Part shown: piece by piece, positions 1-64,000 of the stretch | Layout: each line of letters opens with the position of its first letter | How positions within the stretch are numbered: the first letter of the stretch is position 1 | DNA from: Patescibacteria group bacterium | Lineage (GTDB): Bacteria > Patescibacteriota > Patescibacteriia > Buchananbacterales > UBA6539 | Direction: 5' to 3' | NCBI GenBank assembly: GCA_028688055.1 | Contig: JAQTYZ010000001.1 | Span: 114,910-178,909, forward strand | Length of the DNA: 64,000 nucleotides | Translations under genes and position numbers: made by a program | The notes under the pieces: generated by a model | The model's database searches: none | Told to the model about the DNA's origin: nothing | The model's input: only the letters and a program-made list of their open reading frames with translations

Positions 1-73
1 TATAAATTTAAAGTATGCTTATAGTATTGTAAAAAAATCTAAATTTATAAAAAATTATGCTGATGGTATTGAT

Positions 74-658
74 TTGGATGTTAGCAACTCGTTGATTGAA
101 GGTAATCAATTATTTGATAACGGAAATGACGGTGTTGATGTTTCCTCGGGGCAGCCGTTAATCATCAATAATCTAATTAAGGGATCAGGCGACAAGTGTG
201 TCAGTTTGGGTGAGCATACCCAGGCCATTGTTTTTAATAATATTTTAAACGGTTGCAACTATGGTTTTGCCGCCAAAGACAGTTCAACACCATTGATCGC
301 CAATAATACGATTGTTAACAACAATATTGGTATTGCTGGTTATCAAAAGAAACAAATTTTTGGCGGATCAAAGTCAACGCTAATTAATAATATAATTTGG
401 GATAACAAGGCACTGTCTGAATTAGATGCTAAATCAAGCGTTAGCCTCACATTTTCCGACATTCAAAATGGCGGTTGGGAAGGGGAGGGTAATATTTCAG
501 TTGAGCCCAAATTTGATGCCAATTATCGTTTAGAGGCGGCTAGTCCGTTGAGACAAGCTGGCACAAAAAATGGGTTGGAAGCTTTATTGCCAGCCGATTT
601 AAATATTATACCAATTGGTATAATTGACAATATTTTTGATTCAAACCAGATTCATTGA
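74..658 (+). CDS. Right-handed beta-helix repeat protein (NNxIxxN-type parallel beta-helix repeats); start uncertain (TTG start in ORF track, frame open from nt 26)
   Basis: Translation shows repeated IxNNxIxxN / GxxxxIxxN beta-helix motifs (NNLIKGSGD, NNILNGCNYG, NNTIVNNNIGIAG, NNIIWDN). No ATG is available; the ORF track uses TTG. Confidence 0.45.
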   Translation: MDVSNSLIEGNQLFDNGNDGVDVSSGQPLIINNLIKGSGDKCVSLGEHTQAIVFNNILNGCNYGFAAKDSSTPLIANNTIVNNNIGIAGYQKKQIFGGSKSTLINNIIWDNKALSELDAKSSVSLTFSDIQNGGWEGEGNISVEPKFDANYRLEAASPLRQAGTKNGLEALLPADLNIIPIGIIDNIFDSNQIH

Positions 659-664
659 TAAAAA

Positions 665-2464
665 TTAAGTTTGATCATCATTTCTAATATTAAAAACTTT
701 GTAGTAGTATGAATTCTTATTTTTTAGGAGTTCATCAGGATTGCCCATCTCAACAATATTGCCATTATCTAAGACAATTAACCGGTCGGAATTTTTCACA
801 GTCGATAAACGATGGGCGATTGCAATGACCGTTGTTTTTCCTTTTAAACCCTCAATTGATTTTTGGATGAGAACCTCTGATTCATTATCAAGGGCGCTGG
901 TCGCCTCGTCGAGAATTAAAATCGCTGGTTTTCTAGCCAATGTTCTGGCTAGTATTATCCGTTGCCTTTGTCCGCCGGAAAGCATAATACCTCGTTCGCC
1001 GATAATTGAATCGAATTGATCAGGTAAACTAACAATAAAATCATAGATTTGGGCATCGCGAGCAGCTTGAATTACGTCGTCATTGGTTAGATCTTGATTA
1101 TAAAATTTTATGTTGTTTTTAATGGTGTCATTTATTAAAAAAATATCCTGAGAAACGTAGCCGATATTTTTTCTCCACGAAGTTAGTTCGACAGCTTCAA
1201 TATTTATATTATCTAATTTAATTTCGCCGTTCGTTGGTTTGAATAATCTTAAGAGTAGATCAACAAGGGTGGTTTTGCCGGCACCGGATGGACCGATTAT
1301 ACCTACCATTTCTCCTTTTTTTATCTCAAAGTTTATATTATTTAAAACTTTTTTATTGTTATTATACTTGAATTCGACGTTATTAATTGAGAGCGTGTTA
1401 TTGAGGCTAAATTCTTTACCCCCCTTGTTTGTTTCAAATTCAATTTCCAGAATTTCGTTATACTTGATGACATTTTCTAAGTAGGGGATAAAAGTGTTTA
1501 TATTATGAAGTTTATTTTGACCTGATTGAACATAAGCAAACATTTTCTGCACCAGATATATAATTACCGCAAATGATGCAAAATTAAATTCCGAGGTAGT
1601 ATAAAATAAAACAAAGATGCCTAAGATAAAAAATATTGACATTAGCTGGATGGTGTCGGAAGTGAATTCAATCAAAAGCATTTTTTTTACGTATAGGCCT
1701 CTAAAAATTTTAAAGAAATTGTTACTCTTTTCAATTATTCCATCCTGGTCTGGTAGAGATTTAATCGTCTTCATACCGTAAGCGTTTTCATTTATGAAAG
1801 CGGCCGCATCTTTCATAGTCTCAGTTTCTTTTTTAGCTAAAACCCTGGTCTGGTAAATAAGAGGTTTAAAAATTAGAAAAATTGAAGCGCCAACAGTCAG
1901 CGTGAGCAGGGTTATGGTTATTGAAATATTTATTGCCACCACGGTATAAATTAGTAGGCTGACGCCTACTAAAATAAGCTCCGTGACGTAAGAAAGTAGG
2001 TTGGTGGCGTTGGTCGTATCAACCATTATCGTTTTTTCTAGATAGCCGGTTTTTTGATTAAGTAAATAAGACCATTTGGCTGCTAATGTCTTTTTGAATA
2101 GTTCGCCCCTTGTTTTTTTTTCATAATTGGAGACGATTTTCATTTTGAGAAAATAAAATAAAAACGAAGCAATAAATTTAAATGTGAAAAGTACGGGAAT
2201 AAATATCAAAATTGATTTTAGGCTGTATGGTAAATGAAAAAAAGTAAATAGATTTTTTATTAAGGCCGATATTTTGTCTGTGGCCGGGAATTGATTGTTT
2301 GAAATAAATGCAAATAGCGGAATAATGGCGTTAATTCCAATGCCCTCCATAATTCCGACGAAAAGACTAATGCTAGTCAAAATTAAAATTTGAGCTTTGT
2401 ATCGGCCGTAAGCTTTTTTAAATAGGGTTACGGTTAGAAATATTTTGTTTGCACTTTTTGTCAT
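665..2464 (-). CDS. ABC transporter, fused permease/ATP-binding protein (MsbA-type exporter)
   Basis: 599 aa. N-terminal half has 6 predicted TM helices. C-terminal half has Walker A GPSGAGKTT, ABC signature LSGGQRQR and Walker B ILILDEATSALD. Confidence 0.85.
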   Translation of the reverse strand: MTKSANKIFLTVTLFKKAYGRYKAQILILTSISLFVGIMEGIGINAIIPLFAFISNNQFPATDKISALIKNLFTFFHLPYSLKSILIFIPVLFTFKFIASFLFYFLKMKIVSNYEKKTRGELFKKTLAAKWSYLLNQKTGYLEKTIMVDTTNATNLLSYVTELILVGVSLLIYTVVAINISITITLLTLTVGASIFLIFKPLIYQTRVLAKKETETMKDAAAFINENAYGMKTIKSLPDQDGIIEKSNNFFKIFRGLYVKKMLLIEFTSDTIQLMSIFFILGIFVLFYTTSEFNFASFAVIIYLVQKMFAYVQSGQNKLHNINTFIPYLENVIKYNEILEIEFETNKGGKEFSLNNTLSINNVEFKYNNNKKVLNNINFEIKKGEMVGIIGPSGAGKTTLVDLLLRLFKPTNGEIKLDNINIEAVELTSWRKNIGYVSQDIFLINDTIKNNIKFYNQDLTNDDVIQAARDAQIYDFIVSLPDQFDSIIGERGIMLSGGQRQRIILARTLARKPAILILDEATSALDNESEVLIQKSIEGLKGKTTVIAIAHRLSTVKNSDRLIVLDNGNIVEMGNPDELLKNKNSYYYKVFNIRNDDQT

Positions 2465-2496
2465 GGTGGAGCTAAACTAATAAATAATGATTTATC

Positions 2497-2742
2497 TTAC
2501 CAGCGATTAATTTTATTGACCACCTTTTTTTTAACTTTTTGGTAGGTATCAATTGATTTCTGCTCTAGTTCGGGTGAGATAACACGCAGCATTTCTTTAC
2601 CCAAAATTCGATATTGACCACCAACTTTATTGGCTCTGATGAGCCCCTTTTTCAGTAATCGCTTCATCGTTGAAGGGCTAATTTTTAGTAAGGCTTGGAC
2701 TTCGGTCGTGGTGTATACTTCTAAAGGCTTTATCTCCGGCAT
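2497..2742 (-). CDS. Small helix-turn-helix DNA-binding protein, excisionase/MerR-like HTH family
   Basis: 81 aa; TTTEVQALLKISPSTMKRLLKKGLIRANKVGGQYRI matches the excisionase-family HTH pattern (helix, turn, then R/K-rich recognition helix followed by G-x-YRI). Confidence 0.55.
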   Translation of the reverse strand: MPEIKPLEVYTTTEVQALLKISPSTMKRLLKKGLIRANKVGGQYRILGKEMLRVISPELEQKSIDTYQKVKKKVVNKINRW

Positions 2743-2769
2743 AATTTTAGATCTAAAAATAACCCTTTA

Positions 2770-2800
2770 ATAGTATCAAAAGGTATCAAAAGGTGTCAAG
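2770..2800 (-). promoter_or_regulatory. Putative sigma70-type promoter (-35 TTGACA, 18-nt spacer, -10 TACTAT on minus strand) with 2.8 copies of a 10-bp direct repeat (GTATCAAAAG on plus strand) inside the spacer, upstream of the HTH gene
   Basis: Plus strand 2773-2800 reads gtatcaaaag gtatcaaaag gtgtcaag. On the minus strand this gives CTTGACAcc...TACTAT, about 28 nt upstream of the ATG at 2742. Confidence 0.35.
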
Positions 2801-2821
2801 TTTTTTGGAAAAAATTGAATT

Positions 2822-4213
2822 TTATTGACCTTTTTGGCTTAGAACAATTCTGATTGTCTTAAGTAAAATACTGATGTCTAGTCCAAGCGAGCGATTTTTA
2901 ATATAAAATAAATCATATTGTAGCTTCTCTAGTGTTTCGTCTTTTGACCCGCCATACGATGGTCCGACGACTTGCGCCCAGCCAGTTAAGCCGGGTTTAA
3001 TCAGTAGCCGTTCATTATAGAATGGAATTTGACTTGATAATTGGTCAACGAATTCTGGTCTTTCTGGCCTCGGTCCAACTAAACTCATTTCTCCCTTGAT
3101 AACATTTATTAACTGAGGGATTTCGTCAATTCTTGTTTTGCGCAAGAATTTTCCGAGTTTGGTAATTCTTGAGTCATTCTCTGAGGCCCACTGCGGACCA
3201 AACTTTTCTGCATCGATAATCATCGTTCTAAATTTAATAACTTTAAATTTTTTACTGTTTTTGCCAGTTCTAGTTTGAGTAAAAAATACTGGACCATGAC
3301 TGCTCAGCTTTATTGCTAATGAAATAATTGGAATAAATGGTAATAAAATTATAAACATTAATAGTGCAAATAGAATGTCACAAATTTTTTTTATTTTTTC
3401 ATAAAGATTTTTGTTGTTTTCAGTCAAATTTTCGAGAAACCAAATCTGTTCAATTATCGTAACCGGAATTTTACCAGTAATTTTTTCATAAAAATTAGTT
3501 ATATCAAAAAAATCAATTTTAAGGGGGATACACTCAAACAAGCTTTTCAGTAGCGCCTGGTTATCGCGTGGGTTAATGGTTGAAACAATGATGTTGGTCT
3601 TGTGATCTAAGCAAATATTTTTTAGTTCCGCGTAACCTCTCGCTTCTAAGTAATGTTTGAATGGCTGGGGTATCTCAGCTTGATCAGTGCTGATAATACT
3701 TTTTATTTGTAAACCGAGCTGAGGGGTTGATTCAATCGTTTTAATGATTTCTTCAGCTAGCCGATTAAAGCCCACTAAAATAACCCCGTTTGCTCGCTTG
3801 CGTGATCGAACAATGGAATTGAATATTAGCCGCCATATTAAAATAAGAATTATTGCTATAGCTAGGTAGATGAGCAGCACTCGTTGGGGTTTAATGGTAA
3901 AAAATCTATCGGCCGTAAAGTAGAAAAAAACAATAGCAATAAGTCCGTTAATTATTGTCCCACGTATTAGCTTGTTAATTAATGAAACTAAACCTTGGCC
4001 AAAGGTAAGTTCATATAGGTCGTCAATGTAGAATATTATCAGCCAAGTTAAAAATATTATACTAAATGGTATCAAGTGTTGGTTCCAGACGCCGTAATTA
4101 AACTTAGGCCAGTAGCGTATTAAAAGTGTTAGCCATAACGAAAAATAGAGGATAATTATATCCCCAAAAATCAAAAAAATCTTTTTATTTCCGGTGAGTG
4201 AGCTATTGGTCAT
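2822..4213 (-). CDS. Polyprenyl-phosphate sugar phosphotransferase (bacterial sugar transferase, WbaP/CpsE-like priming enzyme)
   Basis: 463 aa. N-terminal TM helices, a central linker, and a C-terminal Bac_transf domain (KFRTM, GPRPERPEF, GLTGWAQV motifs). Confidence 0.8.
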   Translation of the reverse strand: MTNSSLTGNKKIFLIFGDIIILYFSLWLTLLIRYWPKFNYGVWNQHLIPFSIIFLTWLIIFYIDDLYELTFGQGLVSLINKLIRGTIINGLIAIVFFYFTADRFFTIKPQRVLLIYLAIAIILILIWRLIFNSIVRSRKRANGVILVGFNRLAEEIIKTIESTPQLGLQIKSIISTDQAEIPQPFKHYLEARGYAELKNICLDHKTNIIVSTINPRDNQALLKSLFECIPLKIDFFDITNFYEKITGKIPVTIIEQIWFLENLTENNKNLYEKIKKICDILFALLMFIILLPFIPIISLAIKLSSHGPVFFTQTRTGKNSKKFKVIKFRTMIIDAEKFGPQWASENDSRITKLGKFLRKTRIDEIPQLINVIKGEMSLVGPRPERPEFVDQLSSQIPFYNERLLIKPGLTGWAQVVGPSYGGSKDETLEKLQYDLFYIKNRSLGLDISILLKTIRIVLSQKGQ

Positions 4214-4338
4214 AGTGGTTAATTGATAGTTAGATTATAGTATAAAAATAGCTTTTGGTCAATTAATGGTGATATTTGATAAAAGGTTTAAATTTTGTTA
4301 AAATATAGTTACTTTTTGATTTATTTTTTTTATTTGAT

Positions 4339-6822
4339 ATGGGATTAAAAGATCGGCTCAGTCATGTGTTGTTAGGTATAATAAACGCGGGGGTAATGTT
4401 TTCGCTTTTTTTGCCTATTGTAATGAACAGTCAGTTTTTCTTTCCGTTCATTGTCCCAAAAAATATTGCGTTTCACATAACCGCCGAGGTTATTTTTATT
4501 GCCTATTTAATTTTAGCTCACCTTAATTCTCGGTACCGCTTCCGTGCTTGGCGGTCAAAGTTAGTTTGGGCGGTCGTAGCTTTTTTTGTTATAAATATAA
4601 TTGCTAGTTTATCGGGTATTGGTCTTTACAGCAGTTTTTGGGGTAATTACGAAAGGATGAGCGGGTTATTCCATTTGCTCCATTTGCTTTTATTCTTTTT
4701 GGTTATTGTTGGAACATTTAGGGATAAATCAGACTGGCATCGACTTTTTACCTTCTCCGTTTTTACCAGTATTTTAATGGCGTTTCTTGGTTTTGCCCAA
4801 GTTATCAATACGCCATTTTTGTTAAAATCTTCTGGCGGCCAGCGCGTTACTGGGACCGTTGGTAACCCGGATTTTTTCGCCGCTTACTTAATATTTAATT
4901 TATTTTTCTTACTTTATTTTATCGCCAAGGAAAAGCGCTTGGACATTAAACTATTTTTTTACAGTTTTTTGACTTTTGACATTATTGCAATTGGGTCTTC
5001 CATTTTGTATCAGCTGGCACCCGAAGCAGATTGGGGAATATTGAGTTTTTTAAGAACCTCCCTGATTCAGCAGGCGGTTAATCTGCATCTTTTCTTCTTT
5101 AGCTATTTACTATTGCAAGGTGGGGTAGCCGTTGTCTGGTTCTATCGTCAACGACCACAGCTGATTCGTGGTTTGTTGTCAGTTATTTTCATCTTTGAAT
5201 TTTTTGTTTTTTATAATACCCAAACAAGAGGGGCCATTGTTGGTTTGATGGTTGGCTTGTTTGTGCTAGCATTAGCTGGAATTTTTACGATAAAAAATCG
5301 TCCGGCCAAAATTGCTTTTGGTCTGTTTTTGGCCGCGATTATTGCCACTCCTTTTTTAATTTTTGAATTCCGTAATAGTGCGATTGTCCAAAATAATGGT
5401 ACCTTAAATCGATTGGCAACAATTTCGACAACCGATATTACAACTGAGTCTCGATTGGCAACGTGGGATGCTAGCTGGCTAGGCTGGAAGGAAAATACTA
5501 AAACTTTTTTAATTGGCTACGGTCCTGAAAATTATTACTATGTCTTTAATAAGTATTTTCCAGTTCAAATTTATAAAGATAACGGTTCGCAAATCTGGTT
5601 TGACCGGGCTCACAATATTGTCTTTGATCTTGGGGTCACGACCGGGATTATTGGTCTTTATACCTATTTATTGATTTTACTTTTAGCAGCGTACTATCTG
5701 GCTAAGAGTTTTTGGCAGAATAAATCAATTAGCTCGAGCTGGTTAATGGTCTCATTGCTGGTCGCCTATTTCGTTCAGAATTTTTTCGTGTTTGATACTT
5801 TTAACACTGAAATCCTTTTTTATTTACTGATTGGCTTTGCTGTTTTTGTTTCCTCGAGTTTTAGCCGTGATGAAAGTGAACCGGAGAATGAGGTGTCATC
5901 CGAGCCAAATTATATTTATCTTGCGACGCTTATCATCGTTTTACTTTTTGGTGTCTTCGCTATTAATGTCAGAATTCTCAATGCTAACCATGCTATTTAC
6001 CGCGCCTTAATAGCCGATCGGGACGACCCCAAGCTGGCCATTGAAGATTTTAAAAAATCAATCAGCGGTTCGCTGACTGGTGTCTTTGAAGCAAGGCAGC
6101 AATTTAGTAATTTGGCAACTGACGTGGCAAAAAATAAAAAATTATCGGTAGCGGAAATTACGGATCTCGCCAATAGCGCTGCTAATGAACTGGAGAAAAG
6201 TGTCAAGGAAGAGCCATTAAATATTCGACACCAGATGTGGATTGCCGCCTATTATAACTCAATGAGCTCGGTGGTGAGTAGTTTTCCCAGCCGCGCTGTT
6301 GACTTATTGGAAGCTAATATTGGCTTGAGTCCATCGCGTCCGCAACTTTATTTCGAAATTGCCCAAGGCTATGCTTTGACTGGTAAGCTTGATAAGGCTC
6401 AAACTTATTTTGAGTATGGTGTTGATTTAGCGCCGAGTGTTATTGACTCTCGGTGGATATTGATGACTTTTTACATTATTACTGGCAAAGTCGATTTGGC
6501 CGACGCTCAATATCAAAAAATGTTGGCTTTAGGTTTAGTCCCTAAAGTTGCTGATTTCGCTAGAGTCGTTGACGCTTATTCGCGAGTTAGCAATTATGAC
6601 AAGATGGTTGAATTCCAGTTAAAAATTTTAGCCCTTGAGCCTTCGGCCCAGAATTATGCAAGACTAGCGGCTATCTATGCTAAAATGGGTGAAGATGATA
6701 AAGCCAAAGAGGCCACTGGACAGGCGGTTTCAATCAGCCCTAGTTTTACTAGTCAGGCGCAACAATTTTTGCAGGACTTAGCGGCTGGAAAATTGGTCGA
6801 TAAGAATTATAAAAAGAAATAA
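4339..6822 (+). CDS. O-antigen ligase/Wzy_C-like polytopic membrane protein fused to C-terminal TPR repeats
   Basis: 827 aa. About 12 TM segments in the first ~500 aa with a Wzy_C-like loop; the C-terminal ~280 aa is soluble with TPR-like helical repeats (AQGYALTGKLDKAQTYFEYGVDLAPS, AAIYAKMGEDDKAKEA). Confidence 0.6.
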   Translation: MGLKDRLSHVLLGIINAGVMFSLFLPIVMNSQFFFPFIVPKNIAFHITAEVIFIAYLILAHLNSRYRFRAWRSKLVWAVVAFFVINIIASLSGIGLYSSFWGNYERMSGLFHLLHLLLFFLVIVGTFRDKSDWHRLFTFSVFTSILMAFLGFAQVINTPFLLKSSGGQRVTGTVGNPDFFAAYLIFNLFFLLYFIAKEKRLDIKLFFYSFLTFDIIAIGSSILYQLAPEADWGILSFLRTSLIQQAVNLHLFFFSYLLLQGGVAVVWFYRQRPQLIRGLLSVIFIFEFFVFYNTQTRGAIVGLMVGLFVLALAGIFTIKNRPAKIAFGLFLAAIIATPFLIFEFRNSAIVQNNGTLNRLATISTTDITTESRLATWDASWLGWKENTKTFLIGYGPENYYYVFNKYFPVQIYKDNGSQIWFDRAHNIVFDLGVTTGIIGLYTYLLILLLAAYYLAKSFWQNKSISSSWLMVSLLVAYFVQNFFVFDTFNTEILFYLLIGFAVFVSSSFSRDESEPENEVSSEPNYIYLATLIIVLLFGVFAINVRILNANHAIYRALIADRDDPKLAIEDFKKSISGSLTGVFEARQQFSNLATDVAKNKKLSVAEITDLANSAANELEKSVKEEPLNIRHQMWIAAYYNSMSSVVSSFPSRAVDLLEANIGLSPSRPQLYFEIAQGYALTGKLDKAQTYFEYGVDLAPSVIDSRWILMTFYIITGKVDLADAQYQKMLALGLVPKVADFARVVDAYSRVSNYDKMVEFQLKILALEPSAQNYARLAAIYAKMGEDDKAKEATGQAVSISPSFTSQAQQFLQDLAAGKLVDKNYKKK

Positions 6823-9078
6823 ATGCTTTTTTTTGATTTTGTAAAATCGAGGAAAATATTTTTAGCGTCCGCGATTTTTTTTGTTTCATTTTTTTATTTT
6901 GTTGGCAGCACTTTTGCTGAAAGTCCAAAAGTCAATTATCGTTTGGGAGAAATTTTAGTTAAATTTAAAAGCTCGGATGAATTATATAAACTAAAAGTTC
7001 CAACTGACTCAGACCTTGAGGCGATTATTAAGTCATATAAAATTCGAGACGACGTTGAATATATCGAGCCAAATTATTTATTTAAAGCCGCTTCATTTCC
7101 CAACGACCCAGACTTTACGCTTCAATGGTATCTAACGGCGATCAATGACACTGCTTTTTGGTCTAAGGAATTATTACTCAGGGAACAGGAGGGCATAGCT
7201 CGAAAATCGGTCATTGCGGTTTTGGATACCGGGGTCTACTTAGATCATCCGGATTTAAAATCTAAAATTTGGAACAATAAAGCTGAGCGACCAAATGATA
7301 ATGCCGATAATGATGGTAATGGGTATATTGATGATATCCATGGCTGGGATTTCGTTGACAACGATTCAGATCCAGACCCGACTTTTATTGGCACCTATGT
7401 GGCCGACGCGGTTAAACATGGCACGATTGTTGCTGGTATTGCGGCCGCGGCAACCAATAACAATTTGGGCATAGCCGGAACCAGTTGGTTTGCTCAAATT
7501 ATGCCCCTCAGAGTTTTGGATAGCTCCGGTAACGGTGATGTCTATAAGGTGGTGAAGGCGGTTGATTACGCCATTAATAATGGTGCTGATGTTATCAATA
7601 TGAGTTTTGTGGGGAATACTCCAAGTCAGCCGCTACTCGACGCAATTAAAAGGGCTTATGCCAAAAATGTTTTAGTTGTCGCAGCGGCCGGAAATACCAA
7701 CCAGGATATTAATGGTCAGAATTTAGATGAAGCAAAATCATACCCAGTTTGCTATGACGGTGATGTTGGAGAAAATATGGTTATCGGTGTGGCGGCAGTC
7801 GGCCGGCAGCTTATAAAATCTTCATTCTCGAGTTATGGCAGTTGTATTGATATCGCGGCGCCAGGAGAGGATATCTATTCGACCCAAGTCTATCAACCGT
7901 CAGTCAGCGGCTTTGATCAATATTATAATGGTTTCTGGTCAGGCACTTCATTGTCTGCGCCACAAGTAAGTGGCGTTATTGCAGCCATCAAGGCGTTACG
8001 ACCAAATTTTAGTGCGGCGACTTTACGTGATATCATCTTAGGCAGTGCTAAGGATATTAATAGTTACAACCCTCTGTACCAGGGAAAATTAGGGGCGGGT
8101 TTATTGGATGCCGGTAAGGCGCTCGAGATGGCCCTGGGTCAAAAAATTACCACCACCAAGAGTGGGCAGAATAATTATGTGATTGCCGGTTTAGGCAATG
8201 GGTCATTTCCTCAAATTAAAATTTTAAAAACTGACGGTACGGTTTTTAAGTCATTTTTTGCCTATAGTCCATATTTCACCGGTCCGATTAATATTGCCGC
8301 TGGGGATGTCAATGGTGATGGCATTGAAGATGTGGTAACCGCGGCAGGTATCGGCGGTGGGCCTCATATTCGAATTTTTAATATTAATGGCCAATTAATT
8401 TCGCAGTTTTTTGCCTATAACGTCAGCTCGCGCGGCGGTGCTTATTTAGCTGTCGGTGATGTCAATGGTGATGGCATTGATGAGATTGTAACCGGTGCTG
8501 GCCGGGGTCTGGCGCCGGAGGTAAAAGTGTTTGATTATAAAGGCAGACTGCTAAGTCATTTTATGGCGTATGCGCCTAATTTTCATGGTGGTGTAAGAAT
8601 CGCGCTTGGCGATGTTAATAAAGACGGAAAAGCTGAGCTTGTCACTGGGGTCGGTCCTGGCGGTGGGCCTCATGTCAGAATATTTGATCAGTCCGGCGTC
8701 TTGGTATCACAATTTTTTGCTTTCAATCAGGATTTTCGTGGCGGCATCAGTGTCGGCGCCGGTGATGTCAACGGCGACGGCGTTGCTGACGTGGTGGTTG
8801 GTGCCGGAGCTGGTACGGTGCCAACGGTTAGAGTTTTCTATTACAATGGCATAATGTTAAATAGTTTTTTCGCCTTTGACTCAAGTTTTTTAAAAGGTAT
8901 TAATGTAGCCGTGGCTGACGTTGATAATAATGGGTCAAGTAGTATCTTGGTTGGCCAAGATGTTGGCGGTTCAGATCAAATTAGAATTTTTAGCTGGCAA
9001 GGTGATCTTAAGTATGATTTGCCGGTTCAGTTGGATCGCTATAAAGGTGGAGTCCGACCCGCCGTAATCCAATATTAG
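6823..9078 (+). CDS. Secreted subtilisin-like serine protease (S8) with C-terminal FG-GAP/VCBS-like repeats
   Basis: N-terminal signal peptide. Catalytic triad motifs VLDTGV (Asp), HGTIVAGIAAA (His) and GTSLSAPQVSG (Ser). GDVNGDG repeats seven or more times in the C-terminal 330 aa. Confidence 0.85.
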   Translation: MLFFDFVKSRKIFLASAIFFVSFFYFVGSTFAESPKVNYRLGEILVKFKSSDELYKLKVPTDSDLEAIIKSYKIRDDVEYIEPNYLFKAASFPNDPDFTLQWYLTAINDTAFWSKELLLREQEGIARKSVIAVLDTGVYLDHPDLKSKIWNNKAERPNDNADNDGNGYIDDIHGWDFVDNDSDPDPTFIGTYVADAVKHGTIVAGIAAAATNNNLGIAGTSWFAQIMPLRVLDSSGNGDVYKVVKAVDYAINNGADVINMSFVGNTPSQPLLDAIKRAYAKNVLVVAAAGNTNQDINGQNLDEAKSYPVCYDGDVGENMVIGVAAVGRQLIKSSFSSYGSCIDIAAPGEDIYSTQVYQPSVSGFDQYYNGFWSGTSLSAPQVSGVIAAIKALRPNFSAATLRDIILGSAKDINSYNPLYQGKLGAGLLDAGKALEMALGQKITTTKSGQNNYVIAGLGNGSFPQIKILKTDGTVFKSFFAYSPYFTGPINIAAGDVNGDGIEDVVTAAGIGGGPHIRIFNINGQLISQFFAYNVSSRGGAYLAVGDVNGDGIDEIVTGAGRGLAPEVKVFDYKGRLLSHFMAYAPNFHGGVRIALGDVNKDGKAELVTGVGPGGGPHVRIFDQSGVLVSQFFAFNQDFRGGISVGAGDVNGDGVADVVVGAGAGTVPTVRVFYYNGIMLNSFFAFDSSFLKGINVAVADVDNNGSSSILVGQDVGGSDQIRIFSWQGDLKYDLPVQLDRYKGGVRPAVIQY

Positions 9079-9080
9079 TC

Positions 9081-9542
9081 ATGAACTTAAAGAAAATTAT
9101 TTTATCACAGCTGGAACGTTATTTGATGATGCGTCAGCTAATTAAATTTGCCATTGTCGGCGGATCGGCCGCCGCAATCAATTTTATTATTTATTATAGC
9201 CTAACAAAACATTTTAGTTTTTGGTATGTTTATTCTTCGGCGGCCGGTTTCACGATTTCCGCTATTTTTAATTTTACGTCAAATAAATTTTGGACCTTTC
9301 GGAACAAAGCGGCCGGTAAACACGCGTTGCGACAGGTGGCCAAGTTTGCGATTGTGATGATATCCGGTTTGGTGATAAATATGGTTATTATTTATTTCTT
9401 AACTGATATGGTTGGGATTGATTGGCGCTGGTCCTGGTTGTTGGCTAATGGGGTGGTAACTTTTTGGAGTTTTGGTTTTAATCGATTTTGGACTTTCCGT
9501 CATATAATCGCTACCGATTCAAATGGCTTGTCGTCGGAATGA
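9081..9542 (+). CDS. GtrA-family membrane protein (polysaccharide synthesis/flippase-associated)
   Basis: 153 aa with 4 TM helices. N-terminus LIKFAIVGGSAAAINFIIYY is typical of GtrA-like proteins. Confidence 0.7.
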   Translation: MNLKKIILSQLERYLMMRQLIKFAIVGGSAAAINFIIYYSLTKHFSFWYVYSSAAGFTISAIFNFTSNKFWTFRNKAAGKHALRQVAKFAIVMISGLVINMVIIYFLTDMVGIDWRWSWLLANGVVTFWSFGFNRFWTFRHIIATDSNGLSSE

Positions 9543-9593
9543 AAAAAAGTTATAATAGCAGCAGTTTTTAGGCAGTTTAATTTATAAAAATTT

Positions 9594-10622
9594 ATGGCAA
9601 CGAAGGCAATTTTTGAGAAGAAAAATATCTTGGTCACCGGTGGCGCCGGATTCATCGGCTCTCATCTTTGTGATGAGTTGATTAAAACTAACAAGGTAAT
9701 TTGTATTGACAATTTTATCTCTGGTGATGAATCAAATATTGATCATTTGCTTCAAAATCCGGACTTTGAGTTTCTTAAACATGATATTAATGACCCTATT
9801 AATTTGGAGGAATTAACTGAACTGGATAAATTTCGTGTTAAGTTTCAAGGAATTCAGGAAATTTATCATTTAGCTTGTCCAACCTCTCCTAAGGACTTTG
9901 AGAAAACAACTGTCGAAACTGCCTTAACCAATTCAGTGGGCACCAGAAATATGCTCGATTTGGCGGTGAAGTATAAGGCAAAATTTATGTTAACCTCATC
10001 ATCGGTTGTCTATGGAGCAAGAGATAATCAAAGTTTATATTTTAAGGAGGACCATCTCGGCCTGGTTAATCAGAATAGTCCTCGCGCTTGTTATGATGAA
10101 GGAAAAAAGTTTGCTGAAACTTTAACTTATACTTATCGTGAATATTATAAACTTGAGGCTAAGATTGTTAGAATTTTTCGAACTTATGGCCCAAGAATGG
10201 CTCTTAATACTGGTCAAATGTTGCCGGACTTCGTTTCGGGCGCTTTAGAAAATAAGGATTTAGTAATTTTTGGTGATGAAAGTTTTAGTTCGTCATTTTG
10301 TCATGTCGCTGACATTGTTCAAGGGATGATTAAAATGATGAAGTCGGGTGAAGTTGGTCCAATGAATTTAGGCAGCGATTTGGAATACAAAATTGTCGAC
10401 GTTGCCAAAAAGGTAATTGAGCTAACGGGTTCTAAGTCTAAAATTGTTTTTAAGAAGCCTTTGCTTTTCATGACGCCACTTGGTTTGCCCGACATTACGA
10501 TGGTAAAAGATAATTTGGGTTGGTTTCCCGTGGTTTTACTTGAAGAAGGAATCAAGAGCGCCATCGACTATTTCCGAGCCCATAAGTCAGTGTTAAGGCC
10601 GACTAGCCGCTTTGATAAATAA
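9594..10622 (+). CDS. NAD-dependent nucleotide-sugar epimerase/dehydratase (UDP-glucuronate decarboxylase/UXS-like SDR)
   Basis: Rossmann motif VTGGAGFIGSHL near the N-terminus; catalytic YxxxK region (ACYDEGKKFAE); length 342 aa. Confidence 0.75.
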   Translation: MATKAIFEKKNILVTGGAGFIGSHLCDELIKTNKVICIDNFISGDESNIDHLLQNPDFEFLKHDINDPINLEELTELDKFRVKFQGIQEIYHLACPTSPKDFEKTTVETALTNSVGTRNMLDLAVKYKAKFMLTSSSVVYGARDNQSLYFKEDHLGLVNQNSPRACYDEGKKFAETLTYTYREYYKLEAKIVRIFRTYGPRMALNTGQMLPDFVSGALENKDLVIFGDESFSSSFCHVADIVQGMIKMMKSGEVGPMNLGSDLEYKIVDVAKKVIELTGSKSKIVFKKPLLFMTPLGLPDITMVKDNLGWFPVVLLEEGIKSAIDYFRAHKSVLRPTSRFDK

Positions 10623-10631
10623 TTAGGTCGT

Positions 10632-11303
10632 ATGAGAATTTGGGTGGTAATACCGGCATACAACGAAGCAAGCATTATTGGCCGAGTTATTAAAGACTTG
10701 AAAGCTGGTGTTGAAAATATTGTTGTTGTCAATGACGGTTCTACCGATGACACAGCCATGGCGGCGACCGCGTCAGGCGCAGTCGTCATTAGTCATATGA
10801 TCAACCTCGGCCAGGGTGCAGCATTGCAGACTGGCATTGATTTTGCCTTGAAAAATGAGGCCGACATTATTATAACTTTTGACGGTGACGGTCAGCATCA
10901 AGTAGGTGATATTGAGAACGTAATTAAACCGTTAATATTAGGTGAAGTTGACGTTGTTCTCGGTTCAAGATTTTTAGTCAGTTCCAGCCAGGTTCCGACG
11001 TTGCGTCGGCTCTTGCTTAGGTTTGCGACCCTGGTGACTAAAATTTATACTGGTTTAGTCGTTACGGATACTCATAATGGTTTTCGAGCTTTTTCAAAAT
11101 ATGCGGCCGAAAAAATTGAAATCAGGCAAAATGGTATGGCCCATGCGTCGGAAATAATTGAACAAATCAAGCGTCAAAATTTGAAATTCAAAGAGGTGCC
11201 CATCACGATTAGATATACCGCCTACTCGTTAGCGAAAGGACAGCATTTAGGGGACTCATTCAAAATTTTTTGGGATTTAATAATTGGTAGAATCAGCCGA
11301 TGA
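10632..11303 (+). CDS. Family 2 glycosyltransferase (DPM1/GtrB-like polyprenyl-phosphate sugar transferase)
   Basis: VVIPAYNEA...VVVNDGSTDDT and a DGDGQH (DxD-type) motif. Sits next to the GtrA-like gene. Confidence 0.8.
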   Translation: MRIWVVIPAYNEASIIGRVIKDLKAGVENIVVVNDGSTDDTAMAATASGAVVISHMINLGQGAALQTGIDFALKNEADIIITFDGDGQHQVGDIENVIKPLILGEVDVVLGSRFLVSSSQVPTLRRLLLRFATLVTKIYTGLVVTDTHNGFRAFSKYAAEKIEIRQNGMAHASEIIEQIKRQNLKFKEVPITIRYTAYSLAKGQHLGDSFKIFWDLIIGRISR

Positions 11304-11644
11304 TAATAAAAATTTTCATAATCTTATTCATCATCTTTGTGCTCAGTCGGACCTTTATTAGGTTTCGGGCAAAAGATATCACCATCCAAGAATTAGTTAT
11401 CTGGAGCATTTTTTGGTCCTCCGTTGCTATCGCGACTTTAATTCCCAGACAAACTGATGCGCTCGCGCGGATGGTTGGCGTTGCTAGGGGAGCCGATTTA
11501 TTAGTTTATATATCAATCATTGTTTTATTTTTTGTTGTCTTTAAAATAGTGGTCAAGTTGGAAAAAATTAGTCGTGATATCACTAAAATTGTTCGACACC
11601 AAGCCTTGAATGATAAAGAATATAAAGATAATGAGTCAAGATAA
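11300..11644 (+). CDS. Small membrane protein (DUF2304-like, commonly paired with GT2 transferases)
   Basis: 114 aa, 3 TM helices, 4-nt overlap with the upstream GT2 gene. Confidence 0.4.
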   Translation: MIIKIFIILFIIFVLSRTFIRFRAKDITIQELVIWSIFWSSVAIATLIPRQTDALARMVGVARGADLLVYISIIVLFFVVFKIVVKLEKISRDITKIVRHQALNDKEYKDNESR

Positions 11645-12683
11645 CCCTAGGGTTTTAATTGTCGTTTTAGTTTATAATGGCGCCGATTTTCTCGGCGATT
11701 GTTTTTCTAGTTTAAATAACATAAATTATCCCAAAGAAAATTATGATATTTTGGCAGTGGACAATCTCTCAACTGACAACTCAGTTGAATATCTTAAAAA
11801 TAATTGGGCCACGGTAAAGCTGATCGTTAATAAAATAAATTTGGGTTTTGCCGGGGGCAACAATGTCGGTTTTCGGTATGGCATCGAAAATAATTATGAC
11901 TATGTATACTTACTAAATCAAGATACGACCGTCGATCCGGACTTCATTAAGGAGGCGGTTTTGACTGCCACGGCCGACGAAAAAATCGCCGCGGTGCAAT
12001 CAAAATTACTTTTACACGATCACCCAGAACTACTAAATAGCTCTGGCAATGAGATCAATTATTTAGGGTTTGCTTTCGCCGGCGGATATAAATTGCCTGA
12101 TACCATTACCCTTGATCAAGAAATAACCTATCCATCTGGGGCCTGCACTTTATTTAAGGTTAAAGCCTTAAGCGATGTCGGCTTATTTAATCCAGATTTT
12201 TTTATGTACCATGAGGATACGGATTTAGGCTGGCGATTTTGGATTAGTGGCTATCGAATTATTTTAGCTGCCAAATCAAAAGTTTTCCATAAGTATGAAT
12301 TTTCGCGGTCAATCAGAAAATACTATTTTATGGAACGAAATCGGTATTTGGTTTTTTTTCAGAATTACCGACCCTTAACAATGCTATTAATTTTGCCGGC
12401 TTTTGCGGCAATGAATCTGGCGATGTTTTTTTATTCCTTTTGGGCGGGTTGGTGGCGTGAGGAATTAAAAGTGGTTGCATATTTATGCCGGCCTAGCAGT
12501 TGGCAGAAAATTATTCAAACGAGAAATTTAGTGCAAGCTAAGCGACGGCTCGGGGACCAAATAGTCACTCAAAAATTTATCGGTAAAATTGAATTTCAAG
12601 ATCTTTCAAATCCACTGTTAAAATATTTAGTTAATCCGGTGATGGATTATTATTGGACTTTAATAAAGCCAATTATCAAGTAG
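11610..12683 (+). CDS. Family 2 glycosyltransferase (alternative start at ATG 11631, MSQDNPRVL...)
   Basis: VVLVYNGADFLGDCFSSL...VDNLSTDNS and DxD motifs of the GT-A fold. Confidence 0.75.
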   Translation: MIKNIKIMSQDNPRVLIVVLVYNGADFLGDCFSSLNNINYPKENYDILAVDNLSTDNSVEYLKNNWATVKLIVNKINLGFAGGNNVGFRYGIENNYDYVYLLNQDTTVDPDFIKEAVLTATADEKIAAVQSKLLLHDHPELLNSSGNEINYLGFAFAGGYKLPDTITLDQEITYPSGACTLFKVKALSDVGLFNPDFFMYHEDTDLGWRFWISGYRIILAAKSKVFHKYEFSRSIRKYYFMERNRYLVFFQNYRPLTMLLILPAFAAMNLAMFFYSFWAGWWREELKVVAYLCRPSSWQKIIQTRNLVQAKRRLGDQIVTQKFIGKIEFQDLSNPLLKYLVNPVMDYYWTLIKPIIK

Positions 12684-12694
12684 CGCCAAATATT

Positions 12695-13849
12695 ATGAGT
12701 AAAAAAATCGCCATTATCACCCCAACCTTTCCGCCCTATGCCGGCGGCATTGGTAATGTCGCGGCTGCCACTGGCGAAGCATTAAAAACTCTGGGTTATG
12801 ATGTTACGGTATTTACGCCTTTGTATAATCAAGTTAAAGAAGAAGTGACGGGTGTCAAAGTCGTGCGAATTAAGCCGCTTTTAAAGTATGGCAATGCCGC
12901 GGTGGTTACGAAATTGCCTAAACTGATTAAGTCTTTTGACATTATTCATCTTCACTATCCATTTTTTGGCGGGGCGGAGATGTTGTGGCTTAACCGTAGA
13001 AAAATTAAGCAGCGCGGTCAAAAAATTATTATCCATTATCATATGGATGTTGTCGGTGAAGGAATATTTAAAATTATTTTTAGTTTTCATCGTACTTTTA
13101 TTTTACCGCAAATTGTAAAAATGGCTGATAAAATAATTTTTACCTCAATTGATTATGGCAAAGAATCTAACTTAGCTTTAGCTTATCAGTCCTGGCCGGA
13201 TAAATTTATTGAAATTCCCAACGGGGTTGATAGCACAGTTTTTAAGCCTTTCGAAAAATCGACTGAACTAATGGCTAGATATAATATTGAAAATCATGAT
13301 CGAATCGTTCTGTTTGTCGGCGGTCTTGATAAGGCTCATTATTTTAAAGGGGTTGAGTATCTAATTGAAGCGGTTGCTCGTTTGCGCCGCGCTGACTTTC
13401 CGATTAAATTAGTAATCGTCGGCGAGGGGGAGCTTAAAAAACAGTATCAAGATATCGCCGTTCAATTAAATATCGGCAATTGGGTCGTCTTTAGCGGCTA
13501 TGTTCCGAATCACGAATTACCCTTATTCTATAATCTTGCTGATGTCGTGATTTTGGCATCAGTCGATCGGTCCGAAGCATTTGGTTTAACGCTGGTCGAA
13601 GGTATGTCGTGTGCTAAGCCAGTTATCGCCTCAGATTTAGGTGGCGTTAGAAGCGTGATCGACAATGAAGTTAATGGTTTATTAGTAAAACCGAAGGACG
13701 TTGATGATTTGGCAAAAAAAATAAATTTTTTGCTGGACAATCCTGATGTCGCGAGGATTTATGGCGAGGCGGGTCGAACCAAGGTAGCGCGAGTTTATGA
13801 TTGGAAAATTATTGCCAAGCAAATTTCCGAGTTATATGAGAGTTTATGA
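12695..13849 (+). CDS. Family 1 (GT4) glycosyltransferase
   Basis: Begins MSKKIAIITPTFPPYAGGIG. C-terminal EAFGLTLVEGMSCAKPVIASDLGG matches the GT4 EX7E motif. The ORF track extends to 12653 with no ATG; ATG 12695 is the first after the upstream stop. Confidence 0.8.
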   Translation: MSKKIAIITPTFPPYAGGIGNVAAATGEALKTLGYDVTVFTPLYNQVKEEVTGVKVVRIKPLLKYGNAAVVTKLPKLIKSFDIIHLHYPFFGGAEMLWLNRRKIKQRGQKIIIHYHMDVVGEGIFKIIFSFHRTFILPQIVKMADKIIFTSIDYGKESNLALAYQSWPDKFIEIPNGVDSTVFKPFEKSTELMARYNIENHDRIVLFVGGLDKAHYFKGVEYLIEAVARLRRADFPIKLVIVGEGELKKQYQDIAVQLNIGNWVVFSGYVPNHELPLFYNLADVVILASVDRSEAFGLTLVEGMSCAKPVIASDLGGVRSVIDNEVNGLLVKPKDVDDLAKKINFLLDNPDVARIYGEAGRTKVARVYDWKIIAKQISELYESL

Positions 13850-14214
13850 GTAAGCTGTTCACGATGACAAAATGGTGGTTGGCGGTGGCGGGCTGGATGG
13901 CTGTTATTTTTTGTTTTTCCAACCAGCCTAATCTTCGGTCTGAACTAGTTCCGGTCTGGGATTTTGTTTTCCGTAAGATCGCCCACCTGTCAGAATATTT
14001 TGTTTTATCTTATTTGGTTTGGCGGGCTTTGAGAAAGAATGAAATAGAAAATACCGCCGCGATTTTTAGCGCCATTTTTTTTAGTCTGTTGTATTCAGTT
14101 ACTGACGAATGGCATCAATCATTTATTGTCGGTCGTGAATCAAATATCCATGATGTGGGCATCGACTTGCTTGGGATGTTATTCTTTGGTTTTTTAAGTA
14201 TCATAAAAAAATGA
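13846..14214 (+). CDS. VanZ-like family membrane protein
   Basis: 122 aa, 4 TM helices, WHQSFIVGRESNIHDV motif typical of VanZ-like proteins; overlaps the upstream stop by 4 nt. Confidence 0.5.
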   Translation: MSKLFTMTKWWLAVAGWMAVIFCFSNQPNLRSELVPVWDFVFRKIAHLSEYFVLSYLVWRALRKNEIENTAAIFSAIFFSLLYSVTDEWHQSFIVGRESNIHDVGIDLLGMLFFGFLSIIKK

Positions 14215-15377
14215 AGCTTTGTTTAATTAATAGCTTATATGAACCATATTCGCGCGGCGGCGCGGAAGTTGTTTTTGATACGGTCGTCAAAGAATTTTTG
14301 AAATTAAATTATGAGGTGGTGGTCATTACGCTTGGTCGTAAAAAAGAAGTTGTCAGACAAAATAATTTGACGATTTACCGCATTAAGCCCGTTAATGTAT
14401 TTTCATTTCTTGACATTAATAGTCGTCCAATCTGGCTGAGAATTTTTTGGCATCCGCTTGATGTTTTTAATTTAAGCTCATATTTCTCGGTTAAAAAAAT
14501 ATTGAAAATTGAAAAGCCGGTTGTCGTGATGACCCACAATCTCAAGGGTTTGGGTTATTTAATACCACTGGCCATAAAATCACTCAAATTGCGACATTGG
14601 CATACCATTCATGATGTTCAATTATCGCGGCCGTCTGGTTTAATCATTTTTGGTCAGGAAAAACCTTTTTTGTTTATTGATATGGCCTATGAAAAAATCG
14701 TCCGTTGGCTTTTTGGCTCGCCGGAAATTGTTATTTCACCGTCGAATTGGTTGCTGGATTATTATAAAGTTCGGGGATTTTTTCACCATTCTAAAAAAAT
14801 TATTTTGCCCAATCCGATTATTTTTTTAAAAGTCAAAAAACAAGACGAAAAAGTTGAAAGTAACATAGTAACATTTATTTTTGTTGGTCAAGTGGAGCAA
14901 TCGAAGGGGATTTTATTTCTAATTGAAGCTTTGAAAAAGGTTCGACAGTCTGATTGGCGTCTTCAAATAGTTGGTTCGGGACGAGCCGAAAATGAGGCTA
15001 AAAGGTTGGCCGGGGATGATGCTCGTTTTGAGTTTATCGGCCGCGTGCCGCCTGGTATCTTAATTGAACATTATCGAAATGCTGACTTTACGGTTGTTCC
15101 TTCACTTTGCTATGAAAATTCACCAAAGGTTATTGACGAAAGTTTAGCGGCGAATGTGCCAGTGATTGCCGCCGATATCGGCGGCGTTTCCGAGCGGGTC
15201 AAGGATGATTACAACGGTTTTACTTTTGCGCCGGCTAACGAAAAAAATTTAATTGAGGTTTTGGAGTATTTTTTAACTCATCAACAAGATATTGAGAGAC
15301 TGAAAAAAAATTGTTTTGTTTCGGTCCACAATTTATCGGCTTCAAGTTATCTTAAGCACTTATTGGGTTTGTTGTAA
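14211..15377 (+). CDS. Family 1 (GT4) glycosyltransferase
   Basis: N-terminal GT-B domain and C-terminal ENSPKVIDESLAANVPVIAADIGG (EX7E motif). Confidence 0.75.
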   Translation: MKLCLINSLYEPYSRGGAEVVFDTVVKEFLKLNYEVVVITLGRKKEVVRQNNLTIYRIKPVNVFSFLDINSRPIWLRIFWHPLDVFNLSSYFSVKKILKIEKPVVVMTHNLKGLGYLIPLAIKSLKLRHWHTIHDVQLSRPSGLIIFGQEKPFLFIDMAYEKIVRWLFGSPEIVISPSNWLLDYYKVRGFFHHSKKIILPNPIIFLKVKKQDEKVESNIVTFIFVGQVEQSKGILFLIEALKKVRQSDWRLQIVGSGRAENEAKRLAGDDARFEFIGRVPPGILIEHYRNADFTVVPSLCYENSPKVIDESLAANVPVIAADIGGVSERVKDDYNGFTFAPANEKNLIEVLEYFLTHQQDIERLKKNCFVSVHNLSASSYLKHLLGLL

Positions 15378-15385
15378 AAAAAGAA

Positions 15386-15407
15386 GTCACACGACGAGGT
15401 GTGACCT
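15386..15407. terminator. Hairpin (GTCACAC-gacgag-GTGTGAC) flanked by an A-run on plus and a T-run on minus; likely a bidirectional intrinsic terminator for the convergent genes 14211..15377(+) and 15446..15784(-)
   Basis: Perfect 7-bp inverted repeat with a 6-nt loop. The minus strand reads hairpin then TTCTTTTTTTAC. Confidence 0.5.
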
Positions 15408-15445
15408 GAGGGGGGGGCTCAAGGAGCAAACGCGTTTGTGGGCGC

Positions 15446-15784
15446 TTAGGCGGTGGCCATAACGAATTGTTGCAGACCTTGCACATCTTGATGCTGGCCA
15501 ACAAGCCAGTCAACGATTTCGTCAACATCGTTTGTGCCGGACAACTCAACAATCCGCTCATATAGCGCCTCACCCGACAATTCGGGTTCGACCGGATTGT
15601 TACAGACGCTGCATAGGACTACAGCGATCTGTTCCAGGGTAAGCCCCCGGGACTGAAGATGCGTCCAAACAATCTCGTCCAGTAAGGGGGATCGATTTTC
15701 CCCCAATAATGGTCCAATACCGTTACTCACGACTGCCTCCTTTCTTGCTGGGTTTGATTCGGTTGGCGTAACAGTTGCAACCAT
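15446..15784 (-). CDS. Hypothetical protein encoded in a GC-rich island; likely true start GTG at 15730 preceded by AAAGGAGG
   Basis: 112-aa ORF (95 aa from the GTG). Local GC is visibly about 50% against about 37% in the flanks. A strong SD sits 5 nt upstream of the GTG. The gene has its own terminator hairpins on both sides. I recognise no family. Confidence 0.45.
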   Translation of the reverse strand: MVATVTPTESNPARKEAVVSNGIGPLLGENRSPLLDEIVWTHLQSRGLTLEQIAVVLCSVCNNPVEPELSGEALYERIVELSGTNDVDEIVDWLVGQHQDVQGLQQFVMATA

Positions 15785-15816
15785 ATTAAATCACATAATC
15801 TTAATTTTGTAAATAC

Positions 15817-15848
15817 CAAGCCCCGTTTAGGCGGGGCTTGGTATTTGG
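15817..15848 (-). terminator. Intrinsic terminator hairpin CCAAGCCCCG-tttagg-CGGGGCTTGG downstream of gene 15850..17946(-)
   Basis: 10-bp perfect GC-rich stem with a 6-nt loop, followed on the minus strand by TATTTACAAAATT. Confidence 0.55.
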
Positions 15849-15849
15849 G

Positions 15850-17946
15850 TTATTGTTGGTATCTAAATATAAATATCTGGCCGTTATCTATGGCGTAAAC
15901 CTTATCAGCACTATCTGACGCTTGATTGACTATTTTTTCAAAGTTATTCCAATATTTATTTATGACAAAATATGACTCATTAACTTGGGCATCATTCATT
16001 ATTTTTACCATTGTCTCGCGATTGGCACCATTATAAACCATACTCAAATAGGCGTCATAGAAAGTTTTCGGACTGCCGTTAGGCATGGAGTAAAAAAATT
16101 GACCATCATAATATTTTTTAAAACCAAACTCTTTGATGGCCGCCGCGCCAACCATTTGGTTAGCTAAAACAAGATGATTTGGCGCGGCAATTTGTTCAAT
16201 GTAATTCACGGCATCAATATCAGCTTGCCCTAGGCTAAAAAATTTAGCTGGCTCGTATTGATTTAGTCTTGGATAAGATAAATATAGTGATGCTGAAGCT
16301 AAGGCAGTTAGTCCTAAGGTCAAAAAAGATTTATAGAAAAAATCCTGAGACCAAACAATTTTGGTAATTTGATAAATGCCAACTAAGAAAAACGGCAATA
16401 AGGTGTAAAACACCAACCAAATCAAACGATTGGTAAAATCGTTTTGGTCATAACTGCTTAAGGCTGGGAATTCAATAAAATATTTGACGATAATGAAATC
16501 AGCCAATAAAACAAAACCGGCGGTCAGGTAAGCGCTATTATTTTTAAGCAACTTGTGCCCCGCTACAAATTTGAGTCCAATAAAAATAACTATGGCTGCC
16601 AAAATTATTTTGTTTAAGCTGATAAAGTAAGTAAAGTTTAACGGTAGATCAAATTTGTCTATCAGCCCTACAACATTGAAGTTAATGTTGTGGATTGTTG
16701 GTAAGTTAATCGTTGCCCCATTGGCAAAAAAGGCTAATGGCAACAATGGTATGAATACCAGTGACGTCCAAAAATAAAGCGGTAAGTGATGTCGGTAGCT
16801 TGAATAAAAAGCTTTGAAAATATTAAACAGGACTACGCAAATTAATAACGGAATACCGGCGAGCGGGTGAATAATTAAAGTCGCGGCGGCCAGGAGATAT
16901 AAAACACGCGCAGGGATGGCGTCGCGAAAATATGCCATTGACAATAAAATCGTCGCGATGAAATAAATATTCGCTAGATTTTGCGGGGCGGTCATAATAA
17001 ATCCGGTATAGGGGATCAGTAGAATGGAAAAAGCGAGGATCAGGGAGTAATTTTTTTTAAACCATTGACTGAAGGTAAAAAAGATAATTGGTGGAACGAA
17101 AATTGAAAAAATGGCCGGAACTAAAAGTCGATCGATAATAGTCAGGTCGACCAGGGTAAGTTTATGAAAAAAGATAACTAGACCATATTGTCCAAGATAG
17201 TATAAAGTTTTCGGCGCGATGATACCGGTCTGGTCGATAATTTTTTCGGCGGCTTGATGAATGAAAGGGTCAAAACCGTAGCCAATTTTATAAACAATAA
17301 GTGCGACCGAACTACTGAGAAAAGCATAAAGCGAAATTAAGGCCAGCGGCAACTTGGTTCTGAAGGACTGAAACAGGTAAACAATCAGTATAAATCCAGC
17401 CAATGAATAGGCGGGTATAAAAGCCCAGTGGACGGTTTCCCAAGGTGATTGAATGGAAGCTACGGTTTGCCCTTGATCCAGGAGATAAAAGCAGCCAGCC
17501 GTAATCATCAGATAAAATAAAACCAGGATAAAATTAGTTTTTGGTTCGCGCCGTTGATCAAATTTAGCTAAGTAATCTTTTAAGGTTTTTTTAAGTGAGA
17601 ATTTTTCTCTAAGTTCGGCCCGATAATACGGAATCATTAGGGCAGCGGGAATAAAAAGCAAAATCAGCAGGAAAACGTAGTTTGATAGCTGGTAAACTAA
17701 AATGGCGCTACCGCCCAAGAGGGCAATTAAGGCGATGAGGAAAAAAGCTCCTAATAAAATCTGCCAACCGCGCTCGGCTACAAATAGTGAGCCAAAAATA
17801 AAGCCGTAAAAAAATAAAAAGGCTAGACCAATTAAGCTGCCAACATAAATATTTTGCCAAAAACTGATATTAATAATCGCCAAAATAAAAATGGCAAAGG
17901 TAATACTGAGGTATTTGGTTTTAGTTATTTTTGCCTCCATAATCAT
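15850..17946 (-). CDS. Large polytopic membrane protein, GT-C-fold glycosyltransferase-like (ArnT/PMT-like) with C-terminal soluble domain
   Basis: 698 aa. About 14 TM helices across the first ~520 aa, then a ~170-aa hydrophilic C-terminus; this architecture is typical of GT-C transferases. Confidence 0.45.
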   Translation of the reverse strand: MIMEAKITKTKYLSITFAIFILAIINISFWQNIYVGSLIGLAFLFFYGFIFGSLFVAERGWQILLGAFFLIALIALLGGSAILVYQLSNYVFLLILLFIPAALMIPYYRAELREKFSLKKTLKDYLAKFDQRREPKTNFILVLFYLMITAGCFYLLDQGQTVASIQSPWETVHWAFIPAYSLAGFILIVYLFQSFRTKLPLALISLYAFLSSSVALIVYKIGYGFDPFIHQAAEKIIDQTGIIAPKTLYYLGQYGLVIFFHKLTLVDLTIIDRLLVPAIFSIFVPPIIFFTFSQWFKKNYSLILAFSILLIPYTGFIMTAPQNLANIYFIATILLSMAYFRDAIPARVLYLLAAATLIIHPLAGIPLLICVVLFNIFKAFYSSYRHHLPLYFWTSLVFIPLLPLAFFANGATINLPTIHNINFNVVGLIDKFDLPLNFTYFISLNKIILAAIVIFIGLKFVAGHKLLKNNSAYLTAGFVLLADFIIVKYFIEFPALSSYDQNDFTNRLIWLVFYTLLPFFLVGIYQITKIVWSQDFFYKSFLTLGLTALASASLYLSYPRLNQYEPAKFFSLGQADIDAVNYIEQIAAPNHLVLANQMVGAAAIKEFGFKKYYDGQFFYSMPNGSPKTFYDAYLSMVYNGANRETMVKIMNDAQVNESYFVINKYWNNFEKIVNQASDSADKVYAIDNGQIFIFRYQQ

Positions 17947-17986
17947 AGTTTAGCACAGGGAGGCCATTTTTTGCTATAATTGAAAT

Positions 17987-19558
17987 ATGGCAAAAAAGCA
18001 TTTTTTATCCCTAATAGTATTATCCGTAATTTTTTTAGTTATTTATGTTTGGCTAGCCAGTCCCGCGGTGACCAGCTTTAGCTTGGACAACCGGTTTGAT
18101 TGGCCTGACGAAACGGCCAACTATTTTTGGACTAAGAATTTTGCTCAAACCGGCGAGCTGTCGGTATTTCAACCACTTAATTTGTCGGCCCAAAATCAGA
18201 TTCATCCGCGCAGTTTTAATGTGCGATCTGACGGTTCATTAGTCCCAGGCAGTTTCTTGGGGTTGATTTTAATGTATGGTTTTTTGGCGAAAATTTTTGG
18301 CCCGTGGCTTATTATTTATCTAACGCCGATTTTGTCGGTTTTAGGTGTTTTGGCATTTTATGGCATTGTCAAGGAAATTTTTGATTCTCGGATTGCCAAA
18401 ATTTCGGCGGTGTTAATGTTTATTAACCCAGCTTGGTGGTATTATTCGGTCACGACCATGTTGCCAAATGTCGCTTTTGTATCTTTAGCTTTAGTCAGTA
18501 TTTTTTTTCTGATCAGGAAATCAAAACACCAGTTCAGCTCAGCAATTATTTCCGGCTTAAGTCTGGGCTTGGCGGTTTCTGTCAGACCGTCCGAAGTCAT
18601 CTGGCTGGCGGGTGTCTATCTGGCGGTTTTTTTATACCGACGCCACGGTTTGAAATTTATCACGCTGTTTTATTTTTTTGCCGCCGCGGCGTTAATGATG
18701 TTACCCACATTATATTATCAACAACTGACGTTTGGTAATTTTTTAACTTCCGGCTATGAACAATTAAATACCGAAAGCAGTAACGTCTGCGGTGCGTGCG
18801 AATTGACTAAGTCACTAATTTTGCCTTTTGGCTTCCATCCCGGTTTGGCCACCCAAAATTTTTGGACTCATTATTTAAGTCGATTATGGTGGTTGTCGTT
18901 GCTTTCAGTTTTAGGGCTCGTTTCTTTTTTGGCTAAAAGCTCCAAGCAAAAAAATGAAATTTGGGGTTATCTTGCTCTGAGCGCGTTTGTTTTTTCTTGG
19001 CTAGGTATTTATTATGGCAGCTGGCAGTTTGCCGATCAGCTGACAGTCAATTTAAACACCTTAGGTTTATCTTACGTCAGGTATTGGCTACCACTTTATT
19101 TGTTAGCGTTGCCATTTACCGCCATGGGGTTAATGTGGCTGTCCAATTTTATTCGGTTAAAATGGCGGCGGGCGTCCATTGGAGTAATGCTGATTTTATT
19201 GCTTTATCCGGCCGCAAAATTGACTTTGCACGATCAGGCCGACAGTATTTTACCGGTTAAGGCGCGAATTGCCGTTTATAAAAAAGAGGCGGCGGAAATT
19301 AATCAAGTGACTCCGTCAGACGCCGTTGTCGTCACTGTCCGAAAGGATAAAGTTTTGTTTCCTGAACGCCAAGTTATTCATTCCTTTGAACCGCTTAGTC
19401 AAAATTTAGAATTGCAAACTATTTTGCCAAAGTTAATTAAAGAAACTCCGGTTTATTATTTAGCCCTCATGGCGGAGCCAAACTTAGAATTATCAAACGG
19501 TTTAATTTTGACGCCAGTTAAAAACGTTGACGGTATGGTTTTATATCAAATCCAATGA
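17987..19558 (+). CDS. Polytopic membrane glycosyltransferase-like protein (GT-C fold, PMT_2/ArnT family-like)
   Basis: 523 aa. Periplasmic-loop motif region PGSFLGLILMYGFL...; ~11 TM helices; soluble C-terminal ~120 aa. Confidence 0.5.
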   Translation: MAKKHFLSLIVLSVIFLVIYVWLASPAVTSFSLDNRFDWPDETANYFWTKNFAQTGELSVFQPLNLSAQNQIHPRSFNVRSDGSLVPGSFLGLILMYGFLAKIFGPWLIIYLTPILSVLGVLAFYGIVKEIFDSRIAKISAVLMFINPAWWYYSVTTMLPNVAFVSLALVSIFFLIRKSKHQFSSAIISGLSLGLAVSVRPSEVIWLAGVYLAVFLYRRHGLKFITLFYFFAAAALMMLPTLYYQQLTFGNFLTSGYEQLNTESSNVCGACELTKSLILPFGFHPGLATQNFWTHYLSRLWWLSLLSVLGLVSFLAKSSKQKNEIWGYLALSAFVFSWLGIYYGSWQFADQLTVNLNTLGLSYVRYWLPLYLLALPFTAMGLMWLSNFIRLKWRRASIGVMLILLLYPAAKLTLHDQADSILPVKARIAVYKKEAAEINQVTPSDAVVVTVRKDKVLFPERQVIHSFEPLSQNLELQTILPKLIKETPVYYLALMAEPNLELSNGLILTPVKNVDGMVLYQIQ

Positions 19559-20070
19559 ATAAATATTTATTAAAATTTGCTAGCATTATATTTATCATAT
19601 TGTTTATTGCGACAATTAGTTATTTGATTTTTGAAAATTTTTCTTTTTTTAGTGCCCAAAAAATTGTGTTGTCAACTTCCGATCAACCGATGATGACGAA
19701 ACTAGGGCCAGCGGTGCGAGTAACTAATAACGACGGTGTCCAAAATATTTTAGCTGGTCCGGTCTATTTTGATTTGCGGTCAATGCCTTGGTTTACTCAG
19801 GCGACGGTTTATTTAACATTTAAGTCGGCGGGAATTAATTTAGAAAATATGGCTTACCAAACTGGCCCTGGTTTTCAATATCAGACCGTCGAACCATTAT
19901 TAGTTGAAGCTATTGGTGATGGTTGGACCAAGGCGACCTTTAGTTTTGAGATGTCAAAAATTTATCAAAAGCGAAATGTCCGGCGATTTCTAATTTCCGT
20001 ATCGCCGAGCGACGAAAATCATATTAAATCTCTTATCCTCAAGGAGCTAACTATTTATTTAAACAAATGA
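19555..20070 (+). CDS. Hypothetical membrane-anchored protein
   Basis: 171 aa with a single N-terminal TM helix; translationally coupled (4-nt overlap) to the upstream GT-C-like gene. Confidence 0.4.
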   Translation: MNKYLLKFASIIFIILFIATISYLIFENFSFFSAQKIVLSTSDQPMMTKLGPAVRVTNNDGVQNILAGPVYFDLRSMPWFTQATVYLTFKSAGINLENMAYQTGPGFQYQTVEPLLVEAIGDGWTKATFSFEMSKIYQKRNVRRFLISVSPSDENHIKSLILKELTIYLNK

Positions 20071-20270
20071 AATCATTTTTTTTAAAATGGGAATCGGACA
20101 GCATCCAGCGGCAGTTAAGCCGCGTCATTTTTCGTTTTAGTTTTGTTGCTTTCGTTTTTTTCAGCGCGGTTGATTTAGTCTGGCCGGGATTTGTCACAAA
20201 TTATTTTAATCCGTTTTGGCTGTTGCTTATTGCTATTATTAGCGGTATACTGGCGATTAATAAGAATTAA
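20067..20270 (+). CDS. Small two-TM membrane protein
   Basis: 67 aa, overlaps the upstream stop by 4 nt, hydrophobic. Confidence 0.3.
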   Translation: MKSFFLKWESDSIQRQLSRVIFRFSFVAFVFFSAVDLVWPGFVTNYFNPFWLLLIAIISGILAINKN

Positions 20271-20280
20271 TAAAAATACA

Positions 20281-20730
20281 ATGATTAATGGTGTCGTCAT
20301 AAAAAAAATCGCTAAATTTACCGACCACCGAGGTTGGCTGGCTGAAGCTTACCGAAACGACGAGACTGATTTTAAACCGGTAATGACCTATATCTCTGAA
20401 ACTAAATCGGGTGTTGTCCGTGGTCCGCATGAACACCAAGGCCAGTCAGATTTTTTTATTTTTATTGTCGGCCAATTCCGACTTTATCTGTGGGATAACC
20501 GTCAGGGCGCTGACAATTATCGCGTTTTAGAAACTTATGATGTCGGTGGAGACAATCCTTGCTCAGTCATTATTCCGCCAGGCGTGGTTCATGCCTATAA
20601 GTGTCTTTCGGAATCCGGCGGTATTACTATTAATTTACCTGATGCCCTCTACGCTGGGCCGGGCAAACAAGCCGCGGTTGACGAAATTCGTTGGGAAGTG
20701 ATGGCCGCTTCTCCGTTTATTGTAAGTTAG
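20281..20730 (+). CDS. dTDP-4-dehydrorhamnose 3,5-epimerase-like cupin (RmlC-like, short form)
   Basis: MINGVVIKKIAKFTDHRGWLAEAYR matches the RmlC N-terminus (G-V-x-I-x(5)-F-x-D-x-RG-x-F-x-E). The ORF track begins at 20191 inside the upstream gene; ATG 20281 matches the family start. Confidence 0.6.
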   Translation: MINGVVIKKIAKFTDHRGWLAEAYRNDETDFKPVMTYISETKSGVVRGPHEHQGQSDFFIFIVGQFRLYLWDNRQGADNYRVLETYDVGGDNPCSVIIPPGVVHAYKCLSESGGITINLPDALYAGPGKQAAVDEIRWEVMAASPFIVS

Positions 20731-20807
20731 AGGAGCTAATTTTAGATTCGACCGGGTGATTCTAAAACACTGAACGAAAATACCCCTTAACTTTAGAGGA
20801 TGGATTT

Positions 20808-22466
20808 ATGCTAACTGCAACTTGGCAACTGGCATCATTGCAATTGCTTTTTTATCTATTTTTAATTATTGGTTTAGCCGTCTATTTATTTTTTAGAAAA
20901 CCAATAGTTTTTGTTGGATTGATTTCAGGATTTTTTTCATTGGCGGCTTGCTTTATTTTTACTAAAGCTTTGTTGCCTTGGTGGGGCCTAAATGGTGATG
21001 AATTGTTTGTGTTTGCTTTTTTGGAAAAAGCAGCAGCCGGAAAATTTTTTGGTGATTTTTTTTATTCCAGTTTGCCGCCATTTTATCCACCCCTTTATTT
21101 TTGGTCGTTGGGCGGTTTGGCTCACTTATTGCATTTGTCAGCCATTCAGGCTGGATTTTTGGGTGTCATATTAGTTTTATTTAGCACACCATTATTAATT
21201 TATTTTTGGCTGGTTATTCGCGGTGAAAAAAATTTTTGGGCGTTGATTTTTTTGCCGTCTTTAATCTACGTTGTTAGTAGTTGGTCAGCCATTATTGTTA
21301 AACCGTACGAATTTGTTTCCGCCGTCTTGTTAGTTTTTTGGACTATTTTTTTGATTAAAGATATTGATGACCGACGGCTAAATAAAAAAAGCATATTTTT
21401 TTATGGTTTAACCGGAGGAATATTATTTTTAACTTTTTACTTTTGGTTTTTAGTCATCCTTTTAGCCCTCGCCATCTGTAAGTTAATGATAAAAACCGAT
21501 CTCAAATACTATTTGAAGAATTGGTTTTTCGTCGGGATAATAGTTTTTATTGTTAGTTTACCATTTACTTTGCCGTTGGCTATTTCATATTTAAATTTTG
21601 GGGCTGAGAATTGGCAGTCAGCTTGGTTTATCGAAGAATATCTAGATTTATATTTACCATTTTTTAGCTGGTCTGTTTTTGGCTTAGTTTCTTTAATTGG
21701 CTTGATTTCCTTAGGCTGGCTGAAAGATAAAATTGAAAGTAAGGTTTTGGGTAGTATTTTATTGGCTTGTTATGGCTGGCAAGGTATCAGTCTTTTAACA
21801 ATTTATTTTTGGGACGCTCCATTTTTACCCGCCAAGCCGTTTTTATTTTTAGGTGGCGCAACTTTATCAATTGCTGCGAGCTTTGGTTTAGCTGAGCTGT
21901 TTGAAAAAATTAAAAATAATAAATTAAAGTTTGGATTATTTGTTGTTGGCTTGGTGCTCTTTTCTTCGCAATCAATTTTTGGGCCACTTTTTTCACCAGA
22001 AGTTGCTTATCATTTAACTTTGATGAAGCAACCTTTGCGTGAAGAGTATTTGAATTTGAAGAATAATTTAGCACTGGTGGCAGATCTCAGGAGCTTAACG
22101 ATTCTTTCAAGCGGTGTACCGCAAATGTCAACGTTCTTTCCGCTTGACTATTATGTCAGTCATAATATTCACTTTTCTCATCCGGCGGCGAATTTTTCGA
22201 CGCGTTATTATTTTGTTCGAAATTTGTCGCAAGCGTCTGACGCTAAGAGTTTTTATCAAGATTTAAAAAATGCGCCCTTGGCCAGGGTTGATGCTTTGCT
22301 CTTGCTCAAAGGGCCCGGGTATTATCCAATTAATTTTTATGTTGACAATTACCCTTTGGGTGGTAAGGCGGTGGAAATCCGTATTCCCGAGCGCTTGATT
22401 GATACCCAATATTTTGTTAAAGTTTTTGAAGATAAGCAATTTGTATTTTTAAGACTTAAAGACTAA
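20808..22466 (+). CDS. Polytopic membrane protein, GT-C-fold glycosyltransferase-like
   Basis: 552 aa. About 13 TM helices and a C-terminal soluble domain; SD AGAGGA upstream. Confidence 0.4.
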   Translation: MLTATWQLASLQLLFYLFLIIGLAVYLFFRKPIVFVGLISGFFSLAACFIFTKALLPWWGLNGDELFVFAFLEKAAAGKFFGDFFYSSLPPFYPPLYFWSLGGLAHLLHLSAIQAGFLGVILVLFSTPLLIYFWLVIRGEKNFWALIFLPSLIYVVSSWSAIIVKPYEFVSAVLLVFWTIFLIKDIDDRRLNKKSIFFYGLTGGILFLTFYFWFLVILLALAICKLMIKTDLKYYLKNWFFVGIIVFIVSLPFTLPLAISYLNFGAENWQSAWFIEEYLDLYLPFFSWSVFGLVSLIGLISLGWLKDKIESKVLGSILLACYGWQGISLLTIYFWDAPFLPAKPFLFLGGATLSIAASFGLAELFEKIKNNKLKFGLFVVGLVLFSSQSIFGPLFSPEVAYHLTLMKQPLREEYLNLKNNLALVADLRSLTILSSGVPQMSTFFPLDYYVSHNIHFSHPAANFSTRYYFVRNLSQASDAKSFYQDLKNAPLARVDALLLLKGPGYYPINFYVDNYPLGGKAVEIRIPERLIDTQYFVKVFEDKQFVFLRLKD

Positions 22467-22470
22467 GGAT

Positions 22471-22887
22471 ATGGCTTGGGATTGTGTATTTTGTAAAATT
22501 GTAAATAATGAAATTCCTTGCTTCAAAGTTGCTGAAAATGACAGTAATTTAGCTTTTTTGGATATTGCGCCGGTTAATTCCGGCCATACTTTGGTGATTC
22601 CAAAAAAACACTATGCTAATTTAGAAGAAATACCCGTCGCTGAATTGAGCAGTTTGATGGCTTTAGTTAAATCAGTTGGTCTGGCAATTAAAGCCGGGTT
22701 AAATTATGACGGTTATAATATTGGCGTTAATAATGATCCAGTCGCGGGTCAGCTTATCCCGCATCTTCATTTTCATGTAATGCCGCGCCAACCCGATGAC
22801 GGTTTAAAACTTTGGCCGCAGCGTCAATATGCTGCTGGTGAAGCGGAGCAGACTGCTAATAAAATTAAACAAGCAATTAAATTATGA
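22471..22887 (+). CDS. HIT-family (histidine triad) nucleotide hydrolase/transferase
   Basis: HLHFHVMPR histidine triad and N-terminal CxxC (CVFCKI). Confidence 0.8.
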   Translation: MAWDCVFCKIVNNEIPCFKVAENDSNLAFLDIAPVNSGHTLVIPKKHYANLEEIPVAELSSLMALVKSVGLAIKAGLNYDGYNIGVNNDPVAGQLIPHLHFHVMPRQPDDGLKLWPQRQYAAGEAEQTANKIKQAIKL

Positions 22888-23900
22888 AAGTTCTAGTGAC
22901 TGGCGGCGCCGGGTTTATCGGTACCAATTTTATTCGGTATTGGTTGAAAGCTCATCCTGATGATGAGATTATTAATTTTGACAAATTAACTTATGCTGGC
23001 AATGCCGAAAGTCTGAAAGATTTAGCAGGTAATCCTAAATACAAATTTATTGTTGGTGACATTGTTAATGAAGATATTATTGGCAGTCTGGTTGAGCAGT
23101 GCGAATTGGTTGTTCATTTTGCCGCTGAGTCGCACGTCGATCGATCAATTATTAACGCTGAAGAGTTTGTCCGGACCAATGTTTTGGGCACTCAAATTAT
23201 TTTGCAGGCGGTTCGTGAACACGATCGACGACTCCACCATGTTTCGACCGATGAAGTTTTTGGCGCTTTGCCATTGGGCTCTAAAGAAAAATTTAACGAA
23301 CTGACGCCTTATAATCCTTCTAGCCCTTATGCGGCTTCCAAGGCGGGTTCTGATCATTTAGTTCGAGCTTTCTACCATACTTATAAAATCGATGCGACCA
23401 TCAGTAATTGTTCAAATAATTTCGGACCGTATCAGTTTCCCGAAAAATTTATTCCGTTGGTAATTACTAATATTTTGGAAGGCAAAAAAGTTCCCGTTTA
23501 CGGCGATGGGCTTTATGTTCGTGACTGGCTTTATGTCGACGATCATTGCCACGCTATTGATTTGATCATCAACCAGGGCAAATCAGGGGAGACTTATTGT
23601 ATTGGCGGCATGACTAATGATATTAGTAACCTCGAAGTCGTTAAAAAGATTTTGAAAATTTTGGGCCAAGGTGAAGATGTGATTGAAATGATTACTGATC
23701 GTCCTGGTCATGACCGACGTTACGCCATTGATTGGTCCAAGGCGCAACAAGAGCTGGGTTACCAACCGGAAAACGATTTTGATAATTATTTAGAGCAAAC
23801 CGTTAAATGGTATCAAAATAATCAGGACTGGTGGCAGCGCGTTAAGAGCGGGGAGTATCAGCGCTATTACGAGCAGCAGTATGGAAAGGTTGGTAACTAA
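22884..23900 (+). CDS. rfbB: dTDP-glucose 4,6-dehydratase
   Basis: MKVLVTGGAGFIGTNF, catalytic region SPYAASKAGSDHLVRAF (YxxxK) and STDEVFG; length 338 aa. Confidence 0.9.
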   Translation: MKVLVTGGAGFIGTNFIRYWLKAHPDDEIINFDKLTYAGNAESLKDLAGNPKYKFIVGDIVNEDIIGSLVEQCELVVHFAAESHVDRSIINAEEFVRTNVLGTQIILQAVREHDRRLHHVSTDEVFGALPLGSKEKFNELTPYNPSSPYAASKAGSDHLVRAFYHTYKIDATISNCSNNFGPYQFPEKFIPLVITNILEGKKVPVYGDGLYVRDWLYVDDHCHAIDLIINQGKSGETYCIGGMTNDISNLEVVKKILKILGQGEDVIEMITDRPGHDRRYAIDWSKAQQELGYQPENDFDNYLEQTVKWYQNNQDWWQRVKSGEYQRYYEQQYGKVGN

Positions 23901-24592
23901 TGACCGAGCAGCAAATTTTAAAACGCATCTATCCGTCTGTTGTCACTTTTATGAGCGATTGGCGGTCGATGTTAAAAGATGTCAAGCACTTTGGTCTAAC
24001 CGACATCTCATTATTTTTGACAGGTGTTGGCCCAACCGAGCGCCGCGAAATTTATCAACAATTGCAGTTAACCAGCGTTAATACCATTCCGCATGTCCAT
24101 GCCCGAAATGACATGACCGAAGCTGAGCTTGATTGGTTGGTTAAAAAATATAAAACCAAAGCGTTCACGGTTCATTTCAAGTATTTTAAATTCTTTATTC
24201 GTTCTAAACACGTCAAAAAAATGTTTGTCGAAAACAATTTTGGCGTCAATCGAATTACGGAATTTAGCGTTTTGAAAAAAGGCGGTGGTATCTGTCTTGA
24301 TCTATCACATGTTGTCGATTACGCAATCTATCAGCCTAGGGCGGCAGCGACAACTACCGAAGCAGTTAAACATTTTAAGATCGGTTGTAATCACTTGAGC
24401 GCGGTTAAAGCTGATGGTAAAAGTTGGCACTACGCTAAGACTAAATCAGAATTGGCATACGTGACGGAACTACCTAAAAAATATTTTTCAAACTACATAA
24501 ATTTAGAGCTGGCAAATTCGATTCCGCAGCAACTAGAGTTTCGCGATTATTTAGCTCGTATCCTTGCAAAACAATGGAACAAAAAATTTTAA
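23900..24592 (+). CDS. Hypothetical protein (possibly a xylose-isomerase-like TIM-barrel sugar epimerase; weak)
   Basis: 230 aa; no confident family assignment; embedded between rfbB and rfbD. Confidence 0.35.
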   Translation: MTEQQILKRIYPSVVTFMSDWRSMLKDVKHFGLTDISLFLTGVGPTERREIYQQLQLTSVNTIPHVHARNDMTEAELDWLVKKYKTKAFTVHFKYFKFFIRSKHVKKMFVENNFGVNRITEFSVLKKGGGICLDLSHVVDYAIYQPRAAATTTEAVKHFKIGCNHLSAVKADGKSWHYAKTKSELAYVTELPKKYFSNYINLELANSIPQQLEFRDYLARILAKQWNKKF

Positions 24593-25428
24593 TTCTGGGG
24601 GCAAGTGGCATGCTAGGGCATGATCTTACCAAAGCCTTTTCCGGCCGTGAGGTTTTTGCTTGGGATATGTCAGCTTTGGATATTACTGATGGAACGGCGG
24701 TTGAACGTAAAATTACAACTTTAAAGCCGACCATTGTCATTAATGCCGCGGCTTATACTGATGTTGACGGGGCTGAGAAAAATGAAGCGCTGGCATCCAA
24801 AATTAATGGTGAGGCCGTTGGCTATCTGGCAGCAGTTTGCCAAAAAATTGGGGCACTATTAGTCCATTACAGTACGGAATACGTTTTTGACGGTCAAAAT
24901 AATGACGGTTATGACGAAACTTCACTAGTTAGCCCGATTAATGCTTATGGTCGATCAAAGGCCAAGGGTGAGGCACTGTTACAACAGTATGGCGAGATGT
25001 TTTATTTGATTCGTAGCTCGTGGTTGTATGGTAAAGCGCCACAAGTCGGTAAGCCGCGTGGTTTGAATTTTGTTGAGACTATGCTAAAATTAGCCCAGGA
25101 AATAAAAGAGATTGATGTTGTCTCCGATCAGTTTGGTAAACCGACCTATGCGGCTGACTTAGCGGTTGCCACGCGTCAGCTCGTGGATAGTGCTAAACCT
25201 TGCGGTATTTATCATATCACCAACGATGGCGCTTGTAGCTGGTACGATTTTGCCAAAAAGATTTTTGAGATCAAAGGTATTGATGTTAAGGTTAATCCAA
25301 TTAAGACCGAAGATTACCCATTTAAAACCCCGCGGCCAAAGTTCGCGGTGTTACAGAATACCAAGTTAGAACCGTTACGAAGTTGGGAAGAGGCGCTGAA
25401 GGAATATCTTGAGGGAGTTACAAGCTAA
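24574..25428 (+). CDS. rfbD: dTDP-4-dehydrorhamnose reductase
   Basis: MEQKILILGASGMLG Rossmann start, NAAAYTDVDGAE and YGRSKAKGE (YxxxK) motifs; 284 aa. Confidence 0.85.
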   Translation: MEQKILILGASGMLGHDLTKAFSGREVFAWDMSALDITDGTAVERKITTLKPTIVINAAAYTDVDGAEKNEALASKINGEAVGYLAAVCQKIGALLVHYSTEYVFDGQNNDGYDETSLVSPINAYGRSKAKGEALLQQYGEMFYLIRSSWLYGKAPQVGKPRGLNFVETMLKLAQEIKEIDVVSDQFGKPTYAADLAVATRQLVDSAKPCGIYHITNDGACSWYDFAKKIFEIKGIDVKVNPIKTEDYPFKTPRPKFAVLQNTKLEPLRSWEEALKEYLEGVTS

Positions 25429-25440
25429 AATTGGAGTGTC

Positions 25441-25488
25441 ATGCCGAACTCGTTTCGGCATCTCGAGATCCTGAATCAAGTTCAGGAT
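25441..25488. promoter_or_regulatory. Two consecutive perfect 8-bp-stem hairpins (ATGCCGAA-ctcgt-TTCGGCAT and ATCCTGAA-tcaag-TTCAGGAT) in the rfbD-downstream intergenic region
   Basis: Seen directly in the sequence. No adjacent U-tract, so not a canonical intrinsic terminator; could be a structured RNA or a protein-binding site. Confidence 0.3.
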
Positions 25489-25522
25489 GACAAAAAAGGT
25501 TGTAAAGTAATTAGTAAATAAT

Positions 25523-25864
25523 ATGGATCTTAAAGAATTTACAAAAGGCGTTATACAAGAAATATCTGAGGCAGTTGAAGAGGTGAATCAAACATCTCAA
25601 CGTGAAACAATTTTGTACACCAGTCAAGAAAAGAGAACTGTTGAATTCGATGTAGCAGTGACCGTGGAAGAAAGGGACAAAGGTGGTGGAAAGGGAGGTA
25701 TTAAGGTGTTAGGTTTAGTAACTGCAGAAGGAGGAGGAACTAAAGAGGTTACCAGTTCAACAGTCAGTAGAATTCAGTTTGGTGTAAATATTTCATTGAG
25801 AAAAAAAGGAGAAAGCGGCTTATCTGTCTCTCAGCCTAACCTTACTTATAATAGAGGAGGGTAG
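25523..25864 (+). CDS. Hypothetical small protein (Gly/Lys/Glu-rich, purine-rich coding sequence)
   Basis: 113-aa ORF whose composition (long A/G runs, GGGKGG and GGGTKE) differs from its neighbours. A strong AGGAGGG just after it serves the next gene. Confidence 0.35.
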   Translation: MDLKEFTKGVIQEISEAVEEVNQTSQRETILYTSQEKRTVEFDVAVTVEERDKGGGKGGIKVLGLVTAEGGGTKEVTSSTVSRIQFGVNISLRKKGESGLSVSQPNLTYNRGG

Positions 25865-25870
25865 CACTTT

Positions 25871-26590
25871 ATGAAAGGAATTATCTTAGCCGGTGGAACC
25901 GGTTCACGGCTTTCACCATTAACCAAAGTTACCAATAAGCACTTATTGCCGATTTATGATCGGCCGATGATTTATTACCCGATTCAGACGCTGGTGAAGG
26001 CGGGTATCATTGACATTATGATTGTGTCAGGTAAAGGTCATGCGGGGCAGTTTTTAGAGCTATTACAGTCGGGTAAAGAACTCGGTGCCAAATTTTCCTA
26101 TGGCGTTCAGGAAGAAGCTGGTGGCATTGCTCAAGCTTTGGCAGTTTGTCAGGATTTTGCCGATCAAGAAAAGGTGGTGGTGATGCTGGGTGATAATATC
26201 TTGGAAGATGACGTAACTTTAGCGGTGCAAGACTTTGAGCAGCAAGCCAGCGGCGCCAAAATATTTTTAAAGGAAGTTGATGATCCGCGTTCATTTGGGG
26301 TGGCGGAAATTGCCGGTGATAAAATTGTCAGCATTGTGGAAAAGCCCAAAACTCCTAAAAGCAATTTGGCCGTGGTTGGACTCTATATGTATGATAATCA
26401 AGTTTGGGAGGTAATAAAAAAATTAAAGCCCTCGGGACGTGGTGAGCTTGAAATTACCGACGTGAATAATTATTACGTCGAAAAAAATCAGATGACTTTT
26501 AGTAGCTTGAGCGGTTGGTGGGGCGATGGTGGGGAATCATTTGATAGCCTCTTGAAGGCGGGAAATTTGGTAGCTCAAAGTAGACAATAA
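25871..26590 (+). CDS. Glucose-1-phosphate thymidylyltransferase-like sugar nucleotidyltransferase (RmlA-like, short form)
   Basis: MKGIILAGGTGSRLSPLTKVTNKHLLPIYDRPMIYYPIQ matches the RmlA N-terminal signature G-x-G-T-R-L-x-P-x-T; 239 aa. Confidence 0.75.
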   Translation: MKGIILAGGTGSRLSPLTKVTNKHLLPIYDRPMIYYPIQTLVKAGIIDIMIVSGKGHAGQFLELLQSGKELGAKFSYGVQEEAGGIAQALAVCQDFADQEKVVVMLGDNILEDDVTLAVQDFEQQASGAKIFLKEVDDPRSFGVAEIAGDKIVSIVEKPKTPKSNLAVVGLYMYDNQVWEVIKKLKPSGRGELEITDVNNYYVEKNQMTFSSLSGWWGDGGESFDSLLKAGNLVAQSRQ

Positions 26591-26591
26591 A

Positions 26592-27962
26592 CTATTGTAA
26601 ATTTAGTTGGTAAATGCCGGCTTGTTTACCGGCCTTACCGTAAAAGTATAAATTATTGTTGCTGGAATCAATAATCATCTTATTGATTTCCGGTAGATGA
26701 CTTAGTAGTAAGTCATTTTTGGTGTCAGTTTTTGCCGTTTCAATCGCTCTAATTTCATTCGCTGTTTGATAAATGATATAGGTGCCATTAACGTACCAGA
26801 CGGCGCGACTGATGGGTTCGCTGTAGCGGTTAATTAGGTTTTTATCGCCACCCTCGACGTTGAATGTCCATAATTCAAAATCGGTATAATATAATATTGA
26901 TTTATAGTCCGGTGACCAACTGATTGCTTTTGCCTTGTCTTGTAAGACAATATTTTGGTCAATATTTTCCTGACCAAAAGAATCGCTTTTGATTATAAAT
27001 AAGTCATTACTTAATGAGTCCAATAATACCAAATAATTTGAGGTAGTCTTTTGCAACGAAAAATCAGATACCGTTGGCAGTTTAATTTTATCAATTTTTG
27101 CTTCCGCACTCGACGGATTATAGCGGTTTAAATATTGGTTGCCGTCATTTTTTGTGATGTAGTATATGAAAGTATCGCCAGCCTGAAAATCGGCGATGTT
27201 ATCAGTCACGATGTTTTTAACGGTGTTTTCATCAATGTTTATTTCATATAAAATTTTGTCTCTCAATCCATAAAGCAACCCATTGTTACTGTTAGACCAT
27301 TTAATTGACGAAAAATTAATCTTTGAGGTGGTCAGTAAATCACGGACTTTAAGCGTATTAATGTCGATAATTAAATAGCGATTAAAATCGCCGATTATTT
27401 CTTTAATAATGGCTTGGGATTGGTCCGGCGACCATTGGACAAAGCTAATTGTACTGTACGATTGCTTATCAAAAGTTTGAATTGAAAATTGGGTGTCGGT
27501 GTTAAGGTTAAGTAATTTTAATTCCTCGCCAGCGTCGGTGATTAGCGAAAAAATTATTTTGTCCCGCGCTGGGGCATCGGCAAAGATATTAATTTGCCCT
27601 TCAATCACATTGATTGGTAAACTTTTTCGAAATAGGATAATGTTTCGACTAAAAGTTGTTAAGTTGCTCTTAACCTCTAATTTTTTTTGCCAAGTATAAT
27701 AACCCTTTTTTTCAATTTCCACCTGATAGTCGCCCGGTAATAATCTGGTAAATCTCATCGGCGTTTTATTTTCGAATTTGCCGTTGAGAAAGATTAGCGC
27801 GCCGTTTGGTTCAGAGTCAAGATACAAGACGCCGGTTTTTTGCAGGCGATTATTTTGAAAATCATAACGGTAACCGGCCGTATAAAGAATGATGGCTGGG
27901 GTGGCCAAAATGAAGGCCAAAATGAAGGTGATGTAGATGATTCGCTGGTATTTTAATTTCAT
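26592..27962 (-). CDS. Membrane-anchored PEGA-domain protein with C-terminal beta-propeller-like region
   Basis: N-terminal TM helix, then a PEGA-like beta-sandwich (LYLDSEPNGALIFLNGK...PGDYQVEIEKKGYYTWQKKLEV), then about 300 aa of WD/TolB-like repeats. Confidence 0.55.
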   Translation of the reverse strand: MKLKYQRIIYITFILAFILATPAIILYTAGYRYDFQNNRLQKTGVLYLDSEPNGALIFLNGKFENKTPMRFTRLLPGDYQVEIEKKGYYTWQKKLEVKSNLTTFSRNIILFRKSLPINVIEGQINIFADAPARDKIIFSLITDAGEELKLLNLNTDTQFSIQTFDKQSYSTISFVQWSPDQSQAIIKEIIGDFNRYLIIDINTLKVRDLLTTSKINFSSIKWSNSNNGLLYGLRDKILYEINIDENTVKNIVTDNIADFQAGDTFIYYITKNDGNQYLNRYNPSSAEAKIDKIKLPTVSDFSLQKTTSNYLVLLDSLSNDLFIIKSDSFGQENIDQNIVLQDKAKAISWSPDYKSILYYTDFELWTFNVEGGDKNLINRYSEPISRAVWYVNGTYIIYQTANEIRAIETAKTDTKNDLLLSHLPEINKMIIDSSNNNLYFYGKAGKQAGIYQLNLQ

Positions 27963-27969
27963 TGTCGTT

Positions 27970-27998
27970 CTTGCCAGTTAGGCGGTAAAATAGTATTA
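27970..27998 (+). promoter_or_regulatory. Sigma70-like promoter (-35 TTGCCA, 17-nt spacer, -10 TATTAT) upstream of murA
   Basis: Consensus hexamers with optimal spacing, about 55 nt upstream of the murA ATG. Confidence 0.4.
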
Positions 27999-28054
27999 TT
28001 AAAAAGTCTAAACTATCAGAATTTTAGCAAATTTTTCTGTTTTTTCCTAATCTT

Positions 28055-29359
28055 ATGGCAAACTATTTGATTTCGGGCGGTCACAAACTCAAAGGCAGTT
28101 TGACGACCAATACCTCAAAAAACGCGGCGGTAGTATTACTTAATGCCGCTCTTTTAAATCAGGGCGAGACAACTTTAATCAATGTTCCGCGCATTGAAGA
28201 AGTTAAGCGCATTATTGAAGTTTTAAGCAGTATCGGCGTATCGTTGAAATGGAAAAATGAAAAAACTTTAGTTATCAAACCGCCCCAGAAAATTGATTTA
28301 GGGAACATCGACCGGGCCGCGGCGGTCAAAACGCGAAGTATTTTATTTTTTTTGGGAACCATTATTCATTGGCAGAAATCATTTGAGATTCCGCAATCCG
28401 GCGGTTGTAATTTAGGAAAACGTACCGTCAGACCACATATGTTTGCCCTGGAGAAACTGGGAATAAAAATAAAAACCACCAAAGATAAGTATGAGGTAAA
28501 CGTTGGCGACTTTAAAGCTTCCAAGGATGTTGTTTTGTACGAATCTGGTGATACGGTAACTGAAAATATTTTAATGGCCGCGGCTAAACTACCAGGTAAA
28601 ACAATTATTGATTTAGCGTCGGCCAATTATCAGGTCCAAGATTTGTGTTTTTTCCTGGAAAAGTTGGGAGTGAAAATTAAGGGCATCGGTACAACTAAGC
28701 TTGAGCTTACTGGTGTCCGGAAAATTAATAAAAAGGTTAGCTATTACCTGAGCGAGGATCCGATTGAATCAATGTTGTTTATTTCAATTGCCGTTACGAC
28801 TGGCTCGTCACTAACAATCAAACGTTGTCCAATTGATTTTTTGTCGCTTGAGCTACTCAAATTGGAGAAAATGGGTTTCAAGTATCAGATTTTAAAACGT
28901 TACAAGGGTTACAATGGAAAAACTAATTTGGTTGATCTCAAGACTTTTCCGAGTGTTTTAACCGCGCTTGAGGAAAAGATTTATGGGCGACCTTATCCTG
29001 GTTTAAACATTGATAATTTGCCTTTTTTTGTGCCAATTGCGACGCAGGCGCACGGAACAACCCTCATTTTTGATTGGGCTTATGATAATCGAGCGATTTA
29101 TTATGTTGAATTAAATAAGCTTGGGGCCAGAGTTGAGTTAGCTGATCCGTATCGGGCGTATGTTACCGGACCGACCAAACTGACGGCGGCGGAAATAATT
29201 TGTCCGCCGGCCTTACGACCGTCAACGATTATTTTGGTAGCGATGTTGGCCGCTAAGGGCAACTCAATACTGCGCAATATCTATTCAATCGAACGGGGGT
29301 ACGAAAATTTAGAAAGTCGGTTATCAGTCGTCGGCGCTAAAATTAAAAAAATTGATTAA
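28055..29359 (+). CDS. murA: UDP-N-acetylglucosamine 1-carboxyvinyltransferase
   Basis: 434 aa. The N-terminus LISGGHKLKGSLTTNTSKNAAVVLLNAALL...LINVPRIEEV aligns with the MurA start (EPSP-synthase fold). Confidence 0.85.
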   Translation: MANYLISGGHKLKGSLTTNTSKNAAVVLLNAALLNQGETTLINVPRIEEVKRIIEVLSSIGVSLKWKNEKTLVIKPPQKIDLGNIDRAAAVKTRSILFFLGTIIHWQKSFEIPQSGGCNLGKRTVRPHMFALEKLGIKIKTTKDKYEVNVGDFKASKDVVLYESGDTVTENILMAAAKLPGKTIIDLASANYQVQDLCFFLEKLGVKIKGIGTTKLELTGVRKINKKVSYYLSEDPIESMLFISIAVTTGSSLTIKRCPIDFLSLELLKLEKMGFKYQILKRYKGYNGKTNLVDLKTFPSVLTALEEKIYGRPYPGLNIDNLPFFVPIATQAHGTTLIFDWAYDNRAIYYVELNKLGARVELADPYRAYVTGPTKLTAAEIICPPALRPSTIILVAMLAAKGNSILRNIYSIERGYENLESRLSVVGAKIKKID

Positions 29360-29368
29360 ATTTAAAAT

Positions 29369-30670
29369 ATGGAAATAATGGAAAATAAAAATAGTGAACC
29401 AAAAAAAGTTCAGTTTAGCAAAATTGCCGGGTTACTTGCCGTTGTCCTGATGGCCGGATTTTTTGTGGGCGGGTTTTATTTAGGTCACTCCAATCTTATT
29501 AATTTCCCCAAGAAGACTACTTCCGGCGTCGTTAAAAATGCTGATGCCCTTCCGGATTATTTGACTAAAGATGTTGATTTTAAAGAATTTTGGGATATCT
29601 GGCAGTATGTCAAAGGCAACTTTGTAAAATCAGATGTTGCGGATACCAGATTATTTTATGGTGCCATCTCGGGCATGGTTAGTTCGTTGGGGGATCCCTA
29701 TACTGTATTTTTTGATCCGGAAATATCGAGTAAATTCGAGCAAGAGCTGTCCGGCAGTTTTGAAGGTATTGGCGCCGAAATTGGCATACGTGACAATCAC
29801 TTAACGGTGATTGCGCCGTTGCCTGGTACACCGGCGGCTAAGGCTGGGATTAAAACAGGCGACTATATTATTTCCATTGACGGTAAAGACACTTCGGGTA
29901 TTGCTTTAGATTATGCCGTTAGCATTATTCGTGGAGCTAAAGGTACGCCAGTTAAATTAAGTGTTTATACCAATGGTGATGATGCTCCGCGCGATGTTGA
30001 AATTATCAGAGATAAAATCGAAATTGATAGTGTAAAATTTTCTCAAAAATTAAGTACGGTGGCTAGTGACGATAAAAAGAATTTTGAGGTTAAAGACGGT
30101 GACATCGCTTATCTTCAGCTGCTTTATTTTAATGAAAATACCTTAGCGGACTGGAATAAAACCATTGAACAGGTAGTTAAAATGAAACCTAAGGGAATCA
30201 TTCTTGATTTAAGAAATAACCCGGGCGGTTATTTAACAACGGCCATCGAAATTGCCGGCGACTGGGTTAATGGGCGCGACGTGGTGATGGAACAGACCAG
30301 AACCGGCGAGCGGACCGCTAGTCATGCCAATCACGTTGCAAGATTGGCCAATATTCCGACGGTGGTTTTGGTTAACGGTGGTAGCGCCTCCGGTTCCGAG
30401 ATCGTCGCTGGCGCCTTGCAGGATTATAAAATGGCAACCTTAGTGGGAGAAAAAACTTTTGGTAAAGGATCCGTTCAGGATTTAAAGAATTTTCCTGATG
30501 GTTCATCGGTAAAATTAACGATTGCAGAATGGTTGACGCCGTTAGGCCGAAACATTAATAAGGAAGGTATTGCCCCTGACGTTGAAGTCAAATTAACCAA
30601 GGAAGATATTGAGGCAAATCGTGATCCGCAGCTGGATAAAGCGATAGAAATACTCAAGACGCAAAAATAG
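29369..30670 (+). CDS. Carboxyl-terminal processing protease (S41, Ctp) with PDZ domain
   Basis: N-terminal TM anchor, PDZ (GIKTGDYIISIDGKDTSG), catalytic Ser motif GGSASGSEIVAGALQD and Lys motif FGKGSVQ. Confidence 0.85.
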   Translation: MEIMENKNSEPKKVQFSKIAGLLAVVLMAGFFVGGFYLGHSNLINFPKKTTSGVVKNADALPDYLTKDVDFKEFWDIWQYVKGNFVKSDVADTRLFYGAISGMVSSLGDPYTVFFDPEISSKFEQELSGSFEGIGAEIGIRDNHLTVIAPLPGTPAAKAGIKTGDYIISIDGKDTSGIALDYAVSIIRGAKGTPVKLSVYTNGDDAPRDVEIIRDKIEIDSVKFSQKLSTVASDDKKNFEVKDGDIAYLQLLYFNENTLADWNKTIEQVVKMKPKGIILDLRNNPGGYLTTAIEIAGDWVNGRDVVMEQTRTGERTASHANHVARLANIPTVVLVNGGSASGSEIVAGALQDYKMATLVGEKTFGKGSVQDLKNFPDGSSVKLTIAEWLTPLGRNINKEGIAPDVEVKLTKEDIEANRDPQLDKAIEILKTQK

Positions 30671-30723
30671 TATGGTTAAAAAAATGGGTGGTAGTATGTC
30701 GCTGGTAATTCTTTTTTACCTTT

Positions 30724-32190
30724 ATGGCCAAAATCGACATTAATCCCGCTGATAAATTATTTAAATGGGGGCCGATTGATGGCAAATTGATCTATCCCGA
30801 TTTTTTTAATCAAACTTTTGTCCGGTTTCAAAAAGCCGGTTTTGTCAGTTGGCCGGATGTTTTGTGGTTGATGCAAAAAGAAAAGATGCTCTGCGTGGTG
30901 GATAATGATAATTTGTATGAATGTGGCCGGCAAAATTTTCAAAAAACAGCCCTTGATTCAAAAAAATTTAACGCCGTTTTTCGTGATTGGCAAAAGAATT
31001 TGCGGCAATGGTTACGATTTCAAAAAACGCTGTCGGCCGCAAAGCTTAGACACGCCAGTGATCAAGATTTAGCTAATATTTTTCAACAATGGGTTGAATT
31101 GTATCTTAAGTTTTGGACATTGGGGCTGTTACCGGAAGTGGCCAACTGGGGCGGTGAAATAATTTTAAATGAAAGATTAAAAAAGCTGCCATTAAAATCA
31201 GAACATGATTTTATTTTTTTGTTGGAAAAATTATCCGCGCCCGAAAAATTATCATTTTATCGGGAGGCGGAATTGGGCCTGCTAAAATTAAAAAAGCAAA
31301 TTCACGCCAGGGATTTTGAAAAAAAATTAGAGCTTCATCAACAAAAGTTTTTTTGGATTTTAAACAGTTATCATCATACAAAAATTTTATCGCTACAATA
31401 TTTTCGCCGCGAATTGCGGGCGATTGGGCCTAATTATGAGCGCAAATTGTCTGAGCTAATGAAATATACTAGCCTAGTTAAGCGCGAAAAGCAAAAGCTG
31501 ATTCGACAATATCATATTGACCCGCTAACGGCCAAAGTGGCCCAAAGGCTCGCTTTTTCGATTTGGTGGCAGGATTTACGGAAATATTACATCTTTTTAG
31601 CCAACCATTATGTCGATTTGTTCCTTCAGGAATTCTCGCGGCGACTTGGGGTTGATTTTGATGATTTGCATTATTATGGTGTCGAAGAGATGATGCGGTT
31701 GGCCAAAAGCCACAAAAAGCTTGCCAAATCAGAAATTAACCACCGGAAAAATAATTTGGTTGTCCACTACTCCCAAAATGCTAATTCATTGGAGTACATT
31801 TCTGGCAGAAAAGCCGCGGACATTATTAAAAAATATACGGCTATAAAAGTTGAGAAGAATTTGACCACTTTAAGTGGTACCGTGGTTAGTAAGGGGCAAA
31901 AGGTGCAAGCTCTGGTAACAGTGATTTTATCAGCTAAAGATTTTACTAAGATGAGGCCTGGTGATATTTTGGTGACAGCGATGACATCACCCGATTACAT
32001 TATGGTAATAAAGAAAGCGGCCGCCATTGTCACCGATGAAGGCGGGTTAACTAGTCACGCGGCCATTGTGTCACGGGAACTTGGTATTCCCTGTATTGTT
32101 GGAACAAAAGTAGCAACACGAGTTTTGAAAGATGGTGATTTAGTTGAGGTCGATACGATCAAAGGGGTGGTTAAAAAAATTGCTAAATGA
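30724..32190 (+). CDS. PEP-utilising-enzyme mobile (swivel phosphohistidine) domain protein, paralog 1: ~390-aa helical N-terminal region + C-terminal swivel domain
   Basis: C-terminus [50 protein letters not shown] is the PpsA/PPDK/enzyme-I phosphohistidine swivel motif (GGxTSHAAIxxRELGIP). The protein has neither an ATP-grasp domain nor a PEP-binding TIM barrel. Confidence 0.7.
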
Positions 32191-32193
32191 AGT

Positions 32194-33654
32194 ATGTCTA
32201 AAACATGTGTCAATTGGAGACTCTATGAGCGTAATAATATTTATCCGCAGAGTCTTTCGCCGTATCTTGAATTGGTTAATTTGTCACAGAGTAAAAAGTA
32301 TCCTTATATTGCTAATCATCACGAAGTTTTGACTTTTCAAGATGGTTATCTTTGGTGGGCGCGTGATGCCGACGCCATTGAAAAAGACGCTCGCAGATGG
32401 GTTCGAGATTGGCTTTATTCAAAAAGCGAATTAAAAGATCTTTTAATACTTTTTGATTGCCTAGGGCATAGTAATCAAAATATTTTGCCATCTTTAGCAA
32501 AGATAAAAGTCAAAAATATTGGTAGTGATGAATTATATGGTTTATATGAAAAAACAAAAAATATCTTTTTAAGTGGAGTTATTTTTGATGAATACGCCAT
32601 TGATCTTTTTGATGATTTTTCTGGTAATATTTTTTCCGAAAAAATTCGTGGCTATACCAAGGGACTAATTAGCCAAGAAGATATTAGACAATTATTAAGG
32701 CCAGCGTCGATTACCAAAAGTCTTCAATATCGAAAAAAACTTTTAGAGTTTTCGTTTGTAAAAAATGTTCTCCCTTCTGAGTTACAAAAAATTGCCAATC
32801 AGTTTTGTTGGATTGCGATGGGTTGGGATGGAAGCAACGAATTAACTGTTGCTAAACTAAAAAGTGACCTAGCTAAGCTGAAAAAAGTAAGTATCAATGA
32901 TCGTACCAAGGAACTCAAAAAAATTAAGAACTTTGGCCAATCGGTACGCCTTGAAAGAAAAAGGATATTGAAAAAATATAAGTTGCCTCAAAAAAAATTG
33001 AAACCGCTTTTTTACCTTTTGGATATTTTTGTTGTTTTCCACGACCGGCGCAAAGAGCATCAAATGAACTGTAATAAAATTATTTTTCCGGTTTTAAAAG
33101 AAATTGCCAAAAGGTTTAAAGTGGATTACGGTGACCTGCTGTTTTATTTTAATTCCGACATCAAAAATTTATGTTTGGACAGAAAAAAATTAAGCGCTTC
33201 AGAAATTAAAAAAAGGAAAAACGGGATTACCTGGGTAATCAGTGACAGAAAAGCTAGAATTTTTTTAGGTCTGAGGGCAAAAAAAGTATTAAATATGTTA
33301 GTTCTTTCAAGCTTTAAAGCAGATAATGTTTTGGAAATTTCAGGCGAAACAGCTTCGGGCGGAAAAGTTAACGGTAAAGTTTTTGTAACTAAGAGTTCTA
33401 AACTGGCGCTTAAAAATTTCAAAAAAGGTGATATTTTAGTAACGACGATGACAACGGTGGATTATTTGCCGGTGATGAAATTAGCCAGTGCTATTGTAAC
33501 TGATGATGGGGGATTAACCTGTCACGCGGCGATTATTTCAAGGGAGTTAGGTATTCCTTGTGTGGTTGCCACTAAAATTGCCACTCAGATTTTTAAAACC
33601 GGTGATAGGGTTGAGGTTGATGCTGATCAGGGGGTAATTAAAAAGTTAACATAA
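32194..33654 (+). CDS. PEP-utilising swivel-domain protein, paralog 2
   Basis: C-terminus [50 protein letters not shown]; N-terminal region diverged from paralog 1; 3-nt gap from the upstream gene. Confidence 0.7.
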   Translation: MSKTCVNWRLYERNNIYPQSLSPYLELVNLSQSKKYPYIANHHEVLTFQDGYLWWARDADAIEKDARRWVRDWLYSKSELKDLLILFDCLGHSNQNILPSLAKIKVKNIGSDELYGLYEKTKNIFLSGVIFDEYAIDLFDDFSGNIFSEKIRGYTKGLISQEDIRQLLRPASITKSLQYRKKLLEFSFVKNVLPSELQKIANQFCWIAMGWDGSNELTVAKLKSDLAKLKKVSINDRTKELKKIKNFGQSVRLERKRILKKYKLPQKKLKPLFYLLDIFVVFHDRRKEHQMNCNKIIFPVLKEIAKRFKVDYGDLLFYFNSDIKNLCLDRKKLSASEIKKRKNGITWVISDRKARIFLGLRAKKVLNMLVLSSFKADNVLEISGETASGGKVNGKVFVTKSSKLALKNFKKGDILVTTMTTVDYLPVMKLASAIVTDDGGLTCHAAIISRELGIPCVVATKIATQIFKTGDRVEVDADQGVIKKLT

Positions 33655-33657
33655 CTT

Positions 33658-35244
33658 ATGACGTCGATGCAGTTTAAAAAGGGTTTAATTAAAAAAGACC
33701 TAGAAAAATTAAAGCAGAAAGAATGGTATCACCAAAGGTTTGATGGTTGTCCCAACCTTATTTATTTAATTGGTCAGATGGAGCTGGAGCCAGAATCGAG
33801 AAAAGAAGTTGGTGGAGAATTCATCAATCATTTGATAATTTTTAATAATGATCGGGTTGATTGGTATATTGATTTAGCTGACATTAATCGTGTCTCCAAT
33901 ATTTTTTTTAAAAAAAGTTATCGCCAGTCCTTGGGAATCGGAAAAAGGATTATGAAGAAATGGGATAATAATAAAGTAGCTTTTCATAAAAAGTGCTTGG
34001 AATTGGATAAAATAAATTTAACTAAGCTTACCAATAATGAATTGAAAAATTTATATGAAGATTTTTTCAGGACGTATTTTGGTTGGACCAGCATGAGTTC
34101 TGTGATTGATGGTTTTGCCTTGGGGAGTGATCAATTTATTGAAACAGAGTTAAAAAAATTTTTAAGTAGCCAAAAAATTGCCACTGGTCAAGGAATATTT
34201 TTTTCAACATTGACGGCGCCGACAAACCAATCATTTATCAATGAGGCCGAAATCTCATTATTGAAAGTAGCTCTAAAAATTTATCAGAATCAGAAATTAA
34301 GAAAAATTTTTATTGCCAACAATGTCAATTCAATTTATAAAAAAATTAATCATTTTCCGGTTGAATATCAGGCCCTGCGAAAACATCAACATAATTTTTT
34401 TTGGGGTAAAAACAATTATGTTGATAGCAATATTTTAAGTATTTCTTTTTTTATTAAGGAAATTAAACAATTATTGAAAAACAATATTGACGTATCAGCT
34501 CAGATCAAAAGAATTGAAACGGTGCCAATCAAAAATAAAATTGATAAACAAAAATTAATAAAAAAATTAAAGTTGCCCAAGTTTCTTCTTAATCTAATCG
34601 AAATATCAGAAACATTTACCTACTGGCAAGATGAGCGAAAAAAATATACTTTTTTGGCAACTTATTATGGTTCAACTTTTTTAGCTGAAATCGGCAGACG
34701 TTTTGACTACCCCTTGGTTGAAATGAAATATTTATTTTTTTCGGAAATTATAACATTATTTACTGGCCAGGGGCATTATGTCTCTAGGCAAGAAGCGCAG
34801 CAGCGTAGAAAATTTAGTTTTCATTATGATCATCGGCAAGCTTATGAGATAATCACCGGTGCGGCGGCTCGTGAGGTTTCGAAAGCCATCTTTAAAGTTG
34901 GTGTTAAAAAAAGTATTAATGATTTCCGTGGGTTAAGTGCCTCGAGTGGTAAGGTGCGAGGAATTGTTAAAATCGTCACCAGCGCTCACGAAATAAATAA
35001 AGTTAATCGGGGAGATATTTTAGTAGCCGTAATGACTCGGCCAGATTATATTGTAGGTATGAAAAAAGCCGCGGCCATAATTACTAATGAGGGCGGCGTT
35101 ACTTGTCATGCCGCTATTGTCGCTAGAGAGTTAGGGATTCCGTGTGTCATTGGCACTAAAATTGCCACCGAAGTTTTAAGCGATGGTGATTTAGTGGATG
35201 TTAATGGTAATCATGGGGTGGTGACTATTATAAAAAGAAAATAA
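33658..35244 (+). CDS. PEP-utilising swivel-domain protein, paralog 3
   Basis: C-terminus GDILVAVMTRPDYIVGMKKAAAIITNEGGVTCHAAIVARELGIPCVIGTK; 528 aa; 3-nt gap from the upstream gene. Confidence 0.7.
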   Translation: MTSMQFKKGLIKKDLEKLKQKEWYHQRFDGCPNLIYLIGQMELEPESRKEVGGEFINHLIIFNNDRVDWYIDLADINRVSNIFFKKSYRQSLGIGKRIMKKWDNNKVAFHKKCLELDKINLTKLTNNELKNLYEDFFRTYFGWTSMSSVIDGFALGSDQFIETELKKFLSSQKIATGQGIFFSTLTAPTNQSFINEAEISLLKVALKIYQNQKLRKIFIANNVNSIYKKINHFPVEYQALRKHQHNFFWGKNNYVDSNILSISFFIKEIKQLLKNNIDVSAQIKRIETVPIKNKIDKQKLIKKLKLPKFLLNLIEISETFTYWQDERKKYTFLATYYGSTFLAEIGRRFDYPLVEMKYLFFSEIITLFTGQGHYVSRQEAQQRRKFSFHYDHRQAYEIITGAAAREVSKAIFKVGVKKSINDFRGLSASSGKVRGIVKIVTSAHEINKVNRGDILVAVMTRPDYIVGMKKAAAIITNEGGVTCHAAIVARELGIPCVIGTKIATEVLSDGDLVDVNGNHGVVTIIKRK

Positions 35245-35261
35245 TTAATTGCAAAAAAAAT

Positions 35262-36038
35262 ATGGAGAGTTTACATAATCGTGATTCTATTATTGCTCGT
35301 CACGCCGACAAGGGGTCATGGCAGATAAGTGAAGAATCGTTGACACAAATTTTTCCAGCCAAACAAGCAGCCTTGGTGGTGGAAGTTTTGCAAAATGACT
35401 TTCCGGAAATGATTGAAGCCGGTGAAACGCCCCTTACCCTTGAAGGAATTCAGCGTAGCTTAAAATTGGCTGAAAATCTTTATGATAAGCTTCCAGCGGA
35501 ATCAATTTTAGTGACACTTGATAGTGGTAAGGACAGGGCTAAATTATGTCGTCATCTGGTGACTGAACGTTTAAGCCAGCTGGAAGGAAAAGAAAAAATA
35601 ATTGATATGCTGGAAATTGATGAAAAGGAAATTGTGAGTTTATTGGCCGATTCAAATCCTGATACCTGGGCTCCTTATGAACTGATGATGAAAAATGATG
35701 GCCTTGATGAAGGTGAGGCCATATTTCGGTGGTTAAATGATATGAATGATCCAAGCATTGATGTGGCGCCTGAAAAATCACCCAAAGAATCAGCAGAAAG
35801 ATATCGACAATTAGTTAAGCTGATCCATGGCAGCATAACACAGGCGCAGGATGGCAATTCGCATCAACGGCAATCGCCAGTAATTTTGTTTGGCGTCGGT
35901 CATTCTGGGTCGTTAGGGCAGGCACTTTATGAAGATCGCGGGGGCATAACAGCAGAAGAGGTGCCGCATTTTTGTGAGCAATTTCAATTTAATAATGATG
36001 GAAAAATTGTTGCTTCAGAAAAAGTTGATTTAAATTGA
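35262..36038 (+). CDS. Histidine-phosphatase superfamily protein (phosphoglycerate-mutase/SixA-like fold)
   Basis: N-terminal RHADKG (RHG-type catalytic motif), PLTLEGIQRSLKLAENL (LTxxGxxQAxxLG pattern) and C-terminal ILFGVGHSGSLGQAL (second catalytic His). Confidence 0.55.
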   Translation: MESLHNRDSIIARHADKGSWQISEESLTQIFPAKQAALVVEVLQNDFPEMIEAGETPLTLEGIQRSLKLAENLYDKLPAESILVTLDSGKDRAKLCRHLVTERLSQLEGKEKIIDMLEIDEKEIVSLLADSNPDTWAPYELMMKNDGLDEGEAIFRWLNDMNDPSIDVAPEKSPKESAERYRQLVKLIHGSITQAQDGNSHQRQSPVILFGVGHSGSLGQALYEDRGGITAEEVPHFCEQFQFNNDGKIVASEKVDLN

Positions 36039-36218
36039 GTAATTGTCAGATGTTTGTCGAAGCGGTAAAATCATTAAGGACGAAATTTCCTGATTTTTCC
36101 TATCATTTGTATCACATTTTAAATGGTAATTCAGACATAAGCGACAAAGGGGACTACTAGGAAATTGGAAGTTTGTATGACTTTTTAGCTAACGAGATGA
36201 GTATTAATACCTAATGAA

Positions 36219-37184
36219 ATGACTAAATATATTTTACCTTTTTTTAAAATTTCTAAAAAAGATGCAGCAATCGCCGGCGGTAAGGGCGCGTCGCTGGGCG
36301 AAATGACCCAGACAGGTATTCCGGTGCCATCGGGGTTTGTGATTGTTGCTGACGCGTATAATTATTTTATTGATAGCGTTGCGAAAAATGAAGTCGCCGA
36401 AGTCGGGCTAGACATTAAAGCCCAGCTGAAAGAGGTTAATTTTAAAGACACTAATTCTATTGATAAAGCGTCGAACGTTATTCGTGATATTTTGCACGAT
36501 ACCAAAATTCCCAGTGACTTAGCTGATCAAATTAAAAATGAATTTAAGAAATTAAATACAAAATTTGTTGCCGTGCGCTCATCGGCCACGGCCGAAGATT
36601 CATCTATTGCTTCATGGGCCGGGGAGCTGGAGACATATTTGAATACGACTGAAAAAACATTACTCCAAAATGTCCGGCGCTGTTGGTCGTCGCTTTTTAC
36701 GCCGCGGGCGATTTTTTATCGCTATGAAAAAAAGATGTCAGATCAACACGTGGCGGTAGCGGTGGTGGTGCAAAAAATGGTGGAGTCAGAAATTTCCGGC
36801 ATTACTTTTACTGTTCATCCGGTGACCAAAGACAAAAATCAAATGATTATTGAGGCTGGGTTTGGGTTAGGCGAAGCCATTGTGTCCGGCCAAATTACGC
36901 CGGACAGTTATGTCGTTGGTAAAAAAGATTTTAGTATTTTTGATATTAATGTCGCCGAACAAAAGAAAATGTTGGTTCGCAAAGGCGCGGGCGGCGATAA
37001 TGTTTGGAAAACCATTGCTAAATCAAAACAGGAGAGCCAAAAGTTGACGGGCAGACAAATTATCGAGCTGGCAAAAATTTGTGCAAATATCGAGAAACAT
37101 TACAAAAAGCCGCAAGATATTGAGTGGGCATTTGCTAAAGGAAAATTTTATATCACTCAATCTCGGCCGATCACCACTTTGTAG
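36219..37184 (+). CDS. PEP synthase/pyruvate-phosphate-dikinase N-terminal nucleotide-binding (ATP-grasp, PPDK_N) domain protein
   Basis: GGKGASLGEMTQTGIPVPSGFVI, VRSSATAEDSSIASWAGELETYLN and DIEWAFAKGKFYITQSRPITTL align motif-by-motif with the N-terminal domain of E. coli PpsA. The ORF ends at TAG 37182-37184, in the same frame as the next gene. Confidence 0.8.
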   Translation: MTKYILPFFKISKKDAAIAGGKGASLGEMTQTGIPVPSGFVIVADAYNYFIDSVAKNEVAEVGLDIKAQLKEVNFKDTNSIDKASNVIRDILHDTKIPSDLADQIKNEFKKLNTKFVAVRSSATAEDSSIASWAGELETYLNTTEKTLLQNVRRCWSSLFTPRAIFYRYEKKMSDQHVAVAVVVQKMVESEISGITFTVHPVTKDKNQMIIEAGFGLGEAIVSGQITPDSYVVGKKDFSIFDINVAEQKKMLVRKGAGGDNVWKTIAKSKQESQKLTGRQIIELAKICANIEKHYKKPQDIEWAFAKGKFYITQSRPITTL

Positions 37185-37217
37185 CCTAAATTTTTTATTA
37201 TTAATTTTTTAAAAATT

Positions 37218-38705
37218 ATGGTAGGAGCAGTAATGAGGTCGGGAAAATGGCGTATTAAGCCGTCGGGTCAGTTGCCAATTTTTTTGAGATTTATGATTAA
37301 TTCTAGTTTTGATAAAGCAATTTCGAATAAAGCGGGGATTAAACATAATATTGCTAATCGTGTTTATCTTAATCACATGATGTATTGGCCAGCTTCAGAG
37401 TATGACGCTTTTGAGAAGGAGATAGTTGACCATTTAAAAAAACAAGACGGTTGGTTGGAAAAATATTGCTATCGTGAGCTAAAAAAATCAGAGCATTTAT
37501 ATAACCTAGGTTTAAAATTAGAGAAAGTAGATTGGGCTAAAAAAACTAATGCAGAGATGGAGAAAATTTTAGACAATCTGCTTGGTTTATATCGCGAATT
37601 AGCTTGCCCTTGGTATGCCCAATATCCAATTGATATTTACTATGAAAGTGTTATTGAAGAAAAACTTTTAACATTAATCCGAGCCGATCATCATGATTTT
37701 AGAAAATTTGTTTTAATTTTTACTGATCCGAAAGAAATGACTGATGTTGCCAAAGAGCGGTGGGAATTGATGAAATTAGCTAAAAAACTTAAACAGAATG
37801 GTGAGAAATTGGTTAATTTGTCTCAGATAGCAGAAGCTAGCATAAAAAAGCATCTGTCTATGTTTGCGTATATTAATCGCGGTTTGGCAACCAGTAAACC
37901 ATATACCCGAAAAGATATAATTTCTAGAATTAAGGAAGCATGGGCAGCCAAGGAAGGTTTAGACGAACTAATTAGTTATAGCTCACCGAAAAAAATCATT
38001 GAAGATTATAAATGGGCTTTAAACCAAGTTAAGCCAGACGGTATCTTTAAAAAAATTATTGATCAGGCTCGTTTGCATTCTTACACCAGAAATCGTCGAG
38101 TAGAAGCACTTTTTTTGGCTGACTATGGAGCCAGTTTTATGTATCATGAAATTGCTAAAAGGAGTAAATTTAATCCCAATTGGATAATGGAAGTAAGTAT
38201 TCCGGAAATGTATGAAGCGTTGCATGGACAAAAATTGCCAAATAAGGTTGAAATGCAAAGACGCCTTAAAAACTATGCCATGATTGTCAGAAATGCTAAT
38301 ACTAGACTTATCACCGATCCGGTTGAAATAAAAAAAATGGAAAAAAAATATATAGTAAAAAATGATCAAGTTAATCAGATTCAAGGTCGAGTAGCCTGTT
38401 TGGGCGGAGTCATACGCGGCCGAGCAAAAATTTGTCTGGATAAATCAGATATTGGTAAAGTTAAGAGAGGTGATGTGTTAGTAGCGCAGTTTACCACGCC
38501 TGATTTTGTACCAGCGATGGAACGCGCGGTGGCTATTGTGGCTGATCAAGGCGGTTTGTCATCGCATGCCGCTATCGTTTCTCGTGAGTTAGGTGTTCCT
38601 TGCGTGATGGCAACTGAGAATGGTACAAGGGTGATTAAGGATAATGATCTAATAGAAGTTAATGCTCGCACCGGTGTTATCAAAATAATAAAGCGAGCCA
38701 AATGA
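37218..38705 (+). CDS. PEP-utilising swivel-domain protein, paralog 4 (in frame with the upstream ATP-grasp gene; SD-like AGGAG 5 nt before the second ATG at 37233)
   Basis: C-terminus [50 protein letters not shown]. It lies 33 nt downstream of the PPDK_N gene in the same reading frame. Confidence 0.7.
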   Translation: MVGAVMRSGKWRIKPSGQLPIFLRFMINSSFDKAISNKAGIKHNIANRVYLNHMMYWPASEYDAFEKEIVDHLKKQDGWLEKYCYRELKKSEHLYNLGLKLEKVDWAKKTNAEMEKILDNLLGLYRELACPWYAQYPIDIYYESVIEEKLLTLIRADHHDFRKFVLIFTDPKEMTDVAKERWELMKLAKKLKQNGEKLVNLSQIAEASIKKHLSMFAYINRGLATSKPYTRKDIISRIKEAWAAKEGLDELISYSSPKKIIEDYKWALNQVKPDGIFKKIIDQARLHSYTRNRRVEALFLADYGASFMYHEIAKRSKFNPNWIMEVSIPEMYEALHGQKLPNKVEMQRRLKNYAMIVRNANTRLITDPVEIKKMEKKYIVKNDQVNQIQGRVACLGGVIRGRAKICLDKSDIGKVKRGDVLVAQFTTPDFVPAMERAVAIVADQGGLSSHAAIVSRELGVPCVMATENGTRVIKDNDLIEVNARTGVIKIIKRAK

Positions 38706-39304
38706 TAAAAGCAGTATTTTTTGACTCCGGTAGAGTCTTGGTTCAGGAAGATTATGTGTCTTGTATTGCTGAATACGAAGAAAAGCTTGGTATCAAAAAG
38801 GGAAAATTATATGAGTCTGTCCATGATAGGCTATACTGGACTGATTTTACTCTAGGTAAAATCACGGAAGAAAATTATTTCAATCAGCTGGCTAATGATT
38901 TTGTGGGGAGTTTAGACATCGAAAAGCTTAAAGAAGTAATTTATGATAATTTTATTCTTAATACTGAGTTAGCGGATTATCTTATAACTTTGAAAGATAG
39001 ATTTACATTGGGGATAATTTCTAATAATCCCAAAGAATGGTTTGATTATTGTTCAAAGATATTTGACTGGCAAGATATTTTTGACGTCAAGGCGGTTTCA
39101 GGTTATCTACATATTCGTAAACCTGATATAAGAATATTTCAGCAGGCCTTAGAAATTGCTAAAATAAATGGCAATGAAGCAATTTACGTTGACGACAGGC
39201 CTGATCGGGTGGACGGTGCGAAGGCTCTGGGTATGAAAATTATAATTTATAGCAATGTTGAAAAATTTAAAATTGATTTACATAATATTATAAATAATAA
39301 ATAA
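38702..39304 (+). CDS. HAD-superfamily phosphatase, YihX-like subfamily (DxGxV motif I)
   Basis: AVFFDSGRVLVQED matches E. coli YihX motif I (FDLGNVIV). Motif IV YVDDRPDRVDGAKALGMKII. 200 aa; overlaps the upstream stop by 4 nt. Confidence 0.65.
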   Translation: MIKAVFFDSGRVLVQEDYVSCIAEYEEKLGIKKGKLYESVHDRLYWTDFTLGKITEENYFNQLANDFVGSLDIEKLKEVIYDNFILNTELADYLITLKDRFTLGIISNNPKEWFDYCSKIFDWQDIFDVKAVSGYLHIRKPDIRIFQQALEIAKINGNEAIYVDDRPDRVDGAKALGMKIIIYSNVEKFKIDLHNIINNK

Positions 39305-39308
39305 ATTT

Positions 39309-40280
39309 ATGATGACAAGGCTAAGTCATGAGACAGGATATGGGTCGGAACAAGAAAAAAAACCAGAAACTCAAGTTGACCTTTATTTAATGAGGCATTC
39401 AAATCGTTTCGCTGGTAAAGGTGAATGGGAAGATCCGAATACTGGGGAAAAGATTGTCTTTGATGATACGGAAAATCTAACCCCAGAAGGCAAACTGCGC
39501 GCGCGAGAATTTGGTCAGTTGATAGGCCATGGTCATGACCACATTGTTAGTATTGGCAGTATGGAGGCCAGGGCAGCTGAGACTGGTGCGGATATTGAGG
39601 CGGGAGCCGAAGAGCCAATCAATATTAGAGATCAAGACGGTGGTCGAGTCGTTAATCAGGCCAGGGGAATAACTTATAGAGAATTTGGGTCAGAGACTCA
39701 AGGTGTCTTAAAAAACATTAAGCCAATGATTAATGAGCAGGCTGGTCAGCATCCTCAATATGGCATTTTGCCTCCTGAAGAAAGGGCATCGGTTCGGCAA
39801 GAAGCCCAAGAGGTAGGTTTAAGAGAGGCCATGAAAGATTCTGGAATTGTTGAAGAAGCGGCTGAAGGTGTAGCTTATAATTTATATACTTTACGAGAAA
39901 TAGCTAAAGATGTTAAGCCAGATTTAAAACCAGCCTTACCCTTGGTTAGTCACGGTATTTATAATGAATCTTTTTTAAAGAAAGCGTTGATAATTGAAAA
40001 TAGTGATGGTACTCACCAAGCCGGCTTTGAAGACGTTGATGAAATCGGCGGATTTTTTGCGCCAGCTGAGGCTTTTAAGATCAGAATAATACGGGACGCG
40101 AATGGCCACGAACGGTATGAGTGCGAATTTACCGACCCCAAACGACAAGAATTATTCAGAGATAAGCAGTTGTCAGTTGATTGGACAATAATTGAAGAAT
40201 TATTTCATCGGTATGATGAAAGATTAGCTCAGCGAGAGGGTCGCCAACCACATTGGCCTAAAGTTGAGAAAGCTAATTAA
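39309..40280 (+). CDS. Histidine-phosphatase superfamily protein (second paralog)
   Basis: LYLMRHSNR (RHG-type motif), LTPEGKLRAREFGQLIG and C-terminal LPLVSHGIYNESF (SHG motif). Confidence 0.6.
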   Translation: MMTRLSHETGYGSEQEKKPETQVDLYLMRHSNRFAGKGEWEDPNTGEKIVFDDTENLTPEGKLRAREFGQLIGHGHDHIVSIGSMEARAAETGADIEAGAEEPINIRDQDGGRVVNQARGITYREFGSETQGVLKNIKPMINEQAGQHPQYGILPPEERASVRQEAQEVGLREAMKDSGIVEEAAEGVAYNLYTLREIAKDVKPDLKPALPLVSHGIYNESFLKKALIIENSDGTHQAGFEDVDEIGGFFAPAEAFKIRIIRDANGHERYECEFTDPKRQELFRDKQLSVDWTIIEELFHRYDERLAQREGRQPHWPKVEKAN

Positions 40281-40321
40281 TCTAGTTTTATTCTAATTAC
40301 CACTAAGTAATTTTGTCGTAA

Positions 40322-41767
40322 ATGAAAAGAAATAAAAGCTTTAAACCGAAATGGGATGTTGATGAAGCCGAAGCCGTATTTTGGATTTGTCCGGAAGCGG
40401 CTTGGGCCATGACAGTGGGTATGCGAAAAATTTATGGCTTTGGGTTTAATCGAAATTTGGTAATTTTGGAGAAAAATAAGCCTTTTAAATGGTGCACTTT
40501 AGTTGAAGACAATGTCATCGTTGGCAATAAATGTTTTAATAAATTTAAAAATAAAAAATTTCGTAATAAAATTAAACAAGGTTTAGCTAAGGTAAATTTA
40601 AAGCTGGAGCGAAAAATATTAAAATATCGGTCGCAAAGTCCGGCCGCAATGTCGGTTAGTGCCTTGTTTAGTTATTTAGATTTTTTTACGGAATGCTATC
40701 AAGAAATGTTTAGTTATGGTTTTTTTGCCGAAGCTTTTGACTATGTGCTGCCCCAAATTTTTGAGAAAGAGTTCAAAAAATATAAACTTTCCCGTGATGA
40801 TTTCTCTGATTTATCGACTATCCCTGATGTCAGCTATTTAAATTTAGAAACCCAAAAGTTGATTAGATTAGCGATTAAAAAGAGCAGCGGTCAGAAAATC
40901 GGCAATGATTTAGACGATCATTTTAAAAAATATGAATGGCTTGCAACCGGTCATAATGGTAAGAAAATTATTACCATTAATTATTTTTTAGCAAGAATTG
41001 GTGAATTAATCAGGCAGCATCAGAATTTATCTAAAGAGCTTAAACGTCTGAGAGATTTTAAGATTAATTTGAAAAAACGGAAAAGCCAAATCATAAAAAA
41101 ATATGATTTTGTTAAAGGAGCTTTACAATTAATCAATATTATTGATGACATCGGGCCGTTGCGTGACCGGAGAAAAGAAATTTTTGTTAAGTCAATCTTT
41201 TATGCCGATGATGTCCGCGACGAACTGGCAAAAAGATTCGGCTATCATTTATCAGACCTGCAATTTTTTACCAGCCAGGAACTCATATTATTGAGCAAGG
41301 GAGAAAAACTTGATCGAGCTGAGTTAAAAAGGAGAAAAGAATTTATAATTTTAGATGTTGATTATCAAAAGCATTTATTCAAAGTTTATAGTGGCAAAAG
41401 TGTTTCGAAATTAATTCCTAAAGAATTCAAAAAAATTCATGACCAATTAAATGAGCTTACCGGGACGGTGGCTTCAAGTGGTAAAGTGTCCGGAGAAGTT
41501 AAAGTTATCTTCGGTGAAAGCGGCTTTCACCGAATGAGCCAAGGCAATATTTTAGTTACTGGCATGACCCGGCCTGAAATGTTGCCAATAATGAAAATGG
41601 CGGCGGCAATTATCACTGATGAAGGCGGCCTGACTTGCCATGCTGCTATTGTTTCCAGAGAATTAAACATCCCTTGTATTGTCGGCACCAAAATTGCCAC
41701 CAAAGTCTTGAAAGACGGCGATAAGGTAGTAGTCAACGCGACTAACGGCACTATCAAAATAATTTAG
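40322..41767 (+). CDS. PEP-utilising swivel-domain protein, paralog 5
   Basis: C-terminus [50 protein letters not shown]; 481 aa. Confidence 0.7.
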   Translation: MKRNKSFKPKWDVDEAEAVFWICPEAAWAMTVGMRKIYGFGFNRNLVILEKNKPFKWCTLVEDNVIVGNKCFNKFKNKKFRNKIKQGLAKVNLKLERKILKYRSQSPAAMSVSALFSYLDFFTECYQEMFSYGFFAEAFDYVLPQIFEKEFKKYKLSRDDFSDLSTIPDVSYLNLETQKLIRLAIKKSSGQKIGNDLDDHFKKYEWLATGHNGKKIITINYFLARIGELIRQHQNLSKELKRLRDFKINLKKRKSQIIKKYDFVKGALQLINIIDDIGPLRDRRKEIFVKSIFYADDVRDELAKRFGYHLSDLQFFTSQELILLSKGEKLDRAELKRRKEFIILDVDYQKHLFKVYSGKSVSKLIPKEFKKIHDQLNELTGTVASSGKVSGEVKVIFGESGFHRMSQGNILVTGMTRPEMLPIMKMAAAIITDEGGLTCHAAIVSRELNIPCIVGTKIATKVLKDGDKVVVNATNGTIKII

Positions 41768-41774
41768 TTTTTTT

Positions 41775-42053
41775 ATGAAGAGGGTCACGCTAATAATTAG
41801 CGGCGAAGTTCAGGCTGTTGGATTTAGGACAGCGGCCGTAAGGGAAGCGAACAAGCTTGGATTGACCGGGTATGTGAAAAATTTACCTGCTGGTTCAGTC
41901 GAGGTAGTTGCTGAGGGCGAGGAGGGCAACTTGAATAATTTTATCATTTGGTGTTATAATGGTGTTGGACTGGCAACAGTTTCCAATATAAAAACCAGCT
42001 GGACGGAGGCGACTGGAGTTTTTTCTAATTTTGTGATAGTATTTGAGAGTTAA
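41775..42053 (+). CDS. Acylphosphatase
   Basis: 92 aa; ISGEVQAVGFRTAA (V-x-G-x-V-Q-G-V-x-F-R signature) and GYVKNLPAGSVEVVAEGEE (G-x-V-x-N-x-x-D-G-x-V motif). Confidence 0.75.
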   Translation: MKRVTLIISGEVQAVGFRTAAVREANKLGLTGYVKNLPAGSVEVVAEGEEGNLNNFIIWCYNGVGLATVSNIKTSWTEATGVFSNFVIVFES

Positions 42054-42057
42054 AACC

Positions 42058-42510
42058 ATGAAAAAGTTTATGAAGGTAATATTGATAAAAAATGTACCAA
42101 AACTTGGACAGCAATGGGACGTCAAAGACGTTGCTTTGGGTTATGCCAGAAATTTCTTAATTCCTAAGGGTTTTGCTGAAGAAGCCAGTCCGAAGGCCTT
42201 GGAAGAATTAGAGGCCAGAAAGGCCACCGAGACTAAGTCTGCCGAAGCTAATTTGTTGAAAATGGAAGAGCTGGTCGGTAAGCTTGAGGGCCAAATTGTA
42301 GAAATCAAGGCCAAGGCTAGTGAAGAAGGGACTCTTTATGCCGCCATTTCATCGACTAAGGTGTTGGCCGCTTTAAAAGATAAAGGTTTTAATATTGCCA
42401 AAAGTCAAATTGAGTTAGGCCATATTAAGGAAATTGGTGATCATGAAATTATTATTAATTTGGATCATGGTCTTGAAGCCAGAATTACCTTAACTGTAAA
42501 TCCAGAATAA
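42058..42510 (+). CDS. rplI: 50S ribosomal protein L9 (alternative start ATG 42070, MKVILIK...)
   Basis: MKVILIKNVPKLGQQWDVKDVALGYARNFLIPKGFA is the canonical L9 N-terminus. Confidence 0.85.
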   Translation: MKKFMKVILIKNVPKLGQQWDVKDVALGYARNFLIPKGFAEEASPKALEELEARKATETKSAEANLLKMEELVGKLEGQIVEIKAKASEEGTLYAAISSTKVLAALKDKGFNIAKSQIELGHIKEIGDHEIIINLDHGLEARITLTVNPE

Positions 42511-42554
42511 TGTCCTACCATTTTAATCTCAAATTTAATAACAAAAAAAGATAA

Positions 42555-42585
42555 GCCCACCGTCGCCGGTGGGTTTGTCGCTTTA
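42555..42585 (+). terminator. Intrinsic terminator after rplI (CCCACCG-tcgc-CGGTGGG followed by TTTGTCGCTTT)
   Basis: 7-bp GC stem, 4-nt loop, T-rich tail. Confidence 0.55.
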
Positions 42586-42595
42586 AAATAATACT

Positions 42596-44221
42596 ATGTC
42601 AAAATTTATCTTTGTGATGGGGGGAGTGATGTCGGGTGTTGGCAAGGGTGTAACTTCGGCGTCAATTGGCAAAATTTTACAATCAAGGGGCTATAAGGTT
42701 ACGGCTATTAAGATTGATCCATATATTAATGTTGATGCGGGTACTATGAATCCGACTGAACACGGTGAAGTTTTTGTCACTGAAGATGGGGACGAAACCG
42801 ATCAGGATATTGGTAACTACGAACGTTTTTTAAACGAAGATATTTTGCGAGATAATTATATGACGACCGGTCGCGTCTACCTGTCAGTGATTCAGCGCGA
42901 GCGAAATTTGGAATATGGTGGAAAATGTGTTGAAGTTGTCCCTCATATTCCGTTAGAGGTAATCGCCAGAATTAAAAAAGCCGCCAGTCGTTCTCGAGCC
43001 GATATCACCATCATTGAGATTGGTGGTACGGTGGGCGAATATCAAAACATTTTGTTTTTAGAAGCCGCCAGATTAATGCACTATCGAAATCCGCAGGACG
43101 TTTTGTTCGTTTTGGTGAGTTATTTGCCGATTCCGGGTACTTTGGGCGAAATGAAGACTAAACCGACGCAGTACGCCGTTCAGCAGGTAAATTCAGCCGG
43201 GATTCAGCCTGATTTTATAATTTGTCGCTCGGCCAAAGCGGTTGACGGTCCTAGGCGTAAAAAGATCTCGCAGTTTTGTAATGTTGCCGAAGGTGACGTA
43301 ATCTCTAATCCAGACTGCGACTCAATTTATGAAGTGCCAATTACACTCGAAAAAGAAAAATTAAGTGATAAAATTATTAAAAAATTAAACTTAAAGCCGC
43401 GCAAGACCGACTTGAAAGCTTGGAAAAAAATGGTCGCGGACGTCAAGCGCAATTCAAAAATTGTCAGAATTGGTATTGTTGGCAAGTACTTTGCTACCGG
43501 CGATTTTATTTTGCCTGACGCCTATATCTCAGTAATTGAATCAATCAAACATGCGGCCTGGGCCAATAAAGTAAAGGCTCAAATTGAGTGGATTAATTCG
43601 GATGCTTACGAGAAGACACCTTCTTTAGTCAAGGAGTTAAAAGATTTTGATGGTATTGTTGTACCCGGCGGTTTTGGTAGCCGTGGCATTGAAGGTAAAA
43701 TTATCGCGATTAAATATGCCAGAGAAAATAATCTACCATTCTTTGGCCTTTGCTATGGCATGCAGTTAGCCACCATTGAATTTGCTAGAAATGTCGCAAA
43801 ACTAAAAGATGTTCATACAACAGAAATAAAACCCAATTGTCTTAATCCCGTTATTCATATTATGCCTGATCAGGCCGAGAAGATGGCTAAAAAACAGTAT
43901 GGTAATACCATGAGACTAGGCGCTTATCCTTGCGTCCTAGCGAAGGGAACTGTTAGCCAGCAGGCTTATACTAAAAATCACATCAGTGAGCGCCACCGTC
44001 ACCGCTTTGAGTTTAATAATGATTATCGTACTCGTTTAACCAAAAAGGGGTTAGTGCTAGCTGGCATGTCACCAGATAAAAAATTAGTTGAAATTGTTGA
44101 AGTTGTCGGCCATCCATTTTTTGTCGGTACTCAGTTTCATCCTGAATTAAAATCTAGACCACTATACCCACACCCATTATTTAAAGCCTTTGTGGCCGCG
44201 GCGGTTAAGCGAAAAAAATAA
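42596..44221 (+). CDS. pyrG: CTP synthase
   Basis: 541 aa; MSKFIFVMGGVMSGVGKGVTSASIG start, glutamine-amidotransferase Cys motif GLCYGMQ, and His/Glu near the C-terminus. Confidence 0.95.
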   Translation: MSKFIFVMGGVMSGVGKGVTSASIGKILQSRGYKVTAIKIDPYINVDAGTMNPTEHGEVFVTEDGDETDQDIGNYERFLNEDILRDNYMTTGRVYLSVIQRERNLEYGGKCVEVVPHIPLEVIARIKKAASRSRADITIIEIGGTVGEYQNILFLEAARLMHYRNPQDVLFVLVSYLPIPGTLGEMKTKPTQYAVQQVNSAGIQPDFIICRSAKAVDGPRRKKISQFCNVAEGDVISNPDCDSIYEVPITLEKEKLSDKIIKKLNLKPRKTDLKAWKKMVADVKRNSKIVRIGIVGKYFATGDFILPDAYISVIESIKHAAWANKVKAQIEWINSDAYEKTPSLVKELKDFDGIVVPGGFGSRGIEGKIIAIKYARENNLPFFGLCYGMQLATIEFARNVAKLKDVHTTEIKPNCLNPVIHIMPDQAEKMAKKQYGNTMRLGAYPCVLAKGTVSQQAYTKNHISERHRHRFEFNNDYRTRLTKKGLVLAGMSPDKKLVEIVEVVGHPFFVGTQFHPELKSRPLYPHPLFKAFVAAAVKRKK

Positions 44222-44233
44222 GTAATAAAAAAA

Positions 44234-44269
44234 CCAGATAACGGACTCGTCCTGAGATCTGGTTTTTTT
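44234..44269. terminator. Bidirectional intrinsic terminator between convergent pyrG(+) and rpmA(-): A-run, CCAGAT...ATCTGG hairpin (inner GGAC/GTCC), T-run
   Basis: aaaaaaaCCAGATaacGGACtcGTCCtgagATCTGGttttttt, seen directly. Confidence 0.65.
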
Positions 44270-44270
44270 A

Positions 44271-44552
44271 TTACTTCTTCGGTAAAACGTTGACAAACTT
44301 TGCCCATTCAAGACGGCCGGTAAATTTCTTGATTTTCTTACGAGAAAATTTAACCAGGCCAGTAGCGGCGGCATACAAGGTGTCGTCAGCGCCTTTTTTT
44401 ACATTTTTACCAGCGCGAATTTTTGATCCTCGCTGTCTAATAATAATACTTCCCGACTTGGCTACTTCTCCTTCATAGAGCTTGACCCCTAATCGTTTGG
44501 ACTGTGAATCTCGCCCCAGGGAAGTGGAACCACCAGCTTTCTTATGCGCCAT
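44271..44552 (-). CDS. rpmA: 50S ribosomal protein L27
   Basis: [51 protein letters not shown] is the canonical L27 sequence. Confidence 0.9.
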
Positions 44553-44608
44553 AGTATTTAATAGTCATTAGCAAAATAATAGGTTTAATATAGTTTAATT
44601 TGACTTAA

Positions 44609-44637
44609 TTGTCAAGGATTGATTGTTTGGTTATACT
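44609..44637 (+). promoter_or_regulatory. Sigma70-like promoter (-35 TTGTCA, 17-nt spacer, -10 TATACT) ending 7 nt before ATG 44645; would give a leaderless or near-leaderless transcript
   Basis: Hexamers and spacing seen directly. The ORF-track start for the downstream gene is a TTG that coincides with the -35 box, so it is unlikely to be the real start. Confidence 0.4.
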
Positions 44638-44644
44638 CAATATT

Positions 44645-45478
44645 ATGATGAATAACCAAATTATTAAATTACTACTGCTAACGCTGCTTATTTTGACCGG
44701 CTGCCAGCCAGCGCCGGTAGTTCAGGTTGAAAATAATGAAAATAGCAACAACTTCCAGACGTCAACGATTACGGCGGGAGCAATTATTAGTAATGTTTCG
44801 TCAACACCAGCGGTCACTGACAGTGAAATAATAGTTCCGAATAATAAGGGAACTACATCCTCGACAATAAATCAGGTGCCCGTGCTAGTTGATGGATTTA
44901 TTGACTTAAAACCGCAGTTTGCCTCCCAAGCGCCATTTGGTGTTTGGGATGAGCTCCACGGTGAAGCTTGTGAAGAAGCTTCAATGATTATTGCTTACAG
45001 CTATGTTGCAAAAAAACCATTGACAACACACACCATGGAGCAGGGAATTCTTGATCTAGTTAATTGGGAAAGAGCTAACAGCTTCGGTCAGGATTTAACG
45101 GTGGTGGAGACTAGCAAAATTCTGCGTGAATATTTTAAGGTCAGCGCGGACGAAATAAATAATCCAAATGTCGAATTAATTAAAAGTATTTTAAGACAGG
45201 GAAAACTAATAATTATGCCAGCGGCCGGAAGATTGTTGGGTAATCCATATTTTCAAACACCGGGGCCGATCTATCATATGCTGGTGATTCGTGGTTATGA
45301 CGATAAAACTGGGGAATTTATAACCAACGACCCCGGTACAAGGCGGGGCGATGGTTATAGGTATCAATATGACGTTTTATTGAATGCCATTCATGACTGG
45401 AATCATCAATTAGAAACCAATGGAATGACTGATGAAGAAATGGCCTTGGGTGTTAAACGGGTAATAGCCGTTTATTAG
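44645..45478 (+). CDS. Lipoprotein with papain-like/C39-like cysteine peptidase domain
   Basis: Signal peptide with lipobox LILTGC; candidate catalytic Cys in GEACEEASMIIAYSY and His in IYHMLVIRGYDD (C39-like GHxxVxxGYD pattern). Confidence 0.5.
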   Translation: MMNNQIIKLLLLTLLILTGCQPAPVVQVENNENSNNFQTSTITAGAIISNVSSTPAVTDSEIIVPNNKGTTSSTINQVPVLVDGFIDLKPQFASQAPFGVWDELHGEACEEASMIIAYSYVAKKPLTTHTMEQGILDLVNWERANSFGQDLTVVETSKILREYFKVSADEINNPNVELIKSILRQGKLIIMPAAGRLLGNPYFQTPGPIYHMLVIRGYDDKTGEFITNDPGTRRGDGYRYQYDVLLNAIHDWNHQLETNGMTDEEMALGVKRVIAVY

Positions 45479-45825
45479 TTTTGGGTGCTGGTGGCATTAT
45501 TATTAATCGTCGAGTTTTGAACTGACGATTTTTTTTGTTCTTTGAATGGGTTATTGACGGCTAGCGGCACCGTGCTGGTTGACTCTTTAAGGTCAAGGCG
45601 GTTGAGGACTTTTTTGACCTTGTCATCATCTAAAATATCAGGCGCGACTTCCTGTTTCAACAAAACGATTTCTTCAGACTGAGCAATAGTTTGGTAAAAA
45701 TATTGGTAAAGAAATAATCCGAGCAAGGAGAAAATCACAACTATGGCAACGGCCATAATATAAGATATATATTTGAGGGAAGAAACAAGCTGAAATATTT
45801 TTATTCTTGGAAATTTAAGTTTCAT
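45475..45825 (-). CDS. Small single-TM protein, last gene of the pilus operon (PilP-position)
   Basis: 116 aa, one TM helix, Ser/Thr/Asn-rich tail; overlaps the downstream gene by 4 nt. Confidence 0.35.
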   Translation of the reverse strand: MKLKFPRIKIFQLVSSLKYISYIMAVAIVVIFSLLGLFLYQYFYQTIAQSEEIVLLKQEVAPDILDDDKVKKVLNRLDLKESTSTVPLAVNNPFKEQKKSSVQNSTINNNATSTQN

Positions 45826-45833
45826 ATTTATGG

Positions 45834-46382
45834 TTATTTTTTTTCAGCGTTGAGGAAAAAAATTTTTCCATCCATAGTTAATTTGACCTCGTCTTGGTTA
45901 GCCGTTGAGTTGGTCGATTCTAGCGTCATAGCCGCTGAGTTGAAGTAGAACGGCAGTTTTTCAATCGCCGACGTAAAATTAAGGACGTTATCAAAGTTAC
46001 CAATCGCTGTTATTTCAATGGGCAGACTTGAAATGAAAGCTGATTCATTTTGTCGGCTGGCATTTAATCTGATATTTTGTTCAATACCATTGTCAGCCGC
46101 CAAGGTTTCAATCGCCGTAACGAAATTTAATTCGTTGCCTGCTTCAATGAAAACGTTATTAAGTCTGTCTTGTTGCGGTTTAATTTTTTCGAAGTCGGCG
46201 ACAGTTTTTTTGAGCAGTTGCCCACGGAGGTATTTTTTTTCCAAATCTACTCGTTCGGCGAAAACCGAATTACTGATTTGTTTTATATCGGAGATGGTCG
46301 GAATAATCACCAGATAAACAACACCAAAAATTAAAATGATGACCGTTAGAATAGTTAATGAAATTTTTTGTCTAATTTTCAT
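45834..46382 (-). CDS. Type IV pilus assembly protein PilO-like
   Basis: 182 aa, N-terminal TM helix, then a coiled-coil plus ferredoxin-like periplasmic region; sits directly after pilN-like. Confidence 0.5.
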   Translation of the reverse strand: MKIRQKISLTILTVIILIFGVVYLVIIPTISDIKQISNSVFAERVDLEKKYLRGQLLKKTVADFEKIKPQQDRLNNVFIEAGNELNFVTAIETLAADNGIEQNIRLNASRQNESAFISSLPIEITAIGNFDNVLNFTSAIEKLPFYFNSAAMTLESTNSTANQDEVKLTMDGKIFFLNAEKK

Positions 46383-46914
46383 TGCTTTTTATTTTTTCAA
46401 AATCAATATCAGATTTTAAGCTAAAATTAATATTTTCTTTTTTTAGTAAATCCTCGAGGGGGATTTGCGAATTCGAAAAAAATGTTGATGACTCAAGATT
46501 ATTTTTTAAATTGAGCAGATCTTCACGAGTCTTGGCCCGGCCAGTTATTAGCACTTTGCTATCTTTAATATTAATACTTTGCAGCGTAATGTTCGGTGGG
46601 ATTAATTTAGAAAATTTAGCGATGAAGGTTGACCAAGGTATATAATTTTTTTGAATATTATCAACGGTGCCCAAGAGCTGATTAAATTTTTTAATATCAT
46701 TATTAAAAGTATTTATATATTTAGTTGTCAGAGTTGTTTCCGCCACCACCTTATCAAAATTATTTTGGAGCGTCATTTTAACAAATAAAAGGATGACGGC
46801 AACAATAATTGATAAAAGCAATAAAGAAATAATGAGATTCTTTATTCCAACATATAATTGCATTAATCTGACCTCTTTCTTTTTTTCCGGTGGAATTAAA
46901 TTTAAGCCAATCAT
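46372..46914 (-). CDS. Type IV pilus assembly protein PilN-like
   Basis: 180 aa, N-terminal TM helix after a short cytoplasmic segment, immediately downstream of pilM with a 4-nt overlap. Confidence 0.5.
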   Translation of the reverse strand: MIGLNLIPPEKKKEVRLMQLYVGIKNLIISLLLLSIIVAVILLFVKMTLQNNFDKVVAETTLTTKYINTFNNDIKKFNQLLGTVDNIQKNYIPWSTFIAKFSKLIPPNITLQSINIKDSKVLITGRAKTREDLLNLKNNLESSTFFSNSQIPLEDLLKKENINFSLKSDIDFEKIKSNEN

Positions 46915-47978
46915 ATAATATCTTTTTTCTCGTAAGCTCTTAAGGCTAAGCCAATGGCTGTGGTGAAGGACAATATTTTATCATTTGGGATAGCCGATTT
47001 CTTGATTTGATATTTACCATTTAACGGGTCGCCGATTTTAACCGGAATTTTTAGTTTATCTGACAAAACGCTGTCAATGTAGGTAAAGTTAGCGCCGCCA
47101 CCGCATAAGATAATCTCGGTAACCTCCTTACCGTTTTCAAAGTTACTCTGATAAAAGGTAATTGTTTTTTTTATTTGAGAAGTTAGGTTGTCGATCATTT
47201 TATATAAAATTTTGAGCATGGCTCCTTCACACTTAGCCGGATCAAGTCCGCAAACAAGCTTGGCCTTTTCAGCCTTCTTTAAGTCAATATTTAAGGTCTT
47301 GGAAATAGTTTGGGTTATTTTATTTCCTGAAATTGGCAAACTGACTGTAAATTGAATTGCCCCTTTGTCATAAACAATCAGTCCTGTTCTAACTGCCCCA
47401 ATGTCAATAATTATTTTAGCTTGGGAGTCTTTTTTATCATCAATCAGTGCTCGGGAAATCGCGGCGGCCTCAATTTCAAAAACATATGGTGTTAAACCAC
47501 ATTTTTCAACAATGGTCAAGTAGGAATCAACTAATTTTTTAGGAGCGGCGCCAACTAAAATTTCGGCGCTGGTTTGGCCACGACTGATAACCTGCCAGTC
47601 AAAGTAAATTTCATCTAAAGCCAACGGGATCTGGTTGACGATTTCTTCATTAACCAGTTCCGGCATCCGTTTCGCATCGCCCTCGCCGAGAAATGATACG
47701 TTGATAACTTTAATAAAGGTTTTGGTTTCCGGCAATACCGTGATGACATTTTTAGTTTTAATTTTATCGCCCTTGGAGTTTTTAACTAAATCTTTAACCC
47801 CGGAAATAAATTTGTCTTCATTAACAATTTCGCCGTTGGTTATTATTCCAGCCGGTAGATTAAGCTCATTAAAAGAATTAATGACAATTTTTTTGCCTTT
47901 TTTTTTCAGACTTACTAACCGGATCGCTCCCGCGCTGATGTCCAGTCCAAAAATTTCATTGTTTGATATTAGAGACAT
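46911..47978 (-). CDS. pilM: Type IV pilus assembly protein PilM (actin-like ATPase fold)
   Basis: 355 aa; FGLDISAGAIRLVSL N-terminal phosphate-1 motif and CGGGANF (phosphate-2/adenosine motifs) of the FtsA/PilM family. Confidence 0.8.
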   Translation of the reverse strand: MSLISNNEIFGLDISAGAIRLVSLKKKGKKIVINSFNELNLPAGIITNGEIVNEDKFISGVKDLVKNSKGDKIKTKNVITVLPETKTFIKVINVSFLGEGDAKRMPELVNEEIVNQIPLALDEIYFDWQVISRGQTSAEILVGAAPKKLVDSYLTIVEKCGLTPYVFEIEAAAISRALIDDKKDSQAKIIIDIGAVRTGLIVYDKGAIQFTVSLPISGNKITQTISKTLNIDLKKAEKAKLVCGLDPAKCEGAMLKILYKMIDNLTSQIKKTITFYQSNFENGKEVTEIILCGGGANFTYIDSVLSDKLKIPVKIGDPLNGKYQIKKSAIPNDKILSFTTAIGLALRAYEKKDII

Positions 47979-48004
47979 ATAAACTCTTTATATTATAGCA
48001 CAAT

Positions 48005-49210
48005 TTAATACTGCTCTTCCCAATGGTCAATCTGAATGATGGGGGAATCTTCATTCACGATTGGGTCAATCACCGGCTGGAAATTTTCCGGAGTGTAATT
48101 AAGAATAATTGAGCCGCCACTGGCAGTTACCTTGGCATCGAATCCGACTAGGCTGCCATTAATTGTAAAAGTAGTGCCGGAACTTGTGATATCAAGATCG
48201 GCACCAGAGTAGAGCATCCCATTTATTAGAATGGTCCCACCGGAGGTAGTAATATGAAAGTCGTCTTCCGCTAATATTCCACCACCATAGGTTGAGTCCG
48301 CATTGACGGTTAAATTTTTGCCCGATTCAGTTATTTGGACATCACCTTCAGCAACCAAGACGCCGTTGATAGTCAGATTTTTGCCAGTCCACTGAGCGTC
48401 ACCGGTGACATAGATTATGCCATTAAGAATTGTATTATTGGCTAAGTTTTTAAATTGGGAAGGCGTCAGGGTGGTGGTTGCTCGATTTTTCCAAGAGTTA
48501 GGGGACGATGAATTAAAGTCAATTTGTAAAATATCGACCGTTGTAGTTGGCGCTTGCTGGGTGCTGTTATTGAGGGTTAATTTGCCCCCGGCTACGACAT
48601 TGATGACATTGCTTGAGGTAACCATACCATCATTAACCACGACTTCTGATCCTTGAACTTTAAAAACTTGGTTGGCGTGTAACCGGCCACCGTTTGAGGT
48701 TAAGACGATACCTGAACCGGTAAAAGTAAAATTGCCATTCTGTTGCGACCCACGACCGCCGGCAAAGACGCTGTAGTCCCATTGAGTACCACTGCCAGTG
48801 GCCTTGCTGATATATGATTTTACGACCCGTTGGGAGGCGTTGCCTGATATGACATAAGTCGAAGTTGCTGTTATCCAAGCTTCAGCGGTTACGGTATTTC
48901 GGGCGGCAACCTCATAGCTGGCGTTAGAATCACCAAAAACGTTGGTTCGAGAAATATCATTGGCGGCGCTAAGCGTACCATTTAAAAAAGCGGCCCGTGT
49001 AGCTGAGTCATGTTGAATTTTCCAAATCATATCGCTAACTCCGGATTCGGCTAAATAATAATTTGTTGTTGCTAGCGATTGGACATTGCTGATCTTATTT
49101 TCCGACGTGGTGATGCTAATTAGATAAGAGCCAACCATTAATAACGTCGTTAGTACTAGCACTGAAATTATTAGGACTACTCCCGGCGGTTGTTTTTTTA
49201 CCCTAGCCAT
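48005..49210 (-). CDS. Pilus-associated protein with N-terminal TM anchor and C-terminal right-handed beta-helix repeats (candidate pilus-tip or pilus-associated adhesin)
   Basis: 401 aa; N-terminal hydrophobic helix (VVLIISVLVLTTLLMVGSYLI), then repeated xxGxxxTxNGxLxxxGD units (ILNGIIYVTGDAQ, TINGVLVAEGDVQ, ILINGMLYSGADLD, FTINGSLVGFDAKV). Confidence 0.4.
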   Translation of the reverse strand: MARVKKQPPGVVLIISVLVLTTLLMVGSYLISITTSENKISNVQSLATTNYYLAESGVSDMIWKIQHDSATRAAFLNGTLSAANDISRTNVFGDSNASYEVAARNTVTAEAWITATSTYVISGNASQRVVKSYISKATGSGTQWDYSVFAGGRGSQQNGNFTFTGSGIVLTSNGGRLHANQVFKVQGSEVVVNDGMVTSSNVINVVAGGKLTLNNSTQQAPTTTVDILQIDFNSSSPNSWKNRATTTLTPSQFKNLANNTILNGIIYVTGDAQWTGKNLTINGVLVAEGDVQITESGKNLTVNADSTYGGGILAEDDFHITTSGGTILINGMLYSGADLDITSSGTTFTINGSLVGFDAKVTASGGSIILNYTPENFQPVIDPIVNEDSPIIQIDHWEEQY

Positions 49211-49211
49211 A

Positions 49212-49781
49212 TTAGTTGTTTCTAGGATTAATGATTGATTTCATTTGAAAAATTTCGTTATTTTTAGTCAGCGTTAAATCGATATTGATATTGCCGTTGC
49301 CATAAAAATCCAACGCGCCGAAATTTTCGCCGACGGTTTTATCTTCTATTAACCTTAATGTGGGTGGGCCAAAAGCATTAATATCATCCCAGGTGACATA
49401 GGTTGACGGGTCGGTGTCAAAATAATAAACCACGATTTGCCGGTTTAGGTCAGAACCGCTGAGATAGTACCTGATGTATTGAATGGTATTTTCAACGTGA
49501 CCGTCTTGAAATTCCAATTCATGCGCGACGGTGGCCGGAATTGAATTGTCGTCAGGTAAGGTTGTGACAACCGAAGTGGCCTGTCTGATTTCTCTGGACA
49601 TTAAGTCTAGGGTAATTCTGGCGTTTTGGATTAATTCTGCTTTCGTATTGCTTTTACGATAAACGCGTTGGTTGAGTACGAAAGTCGAGCTGACAATGAT
49701 CAGTATCAAAAGCGCAATGACCATTGAAATAATCAACTCCGTTAAAGTAAAACCCTGGCGATTGTTATTAAATTTTTTCAT
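49212..49781 (-). CDS. Prepilin-type (type IV pilin/pseudopilin) protein; start at ATG 49781 (MKKFNNNRQGFTLTELI), which overlaps the upstream TAA as TAATG
   Basis: Class III signal peptide G-F-T-L-T-E followed by a hydrophobic helix. The ORF track extends 22 codons upstream into the neighbouring gene. Confidence 0.6.
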   Translation of the reverse strand: MKKFNNNRQGFTLTELIISMVIALLILIIVSSTFVLNQRVYRKSNTKAELIQNARITLDLMSREIRQATSVVTTLPDDNSIPATVAHELEFQDGHVENTIQYIRYYLSGSDLNRQIVVYYFDTDPSTYVTWDDINAFGPPTLRLIEDKTVGENFGALDFYGNGNINIDLTLTKNNEIFQMKSIINPRNN

Positions 49782-50206
49782 TAATAGCTTGATACAATAG
49801 TACTCATTGATGTCGATTTTTCCGCCGTACTGACCGGGGAAGTCCAAAAAACGGTAACCGTGACTTGTTTTAAACCAACATCGCTAACGCTGGTGTTTAA
49901 ATTTGAATCGATGGTGGTGACCACCGTTTGCCTTTGGAAATTATACAGATATGAAGTTTGATCACTTGACAGGCGTTGCTTGGTTTCGATGGTGCCGGTG
50001 CCAATGCTTTCATAAGTTAGACCCCTAATTTCTTCAAGTTTGGAAACGGCTAAATTAGATCCAATTGTTAGGTCGCTTGAATCGCCGATTATTTTTAAGC
50101 TAAATGGGAATAATTGAACAACGGCTAATAAACCAATCAGCAGAATAAAGATGGCAATGGTGGCTTCTAAAATTGTAAAACCTTTCTGATTAGTCATTGA
50201 TTTCAA
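49781..50206 (-). CDS. Prepilin-type protein (minor pilin/pseudopilin)
   Basis: NQKGFTILEATIAIFILLIGLL: prepilin peptidase site (G|FTxLE) and a hydrophobic helix. Confidence 0.65.
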   Translation of the reverse strand: MKSMTNQKGFTILEATIAIFILLIGLLAVVQLFPFSLKIIGDSSDLTIGSNLAVSKLEEIRGLTYESIGTGTIETKQRLSSDQTSYLYNFQRQTVVTTIDSNLNTSVSDVGLKQVTVTVFWTSPVSTAEKSTSMSTIVSSY

Positions 50207-50624
50207 TGTAGCCTGAAGGCTTAATTTGAATCGTCGAAGTTGTAGACAAGCTGTTGGTTAAATAAATATAACCACTTTCGGCGACACCGCCTGTTGGATT
50301 GAATTGAACCGTATTATTAGTTAGGCCACTTATTTCTGAAATATTTATTTCGCCGTCCAAGCTAGCTTCTTTATACACGGTGCCGGTGGTTGAATTGATA
50401 ATTTGGTATTTTTTAGTTACCGGATAAATTACGAAGTCGTATATTTTTTGCTCGGTTACCGCCAGCTGCTGCGCCAAGCGCAGGTTGGAAACCATTAATC
50501 GAGCTTCACTTTTAAGTTTGCTGCTTTTTTGGTAAGTAATAAAAACCGGAATGCTAATGATCGTAATTAAAATAACAATTGATATTGAAACCATCAATTC
50601 AGCAATGGTAAAACCGCGTTTCAT
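50190..50624 (-). CDS. Prepilin-type protein (likely major pilin candidate)
   Basis: MKRGFTIAELMVSISIVILITII: a canonical short leader plus G|FTIAE site. Confidence 0.7.
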   Translation of the reverse strand: MKRGFTIAELMVSISIVILITIISIPVFITYQKSSKLKSEARLMVSNLRLAQQLAVTEQKIYDFVIYPVTKKYQIINSTTGTVYKEASLDGEINISEISGLTNNTVQFNPTGGVAESGYIYLTNSLSTTSTIQIKPSGYIEIND

Positions 50625-51734
50625 TTAAATGCTTTGGCTTAATGAATACATCGGCATAATCACGGCGACCGCCATACTACCAACCCCAATTCCGAGAATA
50701 ACAACCAAAATCGGTTCAATAATTGACGGTAGGTTGGTCATAGTCTGGCTAACTTCTTCTTCGTAAAATATCGCCGATTCTTCCAAAATATTATCGAGCG
50801 CTCCCGTCTCTTCCCCAACGGCGATCATTTGTAAAACAACCGGTGGAAATAACGATTTAAAAGGATTTAGTGATTGTTCAATGTTGATACCTTTTTTTAT
50901 TTTTTCTTTGGCTTCAAGCAAGGCTTGCCGGTAAATGACATTACCTAATATTCTTGAAGTAATTTCAAATGATTGGACGATTGGAATATCAGTTTTTAGC
51001 AGTGAACTTAACGATCGACAAAACCGGGCGATGTTTATTTTTTTTATAATGGTACCGACAACTGGTGTCTTGAGCAGGATGATATGAAAAACTTTTTTAC
51101 CACTCGTAGTACTAAGTAGTCTTTGTAATCCGATTACGCCAATCACCGCGCCAATCGCCAAAAAGACCCCGTATTTAACGGAAAAATTACTGAGAAAGAT
51201 CAAAATTCTGGTTGGTAAAGGAAGTTGGACATTAAGTTCGGTAAATACTCCGGTGATGGTGGGAATAACATAAACCATCATTAAAATGCCAATGGCAACC
51301 ATCATCGTTACGACCACTAGGGGATAGATCATCGCCCCTTTGACTTTGGAAATAATGTCGTTGTCTTTTTTCATTTGTACAAAGAGTTGCTTTAAAACGT
51401 CTTCTAGTTTTCCCGACATCTCGCCAGCCCTAACCATACTGATAAATAATTCGCCGAAGATCCGTTGATATTTTTCCAAGCCTTTTGAAAGTAAATTTCC
51501 TTTTTCAACGCTTTGTTGCAAGTCAAGCAGGATTCTTTTGAAATTTTTTGATGAGGATTGTTCGGACAAGGTTTTTAAGCCAACCGACAATGAAATGCCA
51601 GCTTTCAACATGACGCTGAGCTGTTGGACAAAAAAAATCTTTTGGGCTAATTTTATTTTTTTTGGCCTGGCTCGCCAGTTAGCTATAAAATTAGTTTTAT
51701 GTCCAGTTGTGGCGTTTGAGGCCGGAGTCGTCAT
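50625..51734 (-). CDS. pilC: Type IV pilus inner-membrane platform protein PilC (T2SS F-domain ×2)
   Basis: 369 aa, two T2SSF repeats (GISLSVGLKTLSEQ...; GEETGALDNILEESA), 3 or more TM helices. Confidence 0.85.
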   Translation of the reverse strand: MTTPASNATTGHKTNFIANWRARPKKIKLAQKIFFVQQLSVMLKAGISLSVGLKTLSEQSSSKNFKRILLDLQQSVEKGNLLSKGLEKYQRIFGELFISMVRAGEMSGKLEDVLKQLFVQMKKDNDIISKVKGAMIYPLVVVTMMVAIGILMMVYVIPTITGVFTELNVQLPLPTRILIFLSNFSVKYGVFLAIGAVIGVIGLQRLLSTTSGKKVFHIILLKTPVVGTIIKKINIARFCRSLSSLLKTDIPIVQSFEITSRILGNVIYRQALLEAKEKIKKGINIEQSLNPFKSLFPPVVLQMIAVGEETGALDNILEESAIFYEEEVSQTMTNLPSIIEPILVVILGIGVGSMAVAVIMPMYSLSQSI

Positions 51735-51738
51735 AAGG

Positions 51739-53466
51739 TTAATCTTTGGTCACCCTTAGCACTTCTTCAATGGTGGTGATACCAGTTTTTGCTTTAATAA
51801 AACCGTCTTCCATAATTGTTAGCATCCCTTGAGATTTTGCCGTTGCTTGGATTTGTTTGGCCGCCGCGCCTTTTAAGATCAAATCGCCAATTTCTGATGT
51901 AACTTCTAACACCTCATAAATACCAATTCTACCTTTATAACCACTATTACCACATTTTTTACAGCCTTGACCGCGATAAAAAAGCAGTGAGCCTTTATCT
52001 TGTTTTTTGGTAATCAGGTTATTATTCTCCAGCATTTCTAAAATTGATTCAAAGTTAATTTCTTTTTCTAGTTTTGCCAATTCAGCTTTACTCAGTGTGT
52101 AACTTTCAATGCAATCCTGACAAAGTTTTCTGACTAATCTTTGAGCAATAATTACGTTGCAAGTTGAGGCGACTAAAAAAGCGGGTACGCCCATTTCACT
52201 TAAACGAGGCAAGGTGGTTGGCGCGTCATTAGTGTGAAGAGTGGAGAGCACTAAGTGGCCGGTTAAAGCGGCGTGAATCGAAATTTCCGCCGTTTCTTGG
52301 TCTCGGATTTCACCGACCATAATGATGTTTGGGTCTTGTCGTAAAAATGCCCTTAGACCGGAGGCAAAGGTATAGCCAATTTTAGGATTAACCTGACTTT
52401 GATTTAAGCCTTGCATTCGATATTCAATCGGATCTTCAATGGTTGTAATGTTAACTTCTGGCCGGTTTAAAATATTTAAAATTGCATACAAGGTGGTGGT
52501 TTTTCCCGAACCAGTTGGTCCGGTTGCTAAAACCAAACCGTGCGGTTTTTTGATGTTTCTTTTGATCCCTTCCAGCGGTTCTTTTTGAAAGCCAAGTTGT
52601 TCCAGGGTAAGTACTCCGGTTTTTTCATTTAAGGCGCGTAGCACGATTTTTTCACCGTCGTAAGTTGGAATAATTGACACGCGAAAAGAAACTTCATATT
52701 CATTGGTTTTTACTTTGAATCGGCTGTCTTGCGGCAGGCGATGCTCGTCGAGTTTCAAGTTGGACAGAATTTTAATTCGGGCGACAACGCCGGCATGGAT
52801 TGATTTTGGCAGCGTCATCACATTACGCAAAACCCCGTCGACGCGATACCTTACTACAACTTGCTTTTCCGTCGGTTCAATATGAATGTCAGACGCACTC
52901 TCTAAAATGGCATACTCTAATAAGGTGTCCACGATTCTAATAACCGGCAAATCGTGAGCCAATTCAGTTAATTTGGTTCCGTTGCCATTACTGCTTGTAT
53001 CATCTGACTTGGTTAGCTCCTGAAATTCCGCTTTTAGGCCTTTGTGATAATTTTTAAGCGCTTCATTCAGGTTGTCGGGTGATGTTACAAATGGGCTAAT
53101 GTTTAGACCGCTTTTTTTCCCCAAAAATTCAAGTATTTGGAGATCGTCTGGGTCTAAGGTGGCTACTTTAAGTTCAGTATCAGACTTGTCAAAAGCAATA
53201 ATTTTATGGGTTGCGGCAATCGGTTCAGGGATTAAAAAAAGAATATCCTTGCGAATAGTCTCATTTTTTAGGTTCGTAAAGGGTAAATTGTAGTATTGGG
53301 CAACTATTTGATAAAGTTGTTCCTGGTTGAGAATTTTTTGGCTATCCAAGTAGTCTTCCAGCGTTTGATTGCGTTTTTGAGCCTCACTAGCATAAAGCTC
53401 AATTTCTTTCGGACTGATTGACTTGGTGGTTGTCAAAATCTTTTTTAATTTGTCCTGGCCAAGCAT
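51739..53466 (-). CDS. pilB: Type IV pilus assembly ATPase PilB (GspE family)
   Basis: 575 aa; Walker A VLATGPTGSGKTTTLYA, Asp box and Walker B IMVGEIRD, His box, and C-terminal tetracysteine CxxC...CxxC (CQDC...CKKCGNSG). Confidence 0.9.
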   Translation of the reverse strand: MLGQDKLKKILTTTKSISPKEIELYASEAQKRNQTLEDYLDSQKILNQEQLYQIVAQYYNLPFTNLKNETIRKDILFLIPEPIAATHKIIAFDKSDTELKVATLDPDDLQILEFLGKKSGLNISPFVTSPDNLNEALKNYHKGLKAEFQELTKSDDTSSNGNGTKLTELAHDLPVIRIVDTLLEYAILESASDIHIEPTEKQVVVRYRVDGVLRNVMTLPKSIHAGVVARIKILSNLKLDEHRLPQDSRFKVKTNEYEVSFRVSIIPTYDGEKIVLRALNEKTGVLTLEQLGFQKEPLEGIKRNIKKPHGLVLATGPTGSGKTTTLYAILNILNRPEVNITTIEDPIEYRMQGLNQSQVNPKIGYTFASGLRAFLRQDPNIIMVGEIRDQETAEISIHAALTGHLVLSTLHTNDAPTTLPRLSEMGVPAFLVASTCNVIIAQRLVRKLCQDCIESYTLSKAELAKLEKEINFESILEMLENNNLITKKQDKGSLLFYRGQGCKKCGNSGYKGRIGIYEVLEVTSEIGDLILKGAAAKQIQATAKSQGMLTIMEDGFIKAKTGITTIEEVLRVTKD

Positions 53467-53591
53467 AAAAAATTATTTTTGTCTTAGTGTTCAAAACTCT
53501 TTTATTATAACACAAAAATAAAAAGGACGGAAAGGGGTAGTGGACAAGATAACCAAAAATCAGTAATATTAGATTAGTCTTGTGATTAATT

Positions 53592-53978
53592 GTGATTAAT
53601 TTTGGTATGATTATTAATTCGCCCAATCAGGGACGCATTTTTGCATTTCTCAGCGATAAAATTATCAGACTGAGTTTTTTGTTTGCTGTTTTAGCCAATA
53701 TTGCCCTTTGGTTATTATTAGTTTCCCGCTCAACAACTTTTTCCGATTCAATTCCCTTGCATTATAATATTTACTTTGGTATTGATCTGATTGGGCCATG
53801 GTATCAGTTTTTTTTCATGCCTTCGATTGGCCTGGGCATAATTGTTAGCAATTTTTTAATCGGCTTACTGACTGTTAAGTATGAAAAAATATTAGGGCAT
53901 TTTTTGGCTGTCACCGCTGCCGCAGCTCAAATTTTTATTTTAGCGGCGATTATTGCCATTTTAATTATAAATTTTTAA
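53592..53978 (+). CDS. Small polytopic membrane protein preceding mraY
   Basis: 128 aa, 4 predicted TM helices; family unknown. Confidence 0.35.
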   Translation: MINFGMIINSPNQGRIFAFLSDKIIRLSFLFAVLANIALWLLLVSRSTTFSDSIPLHYNIYFGIDLIGPWYQFFFMPSIGLGIIVSNFLIGLLTVKYEKILGHFLAVTAAAAQIFILAAIIAILIINF

Positions 53979-53981
53979 GTT

Positions 53982-55022
53982 GTGGGTAATTTTGTTGTAA
54001 CAAAAATTTTTATCTTGACGACCTTGTCATTTTTGTTGACCTTGGCCTGGACGCCATTATTAACTCATTTTTTATATCGCTACCGTTTAGGCAAGGGGAT
54101 TCGTGACGCTAAGGCCGCTCCGATTTTTGCGATGATGCATAAAAAAAAAGCCGGTACCCCGACCATGGGCGGTATTTTAGTTTGGGGAACAACGCTAATT
54201 TTGATTTTAGTCATCGCGGGTTTAGCAGCCGTCTTCCATGGTGTCTTTGATAAGCTTAATTTTTTGTCTCGAGCTGAAACTTTGTTGCCGCTTGGAGCTT
54301 TAGTGGTGTCAGCTCTGGTCGGTTTAGTTGATGATTTGTTTGATATTTGGCGAATGGGTAAAAACGGCGGCGGCTTGCGGATGCGCCATCGTTTTTTTAT
54401 CTATGGGGTAATCGCGGCGGTTGGGGCGTGGTGGTTTTATTATAAATTGCAATGGACAACTTTTCACGTGCCGTTTTTGGGCTATTTTGATGTCGGCTGG
54501 TGGTATATTCCAATCTTCTTTTTTATCATTATTGCAACTGCCCATGCGGTCAATTTGACCGATGGACTTGATGGTTTGGCTGGTGGAACATTATTAATTT
54601 CGTTTGGCGCCTACGGTGCCATTGCTTTTGCCCAAGGCCATTATCAATTAGCGACTTTTTGTGGCGTCATTATTGGATCGTTAATGGCATTTCTCTGGTT
54701 CAACATTAATCCAGCGCGATTTTTTATGGGTGATACCGGTTCAATGTCGCTCGGGGTGACCCTGGGAATTATCGCCATGCTTACTAACGCCGCGTTGCTT
54801 TTGCCGATCATCGGTTTTATTTTCGTCCTTGAAACAGTTTCGGTATTAATTCAAATGTTTTCAAAAAAAGTTTTGAAGCGAAAATTTTTTATTTCTTCAC
54901 CACTTCACCATCATCTTGAAGCCAGCGGTTGGCCGGAGCCAAAAATTGTCATGCGTTTTTGGCTCGTGGCGGCGGTGACGTCGATTATTGGATTAATCTT
55001 ATTTTTAGTCGATCGAGTTTAA
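53982..55022 (+). CDS. mraY: Phospho-N-acetylmuramoyl-pentapeptide transferase (GTG start)
   Basis: 346 aa; motifs GGILVW, VDDLFDIWRMG (DDxxD), NLTDGLDGLAGG and HHHLE. Confidence 0.9.
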   Translation: MGNFVVTKIFILTTLSFLLTLAWTPLLTHFLYRYRLGKGIRDAKAAPIFAMMHKKKAGTPTMGGILVWGTTLILILVIAGLAAVFHGVFDKLNFLSRAETLLPLGALVVSALVGLVDDLFDIWRMGKNGGGLRMRHRFFIYGVIAAVGAWWFYYKLQWTTFHVPFLGYFDVGWWYIPIFFFIIIATAHAVNLTDGLDGLAGGTLLISFGAYGAIAFAQGHYQLATFCGVIIGSLMAFLWFNINPARFFMGDTGSMSLGVTLGIIAMLTNAALLLPIIGFIFVLETVSVLIQMFSKKVLKRKFFISSPLHHHLEASGWPEPKIVMRFWLVAAVTSIIGLILFLVDRV

Positions 55023-55027
55023 TTGGC

Positions 55028-56428
55028 ATGACTAAAAATTTTTACAAAAACAAGAAAATTACGGTCATGGGTCTAGGCTTGCACGGCGGCGGTATTGCAG
55101 TGGTCAATTGGCTTGTCAAACAAGGCGCTCAAGTTACGGTTACTGACCTTAAAACTAAAGCTCAGTTACTGCCAGCTTTAAAAAAAATTAATCCTAAAAA
55201 AGTTAGCTTGGTTTTAGGTAAACATCGCGTGATTGATTTTAAAAATGCTGACATTGTGGTGCAAAATCCTGGCGTTCCGCGTCATTCAAAGTTTATCAAA
55301 ATGGCGGAAAAGTCCGGCATAACAATTGAAAATGATGCCAGTTTATTTTTTAAAAACTGTCCGGCGGAAATTATTGGTGTTACCGGAACGCGGGGAAAAT
55401 CAACCGTCTCAGCTTTAATTTATGAGTTATTAAAGACAAAATTGGGTGCTGCGCGAGTTTATTTGGCGGGCTTACCGCAACAGCCGATGTTGGATATTTT
55501 GGATAAATTGTCGAGTCAAGACCAGGTAGTCTTGGAGTTGTCGTCTTGGCAGCTCGAGATTTTGGGGCGCTACCGCTTGAGTCCACATATTTCACTAGTG
55601 ACCAATATTTATCCTGATCATTTGAATCGGTACCAAGGCTTAAGCGATTATGCGCGCGCCAAAGAAAATATTTTTAAATATCAAACCAAAAATGACATCG
55701 CTGTTTTTAATTATCATAATCCTTGTACTCGTAAAATGGGACATCAGACACCTGGGCAGCGATTGTGGTTTAATTCAAAATTAATTGTCAGTCAGTCTGG
55801 CGCTTATATTAATAATAATTCGTTGATCTTCCAGTATCACGGTCGGTCGGTTAATTTTGGAAAGGTAGCAAAAATAAAATTGCCCGGCCGGCATAACTTA
55901 GAAAATATTTTAGCCGCCCTGGCGGTAGCTGGTTTGTTTAATGTTTCCGCGGCAAAGGTTAAAAAGGTTTTAACTAGCTACGTCGGATTACCCGGCCGCA
56001 ATCAGTTAATTCGTGAGCGGGCTGGCGTTAAATATGTTAATGACACCACCGCGACGACGCCGGACGCGGTTTTGGCCGCGCTTGATATTTGGCCGGCCAA
56101 AAAAATTGTTTTAATCGCGGGTGGCGCGTCAAAAAAAATTCCGGCTGAGAAAATTGGCGAGTTAGCAAAAAAGATAAGAAAAAATTGTAAGTCCGTTATC
56201 CTTTTTTCAGGCGAGGGGAGCGATGAACTGTTTGTTCAATTAAATAAAATTGGTTTTAAGGCAATAGTAAAAAATATTGACACCATGTCAGAAGCGATAT
56301 ATCTGAGTACGGGCTTTGCCAAATCAGGGGAGGTGGTTTTATTGTCCCCGGGGTGTTCTAGTTTTAGTACTTTTGTTAATGAATACGATCGCGGCGATCA
56401 GTTTAATGGTTTGGTCAATAAATTATGA
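55028..56428 (+). CDS. murD: UDP-N-acetylmuramoylalanine--D-glutamate ligase
   Basis: MTKNFYKNKKITVMGLGLHGGG (N-terminal Rossmann), P-loop GVTGTRGKSTV, Mur-ligase central and C-terminal domains. The ORF track extends upstream in a frame overlapping mraY; ATG 55028 follows the mraY stop. Confidence 0.85.
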   Translation: MTKNFYKNKKITVMGLGLHGGGIAVVNWLVKQGAQVTVTDLKTKAQLLPALKKINPKKVSLVLGKHRVIDFKNADIVVQNPGVPRHSKFIKMAEKSGITIENDASLFFKNCPAEIIGVTGTRGKSTVSALIYELLKTKLGAARVYLAGLPQQPMLDILDKLSSQDQVVLELSSWQLEILGRYRLSPHISLVTNIYPDHLNRYQGLSDYARAKENIFKYQTKNDIAVFNYHNPCTRKMGHQTPGQRLWFNSKLIVSQSGAYINNNSLIFQYHGRSVNFGKVAKIKLPGRHNLENILAALAVAGLFNVSAAKVKKVLTSYVGLPGRNQLIRERAGVKYVNDTTATTPDAVLAALDIWPAKKIVLIAGGASKKIPAEKIGELAKKIRKNCKSVILFSGEGSDELFVQLNKIGFKAIVKNIDTMSEAIYLSTGFAKSGEVVLLSPGCSSFSTFVNEYDRGDQFNGLVNKL

Positions 56429-57597
56429 AAAGGTTTAGGGTGAACAAAAATAAAAAAAAACTTAACTTAGTTAAAAAAATTTTTGATTTTAAAACTTTAG
56501 CGAACCGGCCGGATAAATTTTTAGTTTTGCTATTTGGAATTTTAATTGTCTTTGGTTTAATTATGCTGTCATCGGCTTCGACCGTTGAATCATTTCGCTC
56601 GCACGGTAATAGCTATTATTTTTTTTGGCACCAAATTTACAGTGGTTTTTTGCCCGGTCTAATATTATTGATACTTTTTTCCCTTCTTGACTATACCTGG
56701 TTAGAGAAATACACGATGGCTTTTTTTACAATGGCGGTTTTTTTGTTGGCCATAATTTTTATTCCCGGCCTTGGGCAAGTAATTGGTAATGCGCGGAGCT
56801 GGGTTAAGTTGGGTGTTATTTCTTTCCAACCGTCGGAAATTGTTAAGTTGCTCTTAATATTATTTTTGGCCGGTTGGTTTTCTCATCGTGGCCAGGAAAT
56901 GAATAAGGATTTTTGGAATGGTTTGATTCCTTTTGGCGCCATTTTAGGGCTTGTTTCACTTTTAATAATTCTTCAACCGGACCTGGGAACTTTAGTGGTC
57001 TTGGCGACTATTGCCATTATTATGTATTTTGCCGCTGGCGGCCGCATGATTCATTTATTTGGCCTCGTCGGTCTTGGTTTGGGCCTCGTCGGCTTAATGG
57101 TCGCCCGGGCGCCATATCGCGCCGCGCGCTTGATGGTTTTTCTTCATCCCGAGCTTGATCCGCAAGGCATTGGCTATCACATTAATCAGGCCTTTTTGGC
57201 AATTGGGTCGGGCGGTTGGTTTGGCCTTGGTTTTGGCCAATCGCGACAAAAATTTGCTTATTTGCCAGAAGTGATGGGTGATTCAATATTTGCCGTCATT
57301 TCCGAGGAACTGGGTTTTATCGTCGCTTTAGCGGTAATTATGGCTTTTGTTCTAATAGTTTGGCGCGGTTTAAAGATCCTGAAAGTAACCAATGACGATT
57401 ATGCCCGCTTGCTAATTATTGGTATTGTTTCTTGGTTTATTTTCCAAGCTTTTTATAATATTGGAGCAATGATCGGTCTCTTGCCTTTGACCGGTATTCC
57501 GCTGCCATTTATCAGCTACGGTGGCACCGCCTTGGCTTCAACGATGGCGGCGAGCGGCATTTTAATTAATATTTCTCGGAAAAGTACCATTGAATAA
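56425..57597 (+). CDS. ftsW: Peptidoglycan glycosyltransferase / cell-division SEDS protein FtsW
   Basis: 390 aa, 10 TM helices, SEDS motifs (QPSEIVKL, LQPDLGT, IPLPFISYGGT); 4-nt overlap with murD. Confidence 0.85.
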   Translation: MKRFRVNKNKKKLNLVKKIFDFKTLANRPDKFLVLLFGILIVFGLIMLSSASTVESFRSHGNSYYFFWHQIYSGFLPGLILLILFSLLDYTWLEKYTMAFFTMAVFLLAIIFIPGLGQVIGNARSWVKLGVISFQPSEIVKLLLILFLAGWFSHRGQEMNKDFWNGLIPFGAILGLVSLLIILQPDLGTLVVLATIAIIMYFAAGGRMIHLFGLVGLGLGLVGLMVARAPYRAARLMVFLHPELDPQGIGYHINQAFLAIGSGGWFGLGFGQSRQKFAYLPEVMGDSIFAVISEELGFIVALAVIMAFVLIVWRGLKILKVTNDDYARLLIIGIVSWFIFQAFYNIGAMIGLLPLTGIPLPFISYGGTALASTMAASGILINISRKSTIE

Positions 57598-57666
57598 CCA
57601 GTTGATTTTTTGCTCAAAATATGTTATTTTATAGACATATTTGCTAATTTAACCTTTACTTTTTCG

Positions 57667-58722
57667 ATGAAAATAATTTTATCCGGTGGCGGTACAATGG
57701 GTTCGGTCAGTACGTTGATTGCCGTATTTGAATATCTAAAAAAAAATCAGCCGCAAGCTGAATTTTTGTGGTTAGCAACAAGAACTGGGCCCGAAGAAAA
57801 ATTAATTGAATCGTACGGGATTACGGTTAAAAAAATTTTTTCCGGAAAGTTTAGACGCTATTTCAGTTTAAAAAATATTTTTGACCCAATTTTTATTTTT
57901 TTAGGTTTTTTTCAGTCGCTTTATTATGTTATTAAATTTAGGCCCGATTGGATTTTGTCGGCCGGTGGCTTTGTTTCCGTGCCCTTAGTTTGGTCGGCGT
58001 GGTTTTTAAGAAAAAAGATTTTAATTCATCAGCAAGATGTTATTCCCGGCCTGGCTAATAAATTAATGTCGCCGTTTGCGACAAAAATTTCAGTGGTGTT
58101 TAGCGAGTCGGCGGTGAGTTTCCCTAAAAATAAAATAGTTGTTGTCGGTAATCCGGTTCGGTCGGAAATTTTTTTGGGCCATCAGGAGTCAGCACTGAAA
58201 TTTTTTAAGCTTGAAGTCGGAGTGCCAACTTTGTTGGTAATCGGCGGCGGCACTGGCGCCCAAGGACTTAATGATTTGCTTGTTAGTTCAGCGGCGCAGC
58301 TAGTGGAATTTTGTCAGATTATTCATCTGACCGGCGGCAAGGTGTCTACCAATTTTTCTCATCCGAGATATCATCCCTATGATTTTTTGCTGACGGAGTT
58401 AAATGATGCCTATGCTGTCAGTGATTTGGTAATCAGTCGTGCCGGGCTGTCAACTTTAAGTGAATTGTCGGTATTAGGGAAACCGGTAATTGTCATTCCG
58501 TTGCCGGATAGCCAGCAAGAAGCTAATGCGGAAGAATTTTTGAAGTATCAGGCGGTAAAAATAATGGCTGAAAAAAATATTAAGCCTGGCGATTTTTCGC
58601 CAGCCATCAAAAAAATTATTTATAATCAAGCCGAGTTGTTACAACTTGGTAAAAATATCCAAGCGATGATGTCTAAAACCGGTGCCGCTGAAATTGCAAA
58701 ATTGATTTATGAGCAAAATTAA
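57667..58722 (+). CDS. murG: Undecaprenyldiphospho-muramoylpentapeptide beta-N-acetylglucosaminyltransferase
   Basis: MKIILSGGGTMGSV (G-loop 1 of MurG), GGFVSVP, and C-terminal GGGTGAQGLN...RAGLSTLSEL. Confidence 0.8.
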   Translation: MKIILSGGGTMGSVSTLIAVFEYLKKNQPQAEFLWLATRTGPEEKLIESYGITVKKIFSGKFRRYFSLKNIFDPIFIFLGFFQSLYYVIKFRPDWILSAGGFVSVPLVWSAWFLRKKILIHQQDVIPGLANKLMSPFATKISVVFSESAVSFPKNKIVVVGNPVRSEIFLGHQESALKFFKLEVGVPTLLVIGGGTGAQGLNDLLVSSAAQLVEFCQIIHLTGGKVSTNFSHPRYHPYDFLLTELNDAYAVSDLVISRAGLSTLSELSVLGKPVIVIPLPDSQQEANAEEFLKYQAVKIMAEKNIKPGDFSPAIKKIIYNQAELLQLGKNIQAMMSKTGAAEIAKLIYEQN

Positions 58723-59581
58723 TAATACTAATCAAAAAAAAGTCGGGGTAGCAGTGAGTGGTGGTTTTATTAGGGCGGTTGCTTCCATTGGTGTTTTGCA
58801 AGTTTTGGAAGAGAATAATATTCCGATTAATTTAATTTCTGGCTGCAGTGCCGGTTCCGGCATCGCCGCCATTTATAGTGTTGGTACCCTTAAAAAACTT
58901 TATAATCGTTTAATCGTCGGCCGCCGCCGTGATTATTGGGAAGTAATTTTTGAGCCGACAATTCCGAGGCAAGGTTTATTAAAGGGCAATCGAACTAGAG
59001 AATTTTTTAAAGAGTTTGTCGGTGAAAAGAAATTTTCAGACACTAATATTAAGCTTTTTATAACGGCTACTGATTTGGCAACTTTGTCGCCAGTCGTTAT
59101 TGAGCAGGGCCTAATTTATGAAGCCATTCAGGCGAGCGTTGGCGTTCCGGGAATTTTTATCCCGTTAAAAAAGGATGGTAAGATTTTAGTTGATGGCGGT
59201 AATTTCAATTTAATTCCGTCGGAAGCGTTGTATCAAAATGGCGCCGATTATGTTATTGCCATTGATACGTCGCGGCCACCAAACCCGACGATTAGAGTCA
59301 TTGCCTTAATTAAAAAAATGCTAAAATTGAACGGTGACCTCCCTTATATTGACCCGGAAACCGATCCTCATGTTGTTTCGTTACTGCGCCGCGCCGTTAG
59401 TCTTTCCAGTAGTCGGATTGATAATTTTCATCATTCCGCTTATCGGTATGATGTTTTAATCCGGCCGCAGTTAATTAATATCCAACGCTGGCAAGTAAGT
59501 AAGGTCAAAGAAATGATTGAATCCGGCCGTCAGGCGGCGGAAAAAATGATTCCGCAGATTAAAAAAGATTTAGGGTTATAA
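58709..59581 (+). CDS. Patatin-like phospholipase
   Basis: Oxyanion hole VAVSGGFIRAVASIGVL (GGxR), nucleophile elbow GCSAGS (GxSxG) and catalytic Asp in LVDGGN (DGG). Confidence 0.8.
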   Translation: MSKINNTNQKKVGVAVSGGFIRAVASIGVLQVLEENNIPINLISGCSAGSGIAAIYSVGTLKKLYNRLIVGRRRDYWEVIFEPTIPRQGLLKGNRTREFFKEFVGEKKFSDTNIKLFITATDLATLSPVVIEQGLIYEAIQASVGVPGIFIPLKKDGKILVDGGNFNLIPSEALYQNGADYVIAIDTSRPPNPTIRVIALIKKMLKLNGDLPYIDPETDPHVVSLLRRAVSLSSSRIDNFHHSAYRYDVLIRPQLINIQRWQVSKVKEMIESGRQAAEKMIPQIKKDLGL

Positions 59582-59583
59582 TT

Positions 59584-60963
59584 ATGGACTTAGCCGGAGT
59601 TAAAAAAATTTATTTTATTGGTATTAAGGGCGTTGCGATGTCAGGTCTGGCGGTTATTTGTCAAAAGCGCGGTCTGGCGGTTTGCGGTTCGGACGTTGAA
59701 GAAAAATTTATCACCGACAAAATTTTAGCAAAAAATAATATTGAAGTTTTTGAAAATTTTGATATCCGTAATTTGGCTTGTAACCCGGACCTAGTTGTCA
59801 TTGGCGCTTCCTGGGACGAAACCAATATTGAAGTTGCGGAAGTAAAAACCAGAAACCTGCCTGTTATTTCTGATTCTGAATTGCGGGGGATATTAAGCAA
59901 GGAAAAAAGAACCATTGCCATTACTGGTGTCCACGGCAAAACCACAACCACCGCTTTGATTTCTTTTATCTTTAGAGCCGCTGGACTTGACCCTAGTTTT
60001 TTAATTGGCACTGGCGCTGTCCGTGATTTAGGCGGTAACTCCGACTGGACCACCGGCCGGCATTTTATCATTGAAGGCGATGAATACGCCAAGAGTCGTG
60101 ATGACAAATCGCCGAAGTTTTTAGATTTGTTGCCGGCCGTTACGGTTATCACCAGTATTGAATGGGAACATGTTGATATTTTTCCCAACGTTGAATTGTT
60201 AGAAAAAAACTTTTCACTGTTAATAAATAAAACTAGTGATTTGGTTGTGGCGTGTGGTGATTGGGAAAGTGTCAAGAAAATTACGGTTGGTAATAAAAAA
60301 AATACTACTTATGGTTTGGATGATTACAATGAGTGGCAAGCGACTGAGGTCAAAGCGGAATTTGATTTTACCGCTTTTAAGGTAATAAATAGCAATGGTT
60401 TTAGCGAAGAGTTTAAAATAAAATTATTCGGCCTTCATAATGTTTTAAATGCCTTAGCGGCCATCATCGTATCTCTTAATGAAGGTATTAATGTTGATGC
60501 GCTTAAAAATATTTTACCGAAATTTGCTGGCACCGAAAGACGATTTGACGTTTCAGAAAGTAACGGGGTAATTTTTATCGACGATTACGCCCATCATCCA
60601 ACAGCGGTCAAAACAACGCTGGAGGCTGTTAGGCATCGATACCCTGATCAAGAAATTTGGTGTATTTTTCAGCCCCATATGGCCTCAAGAACCAAAGCTT
60701 TTTTAAACGAATTTGCCCAGAGTTTTGCGGCCGCTGATAAAGTTATTTTTGCCGATATTTTCGCTTCAGCCAGAGAAGAATTGCAAGATGTCACTTCAAA
60801 ATTACTGGCTGCCAAAACGGCAAAAAACCATCGGGACTCAGTCTATGTTGGCGATTTAAATCAAGTAGTTAATTATTTGAAAGATAAAGTTAAGCCCGGC
60901 GTCGTCGTAGTCACTATGGGTGCCGGTGACGTCTACCGCGTCAGAGATAAATTGTTAAATTAA
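59584..60963 (+). CDS. murC: UDP-N-acetylmuramate--L-alanine ligase
   Basis: IYFIGIKGVAMSGLAVI N-terminus, P-loop ITGVHGKTTTTALI, DDYAHHP motif; 459 aa. Confidence 0.85.
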   Translation: MDLAGVKKIYFIGIKGVAMSGLAVICQKRGLAVCGSDVEEKFITDKILAKNNIEVFENFDIRNLACNPDLVVIGASWDETNIEVAEVKTRNLPVISDSELRGILSKEKRTIAITGVHGKTTTTALISFIFRAAGLDPSFLIGTGAVRDLGGNSDWTTGRHFIIEGDEYAKSRDDKSPKFLDLLPAVTVITSIEWEHVDIFPNVELLEKNFSLLINKTSDLVVACGDWESVKKITVGNKKNTTYGLDDYNEWQATEVKAEFDFTAFKVINSNGFSEEFKIKLFGLHNVLNALAAIIVSLNEGINVDALKNILPKFAGTERRFDVSESNGVIFIDDYAHHPTAVKTTLEAVRHRYPDQEIWCIFQPHMASRTKAFLNEFAQSFAAADKVIFADIFASAREELQDVTSKLLAAKTAKNHRDSVYVGDLNQVVNYLKDKVKPGVVVVTMGAGDVYRVRDKLLN

Positions 60964-60967
60964 AATT

Positions 60968-61933
60968 ATGATTGACCTTAAAAGTTTACTTCCGGAAATT
61001 AAAGAAAATGAAGCCCTGGCACCTTATACAACTTTTAAAATTGGTGGTCCGGCCAAATATTTTCTTGAAGCGAAAAATAACGTCGAGTTGGTCAAGGCTT
61101 TGCAGGTTGTGGCCTCGACTGGCTTAAATTATATTGTTATTGGCGGCGGCAGTAATTTATTAGTTTCCGATTCGGGTTTTGACGGCTTGGTAATTCGTCA
61201 ACTAAATAATCAATTTAAAATAGACGGTGATAAAGTTATGACTGAATCGGGTGCTAAAGTGGCTGATGTTTTAGCAGCGACTTTGACAGCGGGCCTCATT
61301 GGTTGGGCCTGGGCGGCTGGTTTGCCCGGCTTAATTGGCGGGGCAATTCGTGGTAACGCTGGTGCTTATGGCGAAGCAATGTCAAATATTACTGAATCAG
61401 TTGAAGTCTTTCGGGCTGGTAAGACGGAAATATTAACCAATGAACAACTAAAATTTTCTTACCGGCACAGCTTGGTTAAGGATGAAAAGATGGTGATTTT
61501 AGCCGCGACGCTGAAGTTAAAAAAAGGCGATCCGACGGTTGACGAGGAGTTGGTAAAAAAATATCTTGATCATCGAGAAAAAACTCAGCCACTCGATTTG
61601 CCAAATCCAGGCTGTGCTTTTAAAAATATTAATTTGCAGGAAGTTCAAATTGATCAAGCCAAGGTTATTAAAGCACTTGATATTACCGAAGCGGAATGGC
61701 AAGCGGCGACGAAGTACAATAAATTGTCAGTTAGTTTTATTTTTGACAAGATGAATTGGAAGGGCAAAACAATTGGCGGGGCAAAAGTTTCAGAAAAGCA
61801 CGGCGCCTTTATCGTGAATGCCGGTGAAGCTAAAGCCGAGCATGTGATTATGTTAATGTCGGAGCTGAAAATGCGCGTCAGAAATGAACTCGGACTGGCT
61901 TTAGAAGAGGAAATTCAGCTGGTGGGATTTTAA
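60968..61933 (+). CDS. murB: UDP-N-acetylenolpyruvoylglucosamine reductase
   Basis: FAD-binding region YTTFKIGGPAKYF...VIGGGSNLLVSD, C-terminal MurB domain; 321 aa. Confidence 0.85.
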   Translation: MIDLKSLLPEIKENEALAPYTTFKIGGPAKYFLEAKNNVELVKALQVVASTGLNYIVIGGGSNLLVSDSGFDGLVIRQLNNQFKIDGDKVMTESGAKVADVLAATLTAGLIGWAWAAGLPGLIGGAIRGNAGAYGEAMSNITESVEVFRAGKTEILTNEQLKFSYRHSLVKDEKMVILAATLKLKKGDPTVDEELVKKYLDHREKTQPLDLPNPGCAFKNINLQEVQIDQAKVIKALDITEAEWQAATKYNKLSVSFIFDKMNWKGKTIGGAKVSEKHGAFIVNAGEAKAEHVIMLMSELKMRVRNELGLALEEEIQLVGF

Positions 61934-61963
61934 AATGGGGTTTAAAAAAAGACAGCCTTTTTA

Positions 61964-62689
61964 TTAGCTGCCCGCGAGGTGACCAATGATCAACGCTGCC
62001 ATTTTAGCGTCATTTACTTTTGGGACATAACGTGCGACTGCCAGAAAGCCGTAGCCGCAGAGTTTTGCTGAGTCAAGGTCGTCTCCGTTGACTAGCAACG
62101 CGATGATCGGCTGTTGGTAGTTTTCATTGCTCAGGTGCTCAAGGAAACCGATAAGTTCGATCTCTGATCCGGCAATGATCACAATTAAGCTGACACTTTC
62201 TGTGATTAGGTCTGTGCCGCGCCCATAGTTGGTCGCGACTGAGACCCGGACGCCTTTCGATTCAAGGATTTCAGCTAGGCCGTACATTCCAGGAATATCC
62301 TGGTTGATAACCAGTACGGACCTGATTGGCTCGTGGAGCAAACTACGAATCGTCGGCAGCAGCTCGGTCGGGAAACTGACTGGCTTGCCAAAGACGGCGG
62401 AAAATCCTTGGGCTATCAGTTCAGCTTTACGATGAACCACTTGGCCAGCAACGATGATTACCGGAACCATGATCCCGCTGGCGCGAAGCTTACCGAGAAA
62501 TTCAAGGCCCCCGACCCGAGGCATATCTTCATCAGTTATGACCAAATCCGGACTGTTTGATTTGGCTAAGGCCAAACCCTCTTCGCCATTTGTGGCTCCA
62601 AAAACTTCAAAGCCTTCCAGCTCGAGGTATCGACGGTATAATCCCAAAATGTCAGGATCATCGTCCATAATCAGTATTTTGTTGGGCAT
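61964..62689 (-). CDS. Stand-alone response-regulator-like protein: canonical receiver (REC) domain followed by a second, degenerate REC-like domain, no output domain; GC-rich relative to flanks
   Basis: ILIMDDDPDIL (acidic pocket), LVITDEDMP (phospho-acceptor Asp), SAVFGKP (conserved Lys). The second half, SVLVINQDIPG...IIIAGSE, has a REC-like topology without the acidic pocket. SD AAGGAGG 8 nt upstream. Local GC about 50%. Confidence 0.65.
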   Translation of the reverse strand: MPNKILIMDDDPDILGLYRRYLELEGFEVFGATNGEEGLALAKSNSPDLVITDEDMPRVGGLEFLGKLRASGIMVPVIIVAGQVVHRKAELIAQGFSAVFGKPVSFPTELLPTIRSLLHEPIRSVLVINQDIPGMYGLAEILESKGVRVSVATNYGRGTDLITESVSLIVIIAGSEIELIGFLEHLSNENYQQPIIALLVNGDDLDSAKLCGYGFLAVARYVPKVNDAKMAALIIGHLAGS

Positions 62690-62817
62690 TTGATGGCCCT
62701 CCTTGAATGCGTAGCTACTTAGTAAGGTTCAACTTAGCGGCTAACAATATAATATAATTCTTATTAACACCCTTGTCAAATAGGTTAAAATCTTGTAGAC
62801 TTAGAGGGTAAAAATTT

Positions 62818-64000
62818 ATGACTGTATTAGAAAAATTAGAAAAAATATTCGGTGATCCTTCGGAGCGCCTGTTCAAAAAGCTTCAACCTTTGGTTAAGGT
62901 TATCAATTCGCTTGAGCCTGAATTTGAAAAGTTGACTGATGATGAATTAAAAAGTCAGACGATTAAGTTGAAGGAAGAATTAAAAAACGGCAAAACCCTG
63001 GATGACCTTTTGCCTCAAGCTTTCGCGGCAACCAGAGAGGCGGCTCGACGAACGCTTGGTCTCCGTCATTACGATGTCCAGCTTTTGTCCGGTATTGCTT
63101 TGCACCGCGGCTATATTTCAGAACAGAAAACCGGTGAAGGAAAAACGCTTTCGGCCACCGCGCCGATTTATTTAAATTCACTTGATGGCAAAGGCTGTCA
63201 TTTGGTCACAGTCAACGACTATCTATCGCGACGAGACTGTGGCTGGATGGGACCGGTTTATCATGCGTTGGGTATTACCACTGGCGTCATTATTCATGAG
63301 GCGGCTTTTATTTATGATCCAAATTTTGACAATGAAAGTGTTGATGACGAAAAATTGAAAAATTTACGACCGGTTAGTCGCCGCGAAGCTTATGAAGCTG
63401 ATATTACCTATGGTACGAATAATGAATTCGGTTTTGATTATTTGCGTGACAATATGGTTGGTGAAGTTAAGCAGATGGTTCAGCGCGATTTACATTATGC
63501 CATTGTCGACGAAGTCGACAGTATTTTAATTGACGAAGCCAGGACCCCGCTGATCATTTCCGCGCCGGATGTCGATTCAACTGACAAGTATTATAAGTTT
63601 TCAAAATTAGTAACTGAGCTTAAGGAAAATGAAGACTACAACGTTGACGAGAAAATGCGGGCGGCAACTTTAACGGAAACTGGTTTGAACAAAATGGAGA
63701 AGTTACTGGGGGTCGAAAATATTTATACGGAAATGGGAATTTCCGATGTTCATCATATTGAGCAGGCGCTGAAAGCGTACGCCCTTTTTAGGCTTGATCG
63801 GGATTATGTTGTTAAAGATGGTGAAATTATTATCGTTGATGAATTTACCGGTCGCTTGATGTTTGGCCGTCGTTACAGTGAAGGCTTGCATCAGGCCATT
63901 GAAGCTAAGGAAGGTGTGACGGTTCAGCGCGAAAGTCGCACTTTGGCCACGATTACTTTTCAAAATTATTTTAGACTTTACGATAAATTGTCGGGCATGA
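62818..64000 (+). CDS. secA: Preprotein translocase ATPase SecA (5' partial, continues beyond window)
   Basis: [23 protein letters not shown]...[28 protein letters not shown] (DEAD-like motor Walker A), [30 protein letters not shown]; no stop codon before the end of the window. Confidence 0.9.

Follow-up and report, generated by a model that had tools for sequence, protein, structure and literature searches.

Gene organization of the cluster

The stretch of DNA analysed here (the window; 64,000 nt) belongs to a tiny-genome Patescibacteria bacterium and contains, between positions 30724 and 42053, a cluster of ten ORFs encoding five acceptor subunits (S1-S5), an ATP-grasp subunit (AG), and four phosphatase-type proteins (HP1, HAD, HP2, and ACYP). 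The ORF check placed all ten on the plus strand, exactly where an earlier note on this DNA had put them, with gaps of 3, 3, 17, 180, 33, -4, 4, 41, and 7 nt between successive ORFs. The GC content was even throughout the region, housekeeping genes (MurA, S41 protease, L9, and CTP synthase) were found on both flanks, and the same flanking genes were present in a relative whose proteins share 53-69% identity. The cluster is vertically inherited and, because of this inheritance and its location among housekeeping genes, is not an acquired island, a word used in the earlier note that proved misleading. In the Pfam search, the PEP/pyruvate TIM barrel was absent from all cluster proteins, and no DNA-binding or output domains were detected in them.

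S1 (30724-32190; 488 aa), comprising an N-domain of the rifampin phosphotransferase (RPH) type and a C-terminal swivel domain, is followed by the acceptor subunits S2 (32194-33654; 486 aa), which begins 3 nt past S1 in the same frame as judged from reading frame and stop codons, and S3 (33658-35244; 528 aa). The conserved core paralog S4 (37218-38705; 495 aa) shares its last 4 nt with the HAD gene, and S5 (40322-41767; 481 aa) is a lineage-specific paralog. The only Pfam family in these proteins of approximately 480-530 aa was PF00391, at the C-terminus, with E-values of 4e-23 to 5e-27 (S1, residues 411-481, 5e-27; S2, 5e-25; S3, 4e-26; S5, 8e-26), in agreement with their earlier description as swivel proteins having neither an ATP-grasp domain nor a TIM barrel. 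The catalytic histidine and the N-domain motif, likewise on the plus strand, were located at His445 (nt 32056-32058) and DLRKY (nt 31573-31587) in S1, His444 (nt 33523-33525) and DRRKE (nt 33043-33057) in S2, His484 (nt 35107-35109) and DERKK (nt 34630-34644) in S3, His450 (nt 38565-38567) and RNRRVE (nt 38091-38105) in S4, and His440 (nt 41639-41641) and DRRKE (nt 41165-41179) in S5.

HP1 (35262-36038; 258 aa) has a predicted histidine-phosphatase fold with R13-H14, R65, R92, and H214 in GHSG, and HP2 (39309-40280; 323 aa) is a divergent member of the histidine-phosphatase superfamily with R29-H30, R33, R88, and SHG at residue 214. Neither had a direct match in Pfam or NCBIfam, so the histidine-phosphatase calls needed further tests. 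They were supported by a single line of evidence each: for HP1, a predicted model that resembles RosC, PhoE, and phosphoserine phosphatases no less closely than SixA; for HP2, a family profile whose RHxxR segment matched 3r7a, PhoE, dPGM, and TIGAR in the PDB (E 3e-5 to 3e-4), with 3 of 19 orthologs reaching PF00300 by themselves. HAD (38702-39304; 200 aa) is a HAD-IA (variant 3) hydrolase with the nucleophile D8 in FFDSG and DDR at 164-166 (PF13419, HAD_2, E 2.5e-14; TIGR01509, 40.6 bits, above the 29.4 cutoff). It had been called a YihX-like HAD phosphatase; the HAD assignment stands. Scores against the YihX and nucleotidase models fell far under their cutoffs. ACYP (41775-42053; 92 aa) is an acylphosphatase, as previously proposed (PF00708 E 5e-23; VQAVGFR at residue 12 and VKN at residue 34), which ends the cluster immediately upstream of the gene for ribosomal protein L9. 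A 60% identical ortholog occupies the same position in a sister genome (locus L035, 12484-12756), and among the related loci ACYP was seen only there.

The 180-nt spacing between HP1 and AG is occupied by a pseudogene remnant (36032-36196, plus strand). It preserves the final ~55 codons of 'HAD2', a family of ~210-aa proteins, and carries an in-frame TAG at a position that is Trp in the family (tblastn 42% identity, E 1.6e-10). Intact copies of HAD2 occur in 17 related loci; the family had no match in Pfam or the PDB, and hhalign gave a probability of 0.6% for its relationship to the HAD family of the cluster.

Homology of the ATP-grasp and acceptor subunits

The single AG gene (36219-37184, plus strand) encodes a 321-aa stand-alone PpsA/RPH-type ATP-grasp (nucleotide-binding) subunit, and the earlier reading of it as PpsA-type was upheld by PF01326 across residues 18-320 (E 9e-95). 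[quoted passage not shown] It also matched HpeI (9GOJ, E 2e-49), an experimentally characterised stand-alone ATP-grasp subunit (PMC12167813). The 120 closest relatives of AG were all stand-alone proteins of 258-369 aa (nearly all 310-340 aa) containing PF01326 only.

The swivel domains of S1-S5 had been described as nearly identical, but their measured mutual identity was 45-60%. Their motif, GGxT[SC]HAAIVSRE, is PpsA-like, and their top sequence matches were PEP synthases. The N-regions share 20-26% identity, and most pairs were significant (E 7e-17 to 2e-8), with the N-region of S4 standing apart (E 0.005-0.02, rising to 4.1 with S2). In the predicted model of S4 the swivel domain has low confidence (pLDDT 29-66).

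A profile of 119 S sequences aligned to RPH-Lm residues 442-866 with an E-value of 3e-36, whereas PEP synthase and PPDK matched it over the swivel only; the E-value for PEP synthase 8a8e was lower (2e-53), but the RPH match was longer. The NCBIfam PRK08296 models, which may represent the PpsA/HpeH type, matched S1-S5 in the swivel region only, and the N-domains aligned to the long PRK06241/PigC models (S3 residues 101-526 to PRK06241.2-2 positions 459-891; S3 residues 110-524 to PigC positions 464-881). The D-x-R-K motif of the family, in which S4 has N and V in place of D and K, falls on RPH Y665-R666-E667-Y-P-K670 with a register uncertain by ~3 residues; the R666A and E667A substitutions abolish rifampin phosphorylation by RPH (PMC4844700). 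Judging from these alignments, the N-terminal regions of S1-S5 are homologous to the RPH domain that binds rifampin and are not PEP-synthase fragments, and together with AG they give the RPH-like architecture that the earlier note had recognized. The N-domain family comprises 4152 representatives at 50% identity, the best 150 of which are mostly 450-530 aa long.

Recurrence in related Patescibacteria

The synteny comparison suggested earlier revealed the arrangement at 28 independent related Patescibacteria loci, a recurrence that places it far beyond chance. The near-constant core is S4-HAD-HP2, in which HAD directly follows S4; HAD was present in 22 related loci and HP2 in 23. HP1 is an accessory gene outside this core. 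Orthologs of S4 are 59-78% identical and spread over many candidate phyla. S3 had orthologs in 21 of 27 loci (14 strong) and S1 reciprocal-best-hit orthologs in 13 of 27 (11 strong); strong orthologs of S2 occurred in 3 loci only and of S5 in none of the fetched loci. S1, S2, and especially S5 are lineage-specific. Many paralogs across the loci are so as well: grouping them at an identity of at least 40% gave 59 groups. Related clusters also encode an SbnI/SerK-like serine kinase (E 2e-28), MtxX/phosphate-acyltransferase-like proteins, and NUDIX and HD genes.

AG was present in 17 of the 28 related loci. With the window included, each of the 18 AG-bearing loci contained exactly one AG and 4-10 complete S paralogs (median 5.5, maximum 10). 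The catalytic histidine was retained in 136/136 complete paralogs and throughout the units of the fusion proteins, and 51 of 69 adjacent S-S pairs overlapped or lay no more than 10 nt apart. Natural fusions comprised an S-S-S-AG-S protein (one 2309-aa ORF) and an S-S-S protein (one 1500-aa ORF), both free of internal stops, an S4::HAD protein in locus L032, and an S3-like::HAD2 protein.

Proposed function and comparison with known systems

Taken together, the domain identities, RPH and HpeI homology, catalytic residues, one-to-many ratio, synteny, and fusions indicate that the product of this region is probably an RPH/HpeHI-family dikinase system for small molecules, with a split, one-to-many organization. 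The single AG would bind ATP and dock transiently with the C-terminal swivel of each of S1-S5, leading to phosphorylation of the catalytic histidine. The swivel would then swing back to its own RPH-type helical N-domain, where the bound molecule would receive the phosphoryl group, with the net reaction ATP + X + H2O -> AMP + Pi + X-P. Given N-domain identities of 20-26%, a separate acceptor is expected for each subunit. HAD, HP1, HP2, and ACYP would serve as associated phosphohydrolases acting on either the phosphorylated products or the phospho-His proteins. We infer trans-phosphorylation of all paralogs by AG, the dikinase stoichiometry, distinct substrates, and the phosphatase roles. Adjacency by itself is no proof that AG serves all five paralogs; the one-to-many ratio is hard-wired in the S-S-S-AG-S fusion, which, with the conserved ratio and the HpeI match, favours the earlier idea of one AG charging a swivel family in trans. 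Similarly, the S4::HAD fusion supports the proposed link to phosphatases. Each transfer by a dikinase consumes two ATP equivalents, an odd expense for energy-poor fermenters, and because the cluster has no modifying enzymes between kinases and phosphatases, the two acting on a shared substrate would form a futile cycle unless regulated or separated in time.

As to the substrates, we favour metabolic or scavenging kinases within this dikinase system, at somewhat less than even odds: host-derived metabolites would be phosphorylated and thereby trapped inside the cell or fed to salvage pathways, of the kind that reduced genomes lack, and the phosphatases would release or recycle the compounds. 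The conservation of S4 and S3 (the latter kept in 14-21 loci) across Patescibacteria makes common metabolites their probable substrates. The housekeeping neighbours, the even GC content, and the syntenic distant relative fit this, as do the other small-metabolite phosphoryl enzymes of related clusters and the proposal by the HpeHI authors that low-KM dikinases scavenge by phosphorylation (PMC12167813). Against it stand the high ATP-to-AMP cost, the many lineage-specific paralogs, and the lack of a transporter gene within the cluster of the window. The earlier note had instead raised xenobiotics or antibiotics, and a battery in which each paralog inactivates another toxic compound, as RPH does with rifamycins, would suit the RPH-like fold and catalytic segment, the fast diversification of the variable paralogs, the 'rph-like' matches counted in CPR resistome surveys, and the zearalenone, flavonoids, and phenolics reported as substrates of other family members. 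However, S scores against the RPH equivalog models were 66-69 bits with a cutoff of 999, which gives no grounds for expecting a rifamycin substrate, and the RPH authors themselves note that the family consists mostly of proteins other than rifampin enzymes (PMC4844700). Moreover, the core paralogs are conserved across deep lineages and vertically inherited among housekeeping genes, unlike typical resistance genes, and the phosphatases would reverse the inactivation. We therefore regard the battery as unlikely and consider conserved metabolites more probable substrates than antibiotics.

A phosphorelay or regulatory system appears somewhat less likely still. In it, the S proteins would carry phospho-His or act as sensors, with helical N-domains that bind a ligand or a partner protein but accept no phosphate, and HP1 and HP2 would be SixA-like phosphohistidine phosphatases that reset them. 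The swivels are indeed nearer to PEP synthase than to RPH by E-value, and a haloarchaeal PPS-like protein, PspR, has been reported as a regulator. Nevertheless, the whole family keeps the acceptor-site motif that aligns with RPH R666/E667/K670, output domains were not detected in the Pfam search, and the HP1 model is as close to metabolite phosphatases as to SixA, or closer. The database names ('PEP-utilizing enzyme', 'pyruvate, water dikinase', 'PEP/pyruvate-binding domain-containing protein') would suit decayed ppsA copies, a reading with next to no probability. It is refuted by the intact ORFs, the RPH-type N-domains, the universal catalytic histidine, the orthologs conserved over 28 loci, and the stand-alone relatives of AG; the HAD2 remnant is the sole decayed element.

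Among known systems, PpsA and pyruvate phosphate dikinase have ATP-grasp and swivel His domains homologous to those of the cluster, which differs in lacking the TIM-barrel domain and in having an acceptor domain of a different, helical fold. RPH-Lm (5FBS/5FBT/5HV1) has the same three modules and, presumably, the same chemistry, but in a single 867-aa chain, whereas the modules here are on separate proteins; structural alignment gave ~12% identity over the acceptor domain, and the S proteins did not align to RPH over their N-terminal ~100 residues. The prodiginine-condensing enzymes PigC, RedH, and HapC belong to the same long PRK06241-type family, but they are single-chain proteins in which phosphorylation drives condensation, and the cluster has no pyrrole pathway genes. 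The bacterial PTS, in which Enzyme I supplies many sugar-specific Enzymes II, also joins one energy module to several substrate modules via phospho-His, with an EI swivel homologous to that of the cluster; the donor here would be ATP instead of PEP, HPr and membrane permease components are lacking, and the resemblance is an organisational analogy only, not family membership.

The closest likeness is to HpeHI (Rhodococcus), CreHI (Corynebacterium), and the phenylphosphate synthase PpsAB (Thauera, Aromatoleum), two-component small-molecule dikinases shown biochemically to act in trans and to require both components, with AMP as a product and HpeH H581Q inactive (PMC12167813). They too combine a stand-alone ATP-grasp subunit with an RPH-like acceptor subunit bearing a C-terminal swivel His, and RPH is the sole solved structure spanning most of the acceptor subunit in both cases. 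Their acceptor subunits lie in phenolics catabolic operons of free-living bacteria, whereas the present cluster, in reduced-genome Patescibacteria, has no catabolic enzymes and includes HAD, histidine-phosphatase, and acylphosphatase genes. In these pathways, the Cre pathway for example, the phosphate is taken off later, which provides a precedent for the clustering of kinases and phosphatases. On whether the arrangement had been described, a point left open earlier, no paper on this cluster was found; the split architecture is known from these systems (PMC12167813), and since split RPH-type dikinases already work in trans, the mechanism is not new. However, each of them pairs one ATP-grasp subunit with one acceptor subunit, and the one-to-many expansion, 1:5 here and up to 1:10 in relatives, appears to be new.

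Gene organization and genomic setting of the cluster

The ten open reading frames listed in the earlier note were recovered at their exact positions on the + strand between 30724 and 42053. Five of them encode the paralogous putative acceptor subunits S1 (30724-32190), S2 (32194-33654), S3 (33658-35244), S4 (37218-38705), and S5 (40322-41767), and the others encode the histidine-phosphatase-like proteins HP1 (35262-36038) and HP2 (39309-40280), a stand-alone 321-aa ATP-grasp protein, AG (36219-37184), a hydrolase, HAD (38702-39304), and an acylphosphatase, ACYP (41775-42053). Pfam analysis agreed with the proposed domain content. PF00391 (PEP-utilizers mobile domain) was the sole Pfam domain in S1-S5, at the C-terminus of each, and AG, the single PpsA-type ATP-grasp protein, likewise had no Pfam domain other than PF01326 (PPDK_N; residues 18-320, E 9e-95). 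HAD matched HAD_2 (PF13419) and PF00702, and ACYP matched PF00708; the PEP/pyruvate TIM barrel (PF02896) was present in none of the ten cluster proteins.

The intergenic gaps were between -4 and 41 nt, except for one of 180 nt between HP1 and AG. This gap contains a pseudogene remnant (36032-36196, + strand) of HAD2, a ~210-aa family. Only the C-terminal ~55 codons are left, and a TAG interrupts their frame at the position of the family Trp (YWEIG changed to Y-stop-EIG). Intact members occur in 17 related loci, and in the window the 5' remainder of the HAD2 gene seems to have given way to HP1. HAD2 showed no Pfam match and no PDB profile match. Its assignment to the HAD superfamily was not adopted, as HAD-like motifs were seen by eye only and hhalign against the cluster HAD family gave a probability of 0.6%.

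S1, S2, and S3 (30724-35244) lie in one common frame, with the junctions TGA agt ATG and TAA ctt ATG and no obvious ribosome-binding site at either. The common frame was rejected as a special feature because adjacent S genes shared a frame in 17 of 69 pairs across loci, below the chance expectation of one-third; in 51 of these 69 pairs the neighbors overlapped or were <=10 nt apart. The promoter and terminator scan gave results at chance level. No Rfam or tRNA match was found anywhere in the window, and there was thus no riboswitch hint to the substrate. A known defence system was also rejected, since PADLOC gave no matches.

The GC content was even across the cluster region, which is flanked by genes for a MurA-type enzyme, an S41 protease, ribosomal protein L9, and CTP synthase. 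Because the matching flanks and the terminal acylphosphatase are kept in a relative with 53-69% identical proteins, the cluster is vertically inherited and is not an acquired island. Farther upstream in the window, envelope genes (4339-9078 and 17987-22466) encode an 827-aa Wzy_C O-antigen-ligase-like protein with TPR repeats, a 751-aa subtilase with FG-GAP repeats, and PMT_2-like and AftA_N-like glycosyltransferases. A 698-aa ORF (15850-17946, - strand), also upstream of the cluster, had no Pfam match.

Properties of the ATP-grasp, acceptor, and phosphatase-type proteins

AG aligned end to end with residues 2-316 of the rifampin phosphotransferase RPH-Lm (E 4e-66). By this alignment, K22, R120, and T139 of AG correspond to RPH K22, R117, and T136, residues shown to be important for the first half-reaction (PMC4844700). 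AG also matched HpeI (crystal structure 9GOJ, E 2e-49), which is the separate ATP-grasp component in a biochemically characterized two-component dikinase (PMC12167813). The score against the equivalog models NF041857/NF000283 was 296 bits (cutoff 999). Since the 120 closest relatives (66-81% identity) were all 258-369 aa in length, nearly all 310-340 aa, and contained PF01326 only, AG is best regarded as a stable stand-alone lineage and not as a gene fragment.

The S proteins combine a conserved C-terminus with diverged N-termini, as the earlier note had described; however, the swivel domains are not nearly identical, with pairwise identities of 45-60%. The N-terminal regions are 20-26% identical, S4 being the most divergent, and most pairs were significantly similar (E 7e-17 to 2e-8). 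The swivel loop GGL[TS][SC]H, with the catalytic His of the pattern T/S-x-x-G-G-x-x-x-H, was found in all five proteins, and this His was kept in 136 of 136 complete swivel paralogs from related loci.

In NCBIfam, a long PRK06241-type model covered S3 residues 101-526 with its positions 459-891, and PigC covered residues 110-524 with positions 464-881. A search of the PDB with a single S protein returned the swivel match only, and the acceptor domain of RPH was reached only by a profile built on 119 paralogs, taken from related loci as well as the window. This profile gave a single unbroken alignment over RPH-Lm 442-866 (E 3e-36), whereas its match to PEP synthases, PPDK, pyruvate kinase, and PTS Enzyme I was confined to the swivel. 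The results indicate that the acceptor domain of the S proteins is homologous to the rifampin-binding domain of RPH and replaces the PEP/pyruvate TIM barrel. The claim that the N-terminal regions are RPH-like is therefore upheld by the coverage of RPH-Lm 442-866 as against the swivel only of PEP synthase, and the alternative, in which the S genes are decayed ppsA copies, is refuted. All cluster scores against the PpsA equivalog models in NCBIfam were under the cutoffs, and the S proteins scored 60-69 bits against the rifamycin-phosphotransferase equivalogs NF041857/NF000283 (cutoff 999).

The sole family-wide motif of the N-terminal region is D-x-R-K, in which S1 R286 is at least 90% conserved. 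It falls on the RPH segment Y665-R666-E667-Y-P-K670 in a register uncertain by about 3 residues; the alignment pairs the motif D with E667 and the K with K670, and the near-invariant Arg lies 3 positions off R666. The sequence of S4 at this site is R-N-R-R-V-E. Substitution of Ala for Arg666 or Glu667, both of which touch the transferred phosphate in RPH, abolishes rifampin phosphorylation (PMC4844700).

HP1 and HP2 had no match in Pfam or NCBIfam, and HP1 had none in the PDB by phmmer. Both contain the features of the histidine phosphatase superfamily, namely an RHG-type Arg-His, a second Arg, a C-terminal His, and an alpha/beta fold. A profile of 19 HP2 orthologs matched the dPGM family, PhoE, and TIGAR over the RHxxR segment (E 3e-5 to 3e-4), and three orthologs of this set individually reached PF00300. 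The proposal of two histidine-phosphatase-superfamily genes is thus supported, for HP1 by its predicted fold and for HP2 by a weak profile match. The hhalign probability between HP1 and the HP2 family was 1%, and therefore the two are not close paralogs. The HAD superfamily and PF00708 assignments also held. HAD scored above the TIGR01509 cutoff, its residues D8, S107, K140, and D164 (motifs I-IV) were invariant among 18 orthologs, and Gly occupies its Asp+2 position, as is presumably the case in YihX. ACYP scored 81.6 bits against PF00708 (cutoff 22.5) and holds VQAVGFR, with the catalytic Arg of VxGxVQxVxFR, and VKN, with the catalytic Asn. These phosphatase-fold proteins may hydrolyze the products or, like SixA, phospho-His proteins.

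Recurrence in related loci and natural fusions

The N-region profile matched mostly 480-500-aa Patescibacteria proteins with PF00391 only. An exhaustive search for the N-domain family gave 4152 representatives at 50% identity (E <=1e-3), of which 2682 were at <=1e-10; the best 150 of the 4152 were mostly 450-530 aa. S4, whose orthologs are 59-78% identical, served as a well-conserved query, with which 27 loci were fetched from reference genomes; with 2 others obtained by exact look-up, deduplication left 28. The arrangement recurs across related Patescibacteria, as the earlier note's synteny check required: S4 adjoins HAD in 22 loci, HP2 is adjacent or near in 23, and exactly one AG was found in 17 (18 with the window), most other loci being cut by contig or locus ends. 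Loci with AG contain up to 10 complete swivel paralogs (median 5.5), the ratio in the window being 1:5.

Reciprocal-best-hit orthologs were detected for S4 in 24 of the 27 loci (24 strong), for S3 in 21 (14 strong), for S1 in 13 (11 strong), for S2 in 11 (3 strong), and for S5 in 6 (none strong). The 136 S proteins formed 59 groups at >=40% identity, and closely related genomes have matching S sets (L020, L027, L028, and L031). The system consists of a conserved core of AG, S4, HAD, HP2, and often S3, with a lineage-specific periphery. In L003 (14869-21503), L011, L014, and L015, AG is directly followed by type-IV-secretion-like genes (PrgI, TraC-like, P-loop TraG, and T4SS pilin). The S4-HAD contigs of L006, L009, L015, and L018 were deposited as Ignavibacterium, Lysobacteraceae, or Gammaproteobacteria MAGs; they are probably mis-binned because their gene content is Patescibacteria-like.

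A sister cluster on a 922-kb contig (L035) is without S4-HAD-HP2. In their place, between the swivel genes and AG, are five genes (5070-8758) encoding a 198-aa multi-pass membrane protein, an intact HAD2, an SbnI/SerK-like homolog of free L-serine kinase (E 2e-28), and two MtxX/phosphate-acyltransferase-like paralogs (E 2e-11). Other related loci contain extra NUDIX, HD, and cytidylyltransferase-like genes. None of the serine-kinase-like, MtxX-like, NUDIX, HD, cytidylyltransferase-like, and 198-aa membrane protein families was found in the window.

Natural fusions were also detected. A single ORF of 2309 aa has the order S-S-S-AG-S (L034, 2012-8941; GCA_053531335.1), and another of 1500 aa is S-S-S (L033, 594-5096). 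Both are free of internal stops under translation table 11, and the idea that long multi-unit database proteins arise as read-through artefacts of gene calling was rejected on this basis. The catalytic His is present in every unit, two of which have the variant loop GGTGITSHPA. In L032 (3402-5492), S4 and HAD are fused in a 696-aa protein (P0065), and genes for another HAD, HP2, and AG come next. An S3-like protein is fused to HAD2 in L008 (16669-18876); as HAD2 keeps its own Met there, loss of a stop codon or an error in sequencing could also explain this fusion. Among the computational results, the S-S-S-AG-S fusion argues most strongly that one ATP-grasp domain may work with several acceptor modules.

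Proposed function and comparison with known dikinases

The best-supported reading, in which we have good confidence, is that the cluster encodes a one-to-many split dikinase. AG would use ATP to phosphorylate the swivel His in all of the S proteins, which would then each pass the phosphoryl group on to an acceptor of their own in the RPH-type domain. We favor conserved metabolites as the acceptors, at least for S4 and S3, because these two proteins are conserved, the cluster is inherited vertically, and related clusters contain enzymes of small-metabolite phosphoryl chemistry. Antibiotic inactivation by the variable paralogs is possible, but the scores of the S proteins and AG against the rifamycin phosphotransferase equivalogs fall far under the cutoff of 999. 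Beyond the split dikinase itself, a wider role is conceivable, if rather doubtful, in which a PTS-like hub-and-spoke system uses the single ATP-grasp energizer and 5-10 lineage-specific acceptor modules to capture and activate host-derived metabolites, with the HAD and histidine-phosphatase partners controlling release. If true, it would replace many canonical kinases missing from these reduced genomes. In this view, the S-S-S-AG-S fusion hints that the separate proteins may come together as a single multi-subunit machine.

Much of bacterial diversity belongs to the Patescibacteria (CPR), in which the majority of conserved gene clusters have no assigned function. Patescibacteria genomes are typically ~1 Mb in size, of which the cluster takes up roughly 1%, being ~11 kb long in the window and longer in relatives. 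In databases, the S proteins are named "PEP-utilizing enzyme" or "phosphoenolpyruvate synthase/pyruvate phosphate dikinase", and AG is named "PEP/pyruvate-binding domain-containing protein" or "pyruvate, water dikinase". As these proteins are without the PEP/pyruvate domain, automated metabolic reconstructions could wrongly infer a PEP synthase, an annotation that recognition of a one-to-many RPH/HpeHI-type system corrects. With one ATP-grasp, a handful of acceptors, and three phosphatases, the cluster offers a testable way into small-molecule handling by these symbionts, and the search for substrates would most obviously begin with the conserved S4-HAD-HP2 triad.

The split RPH-type dikinase is an already known kind of enzyme. 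A subfamily of two-component small-molecule dikinases has been established with HpeHI, CreHI, and the phenylphosphate synthase PpsAB, which need both components and yield AMP (PMC12167813); the in-trans mechanism put forward in the earlier note is therefore established family chemistry. HpeH H581Q is inactive, HpeH alone exchanges phosphate between phospho-product and substrate, and no stable complex was seen (PMC12167813). According to the HpeHI authors, HpeH behaves like the S profile, in that RPH alone among solved structures matches most of the acceptor subunit (PMC12167813). No description of the present arrangement was found in the searchable CPR/Patescibacteria literature, which holds few of the subscription-journal papers; in a CPR resistome paper, rph-like matches were only tallied. 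The organization with one ATP-grasp, 5-10 acceptor paralogs, and a conserved S4-HAD-HP2 core thus appears to be undescribed, as do the multi-module fusions and the very large family, mostly confined to Patescibacteria.

As in the HpeHI type, the ATP-grasp and acceptor/swivel parts are on separate polypeptides here, and unlike PEP synthase and PPDK, the cluster has no C-terminal TIM barrel (PF02896). The known two-component systems are 1:1 pairs in aromatic catabolism (PMC12167813), with one ATP-grasp per acceptor subunit, whereas the ratio is 1:5 here and up to 1:10 in relatives. The proposed hub-and-spoke reading would share with the PTS the logic of one energizer and many acceptor modules. 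The newly defined two-component dikinase subfamily thereby gains a new organizational form.

Follow-up and report, generated by a model that had tools for sequence, protein, structure and literature searches.

Two adjacent, in-frame genes at a patescibacterial locus encode an ATP-grasp protein and a swivel protein of a predicted two-component RPH-like dikinase

Within 64,000 nucleotides of a Patescibacteria group bacterium contig, hereafter the window, an open reading frame for an ATP-grasp domain (ORF1) is followed in the same frame by one for a histidine swivel domain (ORF2), with a single TAG between them. This layout raises the question of whether one 828-codon gene resembling rifampin phosphotransferase (RPH) has been interrupted or whether two genes lie side by side, and what such a pair would do. 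Comparison with homologous proteins and loci shows that 36219–37184 and 37218–38705 are two intact genes, which would be translated separately. We assign a probability of roughly 0.8 to the whole explanation, in which these two genes encode a predicted two-component dikinase, phosphate passes between the subunits as inferred from homologues, and one ATP-grasp protein charges several partner modules.

Results

Layout of the junction

On re-reading the sequence, the coordinates of both ORFs, their common frame and the position of the TAG agreed with the first-pass annotation. Its domain content also held, with PF01326 in ORF1 and PF00391 in ORF2 preceded by ~400 aa, as did the domain order that the two would have if combined, namely ATP-grasp, a middle domain of ~400 aa and the swivel His. 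ORF2, whose His swivel is C-terminal, starts 33 nt past the end of ORF1, and the start-to-start distance (37218 − 36219 = 999 = 3 × 333) places both in an identical frame. The spacer contains no in-frame stop, no terminator-like site and no promoter-like site above background. The features of the junction are as follows.

36219–37184, + strand: ATP-grasp (nucleotide-binding) component, HpeI/PpsB-like subunit; 321 aa; PF01326 PPDK_N (8.7e-95, aa 18–320)
37182–37184, + strand: TAG stop of ORF1; genuine, at the family-wide conserved ATP-grasp C-terminus
37185–37217, + strand: intergenic spacer; 33 nt, 94% A+T, not conserved
37218–38705, + strand: sw4, HpeH/PpsA-like subunit; 495 aa; PF00391 at aa 416–486; predicted catalytic His450

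Both parts belong to stand-alone families

Among homologues of the ATP-grasp protein, the best 120 are all stand-alone proteins of ~310–370 aa, nearly every one within ~310–335 aa; they carry PF01326 only and are 66–81% identical to it. The terminal ...RPITTL-stop is the exact end of 114 of 118 of these homologues. Orthologues of sw4 are likewise stand-alone (more than 110 proteins of ~490–500 aa, with PF00391 only), and PPDK_N was present in none of the 120 best sw4 matches. No protein spanning both parts was found among the 120 best matches for ORF1 or the 120 best for ORF2. Two long matches from the sw4 search (P0119 and P0120) were tandem swivel–swivel read-throughs, not ATP-grasp fusions. 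Of 80 loci recovered by a contig scan seeded with swivel-domain peptides, only 6 were true sw4 orthologous loci; most others held bona fide PEP synthases of 750–800 aa, which are not evidence for a fused RPH-type state.

Upstream sequence is readable at nine other sw4 orthologous loci, and at all nine the gene before sw4 is something other than the ATP-grasp gene. When orthologous loci were compared for a fused or split state, as the first-pass annotation had proposed, the outcome went against an interrupted gene. In the closest relative, L086 (78% identity), gene order is preserved and a TAA stands at the position of the TAG, directly after ITQSRPITTL; the L086 spacer is 62 nt long, contains several stops and leaves sw4 in a different frame.

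The shared frame and the start of sw4

In-frame junctions are common here: of 49 junctions between same-strand genes across the window, 14, or about one-third, are in frame. The sw1/sw2 and sw2/sw3 junctions upstream are also in frame, with complete paralogues separated by one stop and one codon. Shuffling the spacer left it without an in-frame stop in 39% of cases, which gives a prior of ~13% for such a configuration. The arrangement of ORF1 and ORF2 is no more than chance would produce, and their common frame is a coincidence. Stop-codon reassignment was rejected, as TAG terminates 10 of the 59 genes in the window.

Compact AT-rich genomes yield not only in-frame neighbours but also Shine-Dalgarno-like strings by chance, and both call for caution. 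The AGGAG string at 37223–37227 and the second ATG at 37233, previously paired as a ribosome-binding site and start codon, do exist; however, GGAGCAGTA is coding and specifies Gly-Ala-Val of the conserved sw4 N-terminus (M-x-G/S-A-V-x-x-S-G-x-W-R-I-K-P-S). Five of ten orthologous loci have Ala or Ser in place of the Met at 37233. N-terminal conservation and the variability of this Met therefore place the start of sw4 at ATG 37218, and initiation at 37233 from an AGGAG Shine-Dalgarno is ruled out by the same conservation.

Two genes rather than one interrupted gene

We conclude that these are two separate genes because their families are stand-alone, their termini are conserved, they are not adjacent at the nine other readable loci, the L086 spacer differs, the TAG is an ordinary stop and in-frame junctions are common. 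The division sits at the boundary between the ATP-grasp and substrate domains, and is ancient and family-wide. The first-pass annotation had weighed two functional genes against an interrupted 828-codon gene; the former stands, while the latter fails on the stand-alone nature and conserved termini of both families. A single RPH-like gene in which 37182–37184 had recently mutated to a nonsense codon, or been misread in sequencing, would fit the agreement of frames and the sole stop between the ORFs, and ORFs fusing ATP-grasp to swivel modules do occur in distant relatives. Yet none of those fusions includes an sw4 orthologue, and the stop coincides with the C-terminus conserved in 114 of 118 stand-alone orthologues. 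The N-terminus of sw4 is conserved and free, PPDK_N is missing from all of its 120 best matches, and L086 keeps the gene order with a longer, frame-shifting spacer interrupted by stops. Moreover, the A+T-rich spacer looks non-coding, whereas the fused protein P0269 has a long linker rich in Lys and Glu. An interrupted gene is thus effectively refuted, its chance being close to nil; that a gene has been broken by a single TAG is an ordinary claim, and here it is wrong. The matching frames and single TAG could equally suit programmed read-through or recoding of the TAG, which would yield some 93-kDa fusion beside the two separate products. This is extremely improbable, given that TAG is a regular stop in the window, that the closest relative preserves neither spacer length nor frame, and that no read-through context was identified.

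A predicted two-component dikinase

With the PEP synthase and RPH models, the match of ORF1 is confined to their N-terminal third and stays far under the cut-offs. On the NCBIfam RPH model NF041857 (cut-off 999), ORF1 and ORF2 reach 295.9 and 66 bits; on the PEP synthase model NF005057 (cut-off 598), they reach 329.6 and 113.9 bits. The ATP-grasp protein has Lys22 (GGKGA) and Arg120 (VRSSA). The ~400 aa upstream of the sw4 swivel domain gave no Pfam match, and a sequence search of sw4 against the PDB matched the swivel domain alone; a fold search was therefore needed. Using an AF2 model of sw4 (pLDDT 89.3, pTM 0.87), Foldseek returned RPH-Lm structures as top matches (5fbu/5fbt/5hv1; E 2e-13, TMq 0.6, ~580 alignment columns), while PPDK resembles sw4 in the swivel domain only. 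The earlier description of the middle domain as RPH-like was borne out at this level; the likeness of the sw4 N-domain to RPH is one of fold only (TM ~0.6, high rmsd), and neither RPH nor any solved structure shows detectable sequence similarity to this domain. Pfam and NCBIfam profiles found no PEP/pyruvate-binding domain in ORF1, ORF2 or the paralogues. The fit of the sw4 model to the rifampin-binding and swivel domains of RPH leads to the prediction that ORF1 and sw4 form a two-component RPH-like small-molecule dikinase resembling HpeHI and PpsAB in type.

By analogy with its homologues, the 321-aa ATP-grasp protein would bind ATP and pass the β-phosphate to His450 on the sw4 swivel. The charged swivel would swing back to sw4's own helical substrate-binding domain, predicted to have the fold of the RPH RIF-binding domain, where a bound small molecule would be phosphorylated to give AMP, Pi and a phospho-product.

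HpeHI, CreHI and PpsAB (phenylphosphate synthase) are characterised two-component RPH homologues with the same split, and HpeH, CreH and PpsA are mutually ~45% identical (PMC12167813). In common with these systems, the locus has a stand-alone ATP-grasp protein (~35–40 kDa; here ORF1, 321 aa) and, according to AF2 and Foldseek, a second subunit in which an RPH RIF-binding-like domain precedes a C-terminal His swivel. The PEP/pyruvate domain is absent from both, and a phosphohistidine dikinase mechanism is expected. In contrast, the partner is smaller here (55 kDa versus ~71 kDa), its N-domain lacks detectable sequence similarity to solved relatives and its swivel has bona fide PEP synthase as its nearest sequence match. 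Five partners accompany the ATP-grasp gene where those systems have one, the host organisms belong to Patescibacteria and DPANN archaea rather than being degraders of aromatic compounds, and the neighbours are phosphatases rather than carboxylases. As no PDB sequence match extends outside the swivel, sw4 is at best a distant branch of HpeH/CreH/PpsA.

RPH itself (PDB 5FBS, 5HV1; domain limits 1–314, 327–754 and 767–865; PMC4844700) shares the domain order of ORF1 and sw4 when joined, gives the best structural match, which spans the whole sw4 model, and has the conserved ATP-grasp Lys22. It is, however, a single chain of ~865 aa, whereas two genes are present here, and nothing at the locus points to rifamycin as the substrate. 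PEP synthase PpsA and PPDK share homologous ATP-grasp and swivel domains with the pair (profile E-value to 8a8e of 1e-33, swivel domain), and their GGxT(S/C)HAA motif is kept by four of the paralogues. They differ in having a C-terminal PEP/pyruvate TIM barrel, in place of which a helical substrate domain is found here, and in a swivel that is central rather than C-terminal.

Gene neighbourhood

The junction lies in a cluster that contains four further swivel paralogues and several phosphatase-like genes.

30724–32190, + strand: sw1 swivel paralogue; 488 aa; PF00391 (4.9e-27); 23% identical to sw4; His in GGLTSH
32194–33654, + strand: sw2 swivel paralogue; 486 aa; same frame as sw1 and sw3
33658–35244, + strand: sw3 swivel paralogue; 528 aa; orthologue in L082 79% identical
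35262–36038, + strand: conserved protein between sw3 and the ATP-grasp gene; 258 aa; no Pfam or PADLOC match
38702–39304, + strand: HAD-IA family phosphatase (PF13419, PF00702, NCBIfam HAD-IA); start overlaps the sw4 stop (ATGA)
39309–40280, + strand: divergent member of the histidine-phosphatase superfamily; 323 aa; third gene in the sw4 module
40322–41767, + strand: sw5 swivel paralogue; 481 aa; PF00391 (7.9e-26)
41775–42053, + strand: acylphosphatase bordering the cluster on its downstream side; PF00708 (5e-23); link to the system uncertain

The HAD gene follows the sw4 orthologue in nine of ten orthologous loci, the exception being L087, and in P0080 it is fused to sw4. The protein encoded at 39309–40280 has no Pfam or NCBIfam match, with PF00300 detected in some homologues; its LMRH..R motif and His215 are invariant, and its AF2 model (pLDDT 88.5) retrieved histidine acid phosphatases as top Foldseek matches (1rpa, 6e-9, TM ~0.5). 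Its orthologues come after the HAD gene in L001, L004, L086, L088 and L089, whereas L087 has no HAD gene and a weaker match directly follows sw4 there. Given this conserved association of sw4 with a HAD and a histidine-phosphatase-like protein, the sw4 product probably enters a phospho-intermediate pathway, although the proximity of a kinase to two phosphatases need not signify a pathway. Elsewhere in the cluster, orthologues of the 35262–36038 protein adjoin swivel genes in L082 (75%) and L087 (42%), and in L083/L084 the ATP-grasp gene is overlapped at its end by an acylphosphatase gene. Membership of an anti-phage defence system was rejected, as PADLOC gave no matches for seven cluster proteins.

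One ATP-grasp gene among several partners

Within the window, a single ATP-grasp gene is accompanied by five divergent partner genes, sw1–sw5, and the loci of relatives combine zero to one ATP-grasp genes with three to seven swivel genes. As the window covers 64 kb of the genome, more ATP-grasp genes may lie outside it. Uninterrupted natural ORFs (P0267, P0269, which is present in two assemblies, and P0377) join one ATP-grasp to two to four swivel modules. Together, the single ATP-grasp gene among five partners and these fusions suggest an ATP-grasp shared by many substrate modules, and one ATP-grasp charging several substrate-specific modules is the most likely organisation to infer. In its specific form, a hub-and-spoke arrangement in which at least five substrate-specific carrier-kinase modules have their swivel His pyrophosphorylated by one common ATP-grasp charger, the proposal is tentative, and we place it slightly short of even odds.

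The ATP-grasp and swivel genes could instead be mere neighbours, with the former acting alone or with some other partner and the swivels charged by other means. The adjacency of ATP-grasp and sw4 is not conserved, in L083/L084 the ATP-grasp gene has no swivel gene within 8 kb, and HpeH alone is able to shuttle phosphate between substrates (PMC12167813). Against this, the ATP-grasp gene lies inside or at the edge of a swivel cluster in the window and in L002, L082, L085, L087, L088 and L089, natural fusions of ATP-grasp and swivel modules exist in three different orders, the PEP-binding domain is absent, and both components are required in characterised homologues. We thus consider mere proximity unlikely and favour a functional pairing of ATP-grasp and swivel proteins.

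The linkage to ATP-grasp had also led to the suggestion that sw4 is the ancestral copy, left after an RPH-like gene split and giving rise to the other paralogues. It is the sole paralogue adjoining ATP-grasp in the window and forms the best conserved orthogroup (56–78% identity, versus 28–47% for the other paralogues at the same loci). However, this linkage is confined to one lineage, another gene precedes sw4 at the nine further loci described above, and in L082 the neighbour of ATP-grasp is the sw5 orthologue (74% identical), which directly follows it after a gap of ~14 nt in a different frame. The swivel motif (T/S-x-x-G-G-x-x-x-H) also argues against ancestry. While its His is invariant across sw1–sw5, the other four paralogues have Thr at −8 from the His and retain the PEP-synthase-like T-D/N-E/D-G-G-x-T-S/C-H, whereas sw4 and its orthologues have Ala at −8 (ADQGGLSSH), as opposed to Thr/Ser in HpeH-type swivel domains, a departure that also counts against the dikinase assignment. 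To judge from the sequences, ADQGGLSSH is a derived form, and an ancestral sw4 is very unlikely.

Discussion

The family to which these genes belong comprises ~4,100 clusters at 50% identity, mostly from Patescibacteria and DPANN archaea. No Pfam model covers the domain family of the partner modules, and literature searches turned up no account of the family in CPR, only a passing 'rph' count in a resistome survey. The locus extends the recently recognised two-component RPH-like dikinases to Patescibacteria and DPANN archaea, where they take the form of arrays in which a single ATP-grasp gene accompanies numerous divergent substrate modules. Should one ATP-grasp protein indeed serve many partners, the arrangement would amount to modular small-molecule phosphorylation for minimal genomes, and symbionts with small genomes could trap or activate several scavenged metabolites using one shared ATP-binding subunit. 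Annotations in these genomes as 'PEP synthase' or 'PEP-utilizing enzyme', and perhaps also as 'rph', would then be misleading.

The ATP-grasp and swivel components are encoded by separate genes

The ATP-grasp gene (ORF1) and the swivel gene that follows it (ORF2, or sw4) lie among four further swivel-component paralogues (sw1, sw2, sw3 and sw5).

Genes of the locus (window coordinates)
30724-32190: sw1, architecture of ORF2
32194-33654: sw2, architecture of ORF2
33658-35244: sw3, architecture of ORF2
36219-37184: ORF1, ATP-grasp, 321 aa, stop TAG at 37182-84
37218-38705: ORF2 (sw4), swivel component, 495 aa, in the frame of ORF1
38702-39304: HAD-IA phosphatase, start overlapping the sw4 stop (ATGA)
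39309-40280: divergent histidine-phosphatase-superfamily member, 323 aa, annotated as hypothetical
40322-41767: sw5, architecture of ORF2
41775-42053: acylphosphatase

The sequence confirmed the coordinates, TAG and common frame of ORF1 and ORF2 described in the first-pass annotation, which had considered the pair a possible interrupted 828-codon gene resembling rifampin phosphotransferase (RPH). The 33-nt spacer is 94% A+T and has no additional in-frame stop. The common frame carries no meaning: neighbouring same-strand genes in the window are in frame at 14 of 49 junctions, matching the expectation of one third, and these include sw1/sw2 and sw2/sw3, where just one stop and a single codon stand between complete paralogues. 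Shuffled spacers lacked an in-frame stop in 39% of cases, and the prior for the ORF1/ORF2 configuration is ~13%. TAG terminates 10 of 59 window genes and is therefore an ordinary stop here.

The sw1, sw2 and sw3 genes (30724-35244) occupy a single frame, separated by TGA and then TAA; tandem swivel-swivel ORFs in the database (P0119, P0120 and representatives of 900-1000 aa) may stem from junctions of this type.

We ran the comparison of fused and split states in orthologous loci that had been suggested earlier, in which a longer split spacer was to count against an interrupted gene. The window derives from a Patescibacteria MAG, and database proteins 100% identical to the ORF1 and ORF2 products (P0001 and P0121, on a 309-kb contig) are annotated as two proteins. 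Among the best 120 ORF1 homologues (66-81% identity), all carry PF01326 alone and nearly all are ~310-335 aa long; 114 of 118 end exactly in RPITTL-stop, and the window TAG therefore lies at the natural C-terminus of the ATP-grasp family. The >110 sw4 orthologues (50-78% identity, ~490-500 aa) carry PF00391 alone, with PPDK_N in none of them. ORF1 and sw4 each belong to a stand-alone protein family.

Gene order around sw4 differs from genome to genome. In nine orthologous loci whose upstream sequence is readable (L001-L004, L006, L087-L089 and L005, whose contig begins at sw4), sw4 is preceded by a different swivel paralogue or by an unrelated ORF of 189-322 aa; the ATP-grasp gene lies 1.6-6 kb downstream of sw4 in L002, L087, L088 and L089, and beyond the flanks in the others. 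In the closest syntenic relatives, ATP-grasp is followed by a sw5 orthologue (L082; 74% identical, gap ~14 nt, different frame), by an acylphosphatase gene with overlapping ends (L083/L084) or by an unrelated 385-aa ORF (L085). The window order is kept only in L086, the closest sw4 relative (78% identical), whose contig opens with the final ATP-grasp codons (ITQSRPITTL-TAA). There the order is the same but the spacer is longer: sw4 starts 62 nt on, in a different frame, with several stops in the ATP-grasp frame. Together, the stand-alone families, the RPITTL-stop and the L086 spacer rule out an interrupted 828-codon gene, and ORF1 and ORF2 are two intact genes.

The two-gene reading offered earlier was thus correct, but its grounds, an SD-like TAGGAGC preceding a start at Met 37233, were not borne out. 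The N-terminus M-x-G/S-A-V-x-x-S-G-x-W-R-I-K-P-S is found in 10/10 orthologous loci (one residue short in L006) and begins at ATG 37218, with which the conserved first Met aligns, while five of the ten have Ala or Ser in place of the second Met. The stretch GGAGCAGTA encodes the conserved Gly-Ala-Val, for which other genomes use different codons, and the SD-like motif is therefore coding sequence. The 33-nt spacer contains no Shine-Dalgarno sequence, and its promoter-like and terminator-like sites do not exceed background. ORF1 and ORF2 are probably co-transcribed. The top promoter-like match of the region (TTGTCA-17-TAAAAT, 10/12, 36043-36071) falls in the 180-nt gap 5' of the ATP-grasp gene; promoter-like sites in the region are no more numerous than in shuffled background.

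The pair resembles two-component RPH-like dikinases

Using Pfam, we found PPDK_N (PF01326, 8.7e-95) across the whole of ORF1, which retains Lys22 and the VRSSA arginine and aligns to the N-terminal third of the PEP synthase, RPH and PigC models, with scores far under the full-length cut-offs. In sw4, the PEP-utilizers swivel domain (PF00391, 3.9e-23) covers aa 416-486, and the first ~400 aa had no Pfam match. When a profile of sw4 orthologues was compared with solved structures, the sequence match was confined to the swivel domain (best, PEP synthase 8a8e, 1e-33; RPH, 2e-19). Foldseek with the confident AlphaFold2 model of sw4 (pLDDT 89.3, pTM 0.87) placed RPH structures 5fbu, 5fbt and 5hv1 at the top (E 2e-13, TMq ~0.6, ~580 alignment columns), spanning the RIF-binding domain and swivel; PPDK and pyruvate kinase matched the swivel domain only (TMq ~0.18). 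The domain and fold assignments hold.

RPH-Lm comprises ATP-grasp (1-314), RIF-binding (327-754) and swivel (767-865) domains (PMC4844700), and the ORF1/ORF2 boundary therefore corresponds to the first RPH domain boundary. Exactly this split is seen in a characterized subfamily made up of HpeHI, CreHI and phenylphosphate synthase PpsAB. There, HpeI supplies the ATP-grasp and HpeH the RIF-binding-like domain plus swivel; both components are required, the reaction depends on the conserved His, and AMP is among the products (PMC12167813). The window pair fits this kind of enzyme. By the RPH and PEP synthase models it belongs to neither of those families, and it is probably a distant branch of the two-component RPH-like dikinases already described.

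The catalytic His is invariant, and ATP-grasp and swivel genes are clustered and, in some relatives, fused. By analogy with RPH, HpeHI and PpsAB, ORF1 would bind ATP, a sw protein would be pyrophosphorylated or phosphorylated on its swivel His at ORF1, and the swivel would then swing back to its own N-domain and phosphorylate a small molecule bound there, with release of AMP and Pi.

The position of the sw4 module varies between loci

The HAD-IA gene follows sw4 in 9/10 orthologous loci (L087 has no HAD gene), and the two are fused in a 696-aa metagenomic relative (P0080). In five loci the HAD gene is in turn followed by an orthologue of 39309-40280, and L087 has a weaker match directly after sw4. 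The window 39309-40280 product had no Pfam or NCBIfam match and only 12 homologues in a word-indexed search; it retains an RH...R...H signature, and its model (pLDDT 88.5) matched histidine acid phosphatases (1rpa, 6e-9), in line with the superfamily assignment. The two phosphatases might serve to recycle the product or to process a later phospho-intermediate.

This three-gene module lies between ATP-grasp and sw5 in the window and 5' of ATP-grasp in L089, while in L082 ATP-grasp abuts sw5 directly; the ATP-grasp/sw4 adjacency thus reflects a local rearrangement that is found otherwise only in L086. Although sw4 is the best conserved orthogroup, the suggestion that it is the ancestral copy is argued against by its swivel motif, A-D-Q-G-G-L-S-S-H (38540-38570), which departs from the PEP-synthase-like form kept in the other four paralogues. 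The sw4 orthogroup lacks the Thr/Ser at -8 and the Thr at -2 that sw1, sw2, sw3 and sw5 retain, the latter being the regulatory site in PEP synthase.

One ATP-grasp gene accompanies several swivel genes

A single ATP-grasp gene is present in the window, and sw1, sw2, sw3 and sw5 share 22-25% identity with sw4. Loci of this type combine 0-1 ATP-grasp gene with 3-7 swivel-component genes.

ATP-grasp/swivel gene counts
Window: 1/5
L088: 1/7
L089: 1/5
L087: 1/4
L002: 1/4
L006: 7 swivel genes
L015: 7 swivel genes

A ~230-260-aa protein without a family match is encoded inside swivel clusters (window 35262-36038; L082 3655-4344, 75%; L087 6573-7331, 42%). A NicX/peptidase-M29-like gene lies directly 5' of ATP-grasp in L082 (6623-7996) and L088 (14367-15665) and is absent from the window. 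In L083 (8001-9235) and L084 (1200-2434), the ATP-grasp overlapping acylphosphatase is 79% identical, with no swivel-component gene within 8 kb upstream; its partners must either be encoded at another site in that genome or be missing.

Searches also identified natural polyproteins, each verified as an uninterrupted ORF (table 11), that fuse one ATP-grasp with 2-4 swivel modules in varying order.

Polyproteins
P0267, L090 2012-8941: 2309 aa, sw-sw-sw-ATP-grasp-sw
P0269, L091 4001-9511 and L092 471-5981 (two assemblies): 1836 aa, ATP-grasp-sw-sw-sw
P0377, L093 364-4269: 1301 aa, sw-sw-ATP-grasp

In P0269, an ATP-grasp 59.6% identical to ORF1 is joined by a long Lys/Glu-rich linker to the swivel modules, and further swivel genes lie downstream. 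As these proteins show, fusion state across the wider family is labile. No sw4 orthologue takes part in any of these fusions, and their linkers are unlike the window spacer. Another swivel-module polyprotein (P0254, 1836 aa) carries a PF01515 phosphate acetyl/butyryl transferase domain between modules (4e-70), which, with the window acylphosphatase, may hint at acyl-phosphate chemistry, though only as a lead.

A profile built from the N-domains of sw1-sw5 matched 4,129 representatives (clusters at 50% identity) at E <= 1e-3 and 2,677 at E <= 1e-10; the best 150 are mostly stand-alone proteins 400-600 aa long. Judged by record titles, relatives occur in DPANN archaea as well as in many Patescibacteria lineages, and full-text literature searches returned no description of the family in CPR. 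The fusions support a functional tie of ATP-grasp to swivel modules and a one-to-many stoichiometry, and gene counts and polyproteins together suggest that one ATP-grasp serves several sw modules. This one-ATP-grasp, many-partner organization, with its polyprotein relatives, represents an undescribed variant.
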